Shown here: one piece after another, positions 1 through 64,000 of the stretch | Layout of the letters: each line of letters starts with the position of its first letter | Numbering within the stretch: position 1 is the stretch's first letter | NCBI GenBank assembly: GCA_018027755.1 | Contig: GCA_018027755.1_4098.1 | DNA length: 64,000 nt | DNA from: a phage | Direction: 5' to 3' (one strand) | The notes under the pieces: model-generated | What the model was told of the DNA's origin: nothing | Database searches by the model: none | Seen by the model: the letters and a program-made list of their open reading frames with translations, nothing else | Made by a program: the position numbers and the translations under genes

Positions 1-24
1 AAAAAAAAACAACGAGAGGTATAC

Positions 25-282
<258 letters not shown>

Positions 283-290
283 GAATTTAA

Positions 291-692
291 ATGAAAAAGA
301 ATGACTTGATCAAAATGCTTCAAGAGATTGACGGCAATCCAGAGATTGTTATTTGGAATGGATATGTCGATGATTATATGAACATCGAAAAAGGCTTGAC
401 TAAAATCACTCTAGTCAAAGAAACTGAACAGTTCCTTCTGGAAGCATTAGTGCACGAATGGTGCAAACGTAACAATACATTCGACATTCCAGAAGATCAA
501 CGAACTAAGATTGCAGAACAAGCTAAAAAACTTCATAAGAAACGTGAATACGATTTCCAGAACCCACATGTTACTGAAGACGAATTCAATCACTGGTACG
601 GTAAAAAGAAATTGACAAAGTATGTCCTTTCACCTAAACTACGTGGTAAGACTTCACTTGGTGTATTCAACGCCGCAGACTTAAACTACTAG
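291..692 (+). CDS. hypothetical protein
   Basis: ORF in track, 9 nt after previous stop. Confidence 0.55.
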   Translation: MKKNDLIKMLQEIDGNPEIVIWNGYVDDYMNIEKGLTKITLVKETEQFLLEALVHEWCKRNNTFDIPEDQRTKIAEQAKKLHKKREYDFQNPHVTEDEFNHWYGKKKLTKYVLSPKLRGKTSLGVFNAADLNY

Positions 693-701
693 CGGGTATT
701 A

Positions 702-956
<255 letters not shown>

Positions 957-1000
957 ATGGGGAGGTTGTGATTCCCGATTCAGTAGCTTATAAAGCAATT

Positions 1001-1106
<106 letters not shown>

Positions 1107-1125
1107 AGAGGTACTTCGAGTATGC

Positions 1126-1251
<126 letters not shown>

Positions 1252-1253
1252 TA

Positions 1254-1340
<87 letters not shown>

Positions 1341-1395
1341 GACTGCCAAACAGCTTGAAGTACTTTGTAGTGCTGCACCTATGCCGACACTTGGC

Positions 1396-1496
<101 letters not shown>

Positions 1497-1518
1497 TATC
1501 TTACTTTTTAAACAAATA

Positions 1519-1592
1519 GCCTCAATAGCAAAATTGGTAATGCACACGATTTGTAATCGTGAGATTTTTCCGTTCGAGTCGGAATTGGGGCA
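1519..1592 (+). tRNA. tRNA-Thr (anticodon UGU)
   Basis: Hand-folded cloverleaf: 7-bp acceptor stem (one G-U), D-loop with GG, anticodon stem cacga/tcgtg with loop tttgtaa (U33, anticodon TGT, A37), T-stem ttccg/cggaa with loop ttcgagt; no encoded CCA. Confidence 0.75.
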
Positions 1593-1649
1593 CAAATAAG
1601 TTCAAGTCTGTTACATAACACTAAATACTATATAATACTTATATAGGAC

Positions 1650-2351
1650 ATGGATGTTATGAAAGAGATTATGTACAATCTATACAAAAATAAAAAATCA
1701 AAGTTATCTACTAAAGATATCAATGAATGTAAAGAATTACCTTCTTATAACACATTACTGTTAAAGTATGGTTTTACATTATCTGAACTTAATAAAGAAT
1801 TTCGTGAAAGATATTATAATGAAAACCCAAAACTTTGTTTAATGTGCAACAAATCAATACCACTATGTAAAGGATTTGAAGAGAAGAAATTTTGCAATCA
1901 ATCTTGTGCTGCCAGTTATAACAACAAAGGTTATAACAGACATACTGGTGAAATTGTCAAAGATCAGTACTGTTTATCATGTAATACATTTCTCCCTAAA
2001 GGAAAAACCGATAGGAAGTATTGTGATTTGAAATGTCACAAACAGCACCAATATGACACTTATGTTCATGCCTGGCTTTCAGGTAATAAAATTGGTTGCA
2101 CTGGTAAGACTTGCCAAATTAGTAATTATGTGAGAAGATATCTACATGAAACACGCGGAACTGCATGTGAAGAGTGTGGATGGGATAAACGTCATCCAAC
2201 AGATGGTGCAGTACTGACAGAAGTTGAGCACATTGATGGTGATGCTACAAATAATGACCTACCAAATTTAAAAATCCTTTGCCCTAATTGTCATTCGATG
2301 ACACCAACATTCAGAGCAAGGAACAAGAACTCCGCAAGGAATCGTAAATAA
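1650..2351 (+). CDS. HNH homing endonuclease with zinc-ribbon Cys pairs
   Basis: C-terminal motif EVEHIDGD...NN...NLKILCPNCH; CxxC pairs upstream; directly downstream of the tRNA. Confidence 0.8.
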   Translation: MDVMKEIMYNLYKNKKSKLSTKDINECKELPSYNTLLLKYGFTLSELNKEFRERYYNENPKLCLMCNKSIPLCKGFEEKKFCNQSCAASYNNKGYNRHTGEIVKDQYCLSCNTFLPKGKTDRKYCDLKCHKQHQYDTYVHAWLSGNKIGCTGKTCQISNYVRRYLHETRGTACEECGWDKRHPTDGAVLTEVEHIDGDATNNDLPNLKILCPNCHSMTPTFRARNKNSARNRK

Positions 2352-2367
2352 TTTTTTAAGGTACAAT

Positions 2368-2784
2368 ATGACATACAACATTGTTAAAATGGTGAACTAC
2401 GTATTAAAAAACAACGCATGGTCACTGCATGATGTACAATTAGAAGATATTGGTGAAGTTAGAGTTTTTTGCTATGATGGCGATTTGAACGAAACCACTG
2501 ATTTGAGTAAATGTTTTAATATTTTTCTTGGTTATGAAATCAATAATCATTTTTATTCATTTGATGTGTATTTTGAACGAGTTAAAATCAGAATTGCTAA
2601 TGTAAATAGTGATTATTATGACACTAGAATTGAATTGAATTTTGACGATATTGATACTGAAGAAAAATTCTTTCAGTACTGTCTCGTAAACGATCTAAAT
2701 GGATTAACATTTGATGACATTAGTGCTATCCTTAAAGTTCAAAGATTGATTCCAGAAGAGGTATTAAATCCGTTAAATGACTAG
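2368..2784 (+). CDS. hypothetical protein, paralog family A
   Basis: Shares C-terminal motif (FFQY..ND..GLT.D...AIL.V.RLI) with the ORFs at 2777, 3853 and 4271. Confidence 0.6.
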   Translation: MTYNIVKMVNYVLKNNAWSLHDVQLEDIGEVRVFCYDGDLNETTDLSKCFNIFLGYEINNHFYSFDVYFERVKIRIANVNSDYYDTRIELNFDDIDTEEKFFQYCLVNDLNGLTFDDISAILKVQRLIPEEVLNPLND

Positions 2785-3142
2785 TCTAATAGTACGTATA
2801 ATGCAAGATGTTTGTAATAACCTTTATACAGGCAATTTTGACGATCCGAACATAAAAATATTATGTTATGATGGTTTTACAATGGTACATCCAGCCTATT
2901 CAAATAATATCTACGTAGCATATACAGGTGAAAATCTATTATATCAATTTGATATATATAGTACAATGACAAAGATAATTTTGGATGCATCTAAACCAGC
3001 AATCTTTATTGCTTCTCATGATTACCATTACACTGAAGAATCACTATTTCAGTACTCAATGATTAATGACATTGGTGGGTTGACATTGGATGAGGTTAAT
3101 GCTATACTAGCTGTCTCACGTTTGGTTAAAACCCACAATTAG
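2777..3142 (+). CDS. hypothetical protein, paralog family A
   Basis: Paralogous C-terminal motif LFQYSMINDIGGLTLDEVNAILAVSRLV. Confidence 0.6.
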   Translation: MTSLIVRIMQDVCNNLYTGNFDDPNIKILCYDGFTMVHPAYSNNIYVAYTGENLLYQFDIYSTMTKIILDASKPAIFIASHDYHYTEESLFQYSMINDIGGLTLDEVNAILAVSRLVKTHN

Positions 3143-3151
3143 GAGATTCAT

Positions 3152-3343
3152 ATGTTCTGGAATTTATTATGCTTGTTTGGTCGTACATTGGTTCTTGCTA
3201 TTATTCATACACCTGGTATTCGTAATTATGTTTCTTATGAATTTAAGAAAAATTATCACAACAATACTGAAGTTCGTACAACTAAGATGTGCAAAGACTT
3301 CAAGGTAGATGTTCCACCATTCAAGAAGTACGAGGATGAATAA
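3152..3343 (+). CDS. hypothetical protein
   Basis: ORF in track; SD AGGAG upstream. Confidence 0.5.
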   Translation: MFWNLLCLFGRTLVLAIIHTPGIRNYVSYEFKKNYHNNTEVRTTKMCKDFKVDVPPFKKYEDE

Positions 3344-3627
3344 TGGAATTCATTGTTGCACCTGATGAACTTAAAACATTCACGTTCAGAGATAATAACA
3401 ATTATCCTTATACAAATCATTCATTGAATTCATTACATGTTATTGCAATCATTGCATCTGAATACAGGGATAATCCATGTATTGATTTTAAAACCACTGA
3501 TGGCGAATATACATGGGTGATCCCAAAAGATAAATATAGTTATCAAGGGGCAGTAGAAATTCGTGACTCGATTCTAAAACAAATCGAAGATGGAAATACT
3601 CATCCTAAACTAAACACTCAGTACTGA
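3343..3627 (+). CDS. hypothetical protein
   Basis: ORF in track; start overlaps previous stop. Confidence 0.5.
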   Translation: MEFIVAPDELKTFTFRDNNNYPYTNHSLNSLHVIAIIASEYRDNPCIDFKTTDGEYTWVIPKDKYSYQGAVEIRDSILKQIEDGNTHPKLNTQY

Positions 3628-3826
3628 AATCGTTTAACCCGATAGCTTCTAGTCAGTACTGATTCCTCCTTATGTATAGAAGCTATCACTTTTTTACGTA
3701 TAATGATATTACCCTCAAATTCATTATATTCGTTACCCTCTAACAGTATCTTTTTATTCCTCTTGGATGCTGTAATTTAGAAGTTGACTTTTTAACTTCT
3801 ACTGTGTTATACTTAAGGCTGATTCG

Positions 3827-3847
3827 ATGAATCGGCCTTTTTTCTTA
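3827..3847 (+). terminator. intrinsic terminator hairpin
   Basis: ggctgattcgatgaatcggcc followed by a T-run. Confidence 0.5.
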
Positions 3848-3852
3848 TATAG

Positions 3853-4281
3853 GTGAATGCAATGAGTTATTTGTTTACTTTAATTGATAAGTATGTTGAC
3901 ATTGTATACCGTCAAGTTTGTAGTGATACGTTTGAAACAAAAAACCCAATTAGAGATGGCATTTTTGATGTTGTCGTTGGATCATTTTTGAATGGATACA
4001 CAGAGACATTATACAACAGTAATAATATTTTTATTTCAGTTCAATCCAGACATACATCAGACTATGCTGTTAGCATTGATATTTGGGAAAATAATATAGA
4101 AATAGATATAACGGAACATACTAACATTCATGTTGATGATACATTTAATCAATTAACTGAAGAAATGTACTTGCAGTTGAATTTTGTACATGATCTTACA
4201 AATATCAGTTATGATACATTAAGGAAAATATGTTTTCTTAGTGGGGTGATCCGTAGTAATATGAGTAAGGATGGGAAGTGA
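3853..4281 (+). CDS. hypothetical protein, paralog family A
   Basis: GTG start at 3853 (ATG at 3862 is the alternative); family A C-terminal motif. Confidence 0.55.
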   Translation: MNAMSYLFTLIDKYVDIVYRQVCSDTFETKNPIRDGIFDVVVGSFLNGYTETLYNSNNIFISVQSRHTSDYAVSIDIWENNIEIDITEHTNIHVDDTFNQLTEEMYLQLNFVHDLTNISYDTLRKICFLSGVIRSNMSKDGK

Positions 4282-4699
4282 AATGTTAAAAATTCCACCT
4301 AAGTCGTTAACACATCTTATTGAATGTGGTGTAATATTTTCCGAAGGTGATACCTCATCATACACATTGGTCGATGAACCTTATAATTTTTCATACCAAT
4401 CTTATAAAAATAATTCTAAAATTTCTTGTAGATATGCTGAAAACATATTAATAGATGTTTCGTTACATAATGTTCCGAAATTTTACATTGATATCTTTGG
4501 TGATTCTTTGACAATTCGAACATATGATTATTTTATTAATAAAGACCTCTTGAGTCTTCCAATTGAACATGATACTATAGATTCAGAGATGTTCTTTCAG
4601 CTATCAACAGTTTACGATTTACAGGGTTTAACTGTTGAGCAGTTGAATGGAATATTTGAGATTTCACGAAACATACGAAGCAGGAATAAAAATGTCTAA
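4271..4699 (+). CDS. hypothetical protein, paralog family A
   Basis: C-terminal FFQLSTVYDLQGLTVEQLNGIFEISRNI. Confidence 0.55.
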   Translation: MGSEMLKIPPKSLTHLIECGVIFSEGDTSSYTLVDEPYNFSYQSYKNNSKISCRYAENILIDVSLHNVPKFYIDIFGDSLTIRTYDYFINKDLLSLPIEHDTIDSEMFFQLSTVYDLQGLTVEQLNGIFEISRNIRSRNKNV

Positions 4700-5102
4700 T
4701 ATTTTAAATGAAAAAACAGTTGATGTTGTTATTGGTGTTCTTAACACCGCAACTTCATTTCAGAAGAAACACAGTGTTGTATACTTTGGTGAAGATTGTT
4801 GGCTGAACTATACTAATAATTCGTTTATAATTCGTGTAGAGGCTGATGATATTGGATTAACCGTTCAGGTAGGATGTGCCAAAACTGACAAACAAATCAC
4901 TGTCATTGTTGATAAACTTACGTCTTCTTTTTATGATAGTATAGATGATTGTGAACACTATAGTTCAACATTTTATGATACAGAAGAAGAACATTTTATG
5001 GAAAGTACTGTTCAAGAGTTAGCTATTCCATATAAGCTAATGAAAGCCGTGAGTGATTTAATTTTAAAATATAAAAAAATAGGAGTTACTAATGCAATTT
5101 AA
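4692..5102 (+). CDS. hypothetical protein
   Basis: Track ORF 4647..5102; start moved to the internal ATG after AGGAATAAAA. Confidence 0.5.
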   Translation: MSNILNEKTVDVVIGVLNTATSFQKKHSVVYFGEDCWLNYTNNSFIIRVEADDIGLTVQVGCAKTDKQITVIVDKLTSSFYDSIDDCEHYSSTFYDTEEEHFMESTVQELAIPYKLMKAVSDLILKYKKIGVTNAI

Positions 5103-5538
5103 TGGTAAAGTTTCCAAAGTAGGTTTGGTTTTTGAAAACTGTGAATTTGTTGATATTGATGTAAAGAATGTTTTATGGATGCATATTGCTGATGAGAAGA
5201 CTCTTTGTAGCCGTTTTTCAAACGGACTGACAATTAGTACTGTTATCGGTGAGTTCGGTATTGCATTACGCAGCAATACACCATCGGATTTCATGGACAA
5301 CTCTACACTGTTAGACCGTTTAAAAATGCGTGACGTTACACACGTTTATCTATATGATACTAACGGTGTTGAACAGCGTTATGTAGTTGAATGGGCTAAT
5401 TATAACCTTAGTGATCAATATTCAGTAAACCAGCGTGTTCAAATCACCCCTGGTGGTAATATTGTGTTTGTTAGTTCAACTGGTAAATTAATCAGTGTAG
5501 ATGATAAAAATATTGATCTATTCACTGCATATAACTAA
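5092..5538 (+). CDS. hypothetical protein
   Basis: ORF in track, overlapping junction. Confidence 0.5.
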   Translation: MQFNGKVSKVGLVFENCEFVDIDVKNVLWMHIADEKTLCSRFSNGLTISTVIGEFGIALRSNTPSDFMDNSTLLDRLKMRDVTHVYLYDTNGVEQRYVVEWANYNLSDQYSVNQRVQITPGGNIVFVSSTGKLISVDDKNIDLFTAYN

Positions 5539-5549
5539 CAAGAGCTTTT

Positions 5550-5969
5550 ATGAAAACAATCAAAGTGCATTTCAAAGACACATGGACAGAAGTGAGTACT
5601 GGTAATATTCAGGATATTTTATATAGTACTGAAACTATTCATGTTTATGATGAAGATACTGCTGCCGAGCAGTTAAAAGTTTTGCATCGTAGTGTTGGTG
5701 AGCACACTGAATATGGCATTAAACATACTCGTGAATTACTTAATACTAATCACATTGAAACCCGTAAAGCAAACTTATCAAAAGAAGAAATGTTCGATTT
5801 CATCCTGAACCATAAAGTTCATATTGAGCCTGATGGGTCTATATGGGAGAACACTGCTGGACAAAAAGTGCTGAAAAAATATCATGTTTCAATTGATAAT
5901 GTAAAAATGTCAGGGTATGATTTGGAAGATGCAATTAATGAATATGTATCTAGGCAGAGGGCAAATTGA
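5550..5969 (+). CDS. hypothetical protein
   Basis: ORF in track. Confidence 0.5.
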   Translation: MKTIKVHFKDTWTEVSTGNIQDILYSTETIHVYDEDTAAEQLKVLHRSVGEHTEYGIKHTRELLNTNHIETRKANLSKEEMFDFILNHKVHIEPDGSIWENTAGQKVLKKYHVSIDNVKMSGYDLEDAINEYVSRQRAN

Positions 5970-6340
5970 TGAGCTTGATAACATTTACAATTATTTGTTG
6001 CATTACTATTGTACTTTGTCGCCTGATTCATGTATACTCATATCATAAAGCGTTGCGAATCGAACAAGAGATTTACAACGAAAACCGAGAACCAGAACCA
6101 GTCAAGAAGCCACCATCACCTTATGGGTTGAAACGTGAGATGCATTCTCAAAGTAAAAAGTGGGGTTATGCAATTACTAAAAATGGCTACATCTATACTG
6201 CAAGTAATGGTTATTTTCAAATTCACCACGAATTAGAAGTGGCAGTTCAAATTTTGTGGGAGATGGAGGACATTGGTGGTTATGAGCGTACTAAGTTTGA
6301 ATTCATATCAAATGATCCAGGAACTTCACGAGAAACATGA
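5966..6340 (+). CDS. hypothetical protein with N-terminal hydrophobic segment
   Basis: ORF in track; N-terminal LITFTIICCITIVLC looks like a TM or signal anchor. Confidence 0.5.
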   Translation: MMSLITFTIICCITIVLCRLIHVYSYHKALRIEQEIYNENREPEPVKKPPSPYGLKREMHSQSKKWGYAITKNGYIYTASNGYFQIHHELEVAVQILWEMEDIGGYERTKFEFISNDPGTSRET

Positions 6341-6485
6341 TATAATTGTTGATGTGGAGAAGAAGGAAGTCGTTATGAAAAAGCAAGCATATAGAATTTT
6401 AGAAGACTTCCATCTAAAAGCATTTATAATGAAGTTCTGTACAGATGAACATCTTACCGGACGAGTAATACGTAAGGAGTTGTAA
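6273..6485 (+). CDS. hypothetical protein (start uncertain)
   Basis: ORF in track; overlaps previous gene, true start may be an internal ATG. Confidence 0.35.
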   Translation: MVVMSVLSLNSYQMIQELHEKHDIIVDVEKKEVVMKKQAYRILEDFHLKAFIMKFCTDEHLTGRVIRKEL

Positions 6486-6827
6486 ATGAACTTAAGTTCA
6501 ACAATTCAGTACTTGAGCAGTAACTTCGAGAAAATTATTTCTCGCGGTGGGATGATTGTACACCCAGAAACAGAGGAAATGTACATCATTGGATTTGATA
6601 AAAATTCTTATGATCAAGTACTTGTAATTTCCAAGTTAGAAAGTTATAATGAAGTTGTTCAGTTTTGCTGTACCGAATTTGGTATATATATTAAAGACGC
6701 TGAAACTAATACAATTTCGCATTATTTTTACCACACACTGATGGGTACTAAAGACTTCGGCTTGAAGTTCGATGATTTAGTACAATGTCACTATATGTTT
6801 AAAACCTTCCCAGCTAGTGGGCATTAA
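6486..6827 (+). CDS. hypothetical protein
   Basis: ORF in track; SD AAGGAG upstream. Confidence 0.55.
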   Translation: MNLSSTIQYLSSNFEKIISRGGMIVHPETEEMYIIGFDKNSYDQVLVISKLESYNEVVQFCCTEFGIYIKDAETNTISHYFYHTLMGTKDFGLKFDDLVQCHYMFKTFPASGH

Positions 6828-6840
6828 GGAGTATATCAAT

Positions 6841-7629
6841 ATGAGCAACATTTTCTTCAAAACTATTTCTTTCAAAAAAGCATCTTACTCCTACGCCTAC
6901 GTTGATGGTAAAGTGCTTAATATTGTACTGGATGGTGTTGACGTACCAGTTGAATTTAAAACACATGAAGAAGCAGTTGAAGGTGCTAAAGAATTGAATT
7001 CAATTCTTAATGGTGAAGTAAGTCAAAAACAACATGTAAAATCTGATTTAGATGTACTTTTGGAAAAAATCAAAACTGGTGAAGTATTAGAAATTTTAGA
7101 CAACTGTAATGAAAAACTTCGTAATGTAGTTAATAATGTTCGTGACCAGATTCAAGAAAAAGCACTAGAGCAAGCATTCAAACATGTATCCAAGAATGCT
7201 GAATCTCGTATTGACGGTATGGTTAAAAATCTTGATGATGTACTATCTCATCTCTTTACTAAAGAATACGAACAAGAAGTTGAAGAAGAACCAGTAAAAG
7301 AAACTAAAAAAGAAAAACGTAGCTTTGGCTCAGGTGATGATGTGTTTGGTTTTACGAATGTCCGAACAAGTGCAGATGAACCAAAAGAAATTAGTGAGAT
7401 GCTCATTGGTGACATGACAACTAAGCAGCTTCGTAATGAAATTGACAAGTTTGTAACTAGTTGTATCAAATCAGAACGTGCACAAAGTATGTTTAAAAGC
7501 ATTAGTGAGAACTTTGGTCCAGAAGCAACTGAGCAGGCACTAACTGCATTTAAAGAATTGATTTATAATGTAGCCATTAGCAATCCAGATAAAACACTTG
7601 AAGAAGTTCTACGTGACAATTTCAAATAA
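6841..7629 (+). CDS. hypothetical acidic protein
   Basis: Track ORF 6817..7629; start moved to ATG after TAAGGAG. Confidence 0.55.
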   Translation: MSNIFFKTISFKKASYSYAYVDGKVLNIVLDGVDVPVEFKTHEEAVEGAKELNSILNGEVSQKQHVKSDLDVLLEKIKTGEVLEILDNCNEKLRNVVNNVRDQIQEKALEQAFKHVSKNAESRIDGMVKNLDDVLSHLFTKEYEQEVEEEPVKETKKEKRSFGSGDDVFGFTNVRTSADEPKEISEMLIGDMTTKQLRNEIDKFVTSCIKSERAQSMFKSISENFGPEATEQALTAFKELIYNVAISNPDKTLEEVLRDNFK

Positions 7630-7642
7630 TTAGATAAAATTA

Positions 7643-7667
7643 AAGCCACTACAATGTAGTGGCTTTT
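7643..7667. terminator. bidirectional intrinsic terminator
   Basis: aagccactacaatgtagtggctttttt between convergent genes. Confidence 0.6.
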
Positions 7668-7670
7668 TTA

Positions 7671-8825
7671 TTATGCGTTGTAACCAACTATTACGACTGA
7701 GCAGTCAAGCGGTTCTACTACTTTAAGAATTACATTATCATCTTCATCCACTTGTATTTCACTATGAACTACATGATTGTCTGAAGAATATAATTGAACT
7801 TGTGGTAGTGCTTTACCATGTTCAGTTACTGGAACTGAGATAAAGTACATAGAGTCTTCACCGAGAACCCACTCACTTAAAGTATATTCTTTATGGAAAG
7901 GAGTAGTATGCAGTGTTTTTCCGATTATACTCAAAGAAACAGGTAAATTATCAGTTTGATACACAGTAATATTACCTTCTGCGTCTACAGAAAGATCTAC
8001 ACCAACTTGATATAAGTCACCACTGTATGCTTGAAGTGCTAAGTACTGTCCACGATCATGAACATCAAATGGAACAACCGCAGAAAATACACCTTCCGAA
8101 ACAGGTTCAAATTGGGATAGAAGAACTGATGTAACAAAATCAATATCCTCACCACTTTCAAGAACATCAAATTCCACCACTTTAGTGTTATAATATGGAG
8201 AAGTGAGCGTAGCAGTACCTTTCCCTGATTGTGTGATAACATCAACTGGAATTGTAAATGCATCATTAACAAATTGGGTAGTAAAGTATTCTGTCCCGTC
8301 TGGTAATACGATTGTTATTACCATACCGTTAGTATCAATTTCTGAACCAGTGTTGAATAATTTACCACTAATTGAGTCATTACCAACAAATACTGGTGAA
8401 ATGAGAATATTATCTATATCACGATCTATAATACCACATTCAGGTGTATACATATGATACAAGGTTTGTGAACTACCTAAAATTGTTTTATGTAGCATAA
8501 ATTTATATACAAATCCAGTATCAGTTTCTTGTGGCTCTTCAGAATATCCACGAACAAAGAAACAATTTTTATTAATTTCACTTAATAGTTGGTCATTAGT
8601 TTTATTGTAATTTAATAGATAACCTTTATTATCTTTAGTTGTTATTTGTACTTTACGATATATTATATTAGTTCTGGGATCAACTAAATCATATAATCTA
8701 TGGCTTCTTTGGCGATAGATTCTAATATTTTTTAGTCTAGTTCCATCGTTGAGGATTGCACCATCAACAACATAACCACATTCACCAAACTTATAGCGTC
8801 CAGCCGCAGCAATTGACCTTGACAT
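7671..8825 (-). CDS. hypothetical protein (384 aa)
   Basis: Long minus-strand ORF with GGAGGG SD upstream; the only minus-strand gene in the first 37 kb. Confidence 0.65.
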   Translation of the reverse strand: MSRSIAAAGRYKFGECGYVVDGAILNDGTRLKNIRIYRQRSHRLYDLVDPRTNIIYRKVQITTKDNKGYLLNYNKTNDQLLSEINKNCFFVRGYSEEPQETDTGFVYKFMLHKTILGSSQTLYHMYTPECGIIDRDIDNILISPVFVGNDSISGKLFNTGSEIDTNGMVITIVLPDGTEYFTTQFVNDAFTIPVDVITQSGKGTATLTSPYYNTKVVEFDVLESGEDIDFVTSVLLSQFEPVSEGVFSAVVPFDVHDRGQYLALQAYSGDLYQVGVDLSVDAEGNITVYQTDNLPVSLSIIGKTLHTTPFHKEYTLSEWVLGEDSMYFISVPVTEHGKALPQVQLYSSDNHVVHSEIQVDEDDNVILKVVEPLDCSVVIVGYNA

Positions 8826-8941
8826 TTATCCCTCCATTGGTATAATTATTATAACGTATTTATTATGCATATCCAAAAAATGAGCTTGACTGGTGTATGA
8901 TTTGGTGTTATCATGTAGTGAATGAATAATGAGGTGTTTTT

Positions 8942-9526
8942 ATGAATGTTATTGATAATAGATTAGTACTGAAAAATGGAAAAATGACTGTTAAGTTATA
9001 TAAAGATGAAGCTGATTCTTTTATGGCAAAAGCGATTGAAAAATCAGAACGATATAAACTTTTGGCTCCAGCCAGTAAATCGCCATATGGTTTTAATCAT
9101 GCACATAGTCATTTTGTTGGTATGGTATGTGAGCACGCATCTTTAGTACTTTTTAATGAAATTGAAAACAATACTGGTATTAAACTTAATATCGATCCAG
9201 CATTCCAAAATGAAGCACGTGACGGTGAATGTGATATTAAGGTAAACAACCTTCGTATTGAAGTAAAAGGTATCAAGTATAAATCATGGACTGACTTTGG
9301 ACCATGTGTTAGTACTCGACAGTTAAAAAATATCCAGAAAAAAGCTGACGTAATACTATGGGTATTGTATAATGAGAAAAAACAAGAGTTCACGTTTGAG
9401 GGATTCAACTATGTAAAAGATATTAGTTCTATCCCAGTTATCCTCACTGGTGTACCAGGGCGACCAATGATTGAAAATCACCCAGTACTCGGTATTATGA
9501 AACCACTACAGGAGTTACCATTGTGA
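8942..9526 (+). CDS. hypothetical protein, possible PD-(D/E)xK-like nuclease
   Basis: D...E.K-like spacing (DGECDIKV...IEVKG); weak motif-only call. Confidence 0.3.
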   Translation: MNVIDNRLVLKNGKMTVKLYKDEADSFMAKAIEKSERYKLLAPASKSPYGFNHAHSHFVGMVCEHASLVLFNEIENNTGIKLNIDPAFQNEARDGECDIKVNNLRIEVKGIKYKSWTDFGPCVSTRQLKNIQKKADVILWVLYNEKKQEFTFEGFNYVKDISSIPVILTGVPGRPMIENHPVLGIMKPLQELPL

Positions 9527-9750
9527 TTACTGCAACTGTATATCAAGATATCAATGAAGAATTTCATTCTAAAATTGCGTTCTTATCATTTCCTGTCCTC
9601 CCAGTAGTTGGGTCAACGTTGAATCTTACCATTTGTGGGTTTGAGAAATATTATAAAGTTCTAGATATTGAGTACTGTGCTGATGTGTATTCATGTAATA
9701 GTGAAATTGCAATTCCAGTATCAATCGATATTATTGTAAAAGAGGTTTGA
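9523..9750 (+). CDS. hypothetical protein
   Basis: ORF in track; GTG start overlapping previous stop. Confidence 0.45.
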   Translation: MITATVYQDINEEFHSKIAFLSFPVLPVVGSTLNLTICGFEKYYKVLDIEYCADVYSCNSEIAIPVSIDIIVKEV

Positions 9751-10208
9751 TTATGTTTAAGAATTTTATGGTTATCGTAGCAGTACTGTTTGGTACATCA
9801 TGTTTCATTTCCCCAGTACACGCAGAAGAACAACGTCAAACTATTAAAACTATTGGGACTGGTAAAACTCCCCCTAAACGTACTGCTGAAGAATACATGC
9901 CTGAAATGCGTGAACGTTATCGTCAGACATACAGGGAAAAACATGCTAATGATAAACCCATCAAGAAGCATAAATGGGAAGTTGTTAAATCTCCTTCATT
10001 TTGTGCTGGATATGCTAAAGTAAAGATTGAGCAGCACAAAAACCAGTACTATAAAGATATGTATTACTTCTATGACTCCAGAATTTCTGACACAGATATG
10101 ATGGCAGGGAAGGTTGATAAAGAAGAATTTCTACAAGGCTATGATATGATGGACGATGACAAAATCATGGAATGCGTTGAAGTGTATGAAAAATACAGAG
10201 GCTTCTGA
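9747..10208 (+). CDS. secreted hypothetical protein
   Basis: N-terminal signal peptide MIMFKNFMVIVAVLFGTSCFISPVHA. Confidence 0.55.
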   Translation: MIMFKNFMVIVAVLFGTSCFISPVHAEEQRQTIKTIGTGKTPPKRTAEEYMPEMRERYRQTYREKHANDKPIKKHKWEVVKSPSFCAGYAKVKIEQHKNQYYKDMYYFYDSRISDTDMMAGKVDKEEFLQGYDMMDDDKIMECVEVYEKYRGF

Positions 10209-10684
10209 TGTTAACAATAGTGTTGTTGGTAAGTCCATTTGTGTATTTTGTGCTGTATAATATTTTTAGTAATGCTAATCATTTTAAATATGCACAAACA
10301 ATTGCAAAACATGAAGGATTTTGGAATTTTTTCCCAGCGTTACTATGCTCATATCTATACCATGAACGCTATTTCATTTTTCCTGAATATAAAAATTATG
10401 GTTATGATTCTAAAGTAAATGGTATAATTGAGTACTGTATAAGAAATTATATTAATAATAATGATAACGTCCAAGTAAGAATAGGAAATGGTAATATATC
10501 AAGAATAGTTTTCATACCTGATATACAAGACCCAATATACTTATATCCATATGATTATAGTATTAGTGTAGGTTGTTCGATACATGGTAGTAAATCTATG
10601 TACGATTATTTTATCTTACCACCAACACAAATTAGATTAATAGAAAAATATTTGAGGGAAAAGTTTGACAACAAAGATTCTTAG
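10208..10684 (+). CDS. membrane-anchored hypothetical protein
   Basis: N-terminal hydrophobic helix. Confidence 0.5.
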   Translation: MLTIVLLVSPFVYFVLYNIFSNANHFKYAQTIAKHEGFWNFFPALLCSYLYHERYFIFPEYKNYGYDSKVNGIIEYCIRNYINNNDNVQVRIGNGNISRIVFIPDIQDPIYLYPYDYSISVGCSIHGSKSMYDYFILPPTQIRLIEKYLREKFDNKDS

Positions 10685-10726
10685 TATTATAATTAACACA
10701 CCAAGTAACCCAAGGGGGGATGGAAA

Positions 10727-11185
10727 ATGGATGTATTAGCTACAAATTTCAAACGTAACACAGAAGAGCGTGAAGGTTATTTGAGTATTAGTGAAGTTGT
10801 CGATGACAATTTTAAACAATACATTTTTAATAGTGCAATTAAATTAAAATGCACAAAAGATTCACCTGATCGTAGCTTTACTAAATGGATTGCGTATTGG
10901 GAAGATTCACCAGTTGCAATTGAAATGACTGTGATTACAACAGTACTTGAAACTGGTTACATCAAAGCCATTATAGTTGATAAGAAAGTCCGTACTCTTG
11001 ATGAAATTAATCCATATCCAGCCCGAAATTCTAAAGTTTTTGGTGTGTTGGTTGATGGTAAATTTATGATAGAAAAAGATGCAAAGGAATATGTAATTAA
11101 TAAACTTCAAACTACATCAGAAAAAAAGGAAGTAGTGGACCAAAACTCTGTTGATGCAATCAAAAAAGCATGGGGACTAAAGTAA
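10727..11185 (+). CDS. hypothetical protein
   Basis: ORF in track; SD GGGGGGATGG upstream. Confidence 0.55.
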   Translation: MDVLATNFKRNTEEREGYLSISEVVDDNFKQYIFNSAIKLKCTKDSPDRSFTKWIAYWEDSPVAIEMTVITTVLETGYIKAIIVDKKVRTLDEINPYPARNSKVFGVLVDGKFMIEKDAKEYVINKLQTTSEKKEVVDQNSVDAIKKAWGLK

Positions 11186-11186
11186 T

Positions 11187-11609
11187 ATGTTCACACTAAG
11201 TAATGCAAAATATCTTTTTCTTATTAGTATTATTGGTTGGGTTATGGCTCCAGTGCTAAATGCACTGGGGTTTTCCGATGAACATAAACTTTTAAATGTT
11301 TCAGGTTTAATTCAGGGTATTTCATGGTATACATTAATTACATTTTCAGTGTGCATCAATACATTTGCCCGTGAACATCGACGTTTGTTATATCTGAAAG
11401 TATTTGGAACTACCCGATATAGTTTTGTTTACACTTTCATTTTAGTACCGTGTATGTTATATGCATTTGTATTTGATTACTATACATATCTATGGGTATG
11501 TGGAACTATGTTTGTTATGTTGGAATACATCAGAACTGTTCAAAACTCATATGCCGATGAATTTCATGATCTAGAAGTTAAACGAAAATTAACGGAGCTA
11601 AACAAATGA
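11187..11609 (+). CDS. multi-pass membrane protein
   Basis: Several hydrophobic segments. Confidence 0.5.
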   Translation: MFTLSNAKYLFLISIIGWVMAPVLNALGFSDEHKLLNVSGLIQGISWYTLITFSVCINTFAREHRRLLYLKVFGTTRYSFVYTFILVPCMLYAFVFDYYTYLWVCGTMFVMLEYIRTVQNSYADEFHDLEVKRKLTELNK

Positions 11610-12031
11610 GAGGTTATAATAAGATTTGTATTTTTGTATTTTTAGTTTGTGCATTCAATTCGTTTGGTTACTACTGTACAGAAAATAATATTTCATATGG
11701 TTTAAATCCTTTGTGGTTTACAATTTCTAATGTAGCACAAATTGGTATTGCTCTTATGTCTGCACTTATGTTCTGTCCAATTGTCACTATGGATACTGAT
11801 CATGAAAGGCTTGGATTTCTCCGTGATACTGGAGACGAACCTTACAGTAGATTGATTGTGTTGTATCCATTTATTGTTATTTTAGGTACTAACATCCAAC
11901 TTGGGTCATTATCTAATAGTGTTACATCAGCAGCTATTGCTATATTTGCATTCACATTTTTTATGGTACACAAATCAGTACTTAATTGGTATATCACAAA
12001 AATGGCAGAAGAAGGTACTAAAAATACTTGA
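11606..12031 (+). CDS. multi-pass membrane protein
   Basis: Several hydrophobic segments; overlapping junction. Confidence 0.5.
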   Translation: MRGYNKICIFVFLVCAFNSFGYYCTENNISYGLNPLWFTISNVAQIGIALMSALMFCPIVTMDTDHERLGFLRDTGDEPYSRLIVLYPFIVILGTNIQLGSLSNSVTSAAIAIFAFTFFMVHKSVLNWYITKMAEEGTKNT

Positions 12032-12056
12032 CATAATTTAGTATGTTATATATAAT
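12028..12056 (+). promoter_or_regulatory. sigma70-type promoter
   Basis: ttgacataatttagtatgttatatataat. Confidence 0.5.
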
Positions 12057-12090
12057 TATTTTGTTAAAAACAAATTAGAGTAAGGAACTT

Positions 12091-12342
12091 ATGAACATCG
12101 ATAAGGTCAAAGAACTTAGTGCTGCACTAATTAAGAATGAAGAAGTTTGTGAAGAACTTCGCAGTACTATCAAAGTTGAGTACGCACGACTCCAAGGTAT
12201 GCTTCAAGAATCAGAATGGGTAGTAACTAAATCTATCGAAGCAATCTATAAGGATATTGAATCCCTTTTCAACAAGAAAAGTAAGATTGAATCTGATTCA
12301 TATAACAAACGTAAAGAGTTATCTACTGCACTTGGTATCTAA
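12091..12342 (+). CDS. hypothetical protein
   Basis: ORF in track; SD AAGGAA upstream. Confidence 0.55.
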   Translation: MNIDKVKELSAALIKNEEVCEELRSTIKVEYARLQGMLQESEWVVTKSIEAIYKDIESLFNKKSKIESDSYNKRKELSTALGI

Positions 12343-12349
12343 AAGTATT

Positions 12350-12378
12350 TGACATAACAAATAATATGGAGTACAATG
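12350..12378 (+). promoter_or_regulatory. sigma70-type promoter
   Basis: ttgacataacaaataatatggagtacaat. Confidence 0.45.
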
Positions 12379-12416
12379 TGCTCCTAATTTAATTATCAGC
12401 TAAAAAGGAAAACATT

Positions 12417-12677
12417 ATGAAATCTATTCTCGTTGCAGTTAACCTGGTTGCTTCCCCATCTTTCAACTTCAAACAAGTTGTTGCTGATAATCTGAAGAAG
12501 ATCTGTCCAAACGCTGAATTAACTTTCTGTGTGTTTGATTCAGAAAAAGTAACTAAAGTTGATCTAAACTATCTTTTGAACGAAGTAAAAAGCGTTTCTG
12601 GTGAAAGTAACTTAAAAGTTCTTCATGATATTGCTGATGATTATGATGATACACTTGTAATTTCGGAGAAATTCTAA
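12417..12677 (+). CDS. hypothetical protein
   Basis: ORF in track; SD AAAGGAAAA upstream. Confidence 0.55.
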   Translation: MKSILVAVNLVASPSFNFKQVVADNLKKICPNAELTFCVFDSEKVTKVDLNYLLNEVKSVSGESNLKVLHDIADDYDDTLVISEKF

Positions 12678-12682
12678 ATAAA

Positions 12683-13102
12683 ATGTTTAGATTTCTTCAG
12701 TACTTAATCATTAAGTTCTTTGGTTATCATACGATTGAAGGAAAAGCTACACTTGCACATAAAATCTTTGTAGCATTATGTACGGGTGATTATGACGTAT
12801 TGAATAAGTACTGTAAATCGCAAGCATGTATTGATATAATGGCACTTCGTATCTATGAGTGCCAGTTCAATAGATATAATTTTTACCAGTACAGATTTGA
12901 TAAAGAAGAATTTGATAGCATCAAAATGCTAAAGAATTTATGTAACAATAAAAAGAATATGCATATATCAGAATTTGTTGCTTTGTATTTTTATTTAAAA
13001 AGTTCATTGTATATGAACACGATGCAAAGATTCGATACTAGAATTAATGTATTCACCGATAAAGAATTTTATATATACGATAAATTCTTAGATAAGGTTT
13101 AA
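12683..13102 (+). CDS. hypothetical protein
   Basis: ORF in track. Confidence 0.5.
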   Translation: MFRFLQYLIIKFFGYHTIEGKATLAHKIFVALCTGDYDVLNKYCKSQACIDIMALRIYECQFNRYNFYQYRFDKEEFDSIKMLKNLCNNKKNMHISEFVALYFYLKSSLYMNTMQRFDTRINVFTDKEFYIYDKFLDKV

Positions 13103-13103
13103 T

Positions 13104-13601
13104 ATGACAACTGTTTATATTGATAAACGATTAAATTTATTGATTACCGATTCTAGAGTTACGTCAACTATACCACGAAACTTATTTGGTTTTTTTCCAC
13201 TAAGACCAAAATATCAATATGGAGTTGTTAATCAAAAAACTTTATATGTACATGACCGTTTATTCAGTGCTAGTGGGGCAGTAAGTGAAATTGATAAAGT
13301 ACTGGATTGGTTAATTAATAAAGTACCAGTTATACCTGACAGAAAGTTAAGTTGCCATTGTGTGCTTCTTTCTAAAGATTATGTTATTCATATGATTTTA
13401 ACTAAAGGAAAGTTTATTAAAAAACTTGAATATCTACATGAAGACTACACTTTCTTTATGGGAAGTGGTGGAGAATACATGGTAGATGCTGCTATTCATG
13501 AAGAACATACAACTTTATATGATAAAGTGTTTAGTACTTTCATGGATGTGCATAACCATGATTGCTTCACAGATGATAATATTAATGTATATCGATTTTG
13601 A
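13104..13601 (+). CDS. hypothetical protein
   Basis: ORF in track. Confidence 0.5.
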   Translation: MTTVYIDKRLNLLITDSRVTSTIPRNLFGFFPLRPKYQYGVVNQKTLYVHDRLFSASGAVSEIDKVLDWLINKVPVIPDRKLSCHCVLLSKDYVIHMILTKGKFIKKLEYLHEDYTFFMGSGGEYMVDAAIHEEHTTLYDKVFSTFMDVHNHDCFTDDNINVYRF

Positions 13602-13622
13602 TTTCGTCATTAGGAGATGTAA

Positions 13623-14588
13623 GTGAAAAAGCTTGATTTAAATACAATTGCCGAAGAAGTTCTGGATGAATGTTTTGCTAATGAAGAAGTCAACACACTA
13701 GAAGCCTTAGATTTCGTTGAAGATAAAGATGAAAATGAAGGTAAAGTACAAAGCAGTTTCAAATATAATATTACACTTAAGCGACCACCAAATGTTTCCA
13801 ATGAAGATCTAATTCGTGATATTCAAGCTGGTATCAATGTAAAGAAAAACACTGAACTGTTAGTTCGTTACAATTATGGACTTATTATTGATGTAGCAAG
13901 TAAATGTACTTGTTATATCCCATTTGAAGATAAGATTTCATATGGTGTTGAGGGGTTCATGAGAGCACTAAAAACCTTTGATCTTAATAAGAATGTTAAG
14001 TTCATTACCTATGCTTCTTCTAGTATTTACATGACAGTCTATAACGAAAGTTCTGACGCTAACTATATGGTACACTTCCCACGTTATATGAGTGTTCATA
14101 AGATCAAAGTAAAAAGATTCTGCCAGGAATATATGCGTAAACATGGTGTTCGCCCAACTCCTGAAATAATCTCAGAGGGTACTGGGATTGAGATTCAGCA
14201 TGTTAATAATTGTTTGTTATTTCAAAGCGAATACACTTCGCTGGATGCACCATTAGACGGTGTTACAGATGGTACATTAGGTGACATTATTCATTCACCT
14301 GCTTCTGATTTTAACCTCAATGTTGATAGTATTCGTGCACCTTTACGTTATGCTATCAATGAACTGACTAACGAATTGAGTACTAAAGAACGTGAGATTA
14401 TCCAGCGTGTTCATGGTCTAGGTGAATATGAACCTGAAACGCTTCGTGAGATTGCTGATAATGGTTTTGTTGATGATAATGGAAAATATGTTAAATCCCG
14501 TTCATCAATACACCGAAAGTACAGTGAAGCTATGCAAAAGCTTAAGAAGCTAGTACTTGCAAAAGGGTACGAATACGAAGATTTCTAA
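13623..14588 (+). CDS. sigma-70 family RNA polymerase sigma factor
   Basis: GTG start after AGGAG; region-2-like segment (GVEGFMRALKTFDLNKNVKFITYASSSIYMTV) and region-4-like HTH (STKEREIIQRVHGL...TLREIA...RSSIHRKYSEAMQKLKK). Confidence 0.8.
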   Translation: MKKLDLNTIAEEVLDECFANEEVNTLEALDFVEDKDENEGKVQSSFKYNITLKRPPNVSNEDLIRDIQAGINVKKNTELLVRYNYGLIIDVASKCTCYIPFEDKISYGVEGFMRALKTFDLNKNVKFITYASSSIYMTVYNESSDANYMVHFPRYMSVHKIKVKRFCQEYMRKHGVRPTPEIISEGTGIEIQHVNNCLLFQSEYTSLDAPLDGVTDGTLGDIIHSPASDFNLNVDSIRAPLRYAINELTNELSTKEREIIQRVHGLGEYEPETLREIADNGFVDDNGKYVKSRSSIHRKYSEAMQKLKKLVLAKGYEYEDF

Positions 14589-14596
14589 AGAAAAAA

Positions 14597-14615
14597 GGTT
14601 GGCTTATGCCAACCT
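14597..14615 (+). terminator. intrinsic terminator
   Basis: ggttggcttatgccaacc followed by T7. Confidence 0.65.
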
Positions 14616-14619
14616 TTTT

Positions 14620-15140
14620 TTATGGGATGAAGTAAAAGTTTGTGATATAATTATCTTGTACAATTCTGTTGGCATGATATTCATGTACCTGATCCACTCG
14701 AAAACGTAGAGGGCAGTTGAGCAGTCCGACAGTGCGAACAGCAAAAGAAACCCGTTAGATGTGGGCATAGTTTGAACCCCTCACGGCAATGCGGCTGTAT
14801 AAAGAACCACGTTAGGATAGCTGGTGGTTCCTTGATAGACATATAAGGATAACACCTTACGAATTATCTAAGGGAGAGTTATCGAATTTTGTACAGGAAA
14901 GTTGCGTCCAAAATTTGAGTACTCACATTAAGTATTTGATTGCATAGATACTTAATGAAGATACACTATGTTTAAAAGTGTAGACCGTCATATGAAACTG
15001 AAGTAGAGAGAAACAGGATGACCCGCTTTCGCACTCGTTATGAGTAATCTTCAATGCAATAGCTCTGATACCATCAGCGTCAAATTTCCCTCCTTGGGGG
15101 GGGAAGAAAAATCCCTTCCTCAAATCCCGTCAATATTAAA
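14620..15140. other. ~0.5-kb non-coding stretch, GC-richer than its surroundings
   Basis: No credible ORF on either strand; sits between a terminator and a promoter (TTGACA 15153, TAGAAT 15176); contains hairpin-capable segments such as ccctccttggggggggaag. Confidence 0.4.
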
Positions 15141-15238
15141 AGTCCTTGACAGTTATTAATCATTCGCGTAGAATACGTAGTATTAGAAGCGAACAGACAT
15201 CTCGAAGAGATGGATGATTAACCATTAAGGAATATCAA

Positions 15239-15448
15239 ATGAATTCAGTAATCTTTTTAGTAGTCGCTTTCTCTGTTAATTCCGGTGTACAAATAACCCC
15301 AATGAATTCCATGAATCAATGCATAGCAGTACGTGATAGTACATACGAACAAGTAAACAAAGATATTTGGATTACAGTTAGTAAAGAACAAATGTGGTGT
15401 TACAATAGTAATACTAACACAAAGCTTATTGTAGGACAAACTCAATGA
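15239..15448 (+). CDS. secreted or membrane hypothetical protein
   Basis: N-terminal hydrophobic segment; SD AAGGAA upstream. Confidence 0.5.
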   Translation: MNSVIFLVVAFSVNSGVQITPMNSMNQCIAVRDSTYEQVNKDIWITVSKEQMWCYNSNTNTKLIVGQTQ

Positions 15449-15675
15449 GTTATGGCGTTCGTTTTGAGATTCGTTCTATTGTCATCAATGCAGAGAAACA
15501 AGTATCGTTGGATGGTGATATACGTGAAATTTATCTATCATGTATCCGTGCGAAATCTGAAGCAGATGCCTTAGTACAAATGTATAGTTTTAACTTTTCA
15601 AATGGATTCTATTTGGTACGAGTTATTGAAGTGAAAAAAGTACTTATTGGTTGTAGCATAGAAGGATTAATGTAA
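15445..15675 (+). CDS. hypothetical protein
   Basis: ORF in track. Confidence 0.5.
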   Translation: MSYGVRFEIRSIVINAEKQVSLDGDIREIYLSCIRAKSEADALVQMYSFNFSNGFYLVRVIEVKKVLIGCSIEGLM

Positions 15676-15676
15676 A

Positions 15677-16465
15677 ATGAGCACTATAGATGAACTGATT
15701 CGACGGAATTCAAAATATTACCAACCATCAGAAATTGTAGGTAACATTACCAAATCAGAGTTTGGTCCAAATACTCGAAAACTCATTCATGTAATGTCAC
15801 GTGATGGCTTTAAATGTGATTGTTGCGGTGAATCTAATGTAGTATTCACTTTACACAAGCACAGTACTAAAGATCGTTATAAATTCAGACCTTATGTACT
15901 TAAAGGGAAACGCCTTGTACGCATGACGTTAGACCATAATGTACTGGACTGTCTTCAGGGCGGTAATGATAAAGAGAACATGACTGCACTGTGTGAAGAT
16001 TGTAACGCATTACGCCAGCATAAGTTTGCTGAATACAGTGAGTTTAAACACTGGTATCATAACGCGGATCGTTCAATCGAGCCTGACGTTAACTACTGCT
16101 TCATTGAGTACATTAAGAATGCCAAAGATACATACATTCTTAAATCAATGTCACCTATTACCGTGTTTCCTGAGAACCTATTCACTACATTAAAGAATAG
16201 TTTTATTGTAGGTGATATTGATGCATTCAAGTATTTTGACAAAGGTGCAAAACATTTTGAAATTCAATGTCTTAGTACTGCACTATGTGAACTCATTAAA
16301 ATTTACATAAAAGAGTATTTGGGTATTGACAATGTACGTGTACCAGAGTATACTTTTTCTATTGAATTCGATTGTGAATCAATCAAAGAGTTTGGAATTC
16401 TTTTCAATAAACAAATAGAACTTGCAATTCAAAACGAAATCAAGTACTATACTACTAACATTTAA
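15677..16465 (+). CDS. HNH endonuclease
   Basis: CDCCGE...LDHNVLDCLQGGND.EN..ALCEDCN motif. Confidence 0.7.
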   Translation: MSTIDELIRRNSKYYQPSEIVGNITKSEFGPNTRKLIHVMSRDGFKCDCCGESNVVFTLHKHSTKDRYKFRPYVLKGKRLVRMTLDHNVLDCLQGGNDKENMTALCEDCNALRQHKFAEYSEFKHWYHNADRSIEPDVNYCFIEYIKNAKDTYILKSMSPITVFPENLFTTLKNSFIVGDIDAFKYFDKGAKHFEIQCLSTALCELIKIYIKEYLGIDNVRVPEYTFSIEFDCESIKEFGILFNKQIELAIQNEIKYYTTNI

Positions 16466-16480
16466 TCAGAGGAAATTATC

Positions 16481-16663
16481 ATGCAAATTATCATTCTTAT
16501 CGTTGGCATCATGCTGGGTGTTTACGGTCACTCCTGGATGAACGAGAAGTTTCCTAATACGCGTCCTGAGTATTGCAGTACTAATGTATTCCAGAATGGT
16601 GAGAAACCAAAGGAAAGTATTGGTAAAAAGCTGGACAAAGTACTTGATGTGATCAATGAATAA
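16481..16663 (+). CDS. small membrane protein
   Basis: N-terminal TM MQIIILIVGIMLGV. Confidence 0.5.
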   Translation: MQIIILIVGIMLGVYGHSWMNEKFPNTRPEYCSTNVFQNGEKPKESIGKKLDKVLDVINE

Positions 16664-16673
16664 GGGAAATAAA

Positions 16674-16874
16674 ATGTTTAAACCGAATTCCAATGTTGGT
16701 AAGAAAGTTCAATTACTTGAGGATGTATCCACTCTGAGTGGGATTTTCCCAAGAGGTCACATCATGACTATTATTGCCGAAACATCCCGTGGCTGGGACT
16801 TGGAAGATGCTGATGGTAATCGCATCCTTGAAGCTGGCTTCTATGGTCATCGTGAATATAAAATCATTGATTAA
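16674..16874 (+). CDS. hypothetical protein
   Basis: Track ORF 16656..16874; start moved to ATG after GGGAAATAAA. Confidence 0.5.
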   Translation: MFKPNSNVGKKVQLLEDVSTLSGIFPRGHIMTIIAETSRGWDLEDADGNRILEAGFYGHREYKIID

Positions 16875-16875
16875 G

Positions 16876-16965
16876 GATGTAACATGACTTTAGAGATTGT
16901 CTTTGGTATTGTTAGCTTAGTCGTCTGTGTGGGTTGGTTTGGGTATCTGATGATTTTTGGTGATT
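16876..16965 (+). CDS. small hydrophobic peptide (29 aa)
   Basis: Short ORF MTLEIVFGIVSLVVCVGWFGYLMIFGD after AAGGATG; below the track size cutoff. Confidence 0.3.
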
Positions 16966-16970
16966 AATAC

Positions 16971-16999
16971 TTGACATAAGATATCAGTACTGTATAATG
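16971..16999 (+). promoter_or_regulatory. sigma70-type promoter with AGTACTG spacer motif
   Basis: ttgacataagatatcagtactgtataat. Confidence 0.6.
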
Positions 17000-17042
17000 T
17001 TTATATCAAACGAAATCCACTTTAACAAATGATAGGAAATAT

Positions 17043-17322
17043 TATGTCTTTTTCTAAAGAAGAACGTGACCTTATTAAAAAAGCAATTTGGTTTTATGCT
17101 AATGAAGGGAAGTGCGATGAAGAAAAAGCACGTGAACTGTGTAATATTCTTGAGAAGAAACAAGAACTGAAAGTGTATCGTATCCGTGATTTGGATGAAG
17201 GGGATCGTATTGTCCTAGCTGAAACAAAAGAAGAAGCAGAACAAATCTTCACTGATAAAAACGAAAATCCACATTGGATGGAAGAAGTCTGTGATGTTAA
17301 AAAAGGTACTTATATCGATTGA
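17043..17322 (+). CDS. hypothetical protein
   Basis: Start at ATG after GATAGGAAAT. Confidence 0.5.
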
Positions 17323-17441
17323 CAGTACTGAATAATAGCAGTATTATGTTTTATATAAAAGGGAATGCAGTGAAAGGAAAGACAGCATAATCGTACTCGT
17401 CACTGCGTTCCCGCCCTTTTAAATTAAATGAGGAATTAACT

Positions 17442-17750
17442 ATGTTTCAAACTAACACTCAAGGTTTTGTAATCATCGATTTGAATCAAAACAGCGGTTA
17501 TTGGATGAAACCTACTGACGCATGTATGCAGTTTGATTTTTTAGGTTACAGGATTAGTGTAAGTACTGGTGCTTCTGTACTGAGAGGTGGTTGTATCGTT
17601 GAACATCTGGTAACTGATCCAGAAGGTCGTGAGTATGAAATCGCAGGTTCAGTACAAGATGCCATTATGTTTGTATGTCAGCGTGAAATGAATGGTTCGA
17701 ATTCAAATGCACTGACTCATGCTCTTTCTCAAGAAGTGGAGGTTCGTTAA
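17442..17750 (+). CDS. hypothetical protein
   Basis: SD GAGGAA upstream. Confidence 0.55.
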   Translation: MFQTNTQGFVIIDLNQNSGYWMKPTDACMQFDFLGYRISVSTGASVLRGGCIVEHLVTDPEGREYEIAGSVQDAIMFVCQREMNGSNSNALTHALSQEVEVR

Positions 17751-17995
17751 TGAAATACATTGTAGCAGTACTCGTCGCATTTCTACTCACTGCATGTGAT
17801 GCTTCTACCAAAGAACGTACAAGTGATTTTGTTCTACCTGCTGAATTAAAAGAAGCAGGGTGTAAGATTTATCGTATGCAACAAGATGGTGCTGGTGCGA
17901 CTTTATACACTGTGTACTGTCCTAATGCAAATACAAGTACTGGATACACTAGCGGTAAAACACGAATCAACACTTCCGTAATTCATGGAGAATAA
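17750..17995 (+). CDS. putative lipoprotein
   Basis: Signal peptide with lipobox LTAC. Confidence 0.55.
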   Translation: MKYIVAVLVAFLLTACDASTKERTSDFVLPAELKEAGCKIYRMQQDGAGATLYTVYCPNANTSTGYTSGKTRINTSVIHGE

Positions 17996-17997
17996 CA

Positions 17998-18366
17998 ATG
18001 AGCCTTGATACAACACGTGCAGCAGATTTATTAACTCGTCTGAATGATGAAGAATATCTTGCTGAGATAAAGTACAAGCTTGACAAACTTGTTCGAAGTG
18101 CTGAAGTAATTGAAGTTGAAGGTCACTTACCGATGGATCAATACCATAGGTTCAAGGAAGATATGGTTTATTATCCTAATGAAATTTGGATTGAGTGGCA
18201 ACATTGGACTAACAAAACTCTTCGCATTGAAGGGTATTGTGTGAAGTATGAAAGTTCACCTGGTGATGTTACAAAAACTCTATCAATTTGGTGTACAAAA
18301 ACACATGAACTCGTTGAGGTGAATTTGAATTATATGAATGGCTTCCGTTGGGGTGATGTTCAATGA
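17998..18366 (+). CDS. hypothetical protein
   Basis: SD GGAGAA upstream. Confidence 0.55.
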   Translation: MSLDTTRAADLLTRLNDEEYLAEIKYKLDKLVRSAEVIEVEGHLPMDQYHRFKEDMVYYPNEIWIEWQHWTNKTLRIEGYCVKYESSPGDVTKTLSIWCTKTHELVEVNLNYMNGFRWGDVQ

Positions 18367-18638
18367 TTAAAAAACTATTGACAGTTGTCTTTGTATTCTG
18401 TACAATGTTTCTTACAGCATGTAATGATGACGGCAGGTTTAGTGCAAAAGACTTAGTTCGTCAGGATTGTACATTCACAGGTAAGTCTTTTATTAACGAG
18501 TATGAGGTATGTACACAATCAGGTCGTATCTGTGGTGGTTGGGAAAAACGACAGGAGCGATTGTATGTATATGAATGCCCTGGACATCACAACAAAGTAC
18601 TAAGCACACACAAACTTGTTTATGATAAGGTTGAATAA
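18363..18638 (+). CDS. putative lipoprotein
   Basis: Signal peptide with lipobox LTAC. Confidence 0.55.
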   Translation: MIKKLLTVVFVFCTMFLTACNDDGRFSAKDLVRQDCTFTGKSFINEYEVCTQSGRICGGWEKRQERLYVYECPGHHNKVLSTHKLVYDKVE

Positions 18639-18853
18639 TGACTACCAATGAAATGATGCAGGTTATTTGGGATAAAGGTTGTGATATTAAAATCACTAGT
18701 ACTGATGTTCGTGTATTCAAAACTGAATATATGGAGTACTTGGACCTTGATACTTATAATAATATTGTATCAATTGAACACAAAGGTGCAGTACTGGAAA
18801 CGATTGATGTAGTACTCAAGAAAGCTACCGACCTATTAGGAGTGGCAGTGTGA
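18638..18853 (+). CDS. hypothetical protein
   Basis: ORF in track. Confidence 0.5.
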   Translation: MTTNEMMQVIWDKGCDIKITSTDVRVFKTEYMEYLDLDTYNNIVSIEHKGAVLETIDVVLKKATDLLGVAV

Positions 18854-18999
18854 ATAACAAAGAGTGGGAAGATTACCGCAAGAAGTGCCGAGAGTTTGAT
18901 AAAGAACTCACAGGTGCAGTGAACGGGGTAATGTGGGTATCTGCAATTATTGCAGTACTTGGTTTGGGTGCTATTATTATTAATAAATTATTGTAAGGA
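18850..18999 (+). CDS. small C-terminally anchored membrane protein (~49 aa)
   Basis: GTG-initiated short ORF after AGGAG, C-terminal TM; not in track. Confidence 0.3.
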
Positions 19000-19004
19000 C
19001 TAAT

Positions 19005-19205
19005 ATGTTTACTTTATATCTTGCAGTAGTACTAACTAATGGTGAAATCACTCGCACCGTTGGTGAAGGTGTATATAAAACACCTGATCAGTGTTACTCT
19101 GTAACTCATTGGCCTCGTGATGCTGGTGATGAATCTCGCACTGAATACAAATGTATGAAGGTTAAAGGTGACTTTGTAAATCTAAAGGTTATTGAGACTA
19201 AGTAA
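19005..19205 (+). CDS. hypothetical protein
   Basis: ORF in track. Confidence 0.5.
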   Translation: MFTLYLAVVLTNGEITRTVGEGVYKTPDQCYSVTHWPRDAGDESRTEYKCMKVKGDFVNLKVIETK

Positions 19206-19723
19206 TGGATATTAATGAGTTGTTGAAATTAGTGTTTAATCGTGAACGCCGCGATACAAGACCAATTGAATATCAAGATGTGATACGCATTGAAACTGAT
19301 TTCTGTTATGGTAAAACAACTCATGACCTTTTGAATCTCTCTGGAAAACGCTATGCTGATGTTTGTTTTTCAGAGAGAAGTGATGGTTCGGAAATAACGA
19401 GTACTGATATTGTTTGTTACGCACGCAGTGCTGATAAATCTTATGAAATAGAACTTATATATTCCCCTAGTTCTAAAACAAATCATCACCGCCATATTTT
19501 ATATGATGTTTACACACCACCTGGTATTGCTGAATATTTTGTTATTGATTATAGTACTGAAGAAAATGTGTTTCAACAAAGTTTGATTCATAACTTTGAG
19601 GTTAATGATCCATTAGTGCCAAAGTTATTCAAACTACTTGACACCATCGATGTTGATTTTGAATTTGTTATGTGTATTAGAACTTCTTTATTCAATGAAT
19701 TCATGGAACTTTTTAATATATGA
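19205..19723 (+). CDS. hypothetical protein
   Basis: ORF in track. Confidence 0.5.
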   Translation: MDINELLKLVFNRERRDTRPIEYQDVIRIETDFCYGKTTHDLLNLSGKRYADVCFSERSDGSEITSTDIVCYARSADKSYEIELIYSPSSKTNHHRHILYDVYTPPGIAEYFVIDYSTEENVFQQSLIHNFEVNDPLVPKLFKLLDTIDVDFEFVMCIRTSLFNEFMELFNI

Positions 19724-19941
19724 ATAGATACTATGTTGTGTATGAACACGTCTCTGAATTTAATAACATACGAGGTTATTCCAGAGTTGTCACAAAGATG
19801 GATGTATTCATTCGTGCTCTTAGTGAAGTGGATGCACTGTTTAAATTGTTTGATGAAATTACAAAGTATAACACACCCAAAACACACCGCTATGTGGAAA
19901 CTGTACATAGCATTATACTAACTGAAAGTGATGAGGAATGA
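19720..19941 (+). CDS. hypothetical protein
   Basis: ORF in track. Confidence 0.5.
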   Translation: MNRYYVVYEHVSEFNNIRGYSRVVTKMDVFIRALSEVDALFKLFDEITKYNTPKTHRYVETVHSIILTESDEE

Positions 19942-19944
19942 TAA

Positions 19945-20163
19945 ATGAATTTATATCTAGTTGAAGGTTTAGTACAAGTCTATAAACCAGAAGGTGAAGG
20001 TCAACGTTTTTCACACGTAGAAGAATTTAAGTACGTTGTACAGGCTGATGGTCAGTACGATGCGGAAATTCAAGTAGATGAATCATTCCGTAAGAAAAAT
20101 GAAATTGGTAAATTTCAATACCAGAACTTACAATATAAAGTATGGCCTAGTATAAATGACTAA
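19945..20163 (+). CDS. hypothetical protein
   Basis: ORF in track. Confidence 0.5.
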   Translation: MNLYLVEGLVQVYKPEGEGQRFSHVEEFKYVVQADGQYDAEIQVDESFRKKNEIGKFQYQNLQYKVWPSIND

Positions 20164-20371
20164 GATGTGGTGGTGTCATGGTGTATATAACGTGTATGTA
20201 AATGGTAGATATAAAATGTCTAGTACCTATGCAAGACGTGTTAATGCGAACAACCAAGTTGATGCTGCTTGTGAGATCATTGAGTGGTATGCTGAGTTCA
20301 ATGCACCTGACTATATGTACGAAATAGTTACAATAAATGTTGTACAAATCGATACATCTTTGATACAATAA
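20156..20371 (+). CDS. hypothetical protein
   Basis: ORF in track. Confidence 0.45.
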   Translation: MTKMWWCHGVYNVYVNGRYKMSSTYARRVNANNQVDAACEIIEWYAEFNAPDYMYEIVTINVVQIDTSLIQ

Positions 20372-20401
20372 CCACATCAAAAAATTGCATCTGAGGATAC
20401 T

Positions 20402-21062
20402 TATGTTAGTTAATCTTAATTTCATCACTTCACCTGACTGGGCATTACGTGGAGTTTCTTTAAACTTCAAGGAAACTATGTTTGACTACATTGGTGAGTG
20501 TACATTGGTAAATGCAACTTTTGATCCAAATCATCCGTTTTGGGCTGAAATTCATGATCCAAATGTAAACAATACATCTGTTATGACTATTGTCCAGACT
20601 AAACATGCAGGTATCCTTGCAGGTTATCGACCTGCACATGCAATTGAACATTTCACTGATTACGATGTCGTGGATGAATACCCAATGATCCATGAAGATG
20701 GAAGTCTATACACATCTGAAGACTTCCGTGCTATCTTTAATAGTACTGATGATATTCTACCAAGTGGACGTCCACGTCCTGAGTCTTATCTTATGCATCC
20801 ATCTTATGGTGTAGCAGATACGCTTGAACAGATTATGAAGAAGTACAAGAACCTAATTGAAGGTCCAGAAGAAATTGTCTTGTGCTATCACCCAGTACTT
20901 AAGTCTGAACAACCAAAGGATGGTGGATGGCGTTGGCATAAGAATGGTGAGTATATCGGTACTAAACGAAGTAAAGAACGTTTTGAGTACTTGTATGATG
21001 AGCCAGATGTTGATGTGGTTTTGTGTTATAATTTTATTAAGGTGAAAAAGAAATGTATCTAG
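20402..21062 (+). CDS. hypothetical protein
   Basis: Track ORF 20385..21062; start moved to ATG after GAGGATACTT. Confidence 0.5.
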
Positions 21063-21295
21063 TACTAAGTTTTGTTGTTGCACTATTGTTTATGTTTTAT
21101 CCTACACTAGTGGCATTAGCCACTAGACGAACGATGGTAGATCTCACTACTGTATTCTTGCTAAACGTGGCATTAGTACTGGTGTCTATTATCATTCCAG
21201 TGAGCTTTACAGTTATTGATATTATTTCGGTATTACTCTTCGTGTTAAGTTATCTTATGCTTATTGAAGAAACAAATGTTGACAAACGTTCGTAG
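21053..21295 (+). CDS. small membrane protein
   Basis: Hydrophobic throughout. Confidence 0.5.
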   Translation: MYLVLSFVVALLFMFYPTLVALATRRTMVDLTTVFLLNVALVLVSIIIPVSFTVIDIISVLLFVLSYLMLIEETNVDKRS

Positions 21296-21352
21296 TACTG
21301 TATAATGGTTCCTGTAGTCTGAAACTTAACACTTAAACTTGAGGTAAAAAAT

Positions 21353-21679
21353 ATGCTATCAGTACTAATTTCAATTCCGTCTTTAATTCTGATTTGGCTT
21401 CTGGTTTACGAATGCTTTATTACTGATGATAATGATAAAAAAGAGTTCTCTGAGTTGTTTATGCTTGATTCACCGATTGTGCGTATTTTCTATACAGTCG
21501 TTGTGGTTTCAGTAATTGTATGGGTTTTGAGTTTTATCTTCCCACTCGGTGCAGTAGTTAAAACTTTGGATTTAGTTGAGAACTTTGTTGCAATTATGTG
21601 GCTAATCAAAGCACTATTTGCAGGAAATGTTAAAATTTGGATTGATATTATCAAATTCAAGTTCACGAATAAGATGTAA
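21353..21679 (+). CDS. membrane protein
   Basis: Several TM segments; SD GAGGTAAAAAAT upstream. Confidence 0.55.
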   Translation: MLSVLISIPSLILIWLLVYECFITDDNDKKEFSELFMLDSPIVRIFYTVVVVSVIVWVLSFIFPLGAVVKTLDLVENFVAIMWLIKALFAGNVKIWIDIIKFKFTNKM

Positions 21680-21757
21680 CAGTCAAAATACCTCTATAGT
21701 ATTAAATACTTCTGTACATATATATAGTACAGAAGTATTTCTCGTTAGAGGTTTGTT

Positions 21758-22117
21758 ATGAAAAGTTATATAAAATTAATAGCACTTGTGTGTGCATTAT
21801 TTTCATGTTTTAGTTATGGTGCAGCAGCAGAAACATATTGTCGTAGTACTAAGGGAACGTGGCATGTATTGACTAACGACCCTAGAAATGGTAAAAATAT
21901 AGTTGTTGATGGCGTGATTTATCGTTTTAAAGTAGAAAGTATTATTGGTAATAAAAAAATCTCGACTTATAGAGATGATTCTGGTACATTAGCAAACGTA
22001 ATATTAATTGTAGACCCAAGAACTGGTAATGGTGATATCTATATAGTAATTTACTTGGACTCATCGGTACGCCGTGACCTAGATATAGATAAATTGAACT
22101 TACACTGTGAAATATAG
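21758..22117 (+). CDS. small secreted protein
   Basis: Signal peptide ...CFSYGAAAE; Cys near both ends. Confidence 0.55.
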   Translation: MKSYIKLIALVCALFSCFSYGAAAETYCRSTKGTWHVLTNDPRNGKNIVVDGVIYRFKVESIIGNKKISTYRDDSGTLANVILIVDPRTGNGDIYIVIYLDSSVRRDLDIDKLNLHCEI

Positions 22118-22128
22118 GACTTAAAAAA

Positions 22129-22506
22129 ATGGTAAACACTATTTTACTTTTGTTGTTGAATATTCCAATTATTCTGTCTTTTTTAATTTCTATTTTTATG
22201 GCAGGATATTGTTTAGTTGCAGTAATTCATTTTATTTTAACAAACAAATATGTCCTAATTTCTAAGCTTGATTCTATTTTTGCTTGCGATTCAATGGCTT
22301 ATAACTTATGGTTAATTTGTTCTTGCATTATGGGAGTAACTTTCCTTCTGCATGTATTTGATGTCCTTGACCAAAAGTTCGTATACATCAGTACTGGATT
22401 GGCTCTTTATCCTGCTACGTGGTACTTGATTTACGTTGGTGATATATGGTATAGTACTTATAAAGAATATCAGTACAAGAAATCACTTAACGTTGGAGGA
22501 AAATAA
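22129..22506 (+). CDS. membrane protein
   Basis: Several TM segments. Confidence 0.5.
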   Translation: MVNTILLLLLNIPIILSFLISIFMAGYCLVAVIHFILTNKYVLISKLDSIFACDSMAYNLWLICSCIMGVTFLLHVFDVLDQKFVYISTGLALYPATWYLIYVGDIWYSTYKEYQYKKSLNVGGK

Positions 22507-22508
22507 TC

Positions 22509-22859
22509 ATGAAAATTATTTTATTTTTTGTATGTATGTTAATGTGTGGATTGTCATATGCTGAACCATTGGAAGGTTTAGTTTGTACAGATGGTAATAT
22601 TAAACATATCTATCAAGGTGATAGTGACGATCGAGATATTGTATATATTGATGGACAATCATATACGTTTGTTAAAGAGCATACAGTAGGCGACATTAGC
22701 TTCACTGAGTTTTCTAACGACACAGACCCTAACTTCTTAGCGTTTATTGAAGTAGATGTATATGAAGATAGTAATGGTACACAATATGCTAAATTAGTTA
22801 TGATGCGTCGTGGTGCTAAAGAAACTAGTTTTGGTGGCTTGTGTAAATATAAGGATTGA
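22509..22859 (+). CDS. small secreted protein
   Basis: Signal peptide ...GLSYAEP; Cys near both ends. Confidence 0.55.
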   Translation: MKIILFFVCMLMCGLSYAEPLEGLVCTDGNIKHIYQGDSDDRDIVYIDGQSYTFVKEHTVGDISFTEFSNDTDPNFLAFIEVDVYEDSNGTQYAKLVMMRRGAKETSFGGLCKYKD

Positions 22860-22863
22860 TATT

Positions 22864-23055
22864 ATGTTGATTTATCAAAGTGATAATATTCGTGTTATGC
22901 AGCATCCCTACTTACAAATCTTTGATGTGCAGCAGTATATGGAAGGTGATGACCCAAGAACCTATGGTCGTAAGTATGATTACTTCACTGTAAAGCAGTG
23001 TAATAATATTAACGAAGTACGACAATTAGTTCAAGAACTTCAAAACAAAGGTTGA
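22864..23055 (+). CDS. hypothetical protein
   Basis: Track ORF 22810..23055; start moved to ATG after AAGGATTGAT. Confidence 0.45.
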   Translation: MLIYQSDNIRVMQHPYLQIFDVQQYMEGDDPRTYGRKYDYFTVKQCNNINEVRQLVQELQNKG

Positions 23056-23073
23056 CTTCGGTCAGCCTTTTTT
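23049..23073 (+). terminator. intrinsic terminator (GGTTGACTTCGGTCAGCC family)
   Basis: Hairpin with TTCG loop followed by a T-run. Confidence 0.65.
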
Positions 23074-23109
23074 GTTATAATTCTCTTAATAAATTAGAGG
23101 ATTTTAATT

Positions 23110-23550
23110 ATGTATGTATATCGTTTTGAACTTAAATTTAGTTACATTGAACCTAACTTAGATCCTGCACGAACTGTAGGTCCGTTTGCACGGTATTCAA
23201 CCAGATACAGTACTAAAAATGGATTTGACCGTTTGCTCATGACTACACCTTCTCAATTCCAACCTGAACCAACTGAGGATGGGATCTATTCAATCAAAAG
23301 TGGATGGGTATTTGGCTGTCAAAGTTTGAAAGATTTGTTCAGATTCTTCACTATGGACTTAGGTAAATTGCATCGTGCTGGGTTTGCTATATCTGTATAT
23401 GAAGTTCCAGACCACCATGTAGACATTGGTCGTAATCAGGTTCAGTACTATTGCGGTAGTGCTAAATTAGTTCGTATCATGTCAGTTAAGGAAGCAAAGG
23501 ATGAGTTCCGACAAAGTAAAAGAGAAACACATGAGGTAATATATGGATAA
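23110..23550 (+). CDS. hypothetical protein
   Basis: SD AGAGGA upstream. Confidence 0.55.
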   Translation: MYVYRFELKFSYIEPNLDPARTVGPFARYSTRYSTKNGFDRLLMTTPSQFQPEPTEDGIYSIKSGWVFGCQSLKDLFRFFTMDLGKLHRAGFAISVYEVPDHHVDIGRNQVQYYCGSAKLVRIMSVKEAKDEFRQSKRETHEVIYG

Positions 23551-23887
23551 AACTCAAATAGAATTAAAGAAATTTGTTTCATTCTATCTTCCTGATGACC
23601 CACGTAATTCACAAAAAGATATTGAATATTATAATATCCTATCTAAACAGTTAATGAGAAAGTTTCAACAGTGTTTAACTATATTCAATACAGATGGAAG
23701 ACGTAGATACCGAATCGTTTCAATGAATGATGAAAACGCAAATTTCTTTGATTACGATGTGGTTTTTAGAGCATATAATGATGATCGTATAAAATTAAAT
23801 TATGATCAAATTATACTTGACCTGAATGTTATATGTGTTATAATCACTCACGTAGCCGAACTTAATGGTTTTAAAGAATGGTATTGA
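23543..23887 (+). CDS. hypothetical protein
   Basis: ORF in track. Confidence 0.5.
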   Translation: MDKTQIELKKFVSFYLPDDPRNSQKDIEYYNILSKQLMRKFQQCLTIFNTDGRRRYRIVSMNDENANFFDYDVVFRAYNDDRIKLNYDQIILDLNVICVIITHVAELNGFKEWY

Positions 23888-23901
23888 ATAGAGGATAACA
23901 T

Positions 23902-24168
23902 ATGAAGCTTAAATTACAATATAATGGATTTACTTTACGTAATGATACTGAATTTATTAATCGTTCTCCTGGTGCTGAACTGTTTTTACGAGAGATGAAC
24001 ATTCCTTTCATCATTACTACAGTGGGCGACCGTGAAGTTCTACAATACGCAGAGCATCCGATCATTGATGTTCCTTGGTACTCTGAGCATATGTACATGG
24101 ATATGGCACGTCGCTACAACTGTAAGTTCGTAGTTGAAGGTGATAAAATTACAGTCGAATTTAAATAA
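23902..24168 (+). CDS. hypothetical protein
   Basis: SD AGAGGA upstream. Confidence 0.5.
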   Translation: MKLKLQYNGFTLRNDTEFINRSPGAELFLREMNIPFIITTVGDREVLQYAEHPIIDVPWYSEHMYMDMARRYNCKFVVEGDKITVEFK

Positions 24169-24179
24169 GGTAAATTAAA

Positions 24180-24473
24180 ATGATCAGTACTTCAGTTAAT
24201 GAAAGCATCGTCGCTGACGTAGAAATGGTTAAAGAATGTGCAGATGAAACTCTTCGTGATATGTACATTAATGATTTAATTACTGAATACGGTAGTCGTG
24301 GTGTACACGAATTTATTCGTTTAAGTGGAGAGTTGATGAAAAATCGAATTCGTATGAAGCTTAACGTACATCCAAAAGCATGGGCATTTACATTAAAATA
24401 CGCAGAAGATATTGTGAATTTGCGTCGAACTGAAGTATATGAACGTTTGCACAATGGTATGTTAGATAAATGA
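24180..24473 (+). CDS. hypothetical protein
   Basis: ORF in track. Confidence 0.5.
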   Translation: MISTSVNESIVADVEMVKECADETLRDMYINDLITEYGSRGVHEFIRLSGELMKNRIRMKLNVHPKAWAFTLKYAEDIVNLRRTEVYERLHNGMLDK

Positions 24474-24525
24474 TTGTAAAATAGGAATTCTTAAATGAAT
24501 TCCTTTTTGTTTATAAGGTATAGTA

Positions 24526-24747
24526 ATGAAATATATAGTACTTGTACTGATATTATTCAGTACTGTTGTAAGTGCTAAACAAAAAGAATATATTAAATGT
24601 ATAAATTATGAAGAGAAATATGTTGAAACATATAAAAAAAGTATAATTAAAAACGTTTCGATTACTAACAGAGCAACAATCATTGTACTTAAAAATGGGT
24701 TAATTATGCTATATAAACCACACGTTAAATGTGAAATTATTAATTGA
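24526..24747 (+). CDS. small secreted protein
   Basis: Signal peptide ...STVVSAKQ. Confidence 0.5.
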   Translation: MKYIVLVLILFSTVVSAKQKEYIKCINYEEKYVETYKKSIIKNVSITNRATIIVLKNGLIMLYKPHVKCEIIN

Positions 24748-24754
24748 GGAAATT

Positions 24755-25327
24755 ATGAATCGTAAAGGTCGTTTTAAAGTATCAAAAAAGAACAAAAGTT
24801 CTAGGTTTAAACATATTGTTTTAACAGTTAAATCTAACAAAGATTTAACTGCACTTAGTAAAAAGATAATTTCATCTAAGATTGAAGTATCATACGTAAA
24901 TTCATTAAAATATATGAATGTCAAACCACTGGACCAACTCATTTCACTTATATTTGAACGTAATGATTTTGAGATATCAGTAGATGATTATAGAGCCTAT
25001 AATGCTGGTTTCATTAATGTTACTTGTAATAAAAAACTAACTGAGTTGGAAAATTTGTCATGTATAATAAATCTAGATAAAGGTGTTGTGAAGTACCATT
25101 TTGTACATTTCACTAATATCAATAATGGAATGGGTGTACAATCCAGACCTATAGTGCCTACGTGTGATGTTACTAAATTAGCAAAGCTCAATGATGAAGA
25201 ATATTTTCAAGAAAGCATTGTAACTGAGCATTTAGATGATATAATAGCTACTTACAAAGAATGCATATGGGTGTTGAATGCTATAAAACCTAAATTGTGT
25301 TTAATGAATATTGTTCGTGATTTATGA
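24755..25327 (+). CDS. hypothetical basic protein
   Basis: Track ORF 24731..25327; start moved to ATG after GAGGAAATT. Confidence 0.5.
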   Translation: MNRKGRFKVSKKNKSSRFKHIVLTVKSNKDLTALSKKIISSKIEVSYVNSLKYMNVKPLDQLISLIFERNDFEISVDDYRAYNAGFINVTCNKKLTELENLSCIINLDKGVVKYHFVHFTNINNGMGVQSRPIVPTCDVTKLAKLNDEEYFQESIVTEHLDDIIATYKECIWVLNAIKPKLCLMNIVRDL

Positions 25328-25340
25328 ATGGGGAATCGTA

Positions 25341-25784
25341 ATGAGTTGGGTAAATGTTAATAGTATTGAACTTAACGAACAAGATATTTTTGCATTTGTA
25401 AATTTAACTAATAACACAGTACTAAAAGGGCGTTTGTTCAGTGCTAGTGATGGGTACAAATGGATCTCTTTGATGGATGATAGTGGTGTGATTTATAATG
25501 TAATGCAATTACCCCAATGGGTATATAGTAACACTGCTGACGATGTTCTTACCGCAGTTATGCGTGAGTTTGAAAAACTCCCAGGTGGTGATATCAAAAA
25601 CAAAGTTTTTAATGCAGAACGTAAAAATTATACAGCACAGCAATTGGAATCCCTTGCCATTGCTGCTTATCAAGCTGCTATTAAGAAGCCAGAGTGCGTT
25701 ATTCTTAAGTATGTACCAGACTTAAAACTTACGTTGGAAAACATGGATGCATTCATTTTTACATCTGAACTTGATCAGTACTAA
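25341..25784 (+). CDS. hypothetical protein
   Basis: Track ORF 25311..25784; internal ATG start. Confidence 0.5.
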   Translation: MSWVNVNSIELNEQDIFAFVNLTNNTVLKGRLFSASDGYKWISLMDDSGVIYNVMQLPQWVYSNTADDVLTAVMREFEKLPGGDIKNKVFNAERKNYTAQQLESLAIAAYQAAIKKPECVILKYVPDLKLTLENMDAFIFTSELDQY

Positions 25785-25899
25785 TTTAACTTTGGGACAA
25801 CCATTCTTATTATGATATAATGTTTTATGTCATTCGATATAAATGACAACGGAACTATAAATATTATAGTAAAATTTATCTCTTATAGGAGTTATAAAA

Positions 25900-26283
25900 A
25901 TGGTTGATAAATGGAATAAGAAAGATCCATCACATGATGTTGATATTTCTGGTCTAGACAATGCACATAAGCACAAGTATCTAGATTCACTAGGTCTTCT
26001 AAAACCAGACCAAAGTCTTGCACATGATCGTCCATCCCGTGAAAAAGCATTTAGCCTAGAATCACTAGGTCATGAGCTTAATCGTGTGTTTGAGGATCAC
26101 CCAATCTATGTACGTGATATTATCGAGAAACTTAAAGTAACTCCTAAAGAGCACTTTAAAGCAACTGTACACTCTGCATTCCGTGCATTACATGAATCTC
26201 TAAAGAAAACTCACAATCTTCGTAAAATTCATGATGAAATCGTGAATGCAATCGAAAGTGAAAAACATAAGTTCAAGAAGTAA
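25900..26283 (+). CDS. hypothetical protein
   Basis: SD AGGAG upstream; shares a YLDSLGLLKP-like motif with the ORF at 27627. Confidence 0.55.
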   Translation: MVDKWNKKDPSHDVDISGLDNAHKHKYLDSLGLLKPDQSLAHDRPSREKAFSLESLGHELNRVFEDHPIYVRDIIEKLKVTPKEHFKATVHSAFRALHESLKKTHNLRKIHDEIVNAIESEKHKFKK

Positions 26284-26288
26284 TAAAA

Positions 26289-26308
26289 GGGTTGACTAAG
26301 GTCAGCCC
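26289..26308 (+). terminator. intrinsic terminator (GGTTGACT..GGTCAGCC family)
   Basis: gggttgactaaggtcagccc followed by a T-rich tail. Confidence 0.55.
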
Positions 26309-26350
26309 TTTGTTGTATCATAACTTCTCAATATAACTGAGGTATCATAT

Positions 26351-26464
26351 ATGCAAGGTTTGAAATTTGTAGTTGCTGCACTCATCGCTGCTGTTGTAGT
26401 GGGTACAGTATGTTATTCAATTGACACCTATATCAATACACCTAGTGTTGAACAAACCAAATAA
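26351..26464 (+). CDS. small membrane peptide (37 aa)
   Basis: Short ORF MQGLKFVVAALIAAVVVGTV... after GAGG; not in track. Confidence 0.3.
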   Translation: MQGLKFVVAALIAAVVVGTVCYSIDTYINTPSVEQTK

Positions 26465-26472
26465 GGGATATC

Positions 26473-26736
26473 ATGGCTGAAACATTATCACTATATGCGT
26501 TAGTACTGTTATTTGTCGGATTTCTTCCCGCACTCATTACAGCCATTCGTGTTGTTAAACATGAAGCTGCATTGATTGTATGTAGTATTGGGTCGAACAT
26601 TCTATTGTATTTCTTTTTGACAAATACTATTGTACTGTTTGCTTTCTTTATCATGATTCTGTGGGTACTTGTAATTCTCGGATTCTTCATTTGGTCATTG
26701 GTTGATCCTAAGAAAAAATCAGGAGAAGTGAAATGA
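26473..26736 (+). CDS. membrane protein
   Basis: Three hydrophobic segments. Confidence 0.5.
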   Translation: MAETLSLYALVLLFVGFLPALITAIRVVKHEAALIVCSIGSNILLYFFLTNTIVLFAFFIMILWVLVILGFFIWSLVDPKKKSGEVK

Positions 26737-27029
26737 AATTAATTATAGCAATGATAATGTGTTTGGCTTTCCCTGTACTGGCTACTCCTAATCTGGACTG
26801 CACACTGTTGCGTTCAGATGGTGACACACTTGAAATCAACACATATGAACTCTTTGGTCCAAGTGTAGTGGAGAATGAAACCACCTACAATTTCAAAGCT
26901 ATTGACTTTGAAGGTAATGTTCCAGTACTAACTACAATGACTATTGACAAAACTACTTTACTCGGACGAATCACCACACAACGCGGAGAAAGTAAAACAT
27001 TCACAGCGAAAGCTGACTGTAACTACTAA
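26733..27029 (+). CDS. small secreted protein
   Basis: Signal peptide ...AFPVLATP; Cys near both ends. Confidence 0.55.
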   Translation: MKLIIAMIMCLAFPVLATPNLDCTLLRSDGDTLEINTYELFGPSVVENETTYNFKAIDFEGNVPVLTTMTIDKTTLLGRITTQRGESKTFTAKADCNY

Positions 27030-27040
27030 TGGTATAGTAC

Positions 27041-27059
27041 AGTGAAAATAGGGTTGACT
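27041..27059 (+). terminator. intrinsic terminator hairpin
   Basis: gggttgacttcggtcaacc. Confidence 0.5.
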
Positions 27060-27079
27060 TCGGTCAACCTTTATATATA

Positions 27080-27622
27080 ATGGAAGAAATAAACATGGAA
27101 CGTTGGAAATTAATTCCTGATTATGACTATTCAATTTCTGATCATGGAAGAGTAAGAAACGAACAAACTGGATATATAAGTTGTGGATTTAAAAATAAAG
27201 ATGGGTATGTGAAGGTCGATTTGTATCGCAATTCTGTGAAAAATAGAAAGGCGATTCATCGACTAGTAGCTGAAGCATTTTTACCACCACCCACACAGAA
27301 ACAGTTACAGTGGGCGAGTAGAACAAAGAAAAAAGTTGTTCACATAAACCATAAAGATTGTAATAGAAGTAACAATCACTATTTGAATTTGGAATGGAAC
27401 ACAGCATCTGAAAACGTACTATATTCTTATTCACATGGTAACGCAACAACTAATCGTGGTGCTGCTGTGTTGACATGGGAAATTGTAAGAGAAATAAGAA
27501 AAGATTATAATGATAATTATAATGATGTGATAGAATATGCACGAGAAAATTGTAATAAATACCGTGTATGTAAAAAAACAATACGTCGTATTTTATACAA
27601 TCAAACATGGATAGAGGATTAA
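27080..27622 (+). CDS. HNH_3/NUMOD4-type homing endonuclease
   Basis: ERWKLIPDYDYSISDHGRVRN...GYVKVDL..N...KAIHRLVAEAF, then HINHKDCNRSNNHYLNLEW.TASEN. Confidence 0.75.
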   Translation: MEEINMERWKLIPDYDYSISDHGRVRNEQTGYISCGFKNKDGYVKVDLYRNSVKNRKAIHRLVAEAFLPPPTQKQLQWASRTKKKVVHINHKDCNRSNNHYLNLEWNTASENVLYSYSHGNATTNRGAAVLTWEIVREIRKDYNDNYNDVIEYARENCNKYRVCKKTIRRILYNQTWIED

Positions 27623-27626
27623 AAAT

Positions 27627-28886
27627 ATGCCACAAGATAATGGGGATATGAAACATCGTAATGGTGGACTAGTACAACACTCGGATAAATGGGCCGACCG
27701 AAATCGTCGCAAAAATAGTTATCAAGCAGGACAAGGTTCACGTGGTTCCAGAAACCAAGGAACGGGACTTGCTGGTAAGGCAAACGCAGAAGCAGGTGAA
27801 GTTAAGAGTACTGAGAACATGACTGAGCTAGAAAAGCTACGTTATGTTAATTCATTGGGACTTCTTAATGCTACACAAAAACAACGTCTAGCTGATATGG
27901 AACGTGAAGAAAAAGAAAAGTCTGCTCCTGCGAAAGAAGAACCAAAACAAGAAGCACCAAAGGCGGTTAACCCTGTCAAAGAACTGTCTGATAAGTTAGG
28001 TAAGATTTTTGCTAATAAACCACAACTTATCCAAGGTATTGTGAAAGAATTGCAATCTGTACCTAAAGAAGAATTAAAAGTCAAAGCACAAGCTGTACTT
28101 GATGCAATGAGTGGAAATACCAGTACTGAACCAACTGAAGTATTCAGTACTATAATGCGTGCACTTGAAGGTACGCAACAAGGTGATGTGCCTGCACAAG
28201 AGGAAGTAAGTCTTGAAAGCGTACTTAAAACATTTGATAGTATTGGTAAAGAAGACCGTGCTAATGCTCAACAAGTTAAGAATGTACTAGCTAAGTTAGA
28301 AAACCGTCTGGAAGGTAAAGACGATAAGATTAAATTAGTATCTGATGCAGTTAACGATGCACTTAAATCTTATGTACAAGGTGAAAAGAGTCGTTTTGTA
28401 ACTGCAATGGATGCTGCATTCAATACTATGAAAAAGTATGAAGCTGATCATGGTGAGAAGGTTACACGAGATGGTTATCTGATGCGTGATGATGAAGAAG
28501 GTGCAGTAGAACAGAATGATGTTCATTCAGACGAAGAAATTGATGACATGGAAGCTGAACTGTCACAAGACCGCCAAATGACTGAAAAATCCCATAACGA
28601 ACTACAGAAATTAATGCAATGGGTTGCAGATGTTGGTGAAAAAGCTGGTGCTGATAAGAAGAGTATAAACCGAAATCTTAGTTGGATTAAAGATAAAGTT
28701 GGTAACAACGCTCGTAAACTACAAAAAGCGTGGACTGATGTAGTGAATGGTGCTGTTGACATTGATGTTGAATCCGGTGAGGCATATGATTATGCATTGA
28801 CTACACTTGATGACTCTTTCCGTGATTACGAAAATGGAAATGTAACTCCTTGGGAAAAGGATATCATGAGCAAATACGGTAAATGA
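27627..28886 (+). CDS. hypothetical charged protein (419 aa)
   Basis: Long ORF, Lys/Glu-rich and predicted helical; SD GAGGATTAAAAAT upstream. Confidence 0.6.
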   Translation: MPQDNGDMKHRNGGLVQHSDKWADRNRRKNSYQAGQGSRGSRNQGTGLAGKANAEAGEVKSTENMTELEKLRYVNSLGLLNATQKQRLADMEREEKEKSAPAKEEPKQEAPKAVNPVKELSDKLGKIFANKPQLIQGIVKELQSVPKEELKVKAQAVLDAMSGNTSTEPTEVFSTIMRALEGTQQGDVPAQEEVSLESVLKTFDSIGKEDRANAQQVKNVLAKLENRLEGKDDKIKLVSDAVNDALKSYVQGEKSRFVTAMDAAFNTMKKYEADHGEKVTRDGYLMRDDEEGAVEQNDVHSDEEIDDMEAELSQDRQMTEKSHNELQKLMQWVADVGEKAGADKKSINRNLSWIKDKVGNNARKLQKAWTDVVNGAVDIDVESGEAYDYALTTLDDSFRDYENGNVTPWEKDIMSKYGK

Positions 28887-28896
28887 TAAAACAAAA

Positions 28897-28921
28897 GGTT
28901 GACTTCGGTCAGCCTTTTTTG
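28897..28921 (+). terminator. intrinsic terminator (GGTTGACTTCGGTCAGCC family)
   Basis: Hairpin followed by T6. Confidence 0.65.
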
Positions 28922-28956
28922 TTATGATGTTGGTATTAACTACAGAGGATAAAGTA

Positions 28957-29598
28957 ATGACTAAGCAAGACATATTCAAAACTTTAATTGACATTTTGCG
29001 TCCATCAAAAACTCGTTGTGCGATGGAGTTTGATATTCCTTATGCTGAACGCGTAATCTTTCCACAAGTTAAAGCTGCTGGACTTACTTTGCTTGGAATG
29101 GGGATGTACTCTGTAGTAGTTGAACATAAAAACTATCCTGGACGTGCATTTAAAGTAACCACTTCACGCTGGGATGGTTTTCGTGCTTATGCAAAGTACT
29201 GCATTGAAAACGCAGGAACCAAGTTTCTTCCAGTGATCTACAGTGCCAACGAACAAGGAAACTTTGGATGGTATGAGATGGACAAGTACTATCCTATAAT
29301 TAAACAAAAAAATAATTATGATGACTTTGTTAGTACTAAAATTGGAGATTTATATTCTTATGCACATGCTGGTCAGTACGCTACTTCAGTGAATGATATG
29401 CGTGGAAATTCTGAAGAGATTGCTATTGCAACGGTCGCTGCTAACATCATGAAAGAGTTTCACGGGCGTTTTGTACCAGACATTCATTCAAGTAATGTGA
29501 TGATGGATAAAGATGGCAATGTATTCATTACTGATCCTCTTTCGTGTGATGTACGTAGAGAAATACCAGTTACTGAAGAAGATCCAGTTTTTTATTGA
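28957..29598 (+). CDS. kinase-like phosphotransferase (APH/protein-kinase fold)
   Basis: G-loop-like GMGMYSVV, AFKV (VAIK-like), catalytic-loop-like DIHSSNVMMDKDGNVFITDP; start moved to ATG after AGAGGATAAAGTA. Confidence 0.5.
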   Translation: MTKQDIFKTLIDILRPSKTRCAMEFDIPYAERVIFPQVKAAGLTLLGMGMYSVVVEHKNYPGRAFKVTTSRWDGFRAYAKYCIENAGTKFLPVIYSANEQGNFGWYEMDKYYPIIKQKNNYDDFVSTKIGDLYSYAHAGQYATSVNDMRGNSEEIAIATVAANIMKEFHGRFVPDIHSSNVMMDKDGNVFITDPLSCDVRREIPVTEEDPVFY

Positions 29599-29659
29599 CA
29601 GAACTGATGTTCTGGTGTATTCTTAATAAACCATAAAAATTGCGGTAAAGGATAAAATC

Positions 29660-29941
29660 ATGCGTTCATTTGAAAACTTAATAGGTAAGCATCTTTTATC
29701 TGAAATTGATGCAGACGTTAAAGAATTATCCAAATCAAAAAGTTACATTCATTTGGATGAACTGTTTATTAAGTACGGTGAGATTGGTTTTAAGTCATTA
29801 TTTGTTTTTACTATGAAAGTACATAGTTTAAAGTACTTCGATTTGAGTTCTAAAGATGGTGAACCGAATCTATATTACATGTATTACCTTAAGAACAAAG
29901 ATGAAGCTAATACATTACTCTCTGAATATATATTGGGGTAA
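29660..29941 (+). CDS. hypothetical protein
   Basis: SD AAAGGATAAAATC upstream. Confidence 0.5.
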   Translation: MRSFENLIGKHLLSEIDADVKELSKSKSYIHLDELFIKYGEIGFKSLFVFTMKVHSLKYFDLSSKDGEPNLYYMYYLKNKDEANTLLSEYILG

Positions 29942-29943
29942 AA

Positions 29944-30282
29944 ATGGAACAATATTTTGAATTAATAAACAAAGTATCATTTTATGTAGTATCTTTGGTT
30001 TGGGTGTATTATATGTTTTGCTATATTATTGCATTCTTCCGATATACTACTTTATATGAACGTATCTACTATGATGCCCCAATTTCATTCTTGATGTTTT
30101 GTGCATGTACGTGGGGAATATTAGAAGTACTGATATGTGGGTATAGTACTGATGAATTAAATCTGGTATCGGTGTTGACTGGGTTTTCATTTGTTGTTAT
30201 GATAGCTGCCGTTCCAGTATGGTTGTTCTTTGGACTAGTTCATCGCATTGATATATGGCGTTCTAATATCCCTGAAAAGTAA
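29944..30282 (+). CDS. small multi-TM membrane protein, family M
   Basis: ~112 aa, 3 TM segments, basic C-terminal tail ..RSNIPEK. Confidence 0.55.
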   Translation: MEQYFELINKVSFYVVSLVWVYYMFCYIIAFFRYTTLYERIYYDAPISFLMFCACTWGILEVLICGYSTDELNLVSVLTGFSFVVMIAAVPVWLFFGLVHRIDIWRSNIPEK

Positions 30283-30285
30283 GGA

Positions 30286-30633
30286 TTGGAAATGATTTAT
30301 TACACTAACATGTTTGCCTATGCTGTTGCTTGCATTTACATTGTTTACTTCTTATTCGGTGGAGTACTGTGCTTCTTTAAGTACAAAACGTTGTTCAACC
30401 GAATGTACCCAAATCATCCAATTGTAGTTGTACTTTTGATTCTTTCAGTTTCTCAAATAATCGTTGAAACTACAATGGGTATCAGTAGTGTACATTATAG
30501 TTTTGGCACTATAGTAATTATTACTATGCTTATTGCATACATTTTAGTACTTGGATATGGTATCTTTGGTAATATTGGTATGAAAATGTATCATCGAATT
30601 AAAACATTACGTGATAATCTACCGGAGCGTTGA
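30286..30633 (+). CDS. small multi-TM membrane protein, family M
   Basis: 3 TM segments; tail ..LRDNLPER. Confidence 0.55.
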   Translation: MEMIYYTNMFAYAVACIYIVYFLFGGVLCFFKYKTLFNRMYPNHPIVVVLLILSVSQIIVETTMGISSVHYSFGTIVIITMLIAYILVLGYGIFGNIGMKMYHRIKTLRDNLPER

Positions 30634-30634
30634 T

Positions 30635-30979
30635 ATGTATAATTTGAACCTAATCTCATATATTATAACAACACTGTTTACATTCTATGCCTTTGTTGGT
30701 ATAATCCTACTGTACTTTAAATTTTATAAAGTGTTTAACCGTTTCTATCCTTCAATGGAGAATGAGTTTTTCTTTGTGTTGTACGTAGGTTACACATTAA
30801 TGGCTACATGTTTCACTGTAGCCGATGGTGTCATCGGCATTAAAACTGATTCCCCAAATGGTAGTACGCTGGTTGCATTTATTCTTACTGGATTCCTTGC
30901 AACTTATATTGCCTTCATTACAACATGGTCAGTGGTTGAATTTCTCTTGCGACTACGAAAGAATATGCCGAATCGATAG
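30635..30979 (+). CDS. small multi-TM membrane protein, family M
   Basis: 3 TM segments; tail ..LRKNMPNR. Confidence 0.55.
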   Translation: MYNLNLISYIITTLFTFYAFVGIILLYFKFYKVFNRFYPSMENEFFFVLYVGYTLMATCFTVADGVIGIKTDSPNGSTLVAFILTGFLATYIAFITTWSVVEFLLRLRKNMPNR

Positions 30980-30988
30980 GAGACATAT

Positions 30989-31243
30989 ATGTTTGCGTTG
31001 CGTAATAAAAACACTAAAGAATTATTATGTATTGATACCGTATGGGATTGTGCGGGATCAACTACAGTTCTTGAAGAAGGAACTGGATATTGCGTGTTTG
31101 TTGTTCATGATAGGAATGAACTCGAATTATTACTTGCTGAGTTCAATGCTGGTGGTAATCCTAACAGTACTGAATACCCTGAGATTATCAATCCAGCACC
31201 ACCAGGCTCTTATGAAATTCTACAACTGTGGGAGTTGAAGTAA
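30989..31243 (+). CDS. hypothetical protein
   Basis: SD AGGAGACATAT upstream. Confidence 0.55.
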   Translation: MFALRNKNTKELLCIDTVWDCAGSTTVLEEGTGYCVFVVHDRNELELLLAEFNAGGNPNSTEYPEIINPAPPGSYEILQLWELK

Positions 31244-39959: not shown

Positions 39960-41093
39960 TTAAGGTTTATTTTTATAATTAATTTCTACATAGTTACGTT
40001 GTGTTCCAGTATATCCTGGAACATTCCCTATATTTCCATTACCTGCACCAAACAGACGTTCTCCGACTGCAAAATATGTCCCATAGAAACAACCATCAAA
40101 CACAGGAACATCATTATAATTTGATATGTAATTATCCATTGAATCCATTCTAGTGTATGCAGTCAGAGTTACATTTGTACCTATACCATATGCACCATAA
40201 GGGTTAGTACCAGCAACATAATACCCAGTGGGTGTACATATTACTGGTGAATTTGCCCCTGATCTCGTGTGGATAAATCTAAATGTACCTTCAGGTACTG
40301 GTGCTTCTTTACTGAATAATGTTGTAGCTACTACTGGGTAATCAATACCATAACTATTACCACTCAACCACGTTTTACCATCACTATCTTTGAATAATGA
40401 ACAGGATTGTGTGCATCCGAACAGATTCAAATTGGTTACATTTGGAAATTTACTAATTTGTGTATATACCAGAACTGTGGTTGCGGCAGCACTACCAAGT
40501 TGTCCACGACCATTATCACCCGCACTGTACATGTACCCATCGGTCTTTAATATTATACTAGCGTTTCCTAAAATATCAAAATCAACAACATCCGTTTGTG
40601 TTAATGTAGCTATAGGATAACGAAAATTCACTGCCTCACCAGTACCAAATTGACAATTGGTGTTTACCCCACATCCATATAAGTTGCCGTTTTGCATTAA
40701 TATAAACAAACCTGTTGTCATTTTAATTTTCTTAATATTAAGAATATCTATATCTTGGAATATGTGTGTTACATTTACAAATGTGGTTGAGTTAACAGTA
40801 CTTGAACCATAATAAGAACCGTTCCCGCTACCAAAGAATTCATCGCCTTTTCTGTACATTGCACATAGACTGCCACCCCATACATCATCAACTCCAGTGT
40901 CAATTTGAATAACTGAAGTAACACTAGTTGTTGCACCAGTGCCAAGTTCACCACCTGAATTGAATCCAAAACCATACAAATCTCCACTTTCGGTGAGCAC
41001 CAAAACACTGTTATTGGTTGTGCATGAAATCTTTTTGATATTATTAGATGGTCTTTTATTTCCGTACTTAACCATTCTTGCAAAAGGTAACAT
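39960..41093 (-). CDS. RCC1-like beta-propeller repeat protein, MLPF-family paralog (377 aa)
   Basis: MLPFARMVKYGN; RCC1-type motifs YGCGVNTNCQFGTGEA and YSAGDNGRGQLGSAA. Confidence 0.8.
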   Translation of the reverse strand: MLPFARMVKYGNKRPSNNIKKISCTTNNSVLVLTESGDLYGFGFNSGGELGTGATTSVTSVIQIDTGVDDVWGGSLCAMYRKGDEFFGSGNGSYYGSSTVNSTTFVNVTHIFQDIDILNIKKIKMTTGLFILMQNGNLYGCGVNTNCQFGTGEAVNFRYPIATLTQTDVVDFDILGNASIILKTDGYMYSAGDNGRGQLGSAAATTVLVYTQISKFPNVTNLNLFGCTQSCSLFKDSDGKTWLSGNSYGIDYPVVATTLFSKEAPVPEGTFRFIHTRSGANSPVICTPTGYYVAGTNPYGAYGIGTNVTLTAYTRMDSMDNYISNYNDVPVFDGCFYGTYFAVGERLFGAGNGNIGNVPGYTGTQRNYVEINYKNKP

Positions 41094-41140
41094 GATTTCT
41101 CTCCTTTATCCATTATACTATATTTAATACAAATAAGAAA

Positions 41141-41159
41141 GCCAGTACAGAGTACTGGC
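41141..41159 (-). terminator. junction terminator hairpin
   Basis: gccagtactctgtactggc. Confidence 0.6.
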
Positions 41160-41166
41160 TTTTACA

Positions 41167-42357
41167 TTACAATTGTCTAGGTGTATCCAGAACATATCTA
41201 TTTGTTTTAGGACCACCATCATCATAAGTTCCGGTTGAATATATATTTTTCATATCAGCAGTTAGGAAAGTACGTAACGACCCTCGATATATTTTTATTT
41301 TATCATACATAGAATATGTTATTTCTGACGGCAATGGACATGCAGTAAATTTACCAATGGTAACATTAGAACCAACACCCAATGAACCAGCATAACTACT
41401 CGCATTTAAACCTGTTGCATATACACCAGTACTCGTAACTAGTATACTAGATTGTGCTGGGTATCCAGTATGGATTGAATAATAAGTACCGGGTGGTAAT
41501 GTAGCACTATTATTTCCTAAAACTCCATTAACAGTGCTAGATGTAGTTTTATTTCCCCATGCCCCATTATTAGCGTTACCACCTACTAGGAACTGACGTG
41601 CTCCTGTACTTGGATTCTCTACTAAAGCACTGACAGCACCAAATGAACAAACAGTATATTGTAATGTTTTTGTATATGTGGTACTTGGCTTATACAAAGT
41701 ATATTCATTAAATGGTGTCCATGTGGTACTAGTACTTATGCCAGATGTACTACCACCAATATATAAATTATTTTGTGTATCAAAAAACATTGCACAGTAA
41801 TTTGTTGACTGTATTTGTGCAATATCTACATCTGGTGTTACCGCTTTAACAAATGAACCATCTGATATTTGATAAGTAGTTCCTGTACCATCTGCGAATT
41901 GTCTAGCACTATTCCACCCTGTACTCCATATTGTATTATTATCCATTAAGAAAGTAAACCATGTAGTACCTGCATACATCTGTTTAATTGAAGTACTTGA
42001 ACTTTGTTTGTACAATTTTTCAATATATTGGTTATAACTTAAAAATGATGTAGTACTAGTTTCTAAACCAATATGACTACCATATCCACAATAAAAATAA
42101 TTTAAGTCCTTATCTTGAACTAACAAAGTTCCTTGTGTCATCCAGCAATCTTTGACATTTTCTCTAATTAATGTCCACGACCTTACTGCATTATTATTTC
42201 CTCTACCAAACTTCCCAAAACTATTACTGCCTCGTGCGTATAGTTGACCGTCGGTATAAAGTACAACAACCTCAGTATCAGTTGGTATTATTTTCTTAAT
42301 TTGTAGTGGTACAGGCACAATATTCCCATAATTCATCATTCTTGCAAAAGGTAACAT
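41167..42357 (-). CDS. RCC1-like beta-propeller repeat protein, MLPF-family paralog (396 aa)
   Basis: MLPFARMMNYGN; about 90% identical over the body to the copy at 45612..46802. Confidence 0.8.
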   Translation of the reverse strand: MLPFARMMNYGNIVPVPLQIKKIIPTDTEVVVLYTDGQLYARGSNSFGKFGRGNNNAVRSWTLIRENVKDCWMTQGTLLVQDKDLNYFYCGYGSHIGLETSTTSFLSYNQYIEKLYKQSSSTSIKQMYAGTTWFTFLMDNNTIWSTGWNSARQFADGTGTTYQISDGSFVKAVTPDVDIAQIQSTNYCAMFFDTQNNLYIGGSTSGISTSTTWTPFNEYTLYKPSTTYTKTLQYTVCSFGAVSALVENPSTGARQFLVGGNANNGAWGNKTTSSTVNGVLGNNSATLPPGTYYSIHTGYPAQSSILVTSTGVYATGLNASSYAGSLGVGSNVTIGKFTACPLPSEITYSMYDKIKIYRGSLRTFLTADMKNIYSTGTYDDGGPKTNRYVLDTPRQL

Positions 42358-42403
42358 AATTCCCCTCCTTATTCATTATACTATATTTAATACAAATAAG
42401 AAA

Positions 42404-42422
42404 GCCAGTATCAAGTACTGGC
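42404..42422 (-). terminator. junction terminator hairpin
   Basis: gccagtacttgatactggc. Confidence 0.6.
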
Positions 42423-42436
42423 ATAGTTTTATAGTA

Positions 42437-43546
42437 TCATTTCGGCATTGTAATTGCAGACCATGAGTTCGTGGTAATAGGACCTGGCACATACAAAAAA
42501 GAACCACAAGCATAAATTTGATTATTACCATCAAATACTATACTAAAATGTGCACATGTGTATAATGCTGATTTTTCTGGGTTGTAATTATCTAAAGTTA
42601 GTGTATTGGTGAATCTACTCAAACCACCACCAGAACCATTTCTACCAAATTCACCAGTACTATATATCTTTCCTTCGGTTGTTGCGTACATATTAACATA
42701 TGAAGTTGCACTTGATTTTGATATTTTATGTATCTTACTATCAATAGTAGTGGAGTTAAATGCAAATGGATATACTTGTGTGTTCGTTGTAATACCGTTA
42801 CCAAGTTGACCAACATACTGCCAACCTGCGTTGTATATATTGCTGGCTGAATAAGCAAGAGTACCAGTACTGTTACCACCAAATAGTTTAACACTTGTTA
42901 ACCTTCTTACTAGTGTAGTATACTGTCCGGGACTTACGCCAAGTGAACCATACCCACTGCTCCCGCAACCGAGAAGTTCATTATTTGATGTTAATATTAA
43001 TGTGTTATTCTGTGTACCCAATATATCAAGGACTGTATTAGCTCCGGTATTAACAACTGAAACAAAAGTACTCTGAGCCGTGGAATACCCACCACCGAGT
43101 GAATAGTTACCATTCATGCCTCTACCATAAACAATCGAACCACTAGCATCAACGTAGTGCATTGTATCTGCACCAATTGATATCATTTTAATATTAGATA
43201 TATGTGGAAATGAAGAAGTAACATTCAAACCACCCAACGGAATCATAGTATTTCCTGTGCCTAATTGTGTGGTAACTCCATGCATTATGAATTCTTCACC
43301 CTTGAGATAAAGAATATTGTACGCACCAGCCCATGCATCAGTAACACCTTCTGAAATTAATATCCAAGTATTTCTTGTTGCTGTATTTTCAACGTTTAAC
43401 TGCAAATACGTATTAACCCCACAACCATAAAGTGAGCCATCGCCATAGAGGACGTACAAATTATCAAGACCGCACAGTACTTTCTTTATCTTTGGAGCTT
43501 CAGGTGCAATATTTCCGTACTTAACCATTCTTGCAAAAGGTAACAT
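42437..43546 (-). CDS. RCC1-like beta-propeller repeat protein, MLPF-family paralog
   Basis: True start taken at MLPFARMVKYGN (43546) after AGGAG; only ~8 nt after the upstream gene's stop. Confidence 0.75.
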   Translation of the reverse strand: MLPFARMVKYGNIAPEAPKIKKVLCGLDNLYVLYGDGSLYGCGVNTYLQLNVENTATRNTWILISEGVTDAWAGAYNILYLKGEEFIMHGVTTQLGTGNTMIPLGGLNVTSSFPHISNIKMISIGADTMHYVDASGSIVYGRGMNGNYSLGGGYSTAQSTFVSVVNTGANTVLDILGTQNNTLILTSNNELLGCGSSGYGSLGVSPGQYTTLVRRLTSVKLFGGNSTGTLAYSASNIYNAGWQYVGQLGNGITTNTQVYPFAFNSTTIDSKIHKISKSSATSYVNMYATTEGKIYSTGEFGRNGSGGGLSRFTNTLTLDNYNPEKSALYTCAHFSIVFDGNNQIYACGSFLYVPGPITTNSWSAITMPK

Positions 43547-43554
43547 ATTCACTC

Positions 43555-44730
43555 CTATTCTGGTAAAATCATTTTCTTCATTTTAACTTGTTGTGTACCT
43601 GGACTCTGTTCCTGAAACATAGACCCGTTACCACACCAGTACACCTCATTAGTACCCACTAACGCGTATAACACACCAGAACCACCTTGTACTGAAAATG
43701 CATTAACATCTGGTGCAACATCCATATCCTCATATTGTACCTGGTGGTAATAAGATCTTTCTGATGCAGTAGTAACAGGCCAACCAAGAGGAACACCACT
43801 ACCACATGTATAAAGTTTACCATTCTGTGTCATTGCCATTATAAAATAATTCAAACTGTGATTGTTCATCGACCCAGCATCTGGTATAATACCACTAATT
43901 GCAGGAGTGGTACTAAATGGACTCATGATAATAGTAGTGTCGCCATACCCTATTCCTAAACAATAATCAGTGTTTTTTCCAGCAGTATATACATTAATCT
44001 TATTTCTATTGGATGTAAGTACTGAAGTGGTTTCAGGAGTACATGAAATACCAATAACTGTTCCAGATATATCAGTACTTACCGTAAATGTCGAAAGTTT
44101 AGAAGAACCTGACCCTAAGTTGTAACTTGCGTTATTCCCACATCTGTAGTATTGATTATTTTTAACATAATGGAAAGCATCCCCAGCCGTTGTTCCCGCA
44201 ATTATAGTAACTCCAGTAGCAATCTGAATTGGCGTTGTTTTTCTACCAGTAACACCCAATGCACCTCCTGTATTACGCCCAATCCCATATAAGTCCCCAT
44301 TACTTAACAAAATCAATAACGCACCATTTGATGCAGTAGTTTCAGTAGCAGCTATATCTACTACTGTAGTAAGTGCTGGTATTGTAGACAATAAAGATGT
44401 GATATTAGTCCATCCAGGAACTGGTGATGCAGATACACCGACATAACCCATTTGACCAGCTAAGTAAAATTCTCCGTCAGTCGTAAGTATAATTGTTGCT
44501 GCAAAGAAGCACCAAACATTAGAAACTTTATATGGACACTGTACCCACCCATTTTGCACATACGCAGTGCTATTATTTCCTAGCATATAGTGTGCACCAT
44601 TTCCACGTAGATATAAGTTACCACTATCAAATAACATACCCATATGTGATGGAGATGTACTTATCTTCATAACACCTGAAGGTGCTGGAACTCTGTTTCC
44701 GTACTTAACCATTCTTGCAAAAGGTAACAT
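43555..44730 (-). CDS. RCC1-like beta-propeller repeat protein, MLPF-family paralog
   Basis: Start at MLPFARMVKYGN (44730); the track's MNKGGN extension is the RBS read as codons. Confidence 0.75.
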   Translation of the reverse strand: MLPFARMVKYGNRVPAPSGVMKISTSPSHMGMLFDSGNLYLRGNGAHYMLGNNSTAYVQNGWVQCPYKVSNVWCFFAATIILTTDGEFYLAGQMGYVGVSASPVPGWTNITSLLSTIPALTTVVDIAATETTASNGALLILLSNGDLYGIGRNTGGALGVTGRKTTPIQIATGVTIIAGTTAGDAFHYVKNNQYYRCGNNASYNLGSGSSKLSTFTVSTDISGTVIGISCTPETTSVLTSNRNKINVYTAGKNTDYCLGIGYGDTTIIMSPFSTTPAISGIIPDAGSMNNHSLNYFIMAMTQNGKLYTCGSGVPLGWPVTTASERSYYHQVQYEDMDVAPDVNAFSVQGGSGVLYALVGTNEVYWCGNGSMFQEQSPGTQQVKMKKMILPE

Positions 44731-44775
44731 ATTTCCTCCTTTATTCATTATACTATATTTAATACAAAAAGAAAT

Positions 44776-44794
44776 GCCAGTATCAAGTACTGGC
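44776..44794 (-). terminator. junction terminator hairpin
   Basis: gccagtacttgatactggc. Confidence 0.6.
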
Positions 44795-44801
44795 CTATAT
44801 T

Positions 44802-45539
44802 TTAGACTGAATTGTTAGGATAATATCTCCCACGTCCCCATATTATTCGCACAGCACCACCACCAGCAGCCGTATAAGAAAAATTATCCCATATACTACC
44901 ACCACCACCATACATCTTACCAGCACCACCACTACCAGCACCACCATTATATGAACCATCGTATCTACCGCCAATACCATTAGCACCTTGAACAATGATA
45001 CCAGTACCACCACCCGTACCAATGAACGAGGTATTATAGAATGCACCACCACCACCGCCGCCGCCAGCACCATTTTCACCAGTGATTGCATCTCCGTTAC
45101 CACCTTTACCAGTGTAGCCACCAGCACCACCACCAATGACTGCACCACCACTTACACCAGCGTTGCCCCCATTACCACCACCATCATTAATAGCGTTAGC
45201 AGCTTTCCCACCTAGTCCACCAACCCTATATTCACCAGTGAAGCTAACACATAGTTTTTCAGTTCCACGATATAAACCGTTTTCAACTGCTGTAGTAGTG
45301 TTGGGATGTGTAAGAGAAACACTTAAGTACTCACCACTAGTAACCGGAATATTATTACGCCACGATAAGCCGCCGCCAGCACCACGTTGACCACCCGGCG
45401 AAATAACACATACTGATATTTCGGTAACGCTAGCAGGAACTGTAAATTGTGTTGTTCCTATTGTCGTGATTAATTGTTCACCATGTGGCTTATATTCAAT
45501 TTCATTCCCGTACTTAATCATTCTTCCAAAAGGTAACAT
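44802..45539 (-). CDS. glycine-rich MLPF-family protein (245 aa)
   Basis: MLPFGRMIKYGN followed by long poly-Gly runs (GGNGGNAGVSGGAVIGGGAGGYTGKGGNG...); no Gly-X-Y periodicity. Confidence 0.7.
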   Translation of the reverse strand: MLPFGRMIKYGNEIEYKPHGEQLITTIGTTQFTVPASVTEISVCVISPGGQRGAGGGLSWRNNIPVTSGEYLSVSLTHPNTTTAVENGLYRGTEKLCVSFTGEYRVGGLGGKAANAINDGGGNGGNAGVSGGAVIGGGAGGYTGKGGNGDAITGENGAGGGGGGGAFYNTSFIGTGGGTGIIVQGANGIGGRYDGSYNGGAGSGGAGKMYGGGGSIWDNFSYTAAGGGAVRIIWGRGRYYPNNSV

Positions 45540-45586
45540 AATTCCCTCCTTTATTCATTATAATATATTTAATACAAAAAAGAAAA

Positions 45587-45605
45587 GCCAGTACAAAGTA
45601 CTGGC
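45587..45605 (-). terminator. junction terminator hairpin
   Basis: gccagtactttgtactggc. Confidence 0.6.
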
Positions 45606-45611
45606 ATTATA

Positions 45612-46802
45612 TTATAACTGTCTTGGAGTATCCAGTACATATCTATTTGTACGAGGACCACCATCATCATCAGTTCCTGTTGAATATATATTTTTCATAT
45701 CAGCAGTTAGGAAAGTACGATACGAACCGCGATATATTTTAATTTTATCATACATAGAATATGTTATTTCTGACGGCAATGGACATGCAGTAAATTTACC
45801 AATGGTAACATTAGAACCAACACCCAATGTGCCAGCATAACTACTCGCATTTAAACCAGTTGCATATACACCTGCACTCGTAACTAGTATACTAGATTGT
45901 GTTGGGTATCCAGTATGAATTGAATACAAAGTACCGGGTGGTAAGGTTGTACTATTATTTCCTAAAACTCCATTAACAGTGCTAGATGTAGTTTTATTTC
46001 CCCATGCTCCATTATTAGCTAATCCACCAACTAGAAACTGACGTGCTCCTGTATTTGGATTCTCCACCAAAGCACTGACTGAACCCATTGAGCATCCAGT
46101 GTATTGTAACGTTTTTGTGTATGTGGTACTTGGCTGATATAAAGTATATTCATTATATAAAGTCCATGTAGTGCTGGAACTTATACCGGATGTACCACCA
46201 CCAATATATAAATTATTTTGTGTATCAAAAAACATTGCACAGCTATTTGTTGACATTATTTGTGCAATATCAACATCTGGTGTTACAGCTTTAACAAATG
46301 AACCATCGGTTATTTGTTGAGTTTTTCCAGTACCATCAGCGAATTGTTTAGCCCCACTCCACCCAGTACTCCATATTGTATTATTATCCATTAAGAAAGT
46401 AAACCATGTAGTACCTGCATACATCTGTTTAATTGAAGTACTTGAACTTTGTTTGTACAATTTTTCAATATATTGGTTATAACTTAAAAATGATGTAGTA
46501 CTAGTTTCTAAACCAATATAACCACCATAGCCACAATAAAAATAATTTAAGTCCTTATCTTGTACTAACAAAGTTCCTTCTGACATCCAACAATCGTTAA
46601 CGTTTTCTCTAATTAATGTCCATGTTCTTAATGCAGTGTTGTTTCCTCTCCCAAACTTCCCAAAACTATTATTGCCTCGTGCGTATAGTTGACCATCAGT
46701 ATAAAGTACAACAACATCACTATTGATTGGTATTATTTTCTTAATTTGAAGAGGCTCAGGTGTAATATTTCCATAATCAAACATTCTAACAAAAGGTAAC
46801 AT
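45612..46802 (-). CDS. RCC1-like beta-propeller repeat protein, MLPF-family paralog
   Basis: Start at MLPFVRMFDYGN (46802); near-duplicate of 41167..42357. Confidence 0.8.
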   Translation of the reverse strand: MLPFVRMFDYGNITPEPLQIKKIIPINSDVVVLYTDGQLYARGNNSFGKFGRGNNTALRTWTLIRENVNDCWMSEGTLLVQDKDLNYFYCGYGGYIGLETSTTSFLSYNQYIEKLYKQSSSTSIKQMYAGTTWFTFLMDNNTIWSTGWSGAKQFADGTGKTQQITDGSFVKAVTPDVDIAQIMSTNSCAMFFDTQNNLYIGGGTSGISSSTTWTLYNEYTLYQPSTTYTKTLQYTGCSMGSVSALVENPNTGARQFLVGGLANNGAWGNKTTSSTVNGVLGNNSTTLPPGTLYSIHTGYPTQSSILVTSAGVYATGLNASSYAGTLGVGSNVTIGKFTACPLPSEITYSMYDKIKIYRGSYRTFLTADMKNIYSTGTDDDGGPRTNRYVLDTPRQL

Positions 46803-46848
46803 ATTTCCTCCTTTATTCATTATACTATATTTAATACAAAAAAGAAAA

Positions 46849-46867
46849 GCCAGTATCAAGTACTGGC
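46849..46867 (-). terminator. junction terminator hairpin
   Basis: gccagtacttgatactggc. Confidence 0.6.
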
Positions 46868-46873
46868 CTATAT

Positions 46874-48043
46874 TTAAACTGGCGAATCTAATATAAATTC
46901 TAAACTACTAATGCCACCATATGTGACATCTGTTCCCGTGCTATATACAAAATTACCATCAGTTATATAAGTTCGGTTATAACTACCTGCCATCTGTGAC
47001 TTACTATAATCAAACCCATCAGGTACGATTGCTTTGGTATATACTAATGCATTAGTAGATGTACCAATACCTAACATACCAGCTTGTGTAGATTGATTGT
47101 AGCCGCAACAATATATACCATCTGTTGTAGCAATAACTTGGTTATAATATGAAGTATTGTTAGCAATGCTTACTACATCACCAGGTGGCATTAGTGATGC
47201 TGTTTGTACCTCAAATGCTCTATAATCTTTGAGAGAACCATCTTTCCCATCTGCTTGTGCACCAAATATTCTTGAACCACCATTTGCGATGATAGTTTTA
47301 CCAGTGGGATCAGTGCCTATTGCCATTGCCATTGAAGTACCATTATTCACATAGTACTTTATATTAATTGTATTACTTAAGCTGGTAGGAGCACCATAAT
47401 ATATATTATATAACTTACTTCCTGAACTTGTAACTGCATTGACTCTTCCTGTATAAAATAACCATCCTTGGTTTGTAACATAACCGTGCATTAAATTACT
47501 TGCAAACAATTTAACAGGTAATTGATTTGCTGCGGTAGGAACAGTACTTTTGACGAATCTACCAGAAACATGGTTAATTGTTGTCCCATCACCCAACTGA
47601 CCATCCGACCCTACTCCAGTACTCCATATTGTTTGGTCTGATAGTAACACACTTGTAGTCTGATAACTAACGGCTATATCTAATATTGGTAATGTTAATG
47701 TATTGAATATAGGCATAGCAGATGTCCATATTGATACTCCTGACCCTTTCATACCAACAGTTGTTGAACTTCCACTGTACCATATTTCATTATTGCTTTT
47801 CTTAACAACTATCGACGTGGCTCCCATCCAAAAATCTTCAACACCAGAAGTACTAAAAGTCCATGTAGTAACAGTATTTTTGTGACCTAAACCCAAAATA
47901 CCATATGCATTATCACCACGCACATATAAATCACCACTGTTTGTTAAAACAGCAACATTATAGTTGTTAGCAAGTATTTTTTTAATATTTGGTTTAGCAG
48001 GTGCAATATTCCCGTAATCAAACAATCTCACAAAAGGTAACAT
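46874..48043 (-). CDS. RCC1-like beta-propeller repeat protein, MLPF-family paralog
   Basis: Start at MLPFVRLFDYGN (48043); motifs YVRGDNAYGILGLG and WSTGVGSDGQLGDG. Confidence 0.8.
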   Translation of the reverse strand: MLPFVRLFDYGNIAPAKPNIKKILANNYNVAVLTNSGDLYVRGDNAYGILGLGHKNTVTTWTFSTSGVEDFWMGATSIVVKKSNNEIWYSGSSTTVGMKGSGVSIWTSAMPIFNTLTLPILDIAVSYQTTSVLLSDQTIWSTGVGSDGQLGDGTTINHVSGRFVKSTVPTAANQLPVKLFASNLMHGYVTNQGWLFYTGRVNAVTSSGSKLYNIYYGAPTSLSNTINIKYYVNNGTSMAMAIGTDPTGKTIIANGGSRIFGAQADGKDGSLKDYRAFEVQTASLMPPGDVVSIANNTSYYNQVIATTDGIYCCGYNQSTQAGMLGIGTSTNALVYTKAIVPDGFDYSKSQMAGSYNRTYITDGNFVYSTGTDVTYGGISSLEFILDSPV

Positions 48044-48088
48044 AATTCCTCCTTTATTCATTATACTATATTTACCCCAAAAAGAAAT

Positions 48089-48108
48089 GCCAGTACTTGA
48101 GTACTGGC
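48089..48108 (-). terminator. junction terminator hairpin
   Basis: gccagtactcaagtactggc. Confidence 0.6.
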
Positions 48109-48114
48109 ATTATG

Positions 48115-49224
48115 TTATTTTGGTAAATCAATTTTAGTAAAGACTGCAACATCTGCACTTGCACCTGGAATGGCGTAATACGATCCAGTACTATATACAT
48201 TCCCGTCTTTGGTTAATAATGATGTTAATCCGTCACTAAAAGCAACATCACTAATCTCACTAACTTCTACAGGTAATTGTAAATTAGCAGCACTATAGAT
48301 AGCACCCGTTTGAGAATTGTTTAATCCCAAACCACGGTTTCCCCCAATACCTTTCTGATATGCACTAGTTAATATAATTTGCGTAGCCGTGCTTGTTGCC
48401 TCTGAATTTGTCATAAACAAAGGTGAATTATTAGGTAAAGTACTTACAGGAACTGCTTTGAATGTAGTTGAATCTGAACTAAGAAAGTTTGGAGTTGTAC
48501 CACATGTGAAATATGATGTACCATTATAGTAATTGAGTGTATGTCCACCAATAGCTGCATCTATTACACCAGAACTACGCAGTCCCCAAATGTTAACTTG
48601 TGTTCTGTTCCCTGTGCCATGTAATCCACGGTCATTCCACCCTGAACTATATAACTTATTATCTATGCTAATATACATACTATCATTAGGAGTAGACATA
48701 ACTTTACGCACATTAGAAGCACATAGTGTTAATGTATATATTGATGAAGAACCAATCCCCAATACACCACGGTATCCATTAGCCCCAGCACCATAGAGTA
48801 CTGAACTTGAACTGAGTACAAATATTACACCACCATTGCATACAATATTAGCAATTTGATTCACAGGAATTGTATTTGTAAACCACTCCGTTCTATCAAC
48901 TAATGTAGTACTGTAAGAAGTTGTTGATGATGATGTGAACCAAAATGTTTCACCTGATGTCCATATCGTATTGTCATTTTTAATAATAACAAGTGTTCGT
49001 CCTCCAGTGAAAAAATTAGAAACATCTGCACTTACTAATGTCCAAGAAGATACCGTGTTTTTATTACCATTTCCAGATTCACCACCTTGATTTCTGCCTA
49101 TGTAATACAATTCATGTGAATCAGTCAATACGAATTGACCTTGAGTAGAAGCACCAACTTTAATTATATTTTTAGGACCAGAGGTAATATTCCCATAATC
49201 AAATAGTCTTACAAAAGGTAACAT
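48115..49224 (-). CDS. RCC1-like beta-propeller repeat protein, MLPF-family paralog
   Basis: Start at MLPFVRLFDYGN (49224) after AGGAGG; ~8 nt after the upstream gene's stop. Confidence 0.75.
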   Translation of the reverse strand: MLPFVRLFDYGNITSGPKNIIKVGASTQGQFVLTDSHELYYIGRNQGGESGNGNKNTVSSWTLVSADVSNFFTGGRTLVIIKNDNTIWTSGETFWFTSSSTTSYSTTLVDRTEWFTNTIPVNQIANIVCNGGVIFVLSSSSVLYGAGANGYRGVLGIGSSSIYTLTLCASNVRKVMSTPNDSMYISIDNKLYSSGWNDRGLHGTGNRTQVNIWGLRSSGVIDAAIGGHTLNYYNGTSYFTCGTTPNFLSSDSTTFKAVPVSTLPNNSPLFMTNSEATSTATQIILTSAYQKGIGGNRGLGLNNSQTGAIYSAANLQLPVEVSEISDVAFSDGLTSLLTKDGNVYSTGSYYAIPGASADVAVFTKIDLPK

Positions 49225-49232
49225 AATTCCTC

Positions 49233-50435
49233 CTATTGTTGCCATAACTGCGTTGGCATTAATGTTAGTGTAGTAATACTATAAGTGCCATCAGGCAATC
49301 TACCACCATTACCATTCCAGCCACCACATGCATATAATTTATAATCTTTAGTAATTATTATGGTTCTGCTCCAATCTTTAGATGCCATAAGAACATTGTC
49401 ATAACCACCACTTATTGCATTAAGATTAAAAATATTCCAAGTCCTAACTAATGTATTAGTTCCATTACCTTCTTGACCGTATCCGTTAGCACCACTACTT
49501 CTAACATATGGTGCGTATTGTGCCATAGGTGCACCAATTGATGCATTTCCCATATTACTTGGACAAATAAAAGTACTGTACTTACTTACATCAACCGTGA
49601 CCGATGTGTTCCTAATTGGTGTTAGCTGATTTACCGATGTAGTCGTACCATTACCAGCTTGTCCAGTACTGTTAGCCCCGCTATAATATACAGGCCCACC
49701 AGTAGTAAACCACCAAGTAACATCGTATGTAGTACTAATATGTTCGACATCACTCATCACATATTTGTTCAAATATATCATAGAACTAGCACCACAACCA
49801 CTTTCACCGAAGTTATCCTTACCACAAAACCATGCCTTTTTATTTGATTTAATATAGTGCGTTCCTTGTAATGAACATGCCATATGTGTAACTTCACCCA
49901 TATTAGTCATAACTGTTAGTGTAGGTATGGAATTTTGATTACCAGACCCACATTCACCATTGGTATTTCTTCCACACGCAATTACTCTACCATCGGTTAA
50001 TAATATTCTAGTACTTTCACCTATATATACACTCTTGATCATATTAGCCATAACACCAATTTTATTAAATGAAGCAGTAACATCAGTCCATGTTCTCAAA
50101 TAACCATTAACAGGTGTTGCATCTCCATAATCAGAAAATGCACCAACCGACCCAGTGTAGTATATTTTATTATCCAAATCAATCATCAATGAACCTTGAA
50201 CACCAAGCCAAAAGGCTGCACATCGCGTTGCAAGTACTGTAAATGACGCAACTGCTGCTGAATTCCCAAGACCAAATTGATAAAAGTTATTACTACCATA
50301 ACCATATAAAGTATTAGTTGGGCTATGTAGATACATACAGTTTGTATAATGTTGTTGTAAAACATCTGAGAACTCTACAGGTTCTGGACCTGGTGCAATA
50401 TTTGCGTACTTAACCATTCGTGCAAAAGGTAACAT
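49233..50435 (-). CDS. RCC1-like beta-propeller repeat protein, MLPF-family paralog (400 aa)
   Basis: MLPFARMVKYAN; motifs YGYGSNNFYQFGLGN and YSGANSTGQAGNGTT. Confidence 0.8.
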   Translation of the reverse strand: MLPFARMVKYANIAPGPEPVEFSDVLQQHYTNCMYLHSPTNTLYGYGSNNFYQFGLGNSAAVASFTVLATRCAAFWLGVQGSLMIDLDNKIYYTGSVGAFSDYGDATPVNGYLRTWTDVTASFNKIGVMANMIKSVYIGESTRILLTDGRVIACGRNTNGECGSGNQNSIPTLTVMTNMGEVTHMACSLQGTHYIKSNKKAWFCGKDNFGESGCGASSMIYLNKYVMSDVEHISTTYDVTWWFTTGGPVYYSGANSTGQAGNGTTTSVNQLTPIRNTSVTVDVSKYSTFICPSNMGNASIGAPMAQYAPYVRSSGANGYGQEGNGTNTLVRTWNIFNLNAISGGYDNVLMASKDWSRTIIITKDYKLYACGGWNGNGGRLPDGTYSITTLTLMPTQLWQQ

Positions 50436-50481
50436 ATTTCCCTCCTTTATTCATTATACTATATTTAATACAAAAAGAAAT

Positions 50482-50500
50482 GCCAGTATCAAGTACTGGC
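50482..50500 (-). terminator. junction terminator hairpin
   Basis: gccagtacttgatactggc. Confidence 0.6.
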
Positions 50501-50507
50501 ATAGTAT

Positions 50508-51635
50508 TCAAAAAGGTAAATCAATTTGCTTAGTAATAATAGTATCTAACGGTATTGAACACAATGAGAAATTCTTTCCACCCGTATTTTTAGGATTATA
50601 TCCATTCATCCATACATTATTACCTTCGTAAAATGTATTCCAGTATAAAGACCCACTATATCGTGTATTCGAATTGAACGATGTAAAATTGAATTCTTGA
50701 AATGCTGTAAAATATGGAAGGGAACTTGAACTACTTCCCGTAAATGGGGTATGCCCAGTTGCTATTAGTTTGTTTGTATCTGCATTAATTAAAAATACAA
50801 CACTAGTCGAATAGTCCAACGAATCAGGATGATATATATTACTCATATCACCTATAGTAAAACCAACATCAAAAACTTTACTATGTGCACCACTACCAGC
50901 AAAAGTAGTTCCAGTTGCATATATTTTATTATCAGATGTTATCATTACAAAACCAACACCAGAAACAAAACTGCATTTTATATCATAAGATATATCATCA
51001 AACAACGGAACAAATGTGGTTGCATCACCCGATGTTGCTTTAACTTGAAAGCTGTTATTTGAACCTGAACCATATACAGTTCCATCGTTTTTAATCTTAA
51101 ACAATGTATCGCCAAGGTAACCGCCAAATATATTATCCACATTAGTGTCAAGTACAGTCCACGCTGAAACATAATTTTTATGTCCTAAACCTAATGCACC
51201 ACTTCGATTCCATCCTCTTCCATAAAGTGTTCCGTCTTTCATTAATATAAATGCTGTATAACCACATAACATTTTTTTAATTTGGGTAACATCTATACCA
51301 GTGAAATACACAGCCCAGTCAGTATATCCTTGTTGGAAAGTATTAGAATTCGTGAATGCATATGTTGAACCTGAACCATATATTTTATCACCTTTAATAA
51401 CAACGGAAAACGATCCTAACCATAAGTCATCAACTTCAGTTGTGATTTGTTGAACTGCTCCTAACGATACAAACTTTGTACTTAAACCCGCATTATAGTT
51501 TGAATCTTCACCGTGTGCATATACAGTGCCATCTTGCATTAGAAACATTTCAAGAGTGTAACTAACAACACTTTTCTTTATATTATTAACTTCGATTATA
51601 TTCCCATAATCAAACATTCTAACAAAAGGTAACAT
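50508..51635 (-). CDS. MLPF-family paralog (375 aa), Gly/Ser/Thr/Asn/Tyr-rich
   Basis: MLPFVRMFDYGN; weaker RCC1-like motifs. Confidence 0.7.
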   Translation of the reverse strand: MLPFVRMFDYGNIIEVNNIKKSVVSYTLEMFLMQDGTVYAHGEDSNYNAGLSTKFVSLGAVQQITTEVDDLWLGSFSVVIKGDKIYGSGSTYAFTNSNTFQQGYTDWAVYFTGIDVTQIKKMLCGYTAFILMKDGTLYGRGWNRSGALGLGHKNYVSAWTVLDTNVDNIFGGYLGDTLFKIKNDGTVYGSGSNNSFQVKATSGDATTFVPLFDDISYDIKCSFVSGVGFVMITSDNKIYATGTTFAGSGAHSKVFDVGFTIGDMSNIYHPDSLDYSTSVVFLINADTNKLIATGHTPFTGSSSSSLPYFTAFQEFNFTSFNSNTRYSGSLYWNTFYEGNNVWMNGYNPKNTGGKNFSLCSIPLDTIITKQIDLPF

Positions 51636-51707
51636 AATTCCCTCCTTTATTCATTATACTTTATTTAATACAAATAAGAATTCCTGTATCGAGTACTGGC
51701 ATTCAAT

Positions 51708-52856
51708 TTATTGTAAAAAGGACATATCTACTTCTGTATAACTAAGAATGTTTTGACCAGCAATTCCACCCATTACTACTATTGCATACCCACAATAATA
51801 TAATTTCCCAGTGTCCGTAAGTATAAGTGAACCAGAAGGTGTTCTTACCAAATTACACGAACTATTAAAAGAAGTATACGAAGGAGTATAGGAGTACTGA
51901 TTAATATTATTACCAACACCTAATTGACCACCCCTATTCGAACCAGATGCATAAAGTACTTCATCTGCTTTGACAATATGTGATGCCATGTTAGCAACAC
52001 ATGCATATACACCATATACCCCTGTACTCAATAATGTAGGAGTCTTGTATTGAATATCAGTACTAGTAGATGTTCCACCTGTGCCAAATTCATTACCATA
52101 TTGTGCTCCGTACTGCTTCCCACATGCGTACAAATTATTATCCGATTTGATAAAAAATGTACTCTGATAACTTACATCAAAATCTATAACATCCGAAGAA
52201 ATCATCGTTACCCCAGTAATCGAAGTTTGATTACCAGTACCCAACTGGTAGTAATAGTTAAAACCACAACCCCATAAAGTATTATCTTCTCGCAAATAAA
52301 TGTTACCAACAGCCTTTTTAACAGATGTTATAGTACTGACCTTCTTGAATGTATTAAATGAATCAATGTTAGTACCATCTCCAAAGGAGGATATGTTCGA
52401 TGCGTTATTAGCACCACAACAATATAATGTCCCATCCTTCAGTACTAAATTTACCTTCATATCATTAAAACTGCTCATGTACTCAATATCAGATACACTA
52501 ATACCACCTGATGTTATCCACGTAGTACAGTCCGTCCATAACGTCTTCCTATCAGTTACCCCAGTAAATGCCTTCGTGTTACCAGTGATAAACACTTTAC
52601 CAGTACCCTTTTCTTCATACAATTGACAATCACTACTGTTATCTTCCAATAAAACCCTCTGTACATTCTCTGCACAAAGAATAAATTTACTCGAAGCTAC
52701 TCCTGTACCAGTACCCCAATTCGTCGCAGAAGATGCATACAACTTGTGTGTTAGTGTATCATGCAAATACATAGAACCACTAGAATATATTTTAAAACGC
52801 CCTTCTTTCTCAGGTATAATATTCCCATAATCAAACATTCTAACAAAAGGTAACAT
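51708..52856 (-). CDS. MLPF-family paralog, Gly/Ser/Thr/Asn/Tyr-rich
   Basis: Start at MLPFVRMFDYGN (52856); first gene of the minus-strand array. Confidence 0.7.
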   Translation of the reverse strand: MLPFVRMFDYGNIIPEKEGRFKIYSSGSMYLHDTLTHKLYASSATNWGTGTGVASSKFILCAENVQRVLLEDNSSDCQLYEEKGTGKVFITGNTKAFTGVTDRKTLWTDCTTWITSGGISVSDIEYMSSFNDMKVNLVLKDGTLYCCGANNASNISSFGDGTNIDSFNTFKKVSTITSVKKAVGNIYLREDNTLWGCGFNYYYQLGTGNQTSITGVTMISSDVIDFDVSYQSTFFIKSDNNLYACGKQYGAQYGNEFGTGGTSTSTDIQYKTPTLLSTGVYGVYACVANMASHIVKADEVLYASGSNRGGQLGVGNNINQYSYTPSYTSFNSSCNLVRTPSGSLILTDTGKLYYCGYAIVVMGGIAGQNILSYTEVDMSFLQ

Positions 52857-52904
52857 ATTTCCTCCTTTATTCATTATATCATATTTACCCCATAAACAAA
52901 ACCC

Positions 52905-52933
52905 TTGACAACCTTCCAGTACTGATGTACTAT
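52905..52933 (+). promoter_or_regulatory. sigma70-type promoter for the small-ORF array
   Basis: ttgacaaccttccagtactgatgtactat then AAGGAG SD and the first array gene. Confidence 0.5.
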
Positions 52934-52958
52934 AGAAGGAATATAAGGAGAACTACAC

Positions 52959-53186
52959 ATGACAAATACTCTTAAGTACTACCTCAATACTCTAAATGAA
53001 CTAGAGTACGCGAAGTTTCTCGCGGATAGTTCGTGGCTAATTGAGCTAAAAACACATAACAGTACTGGATGTAACCTAATGCTGAACAATGCACTTGATA
53101 CCCTTGTAGTGAGTATTTTACACAGCAACATCTGCGGGGATAGAAACAAACAATTATCAAAAATCTTAGTACTGCTATCTATATGA
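52959..53186 (+). CDS. small-ORF array member
   Basis: First member; has AAGGAG SD; C-terminal hydrophobic tail. Confidence 0.55.
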   Translation: MTNTLKYYLNTLNELEYAKFLADSSWLIELKTHNSTGCNLMLNNALDTLVVSILHSNICGDRNKQLSKILVLLSI

Positions 53187-53386
53187 ATATCGAACAGTAC
53201 TACATCGATGCACTACCAACAAAAGGTCTACGTGAAAGCCTACTGCATACACAAACTAATTTCAAACACCTCAAACGTAGCCCTAAACTCCTGAACTCGT
53301 ACAGGAATAATAACATAAGAAATGCTTTACAAGGGGTAGAATGTATGCAATACTATTACATCCTTACCCTATTAATCGAGTACTAA
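53183..53386 (+). CDS. small-ORF array member
   Basis: ATGA overlap with previous gene. Confidence 0.55.
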   Translation: MNIEQYYIDALPTKGLRESLLHTQTNFKHLKRSPKLLNSYRNNNIRNALQGVECMQYYYILTLLIEY

Positions 53387-53387
53387 T

Positions 53388-53597
53388 ATGAATACTGAAC
53401 ATAAAGAATTCTACACCAAATACCTTAGCAACGAAGAACAATTGTTTCTAAGGAGTGTATCACCTGTAAGTACCAATACTCAATTCGGTAGAGATTGCTT
53501 TAATAATTGTATACGTAGTACTCTAGAAGCAATCGAATGCAATAACAAAAATATTATGTACTCAGGTTTAATAGGACTAATATATTTCTATGAATAA
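53388..53597 (+). CDS. small-ORF array member
   Basis: MNTEHKEFY...LIGLIYFYE; near-paralog of 56340. Confidence 0.6.
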   Translation: MNTEHKEFYTKYLSNEEQLFLRSVSPVSTNTQFGRDCFNNCIRSTLEAIECNNKNIMYSGLIGLIYFYE

Positions 53598-53784
53598 TCA
53601 TAAAGATTTCTATTGTAGTAAACTACCCAAACAAGAACAGCTATCATTCTCTTTAGCACCACCTATGAGAAAGGATAATCTGTATTATAATTACGATTTC
53701 AGGATGGTGACACGTTATGCAATAGAACATCAGTTCCCTGAAACTAAGTACCGCTCTATCCTGAACCTCATCTTTAAGTTCTAA
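53590..53784 (+). CDS. small-ORF array member
   Basis: MNNHKDFY...LNLIFKF. Confidence 0.55.
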   Translation: MNNHKDFYCSKLPKQEQLSFSLAPPMRKDNLYYNYDFRMVTRYAIEHQFPETKYRSILNLIFKF

Positions 53785-53836
53785 AAGGTACACCAGGGAC
53801 CGAGTACTTTAATATAGTAAGGCTAATTACATTATA

Positions 53837-54022
53837 ATGAATCATATAAGCTACTACTACCAACAACTATCCGACAGAGACAAGTACAGTCACAACTCCC
53901 ATGTGTGGTACTACAAACGCGGCAGTATAAGAGACAAACAACATTACTTCTGTATTTCTATTAAAGAAGCACTGACAACTAAGTACACGTACCGAGCAGT
54001 ACTTAAACTAATCTCTATTTGA
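53837..54022 (+). CDS. small-ORF array member (..VLKLISI subfamily)
   Basis: Conserved C-terminus shared with 54031, 54225 and 54413. Confidence 0.55.
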   Translation: MNHISYYYQQLSDRDKYSHNSHVWYYKRGSIRDKQHYFCISIKEALTTKYTYRAVLKLISI

Positions 54023-54030
54023 GGTAATAT

Positions 54031-54216
54031 ATGAATACATTTGAGTACTATACCAATAAACTATCTATGCCTGAAAGATCTCATCTCTATGTGTGGAGAA
54101 ATGCGTATAAAAGCGGCAATAAACTTATACAAAGAAATTCCCTTACAGTGTGTACAAATTTAATTAAAGCAGAGTACCGCACATATATTGAAGTACTGAA
54201 GCTGATAGCAATCTAA
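54031..54216 (+). CDS. small-ORF array member (..VLKLIAI subfamily)
   Basis: ORF in track. Confidence 0.55.
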   Translation: MNTFEYYTNKLSMPERSHLYVWRNAYKSGNKLIQRNSLTVCTNLIKAEYRTYIEVLKLIAI

Positions 54217-54224
54217 GGTACTCT

Positions 54225-54404
54225 ATGCAAGAATTCTATATCTATAACCTCCAGCACAAAGATAGATACAACTATAATAAATTCCAAAGGTACTACACAG
54301 TCGGGAACAAAAGAGATAAAAAACGATACTTTCTATCATGTACAGTAGAAGCACAAAACGAAAAGTACACGTACAGAGAAGTACTGAAACTCATCTCTAT
54401 GTAA
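54225..54404 (+). CDS. small-ORF array member (59 aa)
   Basis: Hand-translated MQEFYIYNLQ...REVLKLISM; below the track cutoff. Confidence 0.5.
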   Translation: MQEFYIYNLQHKDRYNYNKFQRYYTVGNKRDKKRYFLSCTVEAQNEKYTYREVLKLISM

Positions 54405-54412
54405 GGAATAAT

Positions 54413-54592
54413 ATGCAAGAATACTATATAGAACACATAAGCATTAAAGACCGTTTCATGTACGACACCTTCGTGAAGTACTACAACCTGGCAACTAACA
54501 GTACTAAAAATATTAATCTCAATAGCTGCATTCATCACGCACTAACAAAAGATAATCCCTTCAGGGAAATCCTCGCACTAGCATCTGTATAA
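54413..54592 (+). CDS. small-ORF array member
   Basis: Track ORF 54338..54592 trimmed to the family-type start MQEYYIEH. Confidence 0.5.
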   Translation: MQEYYIEHISIKDRFMYDTFVKYYNLATNSTKNINLNSCIHHALTKDNPFREILALASV

Positions 54593-54602
54593 AGGAAACC
54601 AA

Positions 54603-55262
54603 ATGAAACTTAATGCACACAGCAAACAATACCTTAAGCACTTTAAGTACCTCAACAGTATTCAAGCAGAATCTTTTACACCAGCATATACGTATCACCC
54701 TAATGTACTAAAGAAACGAAATAAAAAGAAAAAATCCAGAAATGTTCTCGTATCTAAGAACCTCAAATCGTACTTGAAGAAAAATAATATAGCTCTTGCT
54801 TTTATTAATATCTATAATACTGATTTAAAAGTATTGAGTACTAATACCAGCACAAAAGCACTAAAGAATGCATCTATCTATATACACATGGATAATATCC
54901 CGTGCACTATAATTCTATCTTTCGGGAATGTATACTTCTTCGGGAATTGTAATAGCACCCATGATATCAGTACTGCACAATTCCAAATCGGAGATATGTA
55001 CTGCATGGGTTCAGAAAAAATACACGATAACATGCACTTCTTCCAAAAGCAACGTACTAACGAAACTGATACAGTACTGCAATTCCTCAAAGAATTACAA
55101 AACAAAGAATTATCCGAGGAAGAAGAATTCATGTACAGTACTGTAATCGATAATCCAGAACTCTATAAAAACGCGTACAAACTAACAAAACATGTACAGG
55201 AACTTATCAGTACTGATAAGAAATTTCATCACCTCATTACGTATATTTCAAACTATGTATAA
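54603..55262 (+). CDS. hypothetical protein (219 aa) embedded in the small-ORF array
   Basis: Larger ORF unrelated to the array family; SD AAAGGAAACCAA upstream. Confidence 0.55.
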   Translation: MKLNAHSKQYLKHFKYLNSIQAESFTPAYTYHPNVLKKRNKKKKSRNVLVSKNLKSYLKKNNIALAFINIYNTDLKVLSTNTSTKALKNASIYIHMDNIPCTIILSFGNVYFFGNCNSTHDISTAQFQIGDMYCMGSEKIHDNMHFFQKQRTNETDTVLQFLKELQNKELSEEEEFMYSTVIDNPELYKNAYKLTKHVQELISTDKKFHHLITYISNYV

Positions 55263-55283
55263 AGAATACTAAAATTATCTATA

Positions 55284-55382
55284 ATGAATTAATGAAAGAA
55301 TGTATTAAAGGTGCTATTAACCCTAAAGATACGTATGACTTGTACTATGCAGTACTAACCCTTGTTTTCACGAAATAACACA
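55284..55382 (+). pseudogene. array-family C-terminal remnant (32 aa)
   Basis: Short ORF ...DLYYAVLTLVFTK resembles only the family C-terminus. Confidence 0.3.
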
Positions 55383-55386
55383 TAAT

Positions 55387-55578
55387 ATGAATAACCACAA
55401 AGAATACTACATAGAGAAACTCCCAATGTATCTCCAACACCTTGTACCAACAGAACCATTGGGTATAGAAAAAAACTACGAAAAAGACTACTTCATTCAG
55501 TGCACTAAATCCTCGATATATATTGAAGACTATAATCGAGTACTGTATCACATCCTTTTACTAATATATAGGTACTAA
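55387..55578 (+). CDS. small-ORF array member
   Basis: MNNHKEYY...LLLIYRY. Confidence 0.6.
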   Translation: MNNHKEYYIEKLPMYLQHLVPTEPLGIEKNYEKDYFIQCTKSSIYIEDYNRVLYHILLLIYRY

Positions 55579-55579
55579 T

Positions 55580-55762
55580 ATGCACAAAGAATACTACACA
55601 CAATTTCTCCCCAGCATTTTTGAACACTACGCCAGATACAAAGTCCCTATGGATAACGATTTGGCAGTACTGGGATTCAATAACTGCATAGAACGAAGTA
55701 TAGAAAATAGTAGTAGTTATGACCAGCTATATAACACTATCCTACTTATATTCAGGTACTAA
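55580..55762 (+). CDS. small-ORF array member
   Basis: MHKEYY...LLIFRY; start 2 nt after previous stop. Confidence 0.6.
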   Translation: MHKEYYTQFLPSIFEHYARYKVPMDNDLAVLGFNNCIERSIENSSSYDQLYNTILLIFRY

Positions 55763-55763
55763 T

Positions 55764-55952
55764 ATGCATAAAGAATACTACACAAAATATTTCCCAATGT
55801 ACCTCAGTACTAATCTATTAGATAAACCTCGCGGTATCAATGCACAAAACGATAAAGTGTACTTTACTATGTGCACTAAAGCATGTATACTAGATTTTGA
55901 CAGCTATCATCGAGTACTGTATCATACCCTGTACCTAGCTTTCGTATTCTAA
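55764..55952 (+). CDS. small-ORF array member
   Basis: Track ORF trimmed to MHKEYYTKYF. Confidence 0.55.
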   Translation: MHKEYYTKYFPMYLSTNLLDKPRGINAQNDKVYFTMCTKACILDFDSYHRVLYHTLYLAFVF

Positions 55953-55961
55953 AAGAACAAT

Positions 55962-56147
55962 ATGCATAAAGAATTCTACTTAAGCCATCTCGATCTAAAC
56001 TCCCAAATGCTTATACCACTAATCCCAATAGATATCAAGGATAAGAAAAATACCGAACAATTCATTTACCATACACAGTGTGCGATCACCCCAAATTACA
56101 TTCCATATGAATTGTACTACATTATCGCCCTAATATATAGGTACTAA
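55962..56147 (+). CDS. small-ORF array member
   Basis: MHKEFY...ALIYRY. Confidence 0.6.
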   Translation: MHKEFYLSHLDLNSQMLIPLIPIDIKDKKNTEQFIYHTQCAITPNYIPYELYYIIALIYRY

Positions 56148-56148
56148 T

Positions 56149-56334
56149 ATGCATAGAGAATACTACACACAATTTGTTAAAGGGAACTACAAACATGCCG
56201 TACCCAGAACCCCTTTAAATTCTCATGACCCAAGTACTATATTCTTGTTTAATGACGCAATACGTACAGTACTCAATACTAAAGATGAAGATGTGCAGTA
56301 CGTATTCTTACTATTACTTATATACAGACACTAA
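56149..56334 (+). CDS. small-ORF array member
   Basis: MHREYY...LLLIYRH. Confidence 0.6.
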   Translation: MHREYYTQFVKGNYKHAVPRTPLNSHDPSTIFLFNDAIRTVLNTKDEDVQYVFLLLLIYRH

Positions 56335-56339
56335 CTAAT

Positions 56340-56549
56340 ATGAATAAAGAACATAAAGAATTCTACTCCAAATACATAAGCCCCTCAGAACAAATGTTTC
56401 TAAGAACTACTCCACCTTTAAGTACTAATACATTTTTCGGCAGAGTATGCTACAATAATTGTATTCAAATGACTTTAAACGCAAACGAAGATGGTAACAG
56501 TACTAACCTGTACTCAGGTATCATAGGTATACTATTCCTGTATGAATAA
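56340..56549 (+). CDS. small-ORF array member
   Basis: MNKEHKEFY...GILFLYE. Confidence 0.6.
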   Translation: MNKEHKEFYSKYISPSEQMFLRTTPPLSTNTFFGRVCYNNCIQMTLNANEDGNSTNLYSGIIGILFLYE

Positions 56550-56730
56550 TTTCAAAGACTTCTATTTGAATACACTACCTACTGTACTTTCTCTAAGTGC
56601 TCAATGTAAAATCCCGCTGGATAATGCTTACGCCAGATATAGCTATTCCATAACTGTTAATCGATGTATAGAGAATCATTGCAGTACTAACCAGTACTAT
56701 AACATAATCCTACTTATATTCAGGTACTAA
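56542..56730 (+). CDS. small-ORF array member
   Basis: MNNFKDFY...LLIFRY. Confidence 0.6.
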   Translation: MNNFKDFYLNTLPTVLSLSAQCKIPLDNAYARYSYSITVNRCIENHCSTNQYYNIILLIFRY

Positions 56731-56731
56731 T

Positions 56732-56914
56732 ATGAATAAAGAACATAAAGAATTCTATATACGAAAACTAACATTCGTCCCCGTAAGAATATATAAAGAA
56801 TGCGACCCAAGATTATACCTATGGCACTTCAATGAGTGCATAAAAGATTCTATATACCATAAGAACTATAAAGAACAATTGTGCTCAGTACTAACACTAG
56901 TACTATCATATTAA
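56732..56914 (+). CDS. small-ORF array member
   Basis: MNKEHKEFY...LVLSY. Confidence 0.6.
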   Translation: MNKEHKEFYIRKLTFVPVRIYKECDPRLYLWHFNECIKDSIYHKNYKEQLCSVLTLVLSY

Positions 56915-56929
56915 TTAATAGAGAATACT

Positions 56930-57121
56930 ATGTATAAAAACTTCTATATAAGTAAACTAAAAGAAAATGAACAAGTATGGATTAGATCTATAATTCCACT
57001 GGCATTTAATAGATATGCATTTAACAGATGTACCGAGATTGCTATAGACCCTTATAATATTAAAGAGAATGTACAGTATAATCAGTACTACTATATCTTA
57101 ATGCTTATATATAGAAAGTAA
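56930..57121 (+). CDS. small-ORF array member
   Basis: MYKNFY...MLIYRK; last member. Confidence 0.55.
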   Translation: MYKNFYISKLKENEQVWIRSIIPLAFNRYAFNRCTEIAIDPYNIKENVQYNQYYYILMLIYRK

Positions 57122-57759
57122 TTAAACACATAGAGACAGGGGAAGCTCCTAGTGAACAACCTTTATGTACAGGCGAATTGTTAAAATTCAGCCTGGACAA
57201 ATGCGATCACTAGGATTCTCCCCAGGCTAAACCCCGTAATCATAGGTAGTCATAAGTAATCATATATAAACATTTATATGAGCACCGTAGAATCACAGAA
57301 TGATTATATATGATTCAGTACTGATTAGTATAGACAAGATTGCTCAAGAATGCACGGAAATGTGTGTGAATGATTCAGTACTGATATCCCACTAAGTAGG
57401 CAGAGGAAGTCTGCCGTACTTTGTAGTTTCCAAGCTCCTTTTCCATTTTGCAAATTACATCAAATGTAATCAAAAGTAATCACACAATGATTAGTACTGA
57501 ATTATTACTTTCACCTTAATTACAATTACCCTTTTACCCTTCGGGGTAAAATTCCATTACCCCTTGAGGCTCCAGCAAAAAGTTGGTTAGTACTCCATCC
57601 TAAATCTCGATCCTAAAAATTTTGGAGTACCTATGAAATAAAAGTTGGATCTTCGAAAGTTGAAATTTACGTTGGGACGTTTATGATTTGTGGGATATAA
57701 TGATGTTTGTAGTCGGGTAGTTCTCAAGAATATCAGTACTGAATGATGAAAGAAAGCTA

Positions 57760-57788
57760 TTGACTTTATGATTCAGTACTGTATAATG
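57760..57788 (+). promoter_or_regulatory. strong consensus promoter with no downstream ORF
   Basis: ttgactttatgattcagtactgtataat then gttttacat; the next ~1.3 kb has no credible ORF. Confidence 0.5.
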
Positions 57789-58149
57789 TTTTACATAGAG
57801 AGATGAGTTGCCGCAAACAATTCATTCACTCTACTTCCTGTCGTGAGACAGTACAGAAAGATAGTTCCTCCTATGGGTGGTACATCTTTTAGAACCTCTT
57901 TTTTCGTAATATGAACAGTACTGATATTAACAGAATGGTGTCAGTACTGATTTTAATTTAATGCATTATGCCACCAGCACAAGCTGGTGGATTCCCTCTA
58001 ACAGTATTCAGTACTACATGATGGTCTTCATCCTCCTAGGGTAACATAGTGAGGGCTATGATGGCAGTACTGAATACTCCCTTTCAAAAGATAGATCTAT
58101 GGTATAGTACTGACGGATTTTGGGCGTAGTTACCCTGGATGGATTTTGG

Positions 58150-58330
58150 GCGTAGATATGTCTAGCCCTCCAGAAGTCTGGAAGTAAAGATGGCTATCCA
58201 TCTAGACGGCTAAACGGCTAGATTTCTGGATGGCTGGATGGCTGGATGGCTGGATGGCTAGACGTTTGGACGGCTAAACGGCTAGATGGTTACACGTCTG
58301 GAAGTATAGACGGCTAAATCAAAATTTTAT
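58150..58330. repeat. iteron-like tandem repeats
   Basis: GGATGGCT x4 tandem (58231-58262) flanked by two copies of gacggctaaacggctagat, plus repeated ttttgggcgta. Confidence 0.6.

Positions 58331-64000: not shown

Follow-up and report, generated by a model that had tools for sequence, protein, structure and literature searches.

The MLPF-handle array and a pair of look-alike genes

The window, a 64,000-nt stretch of DNA (contig GCA_018027755.1_4098.1), belongs to an Asteriusvirus, that is, a 121Q/PBECO4-like jumbo coliphage, and carries an array of genes whose products share the N-terminal handle M-L-P-F-x-R-[MLI]-x-x-Y-G-N (Table 1). Eleven of the 12 intact genes have RCC1-like or unassigned bodies, and one encodes a glycine-rich, tail-fibre-like protein. 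Almost all array genes are built as self-contained units: the hairpin GCCAGTAnnnnnTACTGGC is followed by a T-run and the box TTAAATATAGTATAATGAATAAAGGAGG, after which come the ATG, the handle (36 nt) and a variable body; the cassette of ~70 nt (hairpin/promoter/RBS) precedes most of the genes. The promoter/RBS box occurs 11 times, always inside the array and on the minus strand, with zero occurrences expected, and shows no sigma-70 -35/-10 architecture. The hairpin is found in nine copies, plus variants, again only inside the array. The cassettes differ from one another in sequence; ~110 nt of near-identical DNA, repeated ~12 times across the array, supplies portable homology.

Table 1. Features of the MLPF-handle array (positions in the window)
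Feature	Position	Strand	Description
MLPF-handle cassette array	37838..52874	-	12 intact genes; 2 decayed cassettes at the distal end
Cassette downstream of A	41094..41166	-	Hairpin 41141-41159, box 41100-41127; right boundary of the A insertion
Copy A	41167..42357	-	396-codon ORF plus stop; RCC1-like seven-bladed propeller gene; handle MLPFARMMNYGN
A interior tract, putative donor of patch	41921..42074	-	Gene nt 284-437, 100% identical to B
Handle of A, codons 1-12	42322..42357	-	Differing haplotype continues to ~codon 18 (window 42304)
Cassette upstream of A	42358..42436	-	3' tail of 42437 gene, hairpin 42404-42422, T-run, promoter/RBS box 42363-42390; left boundary of the A insertion
Glycine-rich array member, 245 aa	44802..45539	-	Between A and B; handle MLPFGRMIKYGN; unrelated body, predicted tail-fibre-like fold
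Cassette downstream of B, upstream of glycine-rich gene	45540..45611	-	Hairpin 45587-45605, box 45545-45572
Copy B	45612..46802	-	396-codon ORF plus stop; apparent allele of the same gene as A; handle MLPFVRMFDYGN
B interior tract, putative recipient of patch	46366..46519	-	Gene nt 284-437; A-lineage states at nt 342, 347, 350, 396
Handle of B, codons 1-12	46767..46802	-	FD-type 5' haplotype continues to ~codon 18
Cassette upstream of B	46803..46873	-	Hairpin 46849-46867, box 46807-46834

Two array members, copy A and copy B, resemble each other far beyond chance: they align without gaps over 1191 nt each, with 118 mismatches (90.1% nucleotide identity) and 44 differing residues out of 396 (88.9% amino acid identity), compared to only ~20-30% protein identity for other pairs of array paralogues. 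The preliminary description of this DNA was partly confirmed in what it observed and partly supported in how it interpreted it. Both minus-strand open reading frames are present as it had located them; its figures of ~90% identity over ~390 aa and of a 4.4-kb spacing (4445 nt, start to start) agree with ours, as do the differing N-termini, MLPFARMMNYGN in A and MLPFVRMFDYGN in B. Its notion of identical bodies does not hold, given that most amino acid changes (41 of 44) fall beyond the 12-residue handle and that the divergence of ~10%, with 70 of the 118 mismatches at third codon positions, is spread patchily over the full gene. The nucleotide alignment that had been proposed for locating a breakpoint does single out the 5' end as the most divergent part: the initial 54 nt contain 13 mismatches (24%) versus 105 in the remaining 1137 nt (9.2%; uncorrected Fisher p = 0.0015), and no other 54-nt segment reaches 13. 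However, the differing haplotype runs past the handle to about codon 18 (ARMMNYGNIVPVP in A versus VRMFDYGNITPEP in B), and divergence beyond is patchy. The first 86 nt of A are identical to phAPEC6 and the first 248 nt of B to JNE01, and the longest perfect run between the copies measures 154 nt (nt 284-437), the maximum in 20,000 permutations being 122.

Alleles, cassette exchange and conversion

Full-length matches to the A/B-type gene were found at one position in 34 of 34 Asteriusvirus records, with extra partial matches inspected in nine of these, such that a second, diverged copy in the other 25 is possible; each of the nine arrays read contains one copy. A is 96.6%, 95.9% and 95.6% identical to the alleles of ph0011, fEgEco12 and phAPEC6, respectively, versus only 90.1% to B, whereas B and the JNE01 allele share 98.3% nucleotide identity. 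In neighbour-joining trees (300 bootstraps), A and B were never sisters (0/300), B grouped with JNE01 in 300/300, and the A clade was recovered in 96%. The canonical slot, flanked by the 46874-type and glycine-rich genes, is occupied by B in the window and houses the single copy in phAPEC6, Sharanji, fEgEco12, WPEC5 and 121Q, with A residing in a non-canonical slot. Because A-clade alleles occupy the canonical slot in phAPEC6, fEgEco12 and WPEC5, the two clades act like allelic variants of a single locus. Comparison with these phages shows A and B as what appear to be two allelic versions of one array member, not a gene duplicated in place.

The boundaries of both genes coincide with cassettes. 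In fEgEco12, BF17 and Turkey3, the 42437-type and 39960-type genes are directly adjacent; in the window, they are separated by A, the hairpins marking its limits. The cassette upstream of A resembles that of the three phages up to the hairpin and then the sequence preceding the A-type gene of phAPEC6, and the 3' tail downstream of A is identical, up to the hairpin, to that of the A-type gene of ph0011. The contig L025, which matches the window at 99.5% over 45620-33166 and 99.1% over 48047-46782, carries a nucleotide-identical A in the same slot (A is likewise identical in L027 and L028) and is missing exactly the B cassette. Its single cassette has the 5' side of the cassette upstream of B and the 3' side of the one downstream, the crossover point falling in the shared TGGCTTTTCTTTTTTGTATTAAATATA. 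A suspected deletion hotspot between the A and B repeats is borne out only indirectly, insofar as the sole indel between these near-identical genomes is exactly the B cassette, but the exchange ran through the flanking cassettes, with no crossover between A and B. We propose that an L025-like backbone has A as its resident allele and that B is a JNE01-like allele in the canonical slot; B, as an indel of exactly one cassette, would have been either added to an L025-like genome or lost by L025. Comparison across these genomes shows that recombination at cassette homology inserts, deletes or replaces whole cassettes and also exchanges 5' ends, reaching from the cassette into about codon 16-18, between bodies.

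The N-terminal subtypes noted earlier proved to be real classes: by residues 8-9, the handles of 98 full-length array genes from nine genomes fall into FD (33), VK (~45), MN (~7) and a few others. One body type bears an MMN, FD, LFD or GIVK handle, depending on the phage, and 10 of 19 orthologue groups include more than one handle class. Orthologues diverge by 11-12% at nt 14-60 versus 3.4-4.2% in the body, an approximately threefold difference, and only six sites, all within nt 14-47, distinguish the 46874 gene from that of L025, the sequences upstream being unrelated. These patterns support handle recombination as a family-wide process; the recombination or conversion that the preliminary description had placed at the 5' junction of the pair fits the family in this sense, but the conversion between A and B itself appears to sit in the interior. 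Synonymous sites in the handle are frozen (TTA in 98/98 genes, background 0.46; CCT in 98/98, background 0.32; AGA in 95/98, background 0.44), suggesting DNA-level homogenization. The handle of GAP32 gp001, a single-copy gene from another genus, begins MLPFSRIIQYGN in different codons, which points to constraint at the protein level.

Within the interior tract, JNE01 differs from B at nt 342, 347, 350 and 396. The bases common to A and B at nt 342 and 396 are absent from 20/20 other alleles, and the base at nt 350 occurs in only 2/20. This distribution suggests an A-to-B gene conversion patch within nt 284-437, not at the 5' junction; a segment of 55-154 nt may have been converted once the copies co-resided. 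As the true donor of B lies outside the sampled alleles, part of the patch could predate the arrival of B.

Protein fold and virion association

Copy A matches PF13540 with 31.4 bits (cut-off 22) and PF25390 with 60 bits, below the cut-off of 150 for that family; its AF2 model has a pTM of 0.83, and the top Foldseek matches are UVR8, RPGR, HERC2 and RCC1. The array proteins share the seven-bladed propeller fold and the RCC1 repeat signatures with RCC1-like domain proteins (PF25390, PF00415, PF13540), but are only ~15% identical to RCC1 and UVR8. The multi-copy state of RCC1-like genes in 121Q, PBECO4 and phAPEC6, where they are annotated as 'regulator of chromosome condensation / DNA condensation protein', is already known in the literature. 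No evidence points to a role as Ran-GEF or in chromatin for the phage proteins, and the RCC1 name is an annotation carry-over. The glycine-rich protein, the only non-propeller member, is predicted to fold like a tail fibre or tail-tip protein.

Six array proteins of phAPEC6 (gp003, 005, 006, 007, 009 and 010) were detected by virion mass spectrometry (PMC7247149), with low peptide counts of 1-4, as were GAP32 gp001 (PMC5259590) and JP4_581 and JP4_577 (PMC12648861 supplement). In the structural models, pLDDT falls below 50 at the N-terminus (residues 1-12 in the propeller, 1-10 in the glycine-rich protein), and no secondary structure is predicted for the handle of copy A, suggesting that the 12-residue handle is a free N-terminal peptide. 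Its probable role is to dock exchangeable heads (propellers and, in one case, a fibre-like glycine-rich domain) into the virion, most likely at the external tail or fibre apparatus. The array proteins are probably not 'hairs', given that phage CBB has tail whiskers and lacks an RCC1 homologue.

Alternative explanations and related systems

The exact protein encoded by B was found in no other record and its 3' tail was not recovered in two collection scans, so that the two-copy state rests on a single assembly. This raises the question of whether a sample with both L025-like and JNE01-like Asteriusvirus gave rise to an assembly chimera, in which a strain switch at cassettes placed B into an A-only backbone and the patch is a consensus or bubble-popping artefact. 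Indeed, the array alternates JNE01-like segments (the 49233, 48115 and B proteins are 96.5-99.2% identical to JNE01) and L025-like ones (the 46874 gene and everything from the glycine-rich gene onward, 99.1-99.5% nucleotide identity), with switches at cassettes, and the L026 contig stops at precisely the expected start of B, 30 nt upstream of the glycine-rich gene. However, similar mosaics with switches at cassettes or handles are seen among independently sequenced isolates, indicating that switching is the normal biology of the locus; moreover, the cassettes, not being mutually identical, are weaker assembly traps than perfect repeats, and A states in both copies would require that the k-mers of B be dropped, which is unlikely at equal coverage. 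We consider such an artefact rather improbable. Still less credence, to the point of being very improbable, attaches to the recent in-genome duplication of the preliminary description, followed by divergence and 5' conversion from a neighbouring array member. The likeness of A and B, which far exceeds that of every other array pair, and their divergent first 54 nt speak for it, as does the match of the first 33 nt of B to the 50508 and 51708 genes bar one synonymous GGA/GGG difference. It is contradicted by the allele tree, by the much closer relatives of each copy among single-copy alleles of other phages, by the gene-wide, largely third-position divergence and by L025, which has A alone; furthermore, other phages, with a single copy, already combine this body type with each of the two 5' haplotypes, which makes a conversion within this genome unnecessary. 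An ancient duplication, placed in the Asteriusvirus ancestor and followed by reciprocal loss of A-type or B-type paralogues in all other lineages, would account for the well-separated allele clades and for the greatly varying array content (the nine arrays yielded between 3 and 14 members each), but the clades do not track the slots, as the A-clade alleles upstream of the glycine-rich gene attest, both copies are kept in none of the nine arrays, and the alleles are patchwork mosaics of one another, as expected of recombining alleles at one locus. It, too, is hardly plausible.

The role of the handle admits a different reading. The T4 internal proteins IPI, IPII and IPIII carry a conserved capsid-targeting sequence and are encoded in a hyperplastic locus. 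The array resembles them in its diverse bodies with a common leader of ~10 residues, in the presence of its products in virions and in the variability of the locus among relatives, and the handle might accordingly target the proteins to the head, from which they would be ejected into the host. Low virion abundance fits this idea, and phAPEC6 possesses an inner body of uncharacterized make-up; the proposal of 'DNA condensation / inner body' proteins for this phage implies an internal location (PMC7247149). However, unlike the leaders of T4 internal proteins, the handle contains no Glu and no (L/I)xE-type protease cleavage motif, nor does a conserved Glu follow it; the bodies measure ~245-450 aa, and the sole non-propeller member is the fibre-like one. 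Capsid targeting therefore appears unlikely, although it deserves more weight than the alternatives above. Considered as a whole, the probable explanation is that A and B are alleles from different jumbo-phage lineages, united by homologous recombination at the repeated intergenic cassettes, with an A-to-B patch and a putative docking handle.

Modular receptor-binding proteins, such as those of multi-depolymerase Klebsiella phages and the CBA120 tailspikes, combine a conserved N-terminal anchor with an exchangeable distal domain. The array proteins are similar in that a conserved N-terminus is followed by hypervariable distal parts, that recombination takes place at the junction and that one virion carries several versions. 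The known anchors of receptor-binding proteins, however, are folded domains of ~100 or more residues, whereas here a peptide of only 12 residues, with predicted disorder, is shared, and most heads are RCC1-like propellers rather than beta-helix spikes. At the DNA level, the closest parallel is with the promoter-early stem-loops (PeSL), which in T4-type phages form composite terminator/promoter cassettes (Arbiol et al., 2010, PMC2839356; Comeau et al., 2014, PMC4122927). In both cases, a short conserved intergenic stem-loop with a promoter motif is repeated many times, lies at the edges of insertions, deletions and replacements between close relatives and serves as a homologous exchange point between otherwise unrelated genes. 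Unlike in PeSL, the putative promoter box of the array is not of the sigma-70 type, the phage is a Rak2-like jumbo phage rather than a T4-type one, all genes flanked by the cassettes belong to one functional family of virion proteins, and the homology also covers coding sequence, namely the handle and a few more codons, so that protein N-termini are also swapped. The case of A and B shows how a phage swaps parts, the mechanism itself being of a familiar kind.

The MLPF array and its products

The window belongs to an Asteriusvirus, a 121Q/PBECO4-like (Rak2-like) jumbo coliphage. In megablast searches, the region matched only Escherichia and Salmonella phages of this kind, and those records that carry a genus line are assigned to Asteriusvirus. 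The best match showed ~90% identity over 81% of the query; hence, the exact arrangement is present in no deposited phage. The minus strand at ~37.8-52.9 kb carries 14 open reading frames (ORFs) with an MLPF start, including 12 intact genes and 2 short remnants; apart from copies A and B and the Gly gene, which encodes a glycine-rich member, these are named here by their start coordinates (Table). Proteins of 369-449 aa are encoded by 11 of the 12 intact genes, and RCC1-repeat Pfam matches were obtained for those scanned, except for the 449-aa product, which had none. Each of the gene pairs 49233/48115 and 43555/42437 seems to move as a unit, and the two truncated ORFs look like decayed cassettes at the distal array end, the cassette being the hairpin, T-run and promoter/RBS box ahead of most array genes.

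Features of the MLPF array in the window
Feature	Position	Strand	Remarks
Copy A	41167-42357	-	
Copy B	45612-46802	-	
Glycine-rich array member (Gly gene), 245 aa	44802-45539	-	Without a Pfam match of its own
Two-gene unit	49233-50435 / 48115-49245	-	No intergenic cassette, genes abut or overlap; also adjacent in JNE01 and Turkey5
Two-gene unit	43555-44748 / 42437-43552	-	No intergenic cassette, genes abut or overlap
ORFs with an MLPF start, truncated to 36 aa and 52 aa	38103-38464, with ORF 37838-38173	-	Hairpin and box each

The RBS box ATGAATAAAGGAGG of several members (e.g., at 46803-46820 and 44731-44748) shares the reading frame of the true start, so that ORF callers lengthen these members by MNKGG[NI] or more; start codons of array genes also vary among deposited annotations. 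Sharanji and phAPEC6 retain the variant start MLPFRRIITSSK at the end of the array; the corresponding start in 121Q is MLPFGRIITSSK. On the plus strand (52959-57121), a second paralog array is located head-to-head with the MLPF array; its ~20 tandem ORFs encode proteins of 59-77 aa that belong to a single family, with the start M[NH]KE[FY]Y and the C-terminus L[IL][FY]RY, and a 219-aa ORF at 54603-55262 breaks the series. In 121Q, WPEC5 and fEgEco12, the MLPF array is likewise flanked by runs of ~60-aa hypothetical proteins. Within the initial 37 kb of the window, the minus strand has just one further long ORF (7671-8825), which gave a match to PHROG 10468, 'virion structural protein' (E 3e-183), and does not carry the MLPF handle, the first 12 residues of the array proteins.

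AF2 predicts a seven-bladed propeller for A (pTM 0.83), and the best PDB matches that Foldseek retrieved for this model are UVR8 (E 1e-17), RPGR, HERC2 and RCC1 (1e-12). PF13540 scored above its cut-off of 22 bits in both A (31.4) and B (23.6), and PF25390 remained below its own (60 versus 150); A thus combines the repeat signature with the seven-bladed fold of RCC1-like proteins (PF25390, PF13540, PF00415). Residues 1-12 of the A model have pLDDT < 50 and no secondary structure, the first strand starting from residue 20, and the handle is disordered also in the model of the Gly-gene protein (pLDDT 91.7). For the glycine-rich family, a sequence-profile search of the PDB yielded no match, and fold comparison alone gave matches. 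Glycine-rich relatives in other phages start with MLE[LM]L or MIELL rather than MLPF, which marks the handle as an addition particular to this phage group. The MLE[LM]L or MIELL motif is common to proteins P0009-P0074 (glycine-rich, PF21722-like) of other large phages and may be another lineage-specific N-terminal address. On L032, a 150-kb contig with head genes matching phiTE Pfam families, the glycine-rich gene (6001-6693) lies ~1 kb upstream of the terminase, portal, protease and major capsid genes.

Copies A and B as alleles of one locus

The preliminary description singled out A and B as ~90% identical genes with different N-termini. Indeed, the two copies, 396 codons each, align without gaps, with 118 mismatches over 1191 nt (90.1% identity) and 44 residue differences (88.9% amino acid identity), and start with MLPFARMMNYGN (A) and MLPFVRMFDYGN (B); among array paralogs, the remaining pairs of which are ~20-30% identical, this pair stands out. 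Contrary to the preliminary description, the bodies are not identical, given that 41 of the residue differences fall beyond the handle.

Separate searches of 50,697 phage records with A and with B converged, in 34 Asteriusvirus records, on one full-length locus per record that was common to both queries, and each of the nine arrays that we read gene by gene contains one copy. At the nucleotide level, A is nearest to the alleles of ph0011 (96.6%), fEgEco12 (95.9%) and phAPEC6 (95.6%), followed by WPEC5 and Turkey5, and B is nearest to that of JNE01 (98.3%), whereas A and B are only 90.1% identical to each other. In a neighbour-joining tree of 22 alleles, A and B were sisters in none of the 300 bootstrap replicates, B grouped with JNE01 in all 300, and the ph0011/fEgEco12/phAPEC6/WPEC5/Turkey5 clade included A in 96%. 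Accordingly, the copies are not each other's closest relatives, as true paralogs would be. Nor do close relatives share both copies or lack the gene in both slots (positions within the array), as expected of a duplicate: L025, a near-identical contig, has A only. The preliminary observation was essentially right, but its reading as a recent duplication was wrong.

Furthermore, clade membership does not follow the slot. PhAPEC6, fEgEco12 and WPEC5 carry A-clade alleles directly upstream of the Gly gene, that is, in the slot of B, and in phAPEC6, the A-clade allele also has a 46874-type gene as its upstream neighbour. Because clade does not track position, the A and B clades represent alleles of one locus; an ancient duplication followed by reciprocal loss is unparsimonious.

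The surroundings of the two copies point to the way in which they came to reside in one genome. In fEgEco12, BF17 and Turkey3, a 42437-type gene is followed directly by a 39960-type gene (~97% identity to the window), whereas A intervenes in the window. The window matches these three phages as far as the hairpin after the 42437 gene and, beyond that hairpin, the sequence preceding the A-type gene in phAPEC6; at the other end, A and the ph0011 allele share an identical 3' tail as far as the following hairpin. The hairpin-bounded switches on both sides indicate that the insertion of A comprised an entire cassette. Four other public contigs likewise encode the exact A protein. A word-indexed protein search with A returned only six near-identical clusters, and IMG/VR scans with the A protein and the handle DNA pattern yielded only 121Q itself and one stray match.

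Among the four contigs that encode the exact A protein, L025 (GCA_052240675.1, 93 kb) is 99.5% identical to the window over 45620-33166 and 99.1% over 48047-46782. It carries a nucleotide-identical A in the same slot and lacks B, with the Gly gene directly after the 46874-type gene. The single cassette at this position corresponds on its 5' side to the cassette upstream of B and on its 3' side to the one downstream of B, the crossover falling within the common TGGCTTTTCTTTTTTGTATTAAATATA. As judged from this alignment, the two sequences differ by exactly one cassette, that of B, which would have been gained in the window lineage or lost in L025. The window combines 49233, 48115 and B genes that resemble those of JNE01 (96.5-99.2% amino acid identity) with a 46874 gene and an entire region downstream of B that resemble L025, a pattern that fits a recombinant of two such lineages. 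The exact B protein, with either start codon, had no match in look-ups and none in complete E. coli genomes, and its 3' tail was not found in exact scans of metagenome and genome collections; the donor of B lies outside the sampled phages. Co-residence of A and B is known from this one assembly, and the repeated cassettes are places where an assembly mixing strains could have created the two-copy state artificially, which we consider quite unlikely.

Gene conversion, which the preliminary description placed at the 5' junction, is instead apparent between the copies in their interior. The A/B mismatches are strongly clustered, and the longest perfect run spans 154 nt (gene nt 284-437), whereas in 20,000 permutations the longest run averaged 50 nt and never exceeded 122 nt. 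The base common to A and B occurs in none of the 20 other alleles at nt 342 and 396 and in two of the 20 at nt 350; at nt 347, B has the A-clade base, which is not found in JNE01, and B differs from JNE01 at nt 342, 350 and 396 as well. The A/B-common states within nt 284-437 are already present in the A of L025, which has no B partner. Such an identity tract, with states common to the copies and absent from their respective nearest relatives, is characteristic of intragenomic conversion, and the simplest reading is a short A-to-B conversion of the interior patch, at least 55 and at most 154 nt long, after the copies became co-resident.

For genome scans, these results imply that a 90%-identical phage gene pair need not mean duplication; such a pair can be two lineages' alleles united by recombination at repeated regulatory cassettes.

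The cassette and the handle as sites of exchange

The same ~70-nt element precedes 10 of the 12 intact genes and both remnants, in the order hairpin GCCAGTAnnnnnTACTGGC, T-run, box TTAAATATAGTATAATGAATAAAGGAGG, ~5 nt and ATG. All 11 boxes of the 64-kb window lie in the array and on the minus strand (0 expected), and the hairpin with the T-run is found nine times plus variants (9-11), exclusively in the array. Terminator-like sites number 23, compared to 7.4 +/- 3.2 in shuffled sequences. A scan for the sigma-70 consensus showed no enrichment (81 versus 79.9 expected), and none of the best 60 of the 81 sites is at the box, which does not appear to be a canonical sigma-70 promoter. The first 13 nt of the coding sequence are identical in every window member, and the synonymous sites of the handle are frozen across 98 full-length array genes from nine genomes: Leu2 is TTA in 98/98 (body background 0.46), Pro3 is CCT in 98/98 (0.32) and Arg6 is AGA in 95/98 (0.44). 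These patterns indicate homogenization or constraint at the DNA level, above the constraint on the protein.

Composite terminator/promoter motifs known as PeSL mediate modular shuffling in T4-type phages (PMC2839356, PMC4122927). The array cassette is likewise a stem-loop and promoter composite repeated between genes, and it is located at the edges of indels and replacements: the B indel relative to L025 crosses over inside the cassette, and the A insertion relative to fEgEco12, BF17 and Turkey3 is delimited at hairpins. Unlike PeSL, in which the promoter is early and of the sigma-70 type, the array box seems to represent a different promoter class, the homology extends into the first ~16-18 codons, and the cassette serves one family of virion proteins. 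The cassette, the handle and their shuffling were not described in the literature searched, in which RCC1-like multi-copy genes had already been noted; the locus is an undescribed, mechanistically familiar variant of cassette-mediated modular shuffling.

Recombination at the conserved 5' junction, proposed in the preliminary description for A and B, holds as a property of the whole family. With handle classes named by residues 8-9 (FD, VK and MN), the A/B body is found with ARMMNYGN in phAPEC6, JP4, UB, PBECO4, SD-15, 121Q, Sharanji, E9.1 and slurp01, with VRMFDYGN or VRLFDYGN in JNE01, fEgEco12, WPEC5, CMSTMSU, Turkey5, BF17, EcMJ, EC22.5-2 and A4, with GRIVKYGN in ph0011 and with ARMVKYGN in UE-S1. 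The A clade, the other alleles of which differ from A by no more than ~5%, has three 5' haplotypes, and more than one handle class is present in 10 of the 19 ortholog groups. Across 94 ortholog pairs chosen at a body divergence of <=10%, divergence is 0.7% at nt 1-13, 11.4-11.8% at nt 14-60 and 3.4-4.2% in the rest of the gene, a roughly threefold excess at nt 14-60. The cleanest case is the 46874 gene. Of its 1170 nt, only six differ from the L025 counterpart, and these six fall at nt 14-47 (VRLFD versus ARMFK); the upstream sequence is unrelated, a breakpoint lies at nt 47, and the 1123 nt downstream are identical. In the 43555 gene, 13 of 20 mismatches fall at nt 30-69. In the L025 gene at 3578-4747, which corresponds to window 46874-48043, the handle is a hybrid, MLPFARMFKYGN (A-RMF-K), that lies between the VK and FD classes, suggesting that crossovers can fall inside the 36-nt handle.

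The A/B alignment that had been put forward as a check for a breakpoint is consistent with this picture, in that the first 54 nt are the densest window of the gene, with 13 mismatches (24% versus 9.2% elsewhere). This 5' excess only reflects the family-wide pattern: A matches phAPEC6 over its first 86 nt and B matches JNE01 over its first 248 nt, and both haplotypes pre-exist on the A/B body in single-copy phages. Conversion of handles by array neighbours is not apparent, as adjacent genes share a class in 40 of 89 pairs, compared to 37 +/- 3.9 in permutations (p = 0.25). Handle class varies by genome, and the FD class is missing from Sharanji, ph0011, phAPEC6 and 121Q.

Overall, the virion-protein arrays of Asteriusvirus consist of autonomous terminator/promoter/RBS/handle units that are reshuffled between phages and exchange their N-terminal handles. 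The PeSL concept, known from T4-type phages and from intergenic DNA, is thereby broadened to Rak2-like jumbo phages and to the first ~16-18 codons.

Possible roles of the handle

Residues M1, L2, P3, F4, R6, Y10 and N12 are invariant among the aligned propeller members, and the same leader is found on the glycine-rich fold. The single-copy gp001 of GAP32 (genus Mimasvirus) starts with MLPFSRIIQYGN and uses different codons (CCA, AGG), indicating that the handle peptide is conserved at the protein level across genera. Array proteins or their homologues have been detected by mass spectrometry in purified virions of phAPEC6 (six proteins, 1-4 peptides each; PMC7247149), GAP32 (one homologue; PMC5259590) and JP4 (supplement of PMC12648861). 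The handle is probably a free N-terminal peptide for docking or incorporation of interchangeable heads. A role as a propeller-closing 'velcro' strand was rejected, given that the handle is unstructured in the model, with the first strand at residue 20, and occurs on a non-propeller fold as well.

Two known systems follow a similar logic of a constant N-terminus and a variable body, and the defining features of neither are fully present. In anchor-plus-head receptor-binding proteins, a conserved N-terminal part is combined with exchangeable distal parts and recombination at the junction, all of which are found in the array. T4 internal proteins carry a leader that terminates in a prohead-protease site, (L/I)xE, and is cleaved off. 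By analogy with the latter, capsid targeting would be the main alternative to docking: the handle, too, is a short conserved N-terminus on unrelated bodies, but there is no Glu among its 12 residues and no conserved Glu in those that follow, and the presence of a fibre-like array member further weakens such a role. The array proteins seem more likely to be external and host-interacting than to reside inside the capsid. They are unlikely to be the 'hairs' of phAPEC6, because phage CBB has whiskers but no RCC1 homologue.

If docking is preferred, the observations could be joined in a more specific reading, in which the MLPFxR[MLI]xxYGN peptide of Rak2-like jumbo phages would serve as a portable tag for incorporation into the virion, through which interchangeable host-binding heads, namely, propellers and the fibre-like glycine-rich domain, are mounted on the particle. 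The classes (VK/MN-type versus FD-type) would address different docking sites, A and B would be one head on two classes, shown at two places of the virion, and cassette and handle together would serve as an assembly and recombination address. Taken as a whole, this reading is unlikely. If the handle turns out to act in docking or packaging, a very small, transferable address would be at hand by which proteins could be loaded onto or into a jumbo-phage particle, together with a clue to the role of the misnamed 'chromosome condensation' proteins.

Follow-up and report, generated by a model that had tools for sequence, protein, structure and literature searches.

Introduction

In an ordinary translationally coupled bicistronic operon, a short gap separates the stop codon of the first gene from the start codon of the second, the Shine-Dalgarno sequence of the second gene overlaps that stop, and no terminator or promoter lies between the two. 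Composite intergenic elements have been described in T4-type phages under the name PeSL (Arbiol et al. 2010, PMC2839356; Comeau et al. 2014, PMC4122927): short units of a terminator stem-loop and a promoter, repeated between non-essential variable genes, which flank small early ORFans and serve as homology patches for gene insertion, deletion and replacement among related phages. The internal-protein (IP) loci of T-even phages (Repoila et al. 1994), as far as they are recounted in PMC2839356, are polymorphic loci for small, basic, virion-associated proteins, otherwise unrelated or highly diverged, with a short conserved N-terminal sequence in common, whose genes have conserved promoter/stem-loop flanks thought to confine shuffling to the locus.

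The stretch of phage DNA analysed here (64,000 nucleotides; the window) belongs to an Asteriusvirus-type jumbo coliphage with 121Q, PBECO4 and G17 among its relatives. The RCC1-like 'DNA condensation protein' arrays of 121Q, PBECO4, G17 and phAPEC6 (PMC7247149) belong to the same family and the same locus as the array of the window; in the literature consulted on Asteriusvirus arrays the paralogue array is noted, and the cassette, the N-terminal tag, the tight junctions and the partner swapping reported below are not described.

Array proteins and cassette junctions

The array (38262..52891, i.e. 38.3-52.9 kb, minus strand, as are all features below unless stated), delimited from starts, stops, Pfam, phrog_4219, AlphaFold and Foldseek results, consists of ~13 paralogous genes with the common N-terminus MLPFxRMxxYGN, made up of 11 genes for RCC1-like beta-propellers, one for a Gly-rich protein of 245 aa and, at the distal end, two decayed remnants. 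The gene family matches phrog_4219, and its proteins score up to 35.8 bits with PF00415 (RCC1, cut-off 21.7), up to 43.5 bits with PF13540 (RCC1_2, cut-off 22) and 65-111 bits with PF25390 (RLD), the latter under its 150-bit cut-off. A seven-bladed propeller was predicted by AlphaFold (pTM 0.84), and in Foldseek the model of an array protein aligned with the RCC1-like domains of UVR8, RPGR and HERC2 at a TM of ~0.8. Judged from these profiles and this model, the array proteins are RCC1-like beta-propellers; the product names 'DNA condensation protein' and 'regulator of chromosome condensation', which would imply Ran-GEF or chromatin-condensation activity, come purely from annotation transfer.

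With a length of ~370-450 aa, the array proteins show a pairwise identity of only 21-33%. Their N-terminal tag comprises 12 residues, of which M1, L2, P3, F4, R6, Y10 and N12 are invariant across the 11 paralogues; it is also carried by the non-RCC1 Gly-rich protein, and residues 1-12 are unstructured in the AlphaFold model. The array thus resembles the IP loci, as these are portrayed in PMC2839356, in its polymorphism, in the shared N-terminus of diverged virion-associated proteins and in its conserved flanks, but its products are beta-propellers of far other size than the small basic IP proteins, and a search for a protease-cleavage motif past the tag found Glu within residues 15-21 in only about half of the paralogues and no clear sign of a conserved motif.

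Ten array junctions are 70-79 nt long and each holds a cassette, in which a GC hairpin with a U-run is followed by TAAATATAGTATAAT, then AAAGGAGG and then the ATG. The hairpin is built of the arms GCCAGTAC-loop-GTACTGGC, with energies of -10.4 to -16.1 kcal/mol apart from one degenerate copy of -5.4, and has the form of an intrinsic terminator, with stems of 7-11 bp including 4-5 GC pairs, followed by TTTCTTTTT. Only cassette junctions have a hairpin in the range -10 to -16 kcal/mol together with a U-run, and in the GenBank record of G17 ARNold terminators are placed at every cassette junction and at no tight one. The element TAAATATAGTATAAT is found 13 times in the window, where 1.15 occurrences would be expected. 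Eleven copies, with 0-2 mismatches, sit at array-gene 5' ends; the remaining two, with two mismatches each, lie outside the array on the plus strand. A weight matrix built from the promoter-like element of the cassettes gives 17.5-34.3 bits at 11 unit starts. Cassettes are on average 84% identical in pairwise comparison, and this conservation continues into the genes, with 85% identity over coding nt 1-36 falling to 41% over nt 37-72 and to ~32-36% further in.

The conserved TATAAT/TATAGT motif makes the element a putative promoter. A perfect TATAAT occurs, but without a -35 box at 16-18 nt, and no convincing -35 was found in the cassettes, the sole candidate being CTGGCA (4/6), which in some copies only stands in the hairpin arm, 17 nt ahead of TATAGT; the region has no more matches to a sigma-70-type consensus than chance predicts (84 vs 84.3 expected). 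Since the array genes encode virion proteins, late expression is expected. In every array, the first gene is preceded by the promoter-like part without a hairpin and the last gene is followed by a hairpin without the promoter consensus, just as one would expect if the former were a promoter module and the latter a terminator module.

The cassette shares with PeSL a composite, repeated motif between variable genes and its place as a crossover point among related phages. Its stem, GCCAGTAC/GTACTGGC, is unrelated in sequence to the GGGG/CCCC stem of PeSL (PMC2839356), thus lacking the polyG/polyC relationship, and it contains neither a consensus sigma-70 early promoter, with no -35 box, nor an UP element. 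It flanks paralogous virion-associated genes of ~1.1 kb rather than small early ORFans and, unlike PeSL, belongs to a conserved block that includes the ribosome-binding site and the first 12 codons. The cassette is therefore an analogue of PeSL and not a member, with promoter and terminator activities that are putative, as any mini-circle formation would be.

One reading of these hairpins is that they are weak attenuators and that the whole array is read through as a long polycistronic RNA, in which a missing cassette would be of little effect. The stems are indeed short (7-11 bp, -10 to -16 kcal/mol, one degenerate at -5.4), and comparable stem-loops of PeSL have been termed terminators or attenuators (PMC2839356). 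On the other hand, 78 junctions of related arrays strictly keep both hairpin and U-run between genes whose proteins diverge down to ~25% identity, which argues that hairpin and U-run are functional, and the conserved promoter-like element directly behind each hairpin would be redundant in one long operon. Read-through of the whole array is consequently considered unlikely.

The two tight junctions

Two of the 12 junctions in the window carry no cassette, a direct sequence observation and not a statistical one. In pair A, the first gene (43555..44730, 391 aa, ending in ...KMILPE) has the 3' end ...TTACCAGAA TAG, and the junction (43547..43557) consists of the TAG at 43557-43555 and the spacer GAGTGAAT at 43554-43547, followed at 43546, in a frame other than that of the TAG, by the ATG of the second gene (42437..43546, 369 aa, ending in ...AITMPK). 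The Shine-Dalgarno sequence AGGAG at 43556-43552 overlaps the stop (TAGGAG). In pair B, the first gene (49233..50435, 400 aa, ending in ...TQLWQQ) ends with ...TGGCAACAA TAG, and the junction (49225..49235) comprises the TAG at 49235-49233 and the spacer GAGGAATT at 49232-49225 before the ATG at 49224, which lies 11 nt from the T of the TAG and is therefore out of frame; the second gene (48115..49224) encodes 369 aa ending in ...KIDLPK, and its AGGAGG at 49234-49229 again overlaps the TAG. The two pairs are unrelated to each other as pairs. Both second starts are fixed by the conserved family start MLPF...; a mechanical ORF list extends the two reading frames to the upstream alternative starts GTG 43552 and ATG 49245.

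The first-pass annotation had placed the downstream starts ~8 nt past the upstream stops at 43546-43555 and 49224-49233. These ranges take in the final base of the stop codon and the initial base of the start codon, which leaves a gap of exactly 8 nt in both. Its statement that only a ribosome-binding site is present, with no hairpin or promoter-like element, was borne out as well: RNA folding gave no stable structure at either junction (z = +1.74 at A, less structured than shuffles, and -0.12 at B), and a search for a cassette-type promoter inside the upstream genes found none, with best weight-matrix scores of -7.2 and -4.0 bits. The same strand, the TAG, 8 nt and ATG, and the TAGGAG(G) correspond to the layout of a translationally coupled operon, without an intervening hairpin or cassette-type promoter. 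The pairs thus match an ordinary coupled operon in all these features and differ in one: such an operon has a fixed partner, whereas the second gene here is exchangeable among paralogues (see below).

Each pair lies between two cassettes. Pair A is preceded by a cassette at 44731..44801 (hairpin 44794-44776, -10.4 kcal/mol; promoter-like element 44765-44744), its putative promoter, and followed by one at 42358..42436 with a hairpin at 42422-42404 (-11.7 kcal/mol). The putative promoter of pair B belongs to the cassette 50436..50507 (hairpin 50502-50480, -12.0 kcal/mol; promoter-like element 50471-50450, then AAAGGAGG), and past the pair lies the cassette 48044..48114, whose hairpin at 48111-48086 has 11 bp, -16.1 kcal/mol and a U-run. 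Because the upstream ORFs have no terminator and no promoter following them, and because their TAG is embedded in a Shine-Dalgarno sequence, 43546..42437 and 49224..48115 would most likely be transcribed only as second cistrons of ~2.35-kb mRNAs, starting at the cassettes at ~44750 and ~50455 and with predicted 3' ends at the hairpins 42422-42404 and 48111-48086. Their translation would rely on their own Shine-Dalgarno sequence and/or on termination-reinitiation, so that the two genes of a pair are possibly translationally coupled. Elsewhere the array would be made of self-contained units of promoter-like element, Shine-Dalgarno sequence, ORF with the 12-residue tag and intrinsic terminator.

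Genes of this kind are expressed in a relative. Mass spectrometry found both gp003 and gp009 of phAPEC6 in virions (PMC7247149, Table 1), data which speak to virion association and not to location or N-terminal processing, and by their coordinates both genes sit behind tight junctions; genes without a cassette of their own are therefore expressed. The second gene of pair A, 42437..43546, is the orthologue of gp009 with 99.5% nucleotide identity.

Comparison across related arrays

Among 109 junctions surveyed in ten related arrays, 78 have a cassette and 19 are tight (8-12 nt). All tight junctions stem from six upstream gene types, just one of which is mixed (3 tight, 1 cassette), whereas seven downstream gene types are found in both states; tightness thus goes with the type of the upstream gene and not with the downstream partner, which varies. 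The stop codon is TAG at 10/19 tight junctions vs 3/78 cassette junctions. The junction behind the 50435-type gene is tight in all seven non-redundant surveyed arrays having this gene type, and the pair 50435->49224 is found as one contiguous match in 21/36 records of related phages. No further phage in the database shows the adjacency 44730->43546: behind the 44730-type gene, G17 has the identical 8-nt junction and a different gene, UB a tight junction of 9 nt and yet another gene, and phAPEC6 a cassette. Conversely, the 43546-type gene stands behind a cassette in ECO103 4-12-1, EC22.5-2 and TH47 and behind a different tight junction in 121Q and phAPEC6, and the 49224-type gene has a full cassette ahead of it in 121Q, phAPEC6 and UB, of which 121Q and UB have no 50435-type gene.

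Gene order differs among the relatives, with homology switching inside the cassette and the 5'-coding block, and homology breakpoints between relatives fall in the conserved opening 36 nt of the coding sequence. Compared between close orthologues, these 36 nt show twice the divergence of the remaining gene (6.5% vs 3.2%); in the example of the window and WPEC3, 6/36 differences are found in the block vs 4/1167 beyond. Since breakpoints lie in these 36 nt and tightness follows the upstream gene type, recombination in the block of cassette and N-terminal codons appears to shuffle the array, as at the PeSL cassettes of T4 and the T-even IP loci. Reshuffling would proceed by homologous recombination in a conserved block of ~110 nt that comprises the cassette and coding nt 1-36. 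At junctions lacking the cassette, the crossovers would take place in the 36-nt coding block, which would make the second cistron interchangeable, and whichever paralogue recombines in behind a tight 3' end would become the second cistron, the missing cassette being a heritable trait of the 3' end of particular gene types. Taken as a whole, two bicistronic units among monocistronic ones, together with shuffling of the array by recombination, is the probable reading of the locus. The earlier description of the array as a mix of solo units and two-gene operons gains support from the sequence anatomy and from the layout kept in independent genomes, with the refinement that the pairs are not fixed and that the tight state goes with the 3' end of certain gene types.

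That description had left it between junction elements lost and never inserted. Were the tight state ancestral, cassettes would be mobile regulatory elements that spread later and did not get as far as these junctions; they are far more conserved than the genes they flank, as expected of recently spread or homogenised elements, and PeSL-type cassettes have been proposed to be mobile (PMC2839356). Yet AATAGGAGGAATT, the ribosome-binding segment of the tight junctions, agrees with AATAAAGGAGGAATT at the 3' end of the cassette, a promoter-like remnant, TTTAAATATAATATAAAGGAGG, is kept in a tight junction of G17, one gene type exists in both states, and a whole unit duplicated in tandem would bring its cassette along. 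An ancestral tight state is thus regarded as quite improbable, and loss of the cassette is favoured, indirectly through the G17 remnant and the gene type of mixed state, though not proven.

Unrecognised promoters in the 3' part of the upstream genes, from which the downstream genes would be transcribed on their own so that the pairs were no operons, are very unlikely. In their favour, the promoter class of the array is itself putative, and two candidates exist, namely a weak match to the cassette core, TATAGTATTAC (two mismatches), within coding sequence ~50 nt upstream of the 49224 start, and a generic TATAAT at 43856-43835. The matrix scores in the upstream genes (-7.2 and -4.0 bits) nevertheless contrast with those at real unit starts (17.5-34.3 bits), nothing comparable to TATAGTATTAC is found near 43546, and with no terminator the upstream transcript would still enter the downstream gene. 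Functional partnerships held together by selection (e.g. hetero-oligomers in need of equimolar, coupled synthesis) would agree with the contiguity of 50435->49224 in 21/36 related genomes and with a stop-overlapping Shine-Dalgarno geometry typical of translational coupling, but are hardly to be expected of pairs that are unrelated as pairs, when the 44730-type gene has three different paralogues behind it (window, G17, UB), both second genes also follow full cassettes or other upstream genes, and 121Q and UB keep the 49224-type gene without the 50435-type one.

The layout of the tight pairs is that of an ordinary two-gene operon and is met again in related phages; the finding itself is ordinary and its context of moderate interest. 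New are the proportion of tight junctions (19/109), the upstream-type rule, the adjacency counts, the 36-nt breakpoints, the proposed shuffling and the virion orthologues of second cistrons.

Leaky hairpins would make the contrast between solo units and operons merely quantitative. The cassette at 51636..51707, between the genes 52856..51708 and 51635..50508, holds the degenerate hairpin GCCAGTACTCGATACAGGA (-5.4 kcal/mol) with an interrupted U-run and may be a leaky third junction.

Array members and their shared N-terminal tag

The tandem array extends over ~38.3-52.9 kb on the minus strand, in a region 80-99% identical, in mosaic fashion, to 121Q, PBECO4, G17, phAPEC6, WPEC3 and other Asteriusvirus jumbo coliphages. 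A motif scan of the window located 13 ORFs starting with MLPF[AVG]R[ML]xxYGN, every one on the minus strand, and a decayed 14th start (MLPFRRII) lies farther downstream; the minus-strand ORF at 7671-8825, which adjoins a similar-looking palindrome, was rejected as a member since it is not in the family. Eleven members of 369-449 aa are RCC1-like beta-propellers: the array propellers exceed the Pfam threshold for RCC1/RCC1_2 and match phrog_4219 (E = 1e-81 to 1e-89), and the AlphaFold model of a propeller (pTM 0.84) resembles the RCC1-like domains of UVR8, RPGR and HERC2 (Foldseek TM ~0.8). Annotators should be wary of 'DNA condensation protein' and 'regulator of chromosome condensation', since both names are no more than transferred annotation. 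Pairwise identity between paralogues is 21-33%, with the exception of one pair at 89% protein identity (45612-46802 and 41167-42357, minus strand). Given the distance of all other pairs, this likeness points, at the level of sequence, to a recent duplication or to separate acquisition of one unit in this array.

The 245-aa Gly-rich member (44802-45539, minus strand) has only its first ~12-25 residues in common with the RCC1-like paralogues. It was without match in a Pfam search and matches phrog_4474, a family whose function is not known; its gene, of type ...YPNNSV, is kept in 121Q, G17, UB, phAPEC6 and ECO103. As this protein shares nothing else with the propellers, it shows the N-terminal tag (MLPFARMVKYGN; invariant peptide MLPFxRMxxYGN) to be a separable module. 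Tag residues 1-12 are disordered in the model (pLDDT < 50), and this predicted disorder, together with attachment of the tag to a non-propeller protein, suggests that the tag may be a docking or packaging signal common to the array proteins.

Anatomy of the junction cassette

Junctions were delimited by the upstream stop and the conserved ATG. The cassette, the 70-79 nt element found in ten junctions with a mean pairwise identity of 84%, consists in order of the stop codon, 5-15 nt, a hairpin GCCAGTAC-loop-GTACTGGC, a U-run, (T)TGTATTAAATATAGTATAATGAATAAAGGAGGnAAtt and the ATG. Matches to its hairpin core number 31 in the window (1.06 expected), almost all within the array, and those to its promoter-like core 13 (1.15 expected), 11 of them at array gene starts. 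RNA folding of the cassette junctions gave hairpins of -10.4 to -16.1 kcal/mol, and a promoter-like weight matrix scored 17.5-34.3 bits at 11 unit starts. First genes of arrays carry the promoter-like part without the hairpin and the last array junction carries the hairpin without the promoter consensus, a distribution that supports the assignment of promoter and terminator modules; terminators are also annotated in the G17 GenBank record at exactly the cassette junctions. Rfam returned nothing above threshold, and two sub-threshold matches were taken as chance.

The cassette has a perfect TATAAT and no -35 box. MEME-type promoter predictions for CBB and GAP32, which are distant relatives, yielded an ATAAATA late motif, to which the cassette TTAAATA is an approximate match only. 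In the cassettes with a CTGGCA hairpin arm (50486-50458, 48093-48065 and 44780-44752, minus strand) this hexamer stands 17 nt upstream of TATAGT, a 9/12 sigma-70-like match overlapping the terminator, and with TATAAT 5 nt beyond there are two alternative -10 candidates. In predicted cassette folds (e.g. 44731-44801 and 46803-46873, minus strand), the ribosome-binding site AAAGGAGGAAA is base-paired with the terminator U-run UUUCUUUUU that precedes it; if real, this pairing would occlude the site in read-through transcripts and leave it free in transcripts from the cassette promoter, and it could equally be trivial pyrimidine-purine complementarity. The cassette at 51707-51636 has a degenerate hairpin (-5.4 kcal/mol), and genes 52856..51708 and 51635..50508 may therefore form a leaky third pair.

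Two junctions without the cassette

The first-pass annotation had reported two gene pairs separated by ~8 nt with only a ribosome-binding site. The spacing proved to be exactly 8 nt from stop to start at both sites, with a Shine-Dalgarno sequence overlapping the TAG: gaaTAG-GAGTGAAT-atg at 43557-43546 (minus strand) in pair A, whose genes start at 44730 and 43546, and caaTAG-GAGGAATT-atg at 49235-49224 (minus strand) in pair B, whose genes start at 50435 and 49224. The reported absence of a hairpin or promoter-like element at these tight junctions also held. Folding revealed no stable RNA structure (z = +1.74 and -0.12), no cassette-type promoter was present within the two upstream genes (best weight-matrix scores -7.2 and -4.0 bits), and no terminator was detected at either junction, the only consensus matches being weak, at chance level and deep in the genes (49711-49693 and 44335-44320). 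The proposed mixture of solo units and two-gene operons is thus a reasonable reading of the sequence. Read-through or suppression of the TAG, giving a fusion protein, was rejected because a distance of 11 nt between the T of TAG and the ATG puts the two out of frame, the read-through frame stopping after 1 extra codon (43557) or 7 (49235).

Mechanical ORF calls extend the second cistrons to in-frame starts on the minus strand, GTG 43552 and ATG 49245, that overlap the upstream gene. Family alignment places the true start at the MLPF methionine, and N-terminal extensions like MNKGGNMLPF... represent a translated ribosome-binding site. Tight junctions thus mislead ORF callers, a caution for annotators, and public-record annotations may contain such wrong upstream starts.

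Junction state in related phages

Probes of 1.2 kb centred on each tight junction found pair B contiguous in 21/36 related genomes at 86-99.8% identity. The adjacency of pair A occurs in no related genome, records matching the left or the right probe half only, and an exact match is likewise absent from IMG/VR, which for this family has only phage 121Q. In the arrays of ten phages, every family start was then located, the proteins were clustered into types (named by their C-terminal residues) and the junctions were classified. These ten non-redundant arrays contain 109 junctions, 78 of them with the cassette and 19 tight (8-12 nt), the other 12 being array ends or degenerate copies; at least one tight junction is present in every array, and in G17 three of them link a four-gene chain. 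Tight junctions are an ordinary operon-type arrangement recurring throughout the genus, and are of little import alone. TAG is the stop codon at 10/19 tight junctions versus 3/78 cassette junctions, an excess explained by TAGGAG doubling as stop codon and ribosome-binding site.

The type of the upstream gene predicts the junction state almost perfectly: ...TQLWQQ (upstream in pair B, 50435..49233), ...RKWCSI and ...PGALLN are always followed by a tight junction (7/7, 5/5 and 2/2), as are two singletons, and ...KMILPE (upstream in pair A, 44730..43555) in 3/4 cases. The type of the downstream gene does not predict it. The ...KIDLPK gene (49224..48115 in pair B) follows a tight junction in 6 arrays and a cassette in 3 (121Q, phAPEC6, UB), while the ...AITMPK gene (43546..42437 in pair A) occurs at 98-99% nucleotide identity in three contexts, behind the ...KMILPE gene in the window, behind a cassette in ECO103 4-12-1 and TH47, and, in 121Q and phAPEC6, behind a tight junction other than that of pair A. 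In G17 the ...KMILPE gene ends in the identical TAG-GAGTGAAT junction, with another paralogue behind it.

Origin of the tight junctions

It had been proposed that the junction elements were lost or never inserted at these sites. The comparison of sequences favours loss, short of proof, and makes an arrangement that never had the element the less favoured part of that proposal. The tight junctions carry a ribosome-binding-site segment that matches the cassette's 3' end, one tight junction of G17 keeps a promoter-like remnant, TTTAAATATAATATAAAGGAGG, inside the upstream coding end, one gene type exists in both states, and duplication of a unit would copy its cassette. An AATGCCA...TGGCA sequence at the 3' end of gene 50435..49233 was dropped as a hairpin remnant because ATGCCA encodes the usual Met-Pro of the family C-terminus, the bases in between being unlike the hairpin. 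Descent of both pairs from one two-gene block was rejected, since neither pair is a mutual best match: the upstream genes match each other at 62 bits (~28% identity) and the downstream genes at 47-48 bits, in each case no closer than to other paralogues.

Exchange in the cassette and the first 12 codons

In alignments, homology switches inside the first ~36 coding nt. These 36 nt are 85% identical among paralogues, compared with 41% for the next 36 nt and ~32-36% for the remainder; between close orthologues (125 pairs) the same block is 6.5% divergent versus 3.2% in the rest of the gene, and differences between the window and WPEC3 number 6/36 in the block versus 4/1167 in the rest for one gene, and 9/36 versus 32/1314 for another. 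A segment that is most conserved in paralogues and least in orthologues is the signature of repeated exchange, consistent with the cassette and first 12 codons acting as a recombination substrate. At junctions lacking the cassette this substrate shrinks to the 36-nt coding block, and the tight junction therefore travels with its upstream gene. Since tightness is tied to the upstream gene and the gene behind it varies, tight junctions are natural markers of an array reshuffled in its conserved promoter/terminator block and first 12 codons. It yields a concrete, testable scheme by which a set of ~10-17 virion-associated beta-propeller proteins is diversified in the jumbo coliphages of phage-therapy research (121Q, PBECO4, phAPEC6 and relatives).

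The closest analogues of the cassette are the PeSL (promoter-early stem-loop) cassettes of T4-type phages, composites of stem-loop and promoter that end and start transcription and act as crossover points in modular shuffling (PMC2839356, PMC4122927). PeSL-like elements of the T-even internal-protein (IP) loci, as cited from Repoila 1994 in PMC2839356, are also close. The array cassette is an analogue and not a member, having no sequence similarity to PeSL and neither a sigma-70 -35 nor a UP element; its neighbours are large paralogous virion genes, whereas those of PeSL are early ORFans, and its conserved block reaches into the shared N-terminal tag. The phAPEC6 paralogue array has already been noted, and no description of the cassette, tag or tight junctions was found in the papers examined on these phages.

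It is tentatively proposed, as a possibility rather than an expectation, that the ~110-nt block of terminator, promoter, ribosome-binding site and codons of the 12-residue tag forms a transferable module for recombination and expression, the tag being a common docking or packaging tag and the tight junctions being units without the 3' half of the module. Were this so, Asteriusviruses could exchange, drop or gain virion-associated binding domains (beta-propellers, Gly-rich protein) as plug-ins, any domain with MLPFxRMxxYGN being delivered to one same site on or in the virion, and loss of the 3' half would force crossovers into the tag-coding 36 nt. Shuffling of the PeSL and IP-locus kind would then have a counterpart among late genes for structural proteins.

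Expression of the paired genes

Two phAPEC6 proteins encoded behind tight junctions, gp003 (4823-5992) and gp009 (11830-12939), were found in purified virions by ESI-MS/MS, as were gp005, gp006, gp007, gp010, gp549 and gp551 of the same array (PMC7247149 Table 1). The gp009 gene is the orthologue of the window gene 43546..42437 (99.5% identity). The products of genes behind tight junctions are thus virion-associated, and lack of the cassette is no bar to expression, which for the array proteins is presumably late. Transcript or promoter maps for Asteriusvirus were not found in the literature, and the statements on transcription made here are all inferred. Pairs A and B would most likely give two bicistronic mRNAs of ~2.35 kb each, running from cassette 44801-44731 to hairpin 42422-42404 and from cassette 50507-50436 to hairpin 48111-48086, respectively, with the second cistron translated via the stop-overlapping Shine-Dalgarno sequence and/or reinitiation.

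Interrupted genes and the neighbouring array

Several array genes are broken. At 38330-38464 (minus strand) stands a remnant of a 389-aa gene of type ...KDMPSA, in which the first 36 codons are followed by the out-of-frame last seven codons (AAGGATATGCCTTCTGCTTAG), a near-complete internal deletion with the upstream cassette and downstream hairpin both kept. The terminal array gene at 37840-38261 (minus strand; MLPFRRIITSSK...) breaks off after 52 codons and falls well short of its length in relatives; its counterparts in 121Q, PBECO4, UB and SD-2_S15 are split at the same place into 74 aa and ~298 aa, which could reflect a shared pseudogene or a frameshift site. The ...RKWCSI gene (G17 16719-17908) stops after 264-269 codons and resumes ~240 nt later in another frame, as an ORF of 133-137 codons ending at the tight junction, in 5/5 phages with that gene, G17 and WPEC3 included. 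A conserved interruption, a pseudogene, recoding or, possibly, an insertion could account for this. In WPEC3 (17029-18208) and three more phages, another array gene ends prematurely at a T-run, after 59 codons (...WFIFF(G/R)), and in several phages a long RCC1-like ORF follows in another frame; homopolymer slippage or sequencing error may be behind the truncation.

A second, divergently oriented array lies at 52959-57121 (plus strand) and comprises ~20 small paralogous ORFs of 59-77 aa with the pattern M(N/H)KE(F/Y)Y...LIYRY, separated by 1-10 nt gaps or overlaps and without cassettes. An unrelated 219-aa ORF (54603-55262) lies among them, and the small ORFs are annotated as hypothetical proteins in WPEC3, G17, 121Q and SD-2_S15.

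Follow-up and report, generated by a model that had tools for sequence, protein, structure and literature searches.

What does a 12-residue peptide do when it heads both a series of RCC1-like propellers and a glycine-rich protein of another kind? The question is raised by the window, the whole 64,000-nucleotide stretch of phage DNA analysed here, whose source is a Rak2-like jumbo coliphage (Asteriusvirus). A sequence-only reading of one of its genes had taken the peptide, here called the handle, for a targeting or anchoring N-terminus attached to structurally unrelated bodies, and had proposed structure prediction, virion mass spectrometry (MS), and a search for glycine-rich tail-fibre domains as checks. 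The features of the locus are summarized in Table 1.

Table 1. Coordinates of the Gly-rich gene, its parts, its flanking signals, and the surrounding handle genes in the window.
Feature	Coordinates	Strand	Remarks
Complete CDS of the Gly-rich MLPF protein	44802..45539	minus	245 aa + stop; orthologue of 121Q gp243
N-terminal handle MLPFGRMIKYGN, codons 1-12	45504..45539	minus	sole part common to the RCC1 paralogues
Short linker EIEYKPH, residues 13-19	45483..45503	minus	not conserved with paralogues
Beta-strand half of body, residues 20-104	45228..45482	minus	13% Gly; motifs VPxxVTxI and GAGGGLSWRNNIPVT; most of the TNF-like sandwich
Glycine-rich lattice, residues 105-227	44859..45227	minus	~40% Gly; pLDDT 90-99, no helix/strand assigned
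C-terminal strand and tail GAVRIIWGRGRYYPNNSV, residues 228-245	44805..44858	minus	most conserved family signature, GAVRIIWGxxRxYP
Shine-Dalgarno AAAGGAGGG	45544..45552	minus	4 nt upstream of ATG
Conserved A+T-rich box TGTATTAAATATATTATAATG	45556..45576	minus	upstream of 11/13 handle genes; presumed phage promoter
Terminator hairpin GCCAGTACTTTGTACTGGC and T-run	45587..45605	minus	ends upstream paralogue
Terminator hairpin GCCAGTACTTGATACTGGC and T-run	44776..44794	minus	directly past stop codon of Gly-rich gene
Array of 12 intact handle genes	38540..52874	minus	11 RCC1-like propellers and the Gly-rich gene
Thirteenth handle gene, pseudogene	37838..38464	minus	handle ORF stops after 36 codons
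C-terminal RCC1-like fragment ORF of the pseudogene	37838..38158	minus	

The Gly-rich gene and its reading frame are supported by homology. With 121Q gp243 the protein shares 98% identity, and the gene was found in 18 Asteriusvirus genomes. A word-index search returned 182 protein homologues (down to E = 1.8e-145), and the ORF matched PHROG 4474 with E = 9e-69. The profile search gathered 6778 cluster representatives for the family, which comprises standalone proteins of ~250 aa as well as domains within proteins of 500-5500 aa; the family match begins at about profile position 13. The handle itself begins at the ATG, and an in-frame stop lies 8 codons upstream of it.

The sequence-only reading had named, as what would refute it, that the interval is non-coding low-complexity DNA or that the real gene lies in another frame. 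Other frames do hold overlapping ORFs of 75-124 aa, and the local GC content rises to 0.49 at the gene. However, these ORFs are Val/Thr/Pro-rich by-products of GGT repeats, the tandem-repeat signal is minimal, and it is the Gly-rich frame that has the homologues and the PHROG match, a confident predicted fold, its own RBS with flanking terminators, and an orthologue detected in virions of phage CBB by MS. The chance that the gene is misread is thus negligible, and this objection is effectively ruled out. Among close orthologues, the changes are not mainly synonymous (in BF17, for example, 16 non-synonymous against 6 synonymous); the Asteriusvirus sequences are too similar for dN/dS to be informative, and it is alone no proof of purifying selection. 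In the public records inspected, the Asteriusvirus copies are annotated as "hypothetical protein". The CMSTMSU copy, from an UNVERIFIED record, contains frameshifts, and its fragment bears a note derived from M. tuberculosis.

The flanking signals present the gene as a self-contained unit, bracketed by two copies of one conserved terminator hairpin. Terminator-like sites numbered 23, against 6.1 +/- 2.7 in shuffled sequences, and a scan with the sigma-70 consensus gave no enrichment. The neighbouring RCC1 paralogues are named "DNA condensation proteins" in the annotation.

For the handle set, we required M-L-P-F-x-R/I-[LMIV]-x-x-Y-[GA]-N at the extreme N-terminus, a definition of the MLPF handle of Rak2-like jumbo phages that the Gly-rich protein satisfies. 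All 13 occurrences of the handle DNA pattern in the window are on the minus strand, and 100 shuffles gave 0 matches. As the sequence-only reading had stated, the Gly-rich paralog keeps the handle at its N-terminus, as do 12 other minus-strand genes of the window. Its further claim of a shared junction failed: identity to the 11 RCC1 paralogues is 8-10/12 in the handle and 0-2/18 in the next residues, so similarity to these paralogues ends at residue 12. The paralogues are only 18-25% identical, and 7 of their 14 invariant columns lie in the handle. No description of the handle was found in the searchable literature (reviews and Asteriusvirus papers).

A conserved 5' end could also reflect a constraint on DNA or RNA instead of a peptide function, with promoter, RBS, and first codons duplicated and homogenised as a cassette, or with a translation-initiation element at the start of the gene. 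The upstream box, the RBS, and codons 1-4 (ATG TTA CCT TTT) are identical in all 13 window copies, and the terminator hairpins are near-identical too. Gene conversion contributes to the local uniformity, given this identity of cassette and codons 1-4 at the DNA level within the window. However, two genes without the cassette (starts 49224 and 43546) still have the handle, and genera whose bodies are dissimilar to one another have retained the handle. In CBB, ten handles lie behind dissimilar upstream sequences, and their codons vary synonymously at L2, P3, F4, Y10, G11, and N12 with the residues fixed. An explanation at the nucleic-acid level is therefore very improbable, and the sequence comparisons indicate that selection acts on the handle at the peptide level.

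The AlphaFold2 (AF2) models give the handle no fixed structure. Residues 1-7 of the Gly-rich protein have pLDDT < 50, and in an RCC1 neighbour residues 1-14 are unstructured, again with pLDDT < 50. The idea that the handle is the closing "velcro" strand of the RCC1 propellers was weakened by the neighbour model, whose poor C-terminal third limits this test; it is also disfavoured because the handle heads non-propeller bodies.

The body had been described as dominated by poly-Gly runs, and this holds for part of it. The C-terminal ~140 residues are Gly-rich, whereas residues 13-104 contain 13% Gly and read as ordinary beta-strand sequence. Glycine makes up 28% of the protein overall and 39% of residues 105-245, in runs of G3 to G7, seven of which lie within residues 55-228. 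The lattice region contains GGKAANAINDGGGNGGN, GGGAGGYTGKGGNG, G7, GGGTG, and YGGGG, with multiple GGGxGG-type motifs split by short variable loops. Nearly every invariant column of the family is Gly, with intervening loops that differ in both sequence and length. The stated lack of Gly-X-Y periodicity was borne out, with no period-3 signal (shuffle p ~0.67, the period-3 power being below the shuffle mean), Gly counts by phase of 20/16/19, and at most 2 consecutive G-X-Y triplets. A collagen-like nature was accordingly rejected, as was a microsatellite nature, the DNA showing just two short, weak period-3 stretches.

Structure prediction yielded a confident fold for the Gly-rich protein (mean pLDDT 93.6, pTM 0.90), namely a TNF-like beta-sandwich into which a lattice of extended Gly-rich segments is inserted. 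Nineteen residues precede the domain, and the sole helix comprises residues 111-114. On the question of polyglycine-II geometry, the Gly-rich segments have pLDDT 90-99 with no helix or strand assigned by DSSP. A Foldseek search put the same four structure families on top, with weak statistics against the PDB (E = 1.9e-3, TM ~0.28). The third-best viral structure match was a "PE-PGRS family protein" of pEa_SNUABM_47, and the closest structural match from an Erwinia phage bears this name. No Pfam family was found for the Gly-rich protein at E <= 1, and the gathering threshold of PF21722 (Gly_rich_2) was not reached. That family, to which Pfam assigns no function, nevertheless has the motifs GGGNGG, GGGAGGY, and GAVRIIWG in common with the window protein; 26 of 87 joint-family members match it, and hhalign of the window subfamily against the PF21722-positive subfamily gave a probability of 100% (E = 1.6e-58, 236 columns). 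As modelled, the body belongs to the phage 'glycine-rich / brush' type, a known kind of fold.

The search for glycine-rich tail-fibre domains thus found structural relatives, among them gp24 of cyanophage Pam3 and gp33 and gp29 of mycobacteriophage Bxb1. [quoted passage not shown] However, gp24 has an N-terminal alpha-helical shaft, trimerises, docks to the baseplate, and needs the chaperone gp25, whereas the window protein lacks a helical domain and has just the 12-residue handle; its model contains no N-terminal helical or coiled-coil shaft of the kind expected of a trimeric tail fibre. The Bxb1 'tail wing brush' gp33 and tail spike gp29 (PDB 9D93) belong to a siphovirus of a Gram-positive-like host and have neither sequence similarity to the window protein nor an MLPF-type handle. 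The glycine-rich domain of the ALK/LTK receptors (PDB 7LRZ, 7LIR, 7NX3, 7LS0) has this kind of fold as well, in the wholly different context of the ectodomain of metazoan receptor tyrosine kinases. Salmonella phage S16 gp38 follows a like logic, being a small polyglycine-lattice adhesin whose N-terminal part sits on the tip of another fibre protein, but the Gly-rich protein showed no three-helix attachment domain, no beta-helix with PGII sandwich, and no gp38 similarity of the T-even/S16 kind. In the solved relatives, the domain sits outermost, at the tip of a tail fibre or of a side appendage (wing). The Pam3 paper places the TNF-like/Gly-rich domain at the distal fibre end and proposes that it binds the receptor; other papers term the equivalent domains 'brush' or antireceptor domains, and the papers on solved domains propose host-surface contact via the variable loops between the glycine segments.

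The body is also distinct from those of its neighbours. The Gly-rich fold differs from the RCC1 beta-propeller, the protein has no RCC1 Pfam or PHROG match, and the best BLASTP hit against the 11 paralogues had E = 2.1. In related phages, the handle is found on RCC1 and Kelch propellers, on Laminin_G_3 jelly rolls, on an RCC1+Kelch fusion, and on others; examples are CBB_536, 537, and 548-554 and proteins of six further contigs (L005, L007, L008, L012, L025, and L028). The attachment of one handle to structurally unrelated bodies, as the sequence-only reading had supposed, thus extends beyond the window. Conversely, bodies of the Gly-rich and CBB_537 types bear MLExL-type N-termini in CR8, PVP-SE1, PCH45, and pEa_SNUABM_37, and the alignment of these proteins to the Rak2-type proteins starts only past the handle. 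A tblastn search with CBB_144, aimed at the N-terminus of the Eneladusvirus Gly-rich protein, gave no match in any Erwinia phage.

Virion MS places such proteins in the phage particle. CBB_144, the Gly-rich orthologue, is homologous to the window protein over its full length (probability 99.8%, E = 2.6e-30) and was detected in CBB virions with 5 peptides and 34% coverage; the CBB supplements give protein-level data only. CBB_536, 537, 548, 549, 551, 552, and 553 were detected as well, which makes 8 CBB handle proteins in total. In phAPEC6, the RCC1 paralogues gp003, 5, 6, 7, 9, and 10 were found in virions; the Gly-rich orthologue could not have surfaced in that proteome, since its gene is wrongly annotated in phAPEC6 as a fragment of 100 aa. 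Virion presence in CBB and phAPEC6 is accordingly demonstrated for orthologues or paralogues. Eneladusvirus virions also yielded a 'PE-PGRS family protein' by MS.

Only six of the CBB structural proteins detected by MS are absent from GAP32; CBB_144 is among them, and the CBB authors suspected these six of forming hairs. The reviews and Asteriusvirus papers that we searched name no hair proteins of CBB or phAPEC6. The handle proteins are themselves much too small to make up the 119-nm hairs. Handle proteins also occur in GAP32, a phage with no described hairs.

Together, these results support the original interpretation of the handle as an anchoring or targeting N-terminus. From them we infer that the Gly-rich protein docks via its handle, sits on the outside of the particle, and serves as an adhesin; it is probably, though by no means certainly, a virion-displayed adhesin module docked via a lineage-specific N-terminal peptide. 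It would be a small two-part virion protein, in which residues 1-12 would act as a flexible N-terminal docking peptide and residues ~20-245 form one compact domain, the TNF-like beta-sandwich with its projecting lattice of extended polyglycine segments. Rak2-like jumbo phages have this handle on many unrelated ligand-binding bodies (RCC1, Kelch, laminin-G-like, brush), and it may insert into one common acceptor site on the particle, so that one virion could display a mixed set of adhesin modules. Candidate acceptor sites are the unexplained hair-like fibres or the capsid or tail decoration sites. Twelve residues are short for a stable anchor.

In other viruses, N-terminal peptides of ~10-20 residues set the virion location of proteins that are variable or otherwise unrelated, as in the adenovirus fibre tail motif, which binds the penton base, and the T4 capsid-targeting sequence. 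Their likeness to the handle is a functional analogy only, with no sequence relationship. [quoted passage not shown] These proteins also combine a lineage-specific, conserved N-terminus with horizontally exchanged C-terminal binding bodies, as the MLPF and MLExL handles on common body families show for the present case; here, however, the shared part is 12 residues long and is carried by small, apparently monomeric globular proteins.

The T4 parallel also suggests a different destination. In T4 IPI-III, the capsid-targeting sequence is a short N-terminal tag on unrelated bodies, and the handle has the same logic. On this reading, the proteins would be delivered into the prohead, possibly with the tag removed by the prohead protease, packaged with the DNA, and ejected into the host, and they would be internal or ejected proteins, not surface adhesins. 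Detection by virion MS fits a location inside or outside alike, the phAPEC6 RCC1 proteins gave low peptide counts, and the phAPEC6 authors speculated that RCC1 proteins help to order the packaged DNA. However, all body types on the handle are classic extracellular ligand-binding folds (propellers, concanavalin-like jelly rolls, brush), the solved phage relatives of the Gly-rich body sit at the outer tips of fibres or wings, and there is no protease-site motif after the handle. Moreover, in a comparison of near-identical phages, two RCC1-type 'chromosome condensation regulators' were among seven products with < 50% identity, a divergence that is as expected for host-range determinants. We consider an internal location unlikely.

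The handle might instead be recognised transiently, for example during sorting or by a folding factor or assembly chaperone, or it might self-associate, with the body attaching by another surface. Fibre-tip domains of the brush fold need dedicated chaperones, Pam3 gp25 embracing both the TNF-like and the Gly-rich domains, and the disorder of the handle in the monomer models of the Gly-rich protein and the RCC1 neighbour fits any peptide-recognition role. However, apart from the handle, propellers, jelly rolls, and brushes share no surface that could explain their co-incorporation into virions, and no candidate chaperone gene was found within the handle-gene array. A transient or self-associating role is in our judgement improbable, and stable docking via the handle is the reading that we prefer.

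We tentatively extend the docking model to large myoviruses in general, a step that may well prove too broad. A tag of ~12 residues would load freely exchangeable cassettes onto one acceptor in a 'plug-and-display' manner and so provide a mixed, rapidly evolving adhesin repertoire. Rak2-like jumbo phages would use the tag MLPFxRMxxYGN; the tag of rV5-like and PCH45-like phages, and of some jumbo phages of Erwinia, would be MLExL.... Propellers of the RCC1 and Kelch types would serve as cassettes, as would concanavalin-like jelly rolls and the polyglycine brush. In CBB and phAPEC6 the hair-like fibres could be the acceptor, and the repertoire would be encoded as an array of self-contained promoter-gene-terminator units.

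The evidence thus points to a reassignment of this family, from hypothetical or "DNA condensation" proteins to a set of virion-displayed binding modules, and for the "hairy" appendages that CBB and phAPEC6 possess it offers the Gly-rich protein as a concrete candidate. The rare polyglycine "brush" fold would now take in standalone proteins of Gram-negative jumbo phages. If the 12-residue peptide suffices to mount arbitrary folded domains on a jumbo-phage particle, it would offer a ready-made display or retargeting tag for phage engineering. If true, the docking model would also explain how host-interaction modules are expanded and shuffled through tandem gene cassettes.

The glycine-rich gene comes from a jumbo coliphage of the Rak2-like type (genus Asteriusvirus), and its protein, 98.4% identical to 121Q gp243, is carried by 18 related phages. 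Against the rival reading of the region as non-coding or a wrong-frame artefact, the gene is real: it has a strong Shine-Dalgarno sequence, a conserved A+T-rich box upstream, and conserved hairpin terminators on both flanks. The protein is 28% glycine overall, with 13% in residues 13-104 and 39% in residues 105-245, and has runs of G3 to G7. The sequence-only reading had described a poly-Gly body without Gly-X-Y periodicity. The first part of this description is right for residues 105-245 and wrong for the first ~90 body residues, which are ordinary beta-strand sequence; the second part was confirmed, as the protein has no period-3 glycine signal and at most two consecutive G-X-Y triplets, and it is not of the collagen-like type. 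Microsatellite DNA was rejected as the source of the gene by a tandem-repeat check of its DNA.

The protein had no match in Pfam or NCBIfam, whereas PHROG 4474 was matched with E = 9e-69 and a word-index search returned 182 homologues. An 87-member family profile retrieved 6778 cluster representatives (2017 with E <= 1e-30), found as standalone proteins of ~250 aa and, within proteins of 500-5500 aa, as domains that are terminal, internal, or repeated. The family match starts at about profile position 13, i.e., past the handle, the 12-residue N-terminal peptide (MLPF...) shared with other genes. Pfam PF21722 (Gly_rich_2) was passed by 26 of the 87 members, and profile alignment of the window subfamily with the PF21722-positive subfamily reached 100% probability (E = 1.6e-58, 236 columns). 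AlphaFold2 confidently modelled a single domain (mean pLDDT 93.6, pTM 0.90), with pLDDT <50 in residues 1-7 only. The search for glycine-rich tail-fibre domains proposed in the sequence-only reading was rewarded: the best structure match was the cyanophage Pam3 tail fibre (7ypx, score 13.3), followed by the Bxb1 "tail wing brush" gp33 and tail spike gp29 (9d93, 9.7 and 8.8) and four chains of the ALK glycine-rich domain (7lrz, 7lir, 7nx3, and 7ls0, 7.6-8.0), and the next best scored 4.3. Foldseek ranked the same four structure families on top with weak statistics, and the best predicted viral structures were "glycine-rich domain-containing proteins" of uncultured phages, an Erwinia jumbo phage, a cyanophage, and giant viruses.

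In the Pam3 fibre, a TNF-like sandwich bearing a lattice of glycine-rich segments forms the distal end; its authors propose receptor binding by this distal domain and assign specificity to variable loop tips. Related domains, with polyproline-II-type helices, are named polyglycine-rich or "brush" antireceptor domains. The body, the remainder of the protein after the handle, is a new, divergent member of this known, fairly rare fold class, to which Pam3 gp24, Bxb1 gp33 and gp29, the ALK domain, and PF21722 belong. The predicted brush-type fold bears no structural relationship to that of the propeller paralogues. Unlike trimeric tail fibres, the protein has no shaft and is therefore not a trimeric fibre.

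Features of the glycine-rich gene, the handle-gene array, and related loci
Feature	Location	Strand	Remark
Glycine-rich CDS	44802..45539	-	245 aa, N-terminus MLPFGRMIKYGN
Shine-Dalgarno of glycine-rich gene	4 nt 5' of ATG		AAAGGAGGG
Flanking hairpin terminators	45587..45605 and 44776..44794		two copies
Array of 12 intact handle genes	38540..52874	-	glycine-rich gene and 11 RCC1-like beta-propellers
Decayed 13th handle gene (pseudogene)	37838..38464	-	counterpart of phAPEC6 gp010
Retained pseudogene C-terminus	37838..38158		separate ORF, RCC1-like
5'-extended paralogue starts	44731..44748, 46803..46859, 48044..48061, 52857..52874	-	
tRNA-Thr (TGT)	1519..1593	+	sole copy
Three small paralogue families of ORFs	2368..4699, 25900..28886, 29944..30633	+	unknown function
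RCC1-like + Kelch-like propeller fusion	L025 (IMG/VR 355-kb contig) 8416	-	667 aa, handle-headed
Remnant upstream of CBB_554	L004 (CBB, KU574722) 27075..27163	-	unannotated, MLPFPQ start
phAPEC6 glycine-rich gene	L001 (MK817115) 7325..8059	+	annotated as 100-aa fragment gp004, 7716..8018

At the DNA level, the window has 13 matches to the handle pattern, all on the minus strand, versus 0 in shuffles. The 11 array neighbours are RCC1-like beta-propellers (Pfam PF25390/PF00415, PHROG 4219), publicly annotated as "DNA condensation proteins", and in the pseudogene the MLPFGRMLKYGN... ORF ends after 36 codons. Between 38300 and 53100, nearly all paralogues share one upstream box (TGTATTAAATATAGTATAATGAATAAAGGAGG) and one hairpin terminator downstream (GCCAGTACTnnnGTACTGGC with a T-run), and the array region has 23 terminator-like sites versus 6.1 +/- 2.7 in shuffles. 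Neither signal accompanies the genes with starts at 49224 and 43546, which appear translationally coupled to the upstream gene. A mechanical ORF list gives several paralogues an earlier ATG (MNKGG[NI]MLPF...). This ATG sits in a conserved TATAATG box and "NKGG" is the translated ribosome-binding site AATAAAGGAGG; the upstream start was rejected in favour of the MLPF ATG.

Against the 11 paralogues, the glycine-rich protein has 8-10/12 identities in the handle and 0-2/18 just beyond, and the shared junction suggested earlier must be dropped. The paralogues are mutually 18-25% identical, and seven of their 14 invariant columns (M1, L2, P3, F4, R6, Y10, and N12) fall in the handle. Handle codons 1-4 and the upstream cassette are identical in DNA within the window; homogenisation by recombination therefore contributes, as expected if the conserved 5' end were a DNA-level cassette effect. 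The handle is also kept in two genes without the cassette, and in Pectobacterium phage CBB, ten handles with dissimilar upstream DNA keep their residues while six positions vary synonymously. Residues fixed despite such variation point, at the level of sequence comparison, to selection on the handle peptide. The handle is unstructured in the AlphaFold2 models of both the glycine-rich protein and an RCC1 neighbour, which argues against an integral strand of either body.

In CBB, the proteins CBB_536, 537, and 548-554 all begin MLPF[PSTA][RI]... and carry Kelch propellers, Laminin_G_3 (concanavalin-like) jelly rolls, or unclassified bodies; the glycine-rich orthologue CBB_144 begins MLPFSPLIVYGN. 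The handle also heads GAP32 gp1 and gp2 and genes of one 357-kb genome and of 355- and 371-kb metagenomic genomes, adding RCC1, more jelly-roll-like bodies, and an RCC1+Kelch fusion with four further handle genes within 6 kb. The earlier proposal that one handle is attached to structurally unrelated bodies is thus extended by the related genomes scanned to brush, RCC1, Kelch, and jelly-roll folds, and the handle is, judging from these comparisons, a clade-wide N-terminal module. No description of it was found in the literature searched; the BLASTP paralogue table of the CBB authors pairs only CBB_536/537 and CBB_549/553, so the common N-terminus went unnoticed. The remnant upstream of CBB_554 reads in another frame GGAVRIIYGDDRSFPNTLTNNQ and a stop, the C-terminal signature of the glycine-rich family, and looks like a second glycine-rich handle gene with an internal deletion. 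The homologue P0002 (206 aa, 26.7-kb Logan contig) is a natural variant of the glycine-rich gene that reads MNKGGNKIEYKPHGEQ...; it has lost the handle codons by an in-frame deletion, has a truncated end, and may be a decaying copy.

Outside the Rak2-like clade, most glycine-rich members begin M[LIF]E[LMT][LIM]... (e.g., PVP-SE1 gp19, MFEMMLATS). Homologues of the CBB_536/537-type body align only from residue 14-19 on and begin MLEIMTAAQ in CR8, MLENLLTGV in PCH45, and MLESILGGK in pEa_SNUABM_37, with more MLExL- or MNEMM-headed genes nearby. In Vequintavirinae, PCH45, and one jumbo phage of Erwinia, a second tag, M[LIFN]E[LIMTSN][LIM]..., is found on bodies of both the glycine-rich and the CBB_537 type (L021, CR8; L022, PCH45; L023, pEa_SNUABM_37; L003, PVP-SE1; and L013). 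In CR8-like genomes, second-tag genes lie in or adjoining a tRNA array and the body varies among close relatives: a metagenomic contig with flanking proteins 99% and 85% identical to CR8 has two MLELL/MIELL glycine-rich genes beside the array, where the CR8 genes are of the MLEIM/MNEMM type and have other bodies. Each of two body families is thus found with two types of handle. The handle goes with the lineage of the phage and the bodies are exchangeable, a pattern that would be expected of a docking tag with a lineage-specific acceptor. Other recurrent N-termini were observed, namely MKRFPGNIIT / MS[KR]RY.GGFI..., some then followed by FN3, and MSFG.PVRNG.GIGL.ASTSLSTRGG (glycine-rich family members P0035, P0043, P0060, P0063, P0078, P0092, P0093, and P0117; second set P0064, P0089, P0094, P0099, and P0106), and further tag types may exist.

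Orthologues and paralogues of the glycine-rich protein are present in virions. ESI-MS/MS of purified CBB particles detected CBB_144 (5 peptides, 34% coverage), whose homology to the window protein spans the full length (probability 99.8%, E = 2.6e-30), and the handle proteins CBB_536, 537, 548, 549, 551, 552, and 553. CBB_144, 536, 537, 551, and 552 account for five of the six structural proteins that were detected by MS and are missing in GAP32; the CBB authors regarded these six as candidate constituents of the 119-nm tail "hairs", whose ends bear "tiny terminal globular structures". The phAPEC6 virions, with hair-like fibres on capsid and tail, contained six RCC1 paralogues. The mis-annotation of the phAPEC6 glycine-rich gene made its detection impossible, and its absence from the published proteome is uninformative. 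In CMSTMSU (L016, UNVERIFIED record), the gene is broken by frameshifts. Eneladusvirus virions were found to contain a "PE-PGRS family protein", and a pEa_SNUABM_47 protein with this name was the third-best viral structure match.

We propose that the 12-residue handle would insert in a common acceptor on the particle and that the body would face outward, binding a host-surface ligand via the loops between glycine segments. By plain tally, several of the few orthologue substitutions lie in these loops (127/129, 150, 166/169, 192/194, 208/209, and 220). The handle could instead be an internal capsid-targeting signal, or a transient chaperone or sorting signal; neither of these, nor a cassette effect or an artefact, explains as well why ligand-binding folds, swapped handles, and peptide-level conservation occur together. 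Tail spikes and fibres are well known to combine a conserved N-terminal anchor with exchangeable receptor-binding C-termini. What appears new is that the anchor is only a 12-residue peptide, that five or more unrelated small globular bodies share this anchor, and that other lineages have a tag as its counterpart. Under the proposed mechanism, self-contained promoter-gene-terminator units arranged in an array would provide a mixed, rapidly changing adhesin repertoire, consistent with the report that two of the seven gene products with <50% identity between two same-species phages are RCC1-type "chromosome condensation regulators".

Follow-up and report, generated by a model that had tools for sequence, protein, structure and literature searches.

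A tandem array of small genes with the layout of a translationally coupled operon in an Asteriusvirus-like jumbo coliphage

What does a phage gain from a long run of very small genes laid end to end, and how are they expressed? The question is raised by positions 52,959 to 57,121 of a 64,000-nucleotide stretch of phage DNA (contig GCA_018027755.1_4098.1, here called the window), which comes from a 121Q/PBECO4-like (Asteriusvirus) jumbo coliphage. A sequence-only reading of the window had described this segment as about 18 paralogous ORFs and had suggested translational coupling or unusual initiation, and an arms-race gene family. Our analysis confirms that description in part and lends partial support to its interpretation. 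The array is real and fills the + strand of the segment, but its small ORFs number 17 (59–75 amino acids), and the eighteenth ORF (54,603–55,262, 219 amino acids) is unrelated to them. The + strand contains 19 ATG-initiated ORFs of at least 55 amino acids and the − strand 2; in 300 dinucleotide shuffles the mean was 0.56 and the maximum 3, which places the ORF density of the array at ~30 times chance.

The array opens with a 75-residue ORF (52,959–53,186), followed by a 67-residue member whose start overlaps the preceding stop as ATGA (53,183–53,386), a 69-residue member (53,388–53,597) that opens a duplicated two-gene unit and is 59% identical to a later member (56,340–56,549), and a 64-residue member that overlaps the gene before it by 8 nt (53,590–53,784). 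Members of 61 (53,837–54,022 and 54,031–54,216) and 59 residues (54,225–54,404 and 54,413–54,592) precede the 219-residue ORF. Beyond it lies a deletion scar (55,255–55,378), and then members of 63 (55,387–55,578), 60 (55,580–55,762), 62 (55,764–55,952), 61 (55,962–56,147 and 56,149–56,334), 69 (56,340–56,549), 62 (56,542–56,730, with an 8-nt overlap), 60 (56,732–56,914) and 63 residues (56,930–57,121). Two listed ORFs, 54,338–54,592 and 55,719–55,952, have their true starts at the internal ATGs 54,413 and 55,764, and moving the starts there restores the stop-to-start pattern. The close packing noticed earlier, with 1–2-nt spacers or overlaps, is borne out: spacings are −8, −4, +1, +5 or +8 to +15 nt, the overlaps being of 4 and 8 nt and the +1 junctions of the form TAA-N-ATG, with exceptions of 52 nt and of 124 nt, the latter at the scar.

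The small genes are real, being protein-coding, homologous and confidently foldable. In four phage comparisons, dN/dS was 0.25–0.47 in the inferred frame and 0.9–2.0 in the two other frames; the sequence-only reading had held that a lack of purifying selection on this frame would argue for a non-coding repeat, and purifying selection is what the frame displays. Across 190 orthologue pairs, omega is 0.19 for the core columns and 0.42 for the remainder, and no region reaches the value of 1 that would suggest diversifying selection. For the array as a whole omega is 0.375, about twofold higher than the 0.161 of neighbouring genes, and individual paralogues have orthologues in other phages that are retained under purifying selection. 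Codons of the NNY type end in C at a share of 0.50 in the array, compared with 0.21–0.29 elsewhere. C-ending NNY codons are preferred in highly expressed genes of E. coli. The GC skew of the array is opposite to its direction of transcription, because of its amino-acid and codon composition. A search of Rfam gave no match for the array.

Sixteen members are homologous and form three subfamilies: A (..LLLIYRY), comprising the genes at 53,388–53,597 and 53,590–53,784 and all those from 55,387 onwards; B (..VLKLISI), the genes between 53,837 and 54,592; and C (..LLIEY), the gene at 53,183–53,386. The PHROGs v4 family phrog_11711, of unknown function, matches 11 of the 17 ORFs at E ≤ 0.001, among them 53,388–53,597 (E = 1.7e-12) and, as the best match, 55,387–55,578 (E = 6e-28, profile positions 1–62 of 62). 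This PHROG covers only the ..IYRY subfamily; the other two are joined to it here by comparison of independent profiles (hhalign probability 96.7% and E = 3.5e-10 for B against A, 91.5% and E = 8.8e-7 for C against A). The claim that all members are paralogous therefore holds for these 16 but not for the first ORF, which has the size class and position of the family and fails the same independent tests, with hhalign probabilities of just 0.8–3.9% against subfamilies A, B and C. The first ORF has orthologues in the six relatives whose family members were catalogued by HMM, and the JNE01 array is headed by a cistron of the same size class (2,068–2,313). Pairwise identity among window members is 10–59%. 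The N-terminal motif reported earlier is confirmed as M-(N)-x-H/K-E-[YF]-Y, and so are the C-terminal endings ..LLLIYRY and ..VLKLISI. The central cysteine is found in 11 of 17 members but is not general, occurring in 46 of 99 unique family sequences and being absent, like any other cysteine, from the member at 56,149–56,334. Members have 0–3 cysteines (median 1) with one semi-conserved column, and the four conserved Cys/His metal ligands of a Zn-ribbon or similar Cys-motif class are absent.

Structure prediction had been proposed as a check on the family, and an AlphaFold model of the member at 55,387–55,578, built with the family alignment, is a confident all-alpha four-helix mini-domain (pLDDT 90.2, pTM 0.74) with predicted helices at residues 3–9, 14–17, 30–45 and 49–62. 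The shared hydrophobic core consists of E5, Y/F6, Y7, L11, F36, C39, T/I40, L/I44, Y53, Y54, I/V56, L57, L59 and I60. Isoelectric points range from 5.3 to 9.6, and half exceed 8.5. The products are predicted to be soluble, Tyr-rich, ~60-residue four-helix mini-domains that share one core and differ in surface and charge. We considered small membrane proteins of the holin or exclusion type and rejected them: no member has a transmembrane segment, with a maximum 19-residue Kyte-Doolittle hydropathy of at most 1.13 in all members, and the hydrophobic C-terminal run extends over only ~8–10 residues. The predicted fold has no relative in the PDB or BFVD, and sequence and fold searches found no similarity between family members and characterised proteins.

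A family search of 5.8 billion proteins yielded 57 matches, and one of 1.84 billion representative proteins yielded 33 clusters; all are 57–75 amino acids long. Most matches are from metagenome contigs, and those with a source name all come from Asteriusvirus-clade phages or an E. coli assembly. The family is an expansion of a kind common in phages, and its members are already deposited as ‘hypothetical proteins’, including 121Q gp249–265, slurp01 PSLUR01_00152–167 and phAPEC6 gp542c and gp545c; more than 30 deposited phage genomes carry annotated orthologous arrays, and the literature we searched contains no description of the family's function, fold or operon architecture and yielded no transcriptome for the genus. 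Copy number varies, with 17 copies in the window, 21 in E9.1, 20 in slurp01, 16 in 121Q, 14 in UE-S1, ~17 in A4 and ~15 in JNE01. The member at 54,031–54,216, for example, is present in E9.1 and absent from slurp01, 121Q and UE-S1. The scar at 55,255–55,378 consists of a five-codon stub, MYKEY* (55,255–55,272), and the start-less C-terminal 37 codons of a member (55,265–55,378), which match family HMM positions 26–62. Aligned to E9.1, it lacks the sequence from codon 6 of member 11 to about codon 21 of member 12 and is joined at a TACTA microhomology, and so is the remnant of a deletion affecting two further members. The array is 88–90% identical to those of 121Q and slurp01, compared with 97.5% for the 17–37 kb region. 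The arms-race idea is only half supported by these data. Copy turnover between 14 and 21, the scar, the divergence of the locus relative to its surroundings and the raised omega favour it, but no region reaches an omega of 1 and paralogues are retained as orthologues; old paralogues kept in this way are as compatible with stable housekeeping functions in the phage as with an arms race.

The arrangement of expression signals points to a single transcription unit. A sigma70-type promoter-like site, TTGACA-17 nt-TACTAT (52,905–52,933, + strand; 10/12 in a consensus scan), sits in an 84-nt divergent gap adjoining the RCC1-like propeller array, in agreement with the earlier assignment of such a promoter and of an array divergent to beta-propeller genes. 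The palindrome CAGTACTG lies within its spacer (52,917–52,924). A strong Shine-Dalgarno (SD) sequence, TAAGGAG (52,944–52,950), is found 8 nt before the first ATG and is the strongest of the array, at −9.3 kcal/mol against the anti-SD. The promoter hexamers, their spacing and the downstream SD are kept in 7/7 related phages, including the divergent A4 and JNE01; the AGGAG core of the SD is likewise kept in all seven, with TTAGGAG in UE-S1. Promoter-like sites also occur within the array (for example TTGACA-17-TATCAT at 55,897–55,925), such matches being no commoner than chance, and internal promoters may be present. A scan of the + strand from 52,959 to 57,121 found no terminator-like site. 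The first downstream terminator-like hairpin is GGCAGAGGAAGTCTGCC with a weak T tract (57,396–57,425, + strand), within a strongly structured stretch (z = −4.6 for the RNA fold of 57,110–57,460).

The remaining starts lie 1–10 nt after, or 4–8 nt inside, the preceding stop. The median anti-SD duplex energy of array starts is −3.8 kcal/mol, between −6.1 for other window genes and −1.6 for random ATGs (p = 0.003 for each difference). The statement that most members lack any SD was overstated: 12 of 18 starts have a short AGGT, AAGG or GAGG core (−3 kcal/mol or better), such as the GAGGT of 54,031–54,216 (−7.0 kcal/mol), and about a quarter (~5 of 18) have none, such as 56,340–56,549 (+0.4 kcal/mol). 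Downstream SD cores, where present, are 4 nt long and form part of the final codons of the gene before (for example ..tat AGG tac TAA t ATG); at the TAA-T-ATG junction of 55,580–55,762, the AGGT core falls in the preceding Arg-Tyr codons. The penultimate Arg is encoded by AGG in 24/24 cases where the next ATG follows within 1–2 nt and by AGA in 8/10 other cases. Across seven phages, 112 of 121 junctions do not exceed 17 nt, and the commonest spacings are +1, +8, −8 and −4. The codon split and the junction statistics support SD cores built into the preceding gene, and therefore unusual initiation need not be invoked. Translational coupling, the other earlier suggestion, is well supported by the anatomy of the locus, with a single promoter and strong SD at its head, no internal terminator-like site and tight junctions. 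By layout the array is a translationally coupled operon, with coupling itself deduced from the sequence.

We tentatively favour, at a little under an even chance, a reading in which the operon supplies, early and by translational coupling, a set of small binder proteins directed at the host. Host sigma70 RNA polymerase would transcribe it from the one conserved promoter, probably soon after infection, into one mRNA of ~4.3 kb carrying 18 cistrons. Ribosomes would enter at the first cistron, with its strong SD, and be handed on from gene to gene by termination-reinitiation, so that every paralogue should be produced alongside the others and at a similar level. The products would be early, non-virion binders acting in host takeover, anti-defence or exclusion, each paralogue with its own target, and the set would have been built by old tandem duplications with units still being gained and lost. 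Early and high expression is suggested by the promoter, which has a −35 TTGACA unlike the RCC1 genes, and by the shift to C-ending NNY codons. A non-virion nature is suggested by the phAPEC6 virion proteome listing, which includes no family member (PMC7247149). This absence counts for little, because mass spectrometry of virions often fails to detect small proteins. As no family member resembles a characterised protein in sequence or fold, and none matches a characterised anti-defence protein in sequence or structure, the functional part of this reading is drawn from context.

Alternatively, the proteins could regulate the phage's own expression programme, for instance as small transcription factors, anti-sigma factors or DNA-binding proteins, possibly acting on AGTACT-containing promoter elements. 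They are small and helical, half have a pI above 8.5, orthologues are retained under purifying selection, and CAGTACTG is ~60-fold over-represented in the window and occurs in many promoter-like sites, including that of the array. We nevertheless consider regulators unlikely: searches of Pfam, NCBIfam and folds gave no signature of DNA binding, helix-turn-helix (HTH) or otherwise, a need for sixteen divergent regulators spanning pI 5.3–9.6 would be unusual, and whole members are freely lost between near-identical phages. A role in competition with other phages or mobile elements, by superinfection exclusion or anti-satellite activity rather than against host defence or metabolism, is slightly less plausible still. 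It shares the context of the host-directed reading, in that the genes are probably early, accessory, clade-restricted and copy-variable, but nothing specific points to it. Exclusion proteins are commonly membrane-associated, and the family members have no transmembrane segment.

Another doubtful possibility, on a par with competition, is that the small proteins work with the RCC1-like propellers as cognate chaperones, assembly factors or inhibitors. Such a partnership would explain the side-by-side expansion of the two families, which are the window's two large tandem families (11 full RCC1 copies, 16–17 small ORFs) and adjoin each other divergently at each of the seven Asteriusvirus loci examined. 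However, each RCC1 gene forms a separate unit that has its own hairpin terminator, a promoter-like TAAATATAGTATAAT box lacking a −35 element and a strong AAAGGAGG SD, whereas the small ORFs are under one sigma70-type promoter, and the copy numbers of the families do not match. In Yersinia phage fHe-Yen9-04 the same ORF-poor element adjoins five RCC1 genes, and GAP32 has one RCC1 gene, both phages being without a small-ORF array; neither phage is the source of any family match with a source name, most matches being metagenome contigs. The virion proteome of phAPEC6 lists the RCC1-like gp549 and gp551 but no small-family member (PMC7247149), even though gp542c and gp545c are members encoded by this phage. 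Because the RCC1 genes have transcription units of their own and other genera possess them without the array, the pairing with propeller genes that had been raised as speculation is not supported.

The 219-residue ORF (phrog_29152, function unknown) suggests a further alternative, in which the small proteins are RiPP-like precursor peptides that combine a conserved leader with a variable core and the embedded protein processes them. Tandem small ORFs with a conserved N terminus, a variable middle and frequent cysteines would suit this idea, as would a larger ORF at a conserved position, which holds in JNE01, A4, 121Q and UE-S1. It is very improbable, since the confident globular four-helix fold has both termini in its core, the C terminus is as conserved as the N terminus, and cysteine is absent or single in most members. 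Moreover, no enzyme domain is recognised in the 219-residue ORF, and two Salmonella phages carry it in truncated form. All of its 23 homologues are in the Asteriusvirus clade, it has no match in Pfam or the PDB, its hhalign probability against the small family is 0.3%, and its AlphaFold model is unusable (pLDDT 37.7). As the sole non-family gene of the operon, without an HTH or other Pfam domain, it is also not an Aca-like HTH regulator. Finally, a non-coding DNA repeat or spurious ORF calls, which the shortness of the ORFs, their weak SDs and a GC skew against transcription might suggest, is effectively refuted by frame-specific purifying selection, the ~30-fold excess of ORFs over chance, the confident fold predicted from the family alignment, a skew accounted for by composition and the lack of an Rfam match.

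Translationally coupled operons with termination-reinitiation at ATGA or TAATG junctions are found in bacteria and phages. The array resembles them in its stop-start overlaps, 1-nt spacers, SD cores embedded in upstream coding sequence, and weak or absent SDs after a strong first one, and differs in the unusual length of its chain, which packs 18 cistrons into 4.2 kb and is conserved in seven phages. Early clusters of host-takeover and anti-defence proteins of the T4, T5 and T7 type, and anti-CRISPR operons, are mixtures of unrelated genes. Like the early clusters, the array encodes small, soluble, orphan proteins, with a host-type promoter, tight packing and strain-variable accessory genes. 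Unlike them and anti-CRISPR operons, it repeats one scaffold 16 times with no Aca-like HTH regulator, and our searches linked none of its members to a characterised takeover or anti-defence protein. Tandem duplication of small genes within one lineage has been described in jumbo phages and read as genome growth by duplication (PMC5646251). That type of array has more than 30 copies and a metal-binding motif, whereas the present members are old and divergent, number 14–21 and have no such motif; the paper does not specify its 121Q array, which may or may not be the one described here. Poxvirus genomic accordions, as represented by the K3L amplification cited in PMC13359090, are likewise tandem families in which closely related genomes have different numbers of copies and the locus has diverged further than the sequence around it. 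Accordion copies are recent, nearly identical and expand under a defined host restriction, whereas the copies of the phage array are ancient, with 10–59% identity, an omega below 1 and orthologues of their own.

The 4.3-kb region that holds the small-ORF array is matched by jumbo phages of Escherichia and Salmonella from the genus Asteriusvirus (121Q/PBECO4 group), with slurp01 90% identical over 100% of the query, E9.1 96.8% identical over 69%, and 121Q 88.8% identical over 79%, and all features overlapping the match are annotated 'hypothetical protein'. The GC content of the window is low (~0.33), and its genes lie mainly on the + strand up to 37 kb, followed by a - strand block of RCC1-like beta-propeller genes (38.5-52.9 kb), the array, and an ORF-poor stretch. 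A single tRNA-Thr gene (anticodon TGT) is found at 1519-1593. ORF listing and junction inspection between 52959 and 57121 on the + strand gave 17 ORFs of 59-75 aa and one of 219 aa (54603-55262). The packed run described in the sequence-only reading is therefore borne out, but its ~18 paralogues become 17 small ORFs, of which 16 are demonstrably related. Two listed ORFs were over-extended, and starting them at the internal ATGs 54413 and 55764 restores the stop-to-start pattern, with spacings, in order, of -4, +1, -8, 52, 8, 8, 8, 10, 124, 1, 1, 9, 1, 5, -8, 1, and 15 nt. The + strand of the array carries 19 ATG-initiated ORFs of at least 55 aa, compared with a mean of 0.56 (maximum 3) in 300 dinucleotide-preserving shuffles, and the - strand carries 2. 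An HMM of the members detected no further copies elsewhere in the 64-kb window, other than a start-less C-terminal member fragment inside the 124-nt gap.

Selection on the reading frames was proposed in the earlier reading as a check on coding, and the frames prove to be under purifying selection, with in-frame dN/dS of array orthologues of 0.41 for slurp01, 0.25 for E9.1, 0.47 for 121Q, and 0.25 for A4, against 0.92-1.99 for the other two frames of the same alignments. Relative to UE-S1, dN/dS is 0.375 for the array and 0.161 for 23 neighbouring genes (17-37 kb), so that selection on the array is relaxed about two-fold relative to its neighbours.

Within the window the small ORFs share only 10-59% pairwise identity. 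Because a first HMM had taken in all 17, homology was retested with independent profiles of three subfamilies, A (..IYRY), B (..VLKLISI), and C (..LLIEY), built from 99 unique sequences of seven phages (the window phage, E9.1, slurp01, 121Q, UE-S1, A4, and JNE01). With hhalign, A matches B over the full length (probability 96.7%, E 3.5e-10), A matches C at 91.5%, and B matches C at 89%, whereas the first ORF (52959-53186) reaches 0.8-3.9% against each profile. The array therefore comprises 16 demonstrable members and a leader gene, which resembles the members in size but whose relationship to them, judged by sequence, is doubtful. The 219-aa ORF is unrelated (hhalign 0.3%); its protein is clade-restricted like the family, is truncated in two Salmonella phages, and gave an unusable AlphaFold model (pLDDT 37.7). 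A word-indexed search of 5.8 billion proteins returned 57 hits to the family profile, and an exhaustive HMM scan of 1.84 billion cluster representatives returned 33 clusters, all of 57-75 aa. Where the source is named, hits come from phages of the Asteriusvirus clade or an E. coli assembly; most are on unnamed metagenome contigs, and the most divergent clusters derive from JNE01 and Turkey5, both Asteriusvirus-like coliphages. Pfam, NCBIfam, and PDB sequence searches with the members were empty, and a PHROGs search matched solely families of unknown function, with phrog_11711 matching 11 of the 17 small ORFs.

An AlphaFold2 model of the member at 55387, from a 52-sequence family alignment, has a mean pLDDT of 90.2 and a pTM of 0.74, with predicted helices at residues 3-9, 14-17, 30-45, and 49-62. 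The conserved columns (M1, E5, Y/F6, Y7, L11, F36, C39, T/I40, L/I44, Y/L53, Y54, I/V56, L57, L59, and I60) are read as the hydrophobic core of this predicted helical bundle, and columns 13-35 and 45-52 are highly variable. A central cysteine motif had been ascribed to the whole family; the C39 column exists, but it is occupied in 46 of 99 unique sequences. Members contain 0-3 cysteines, have pI values from 5.3 to 9.6, and are rich in tyrosine (10.7% of residues compared with 5.7% in other genes). A Zn-binding role was rejected from the cysteine counts and C39 occupancy, and a membrane role was ruled out, as no member has a TM segment.

The 84-nt gap between the nearest RCC1 gene and the array contains a TTGACA-17-TACTAT promoter (52905-52933) and a TAAGGAG Shine-Dalgarno (SD) site (52944-52950), with hexamers, spacing, and SD kept in all seven aligned phages while flanking bases vary. 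No terminator-like site was found inside the array; the first lies 3' of it at 57396-57415, in a stretch that folds far better than shuffles. This flank (57110-57460) has a minimum free energy of -96.3 kcal/mol compared with -70.1 kcal/mol for shuffles (z -4.6), and contains a long hairpin from two GATTCAGTACTGAT copies and a terminator-like GGCAGAGGAAGTCTGCC. Median anti-SD duplex energy is -3.8 kcal/mol for array starts, -6.1 for 57 other genes, and -1.6 for random ATGs (p = 0.003 for the array against each). In the junction that recurs, ..tat AGG tac TAA t ATG, an AGGT core lies 6 nt ahead of the ATG; among the seven phages, whose sequences are phylogenetically non-independent, the penultimate Arg is encoded by AGG in all 24 cases with the following ATG no more than 1-2 nt away and by AGA in 8 of the 10 others. 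Junctions are 17 nt or shorter in 112 of 121 cases, with modes at +1 (32), +8 (19), -8 (15), and -4 (6), and the stop is TAA in 117 of 128 cases across the seven phages. The claim that most ORFs lack an SD is thus overstated: the head SD is strong and the array median is stronger than that of random ATGs, although downstream SDs are indeed weak, embedded, or absent. Together with the very tight junctions, this pattern is what classically marks translational coupling. Of the two mechanisms first suggested, coupling matches the architecture, and the SD cores and tight junctions make an unusual mode of initiation unnecessary.

Full-length copies number 17 in the window, 21 in E9.1, 20 in slurp01, 16 in 121Q, 14 in UE-S1, ~17 in A4, and ~15 in JNE01. 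About one and a third members present in E9.1 are missing from the window, where a 5-codon stub, MYKEY* (55255-55272), runs through a TACTA microhomology into the final 37 codons of the member that follows. Members 53388/53590 and 56340/56542 are a duplicated two-gene unit with its 8-nt overlap kept. At 88-90%, the identity of the locus to 121Q and slurp01 falls below the 97.5% of the 17-37 kb region. Since most paralogues have recognisable orthologues in other phages, the family is old and maintained, with units still being gained and lost. Region-wise omega was computed on profile columns for 190 phylogenetically non-independent orthologue pairs, giving 0.19 for low-entropy core columns, 0.42 for the remainder, and the highest value for loop 46-52 (0.55 pooled, 0.62 in one comparison). 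The suggested arms race accordingly agrees with the copy-number turnover and relaxed selection, but no region of these non-independent pairs exceeds 0.62, and at this coarse level no signal of diversifying selection (omega above 1) was seen.

The negative GC skew of the array despite + strand coding stems from its amino-acid composition (codons starting with G are few, and Tyr, Asn, and His are many) and from a distinctive choice of synonymous codons. NNY codons end in C at a frequency of 0.50 in the array, 0.45 in the 219-aa ORF, 0.21 in the RCC1 genes, and 0.29 in genes at 1-37 kb, and at four-fold sites the array has C at 0.17 and T at 0.27, compared with 0.06-0.07 and 0.44-0.46 in 1-37857 and 38540-52874. 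Highly expressed E. coli genes prefer C-ending NNY codons, and the usage fits strong early translation on host tRNAs; that of the array and 219-aa ORF together could reflect an expression class or a different origin. Higher C usage is also common to genes at 59-64 kb.

Directly 3' of the array, the ORF-poor 2 kb at 57122-59145 is more conserved than the flanking genes, with nucleotide identity of 0.81-0.94 to six relatives, including JNE01 and A4, which have just 25-31% of the 17-37 kb region in common at megablast level, and with 57622-57671 identical in all seven phages. It contains sigma70-like promoters on both strands, four copies of ATTTTGGGCGTA, and an 8/16-nt tandem array (CTGGATGG/CTAGACGG) at 58188-58316 that is recognisable in an ORF-free stretch by the RCC1 genes of Yersinia phage fHe-Yen9-04 (76% over 109 nt, E 3e-17). 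The element has no Rfam match; it may be a replication origin, a regulatory hub, or a cluster of ncRNAs. Across the window the 8-bp palindrome CAGTACTG is present 57 times (0.95 expected), with 13 copies in 57316-59076, one at 52917-52924, and others within ORFs, four of them in the 219-aa ORF. It frequently takes the form TTCAGTACTGAA and frequently lies immediately ahead of a -10 box; TTGACA-N8-CAGTACTGTATAAT occurs at 16985, 31639, 57774, and 62225, and -35 boxes commonly carry GTACTTGAC/GTACTTGCA. The ORF-free region of fHe-Yen9-04 has 28 copies of the AGTACT core, partly as a 20-bp tandem repeat, and CAGTACTG probably serves as a promoter or operator element throughout the clade. Between a near-consensus promoter, TTGACT-16-TATAAT (57760-57787), and, ~130 nt further on, a 14-bp hairpin of two CAGTACTG copies with a T-run (57916-57949), no ORF occurs, which makes 57760-57960 a candidate small RNA.

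Taken jointly, it is very probable that the array is a real, co-transcribed, and probably coupled operon of clade-restricted paralogues encoding soluble helical mini-domains of a fold without detectable relatives. What the products do is a more tentative matter. Their context suggests early host-directed binders, acting in takeover, anti-defence, or exclusion, to which we give somewhat less than an even chance; this reading draws on the host-type promoter, codon usage, absence from the virion proteome, accessory distribution, copy-number turnover, and conserved core with varied surfaces. That they are instead phage-internal regulators seems quite improbable.

A partnership with the divergently adjacent RCC1 genes, raised earlier as speculation, fares poorly despite the proximity. 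About 8 of the 11 RCC1-like genes at 39890-52960 (- strand) share an upstream cassette in which a GCCAGTACTnnGTACTGGC hairpin and its T-run are accompanied by a TAAATATAGTATAAT box that lacks a -35 and by a strong AAAGGAGG SD, the order being GCCAGTACTnnGTACTGGC and T-run, then TTAAATATAGTATAATGAATAAAGGAGG, then the ATG. This repeated terminator, promoter-like box, and SD was duplicated together with the genes, and its presence indicates separate transcription units with a promoter class different from that of the array. Two RCC1-like proteins were found in phAPEC6 virions, where no small-family member is listed (PMC7247149), and in fHe-Yen9-04 (Eneladusvirus) five RCC1 genes abut the ~2.2-kb ORF-free stretch with the small-ORF array absent. 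Because RCC1 genes occur in fHe-Yen9-04 and in GAP32, which has one, and the ORF-free stretch in fHe-Yen9-04, the array seems to be an insertion, specific to Asteriusvirus, that separates two older elements. Two short ORFs at 37838-38273 (- strand; 111 and 56 aa) match the RCC1-like family and are probably what is left of a twelfth, degraded copy at the distal end of the propeller array. We regard RCC1 partners as distinctly improbable, and a role in inter-phage competition as equally so. RiPP-like precursors are very improbable, the confident helical model of the 55387 member and the conserved columns at both ends having led us to reject them. A non-coding repeat is barely credible beside the in-frame selection; a search of 52000-60000 for non-coding RNA gave no Rfam match at E<=1.

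If the products are host-directed effectors, the locus offers 16-21 short, confidently foldable orphan proteins that can be cloned singly for toxicity screens or for screens against E. coli defence systems, and they come from phages that have already been considered as therapeutics against O157 and APEC strains. One specific form of the host-directed reading, which we consider rather unlikely, is a repertoire in which an orphan four-helix scaffold has been surface-diversified to ~16-21 specificities, made stoichiometrically from one coupled operon, each paralogue neutralising a different factor of host immunity or physiology; were it so, new anti-defence or takeover proteins with a new fold could be drawn from the family. 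With its 18 cistrons and SD cores embedded in coding sequence, the operon also serves as a natural system for studying long-range translational coupling.

A literature search found no paper on the small-ORF family or on the transcriptome of the genus Asteriusvirus. The genes were already known as deposited hypothetical proteins, clustered in PHROGs without function; the unification of three subfamilies, the coding test, the predicted fold, the coupling architecture with embedded SD cores, the clade restriction, and the turnover map are new. Tandem lineage-specific expansions in jumbo phages are already recognised (PMC7824862; PMC5646251; PMC13282480; PMC13359090), and a tandem array, not further specified, has been mentioned for 121Q (PMC5646251). 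The array is thus one more such expansion, a worthwhile screening target and not a surprise; a diversified repertoire of binders, if true, would make it the phage equivalent of viral multigene families or accordions, though a slow-moving one.
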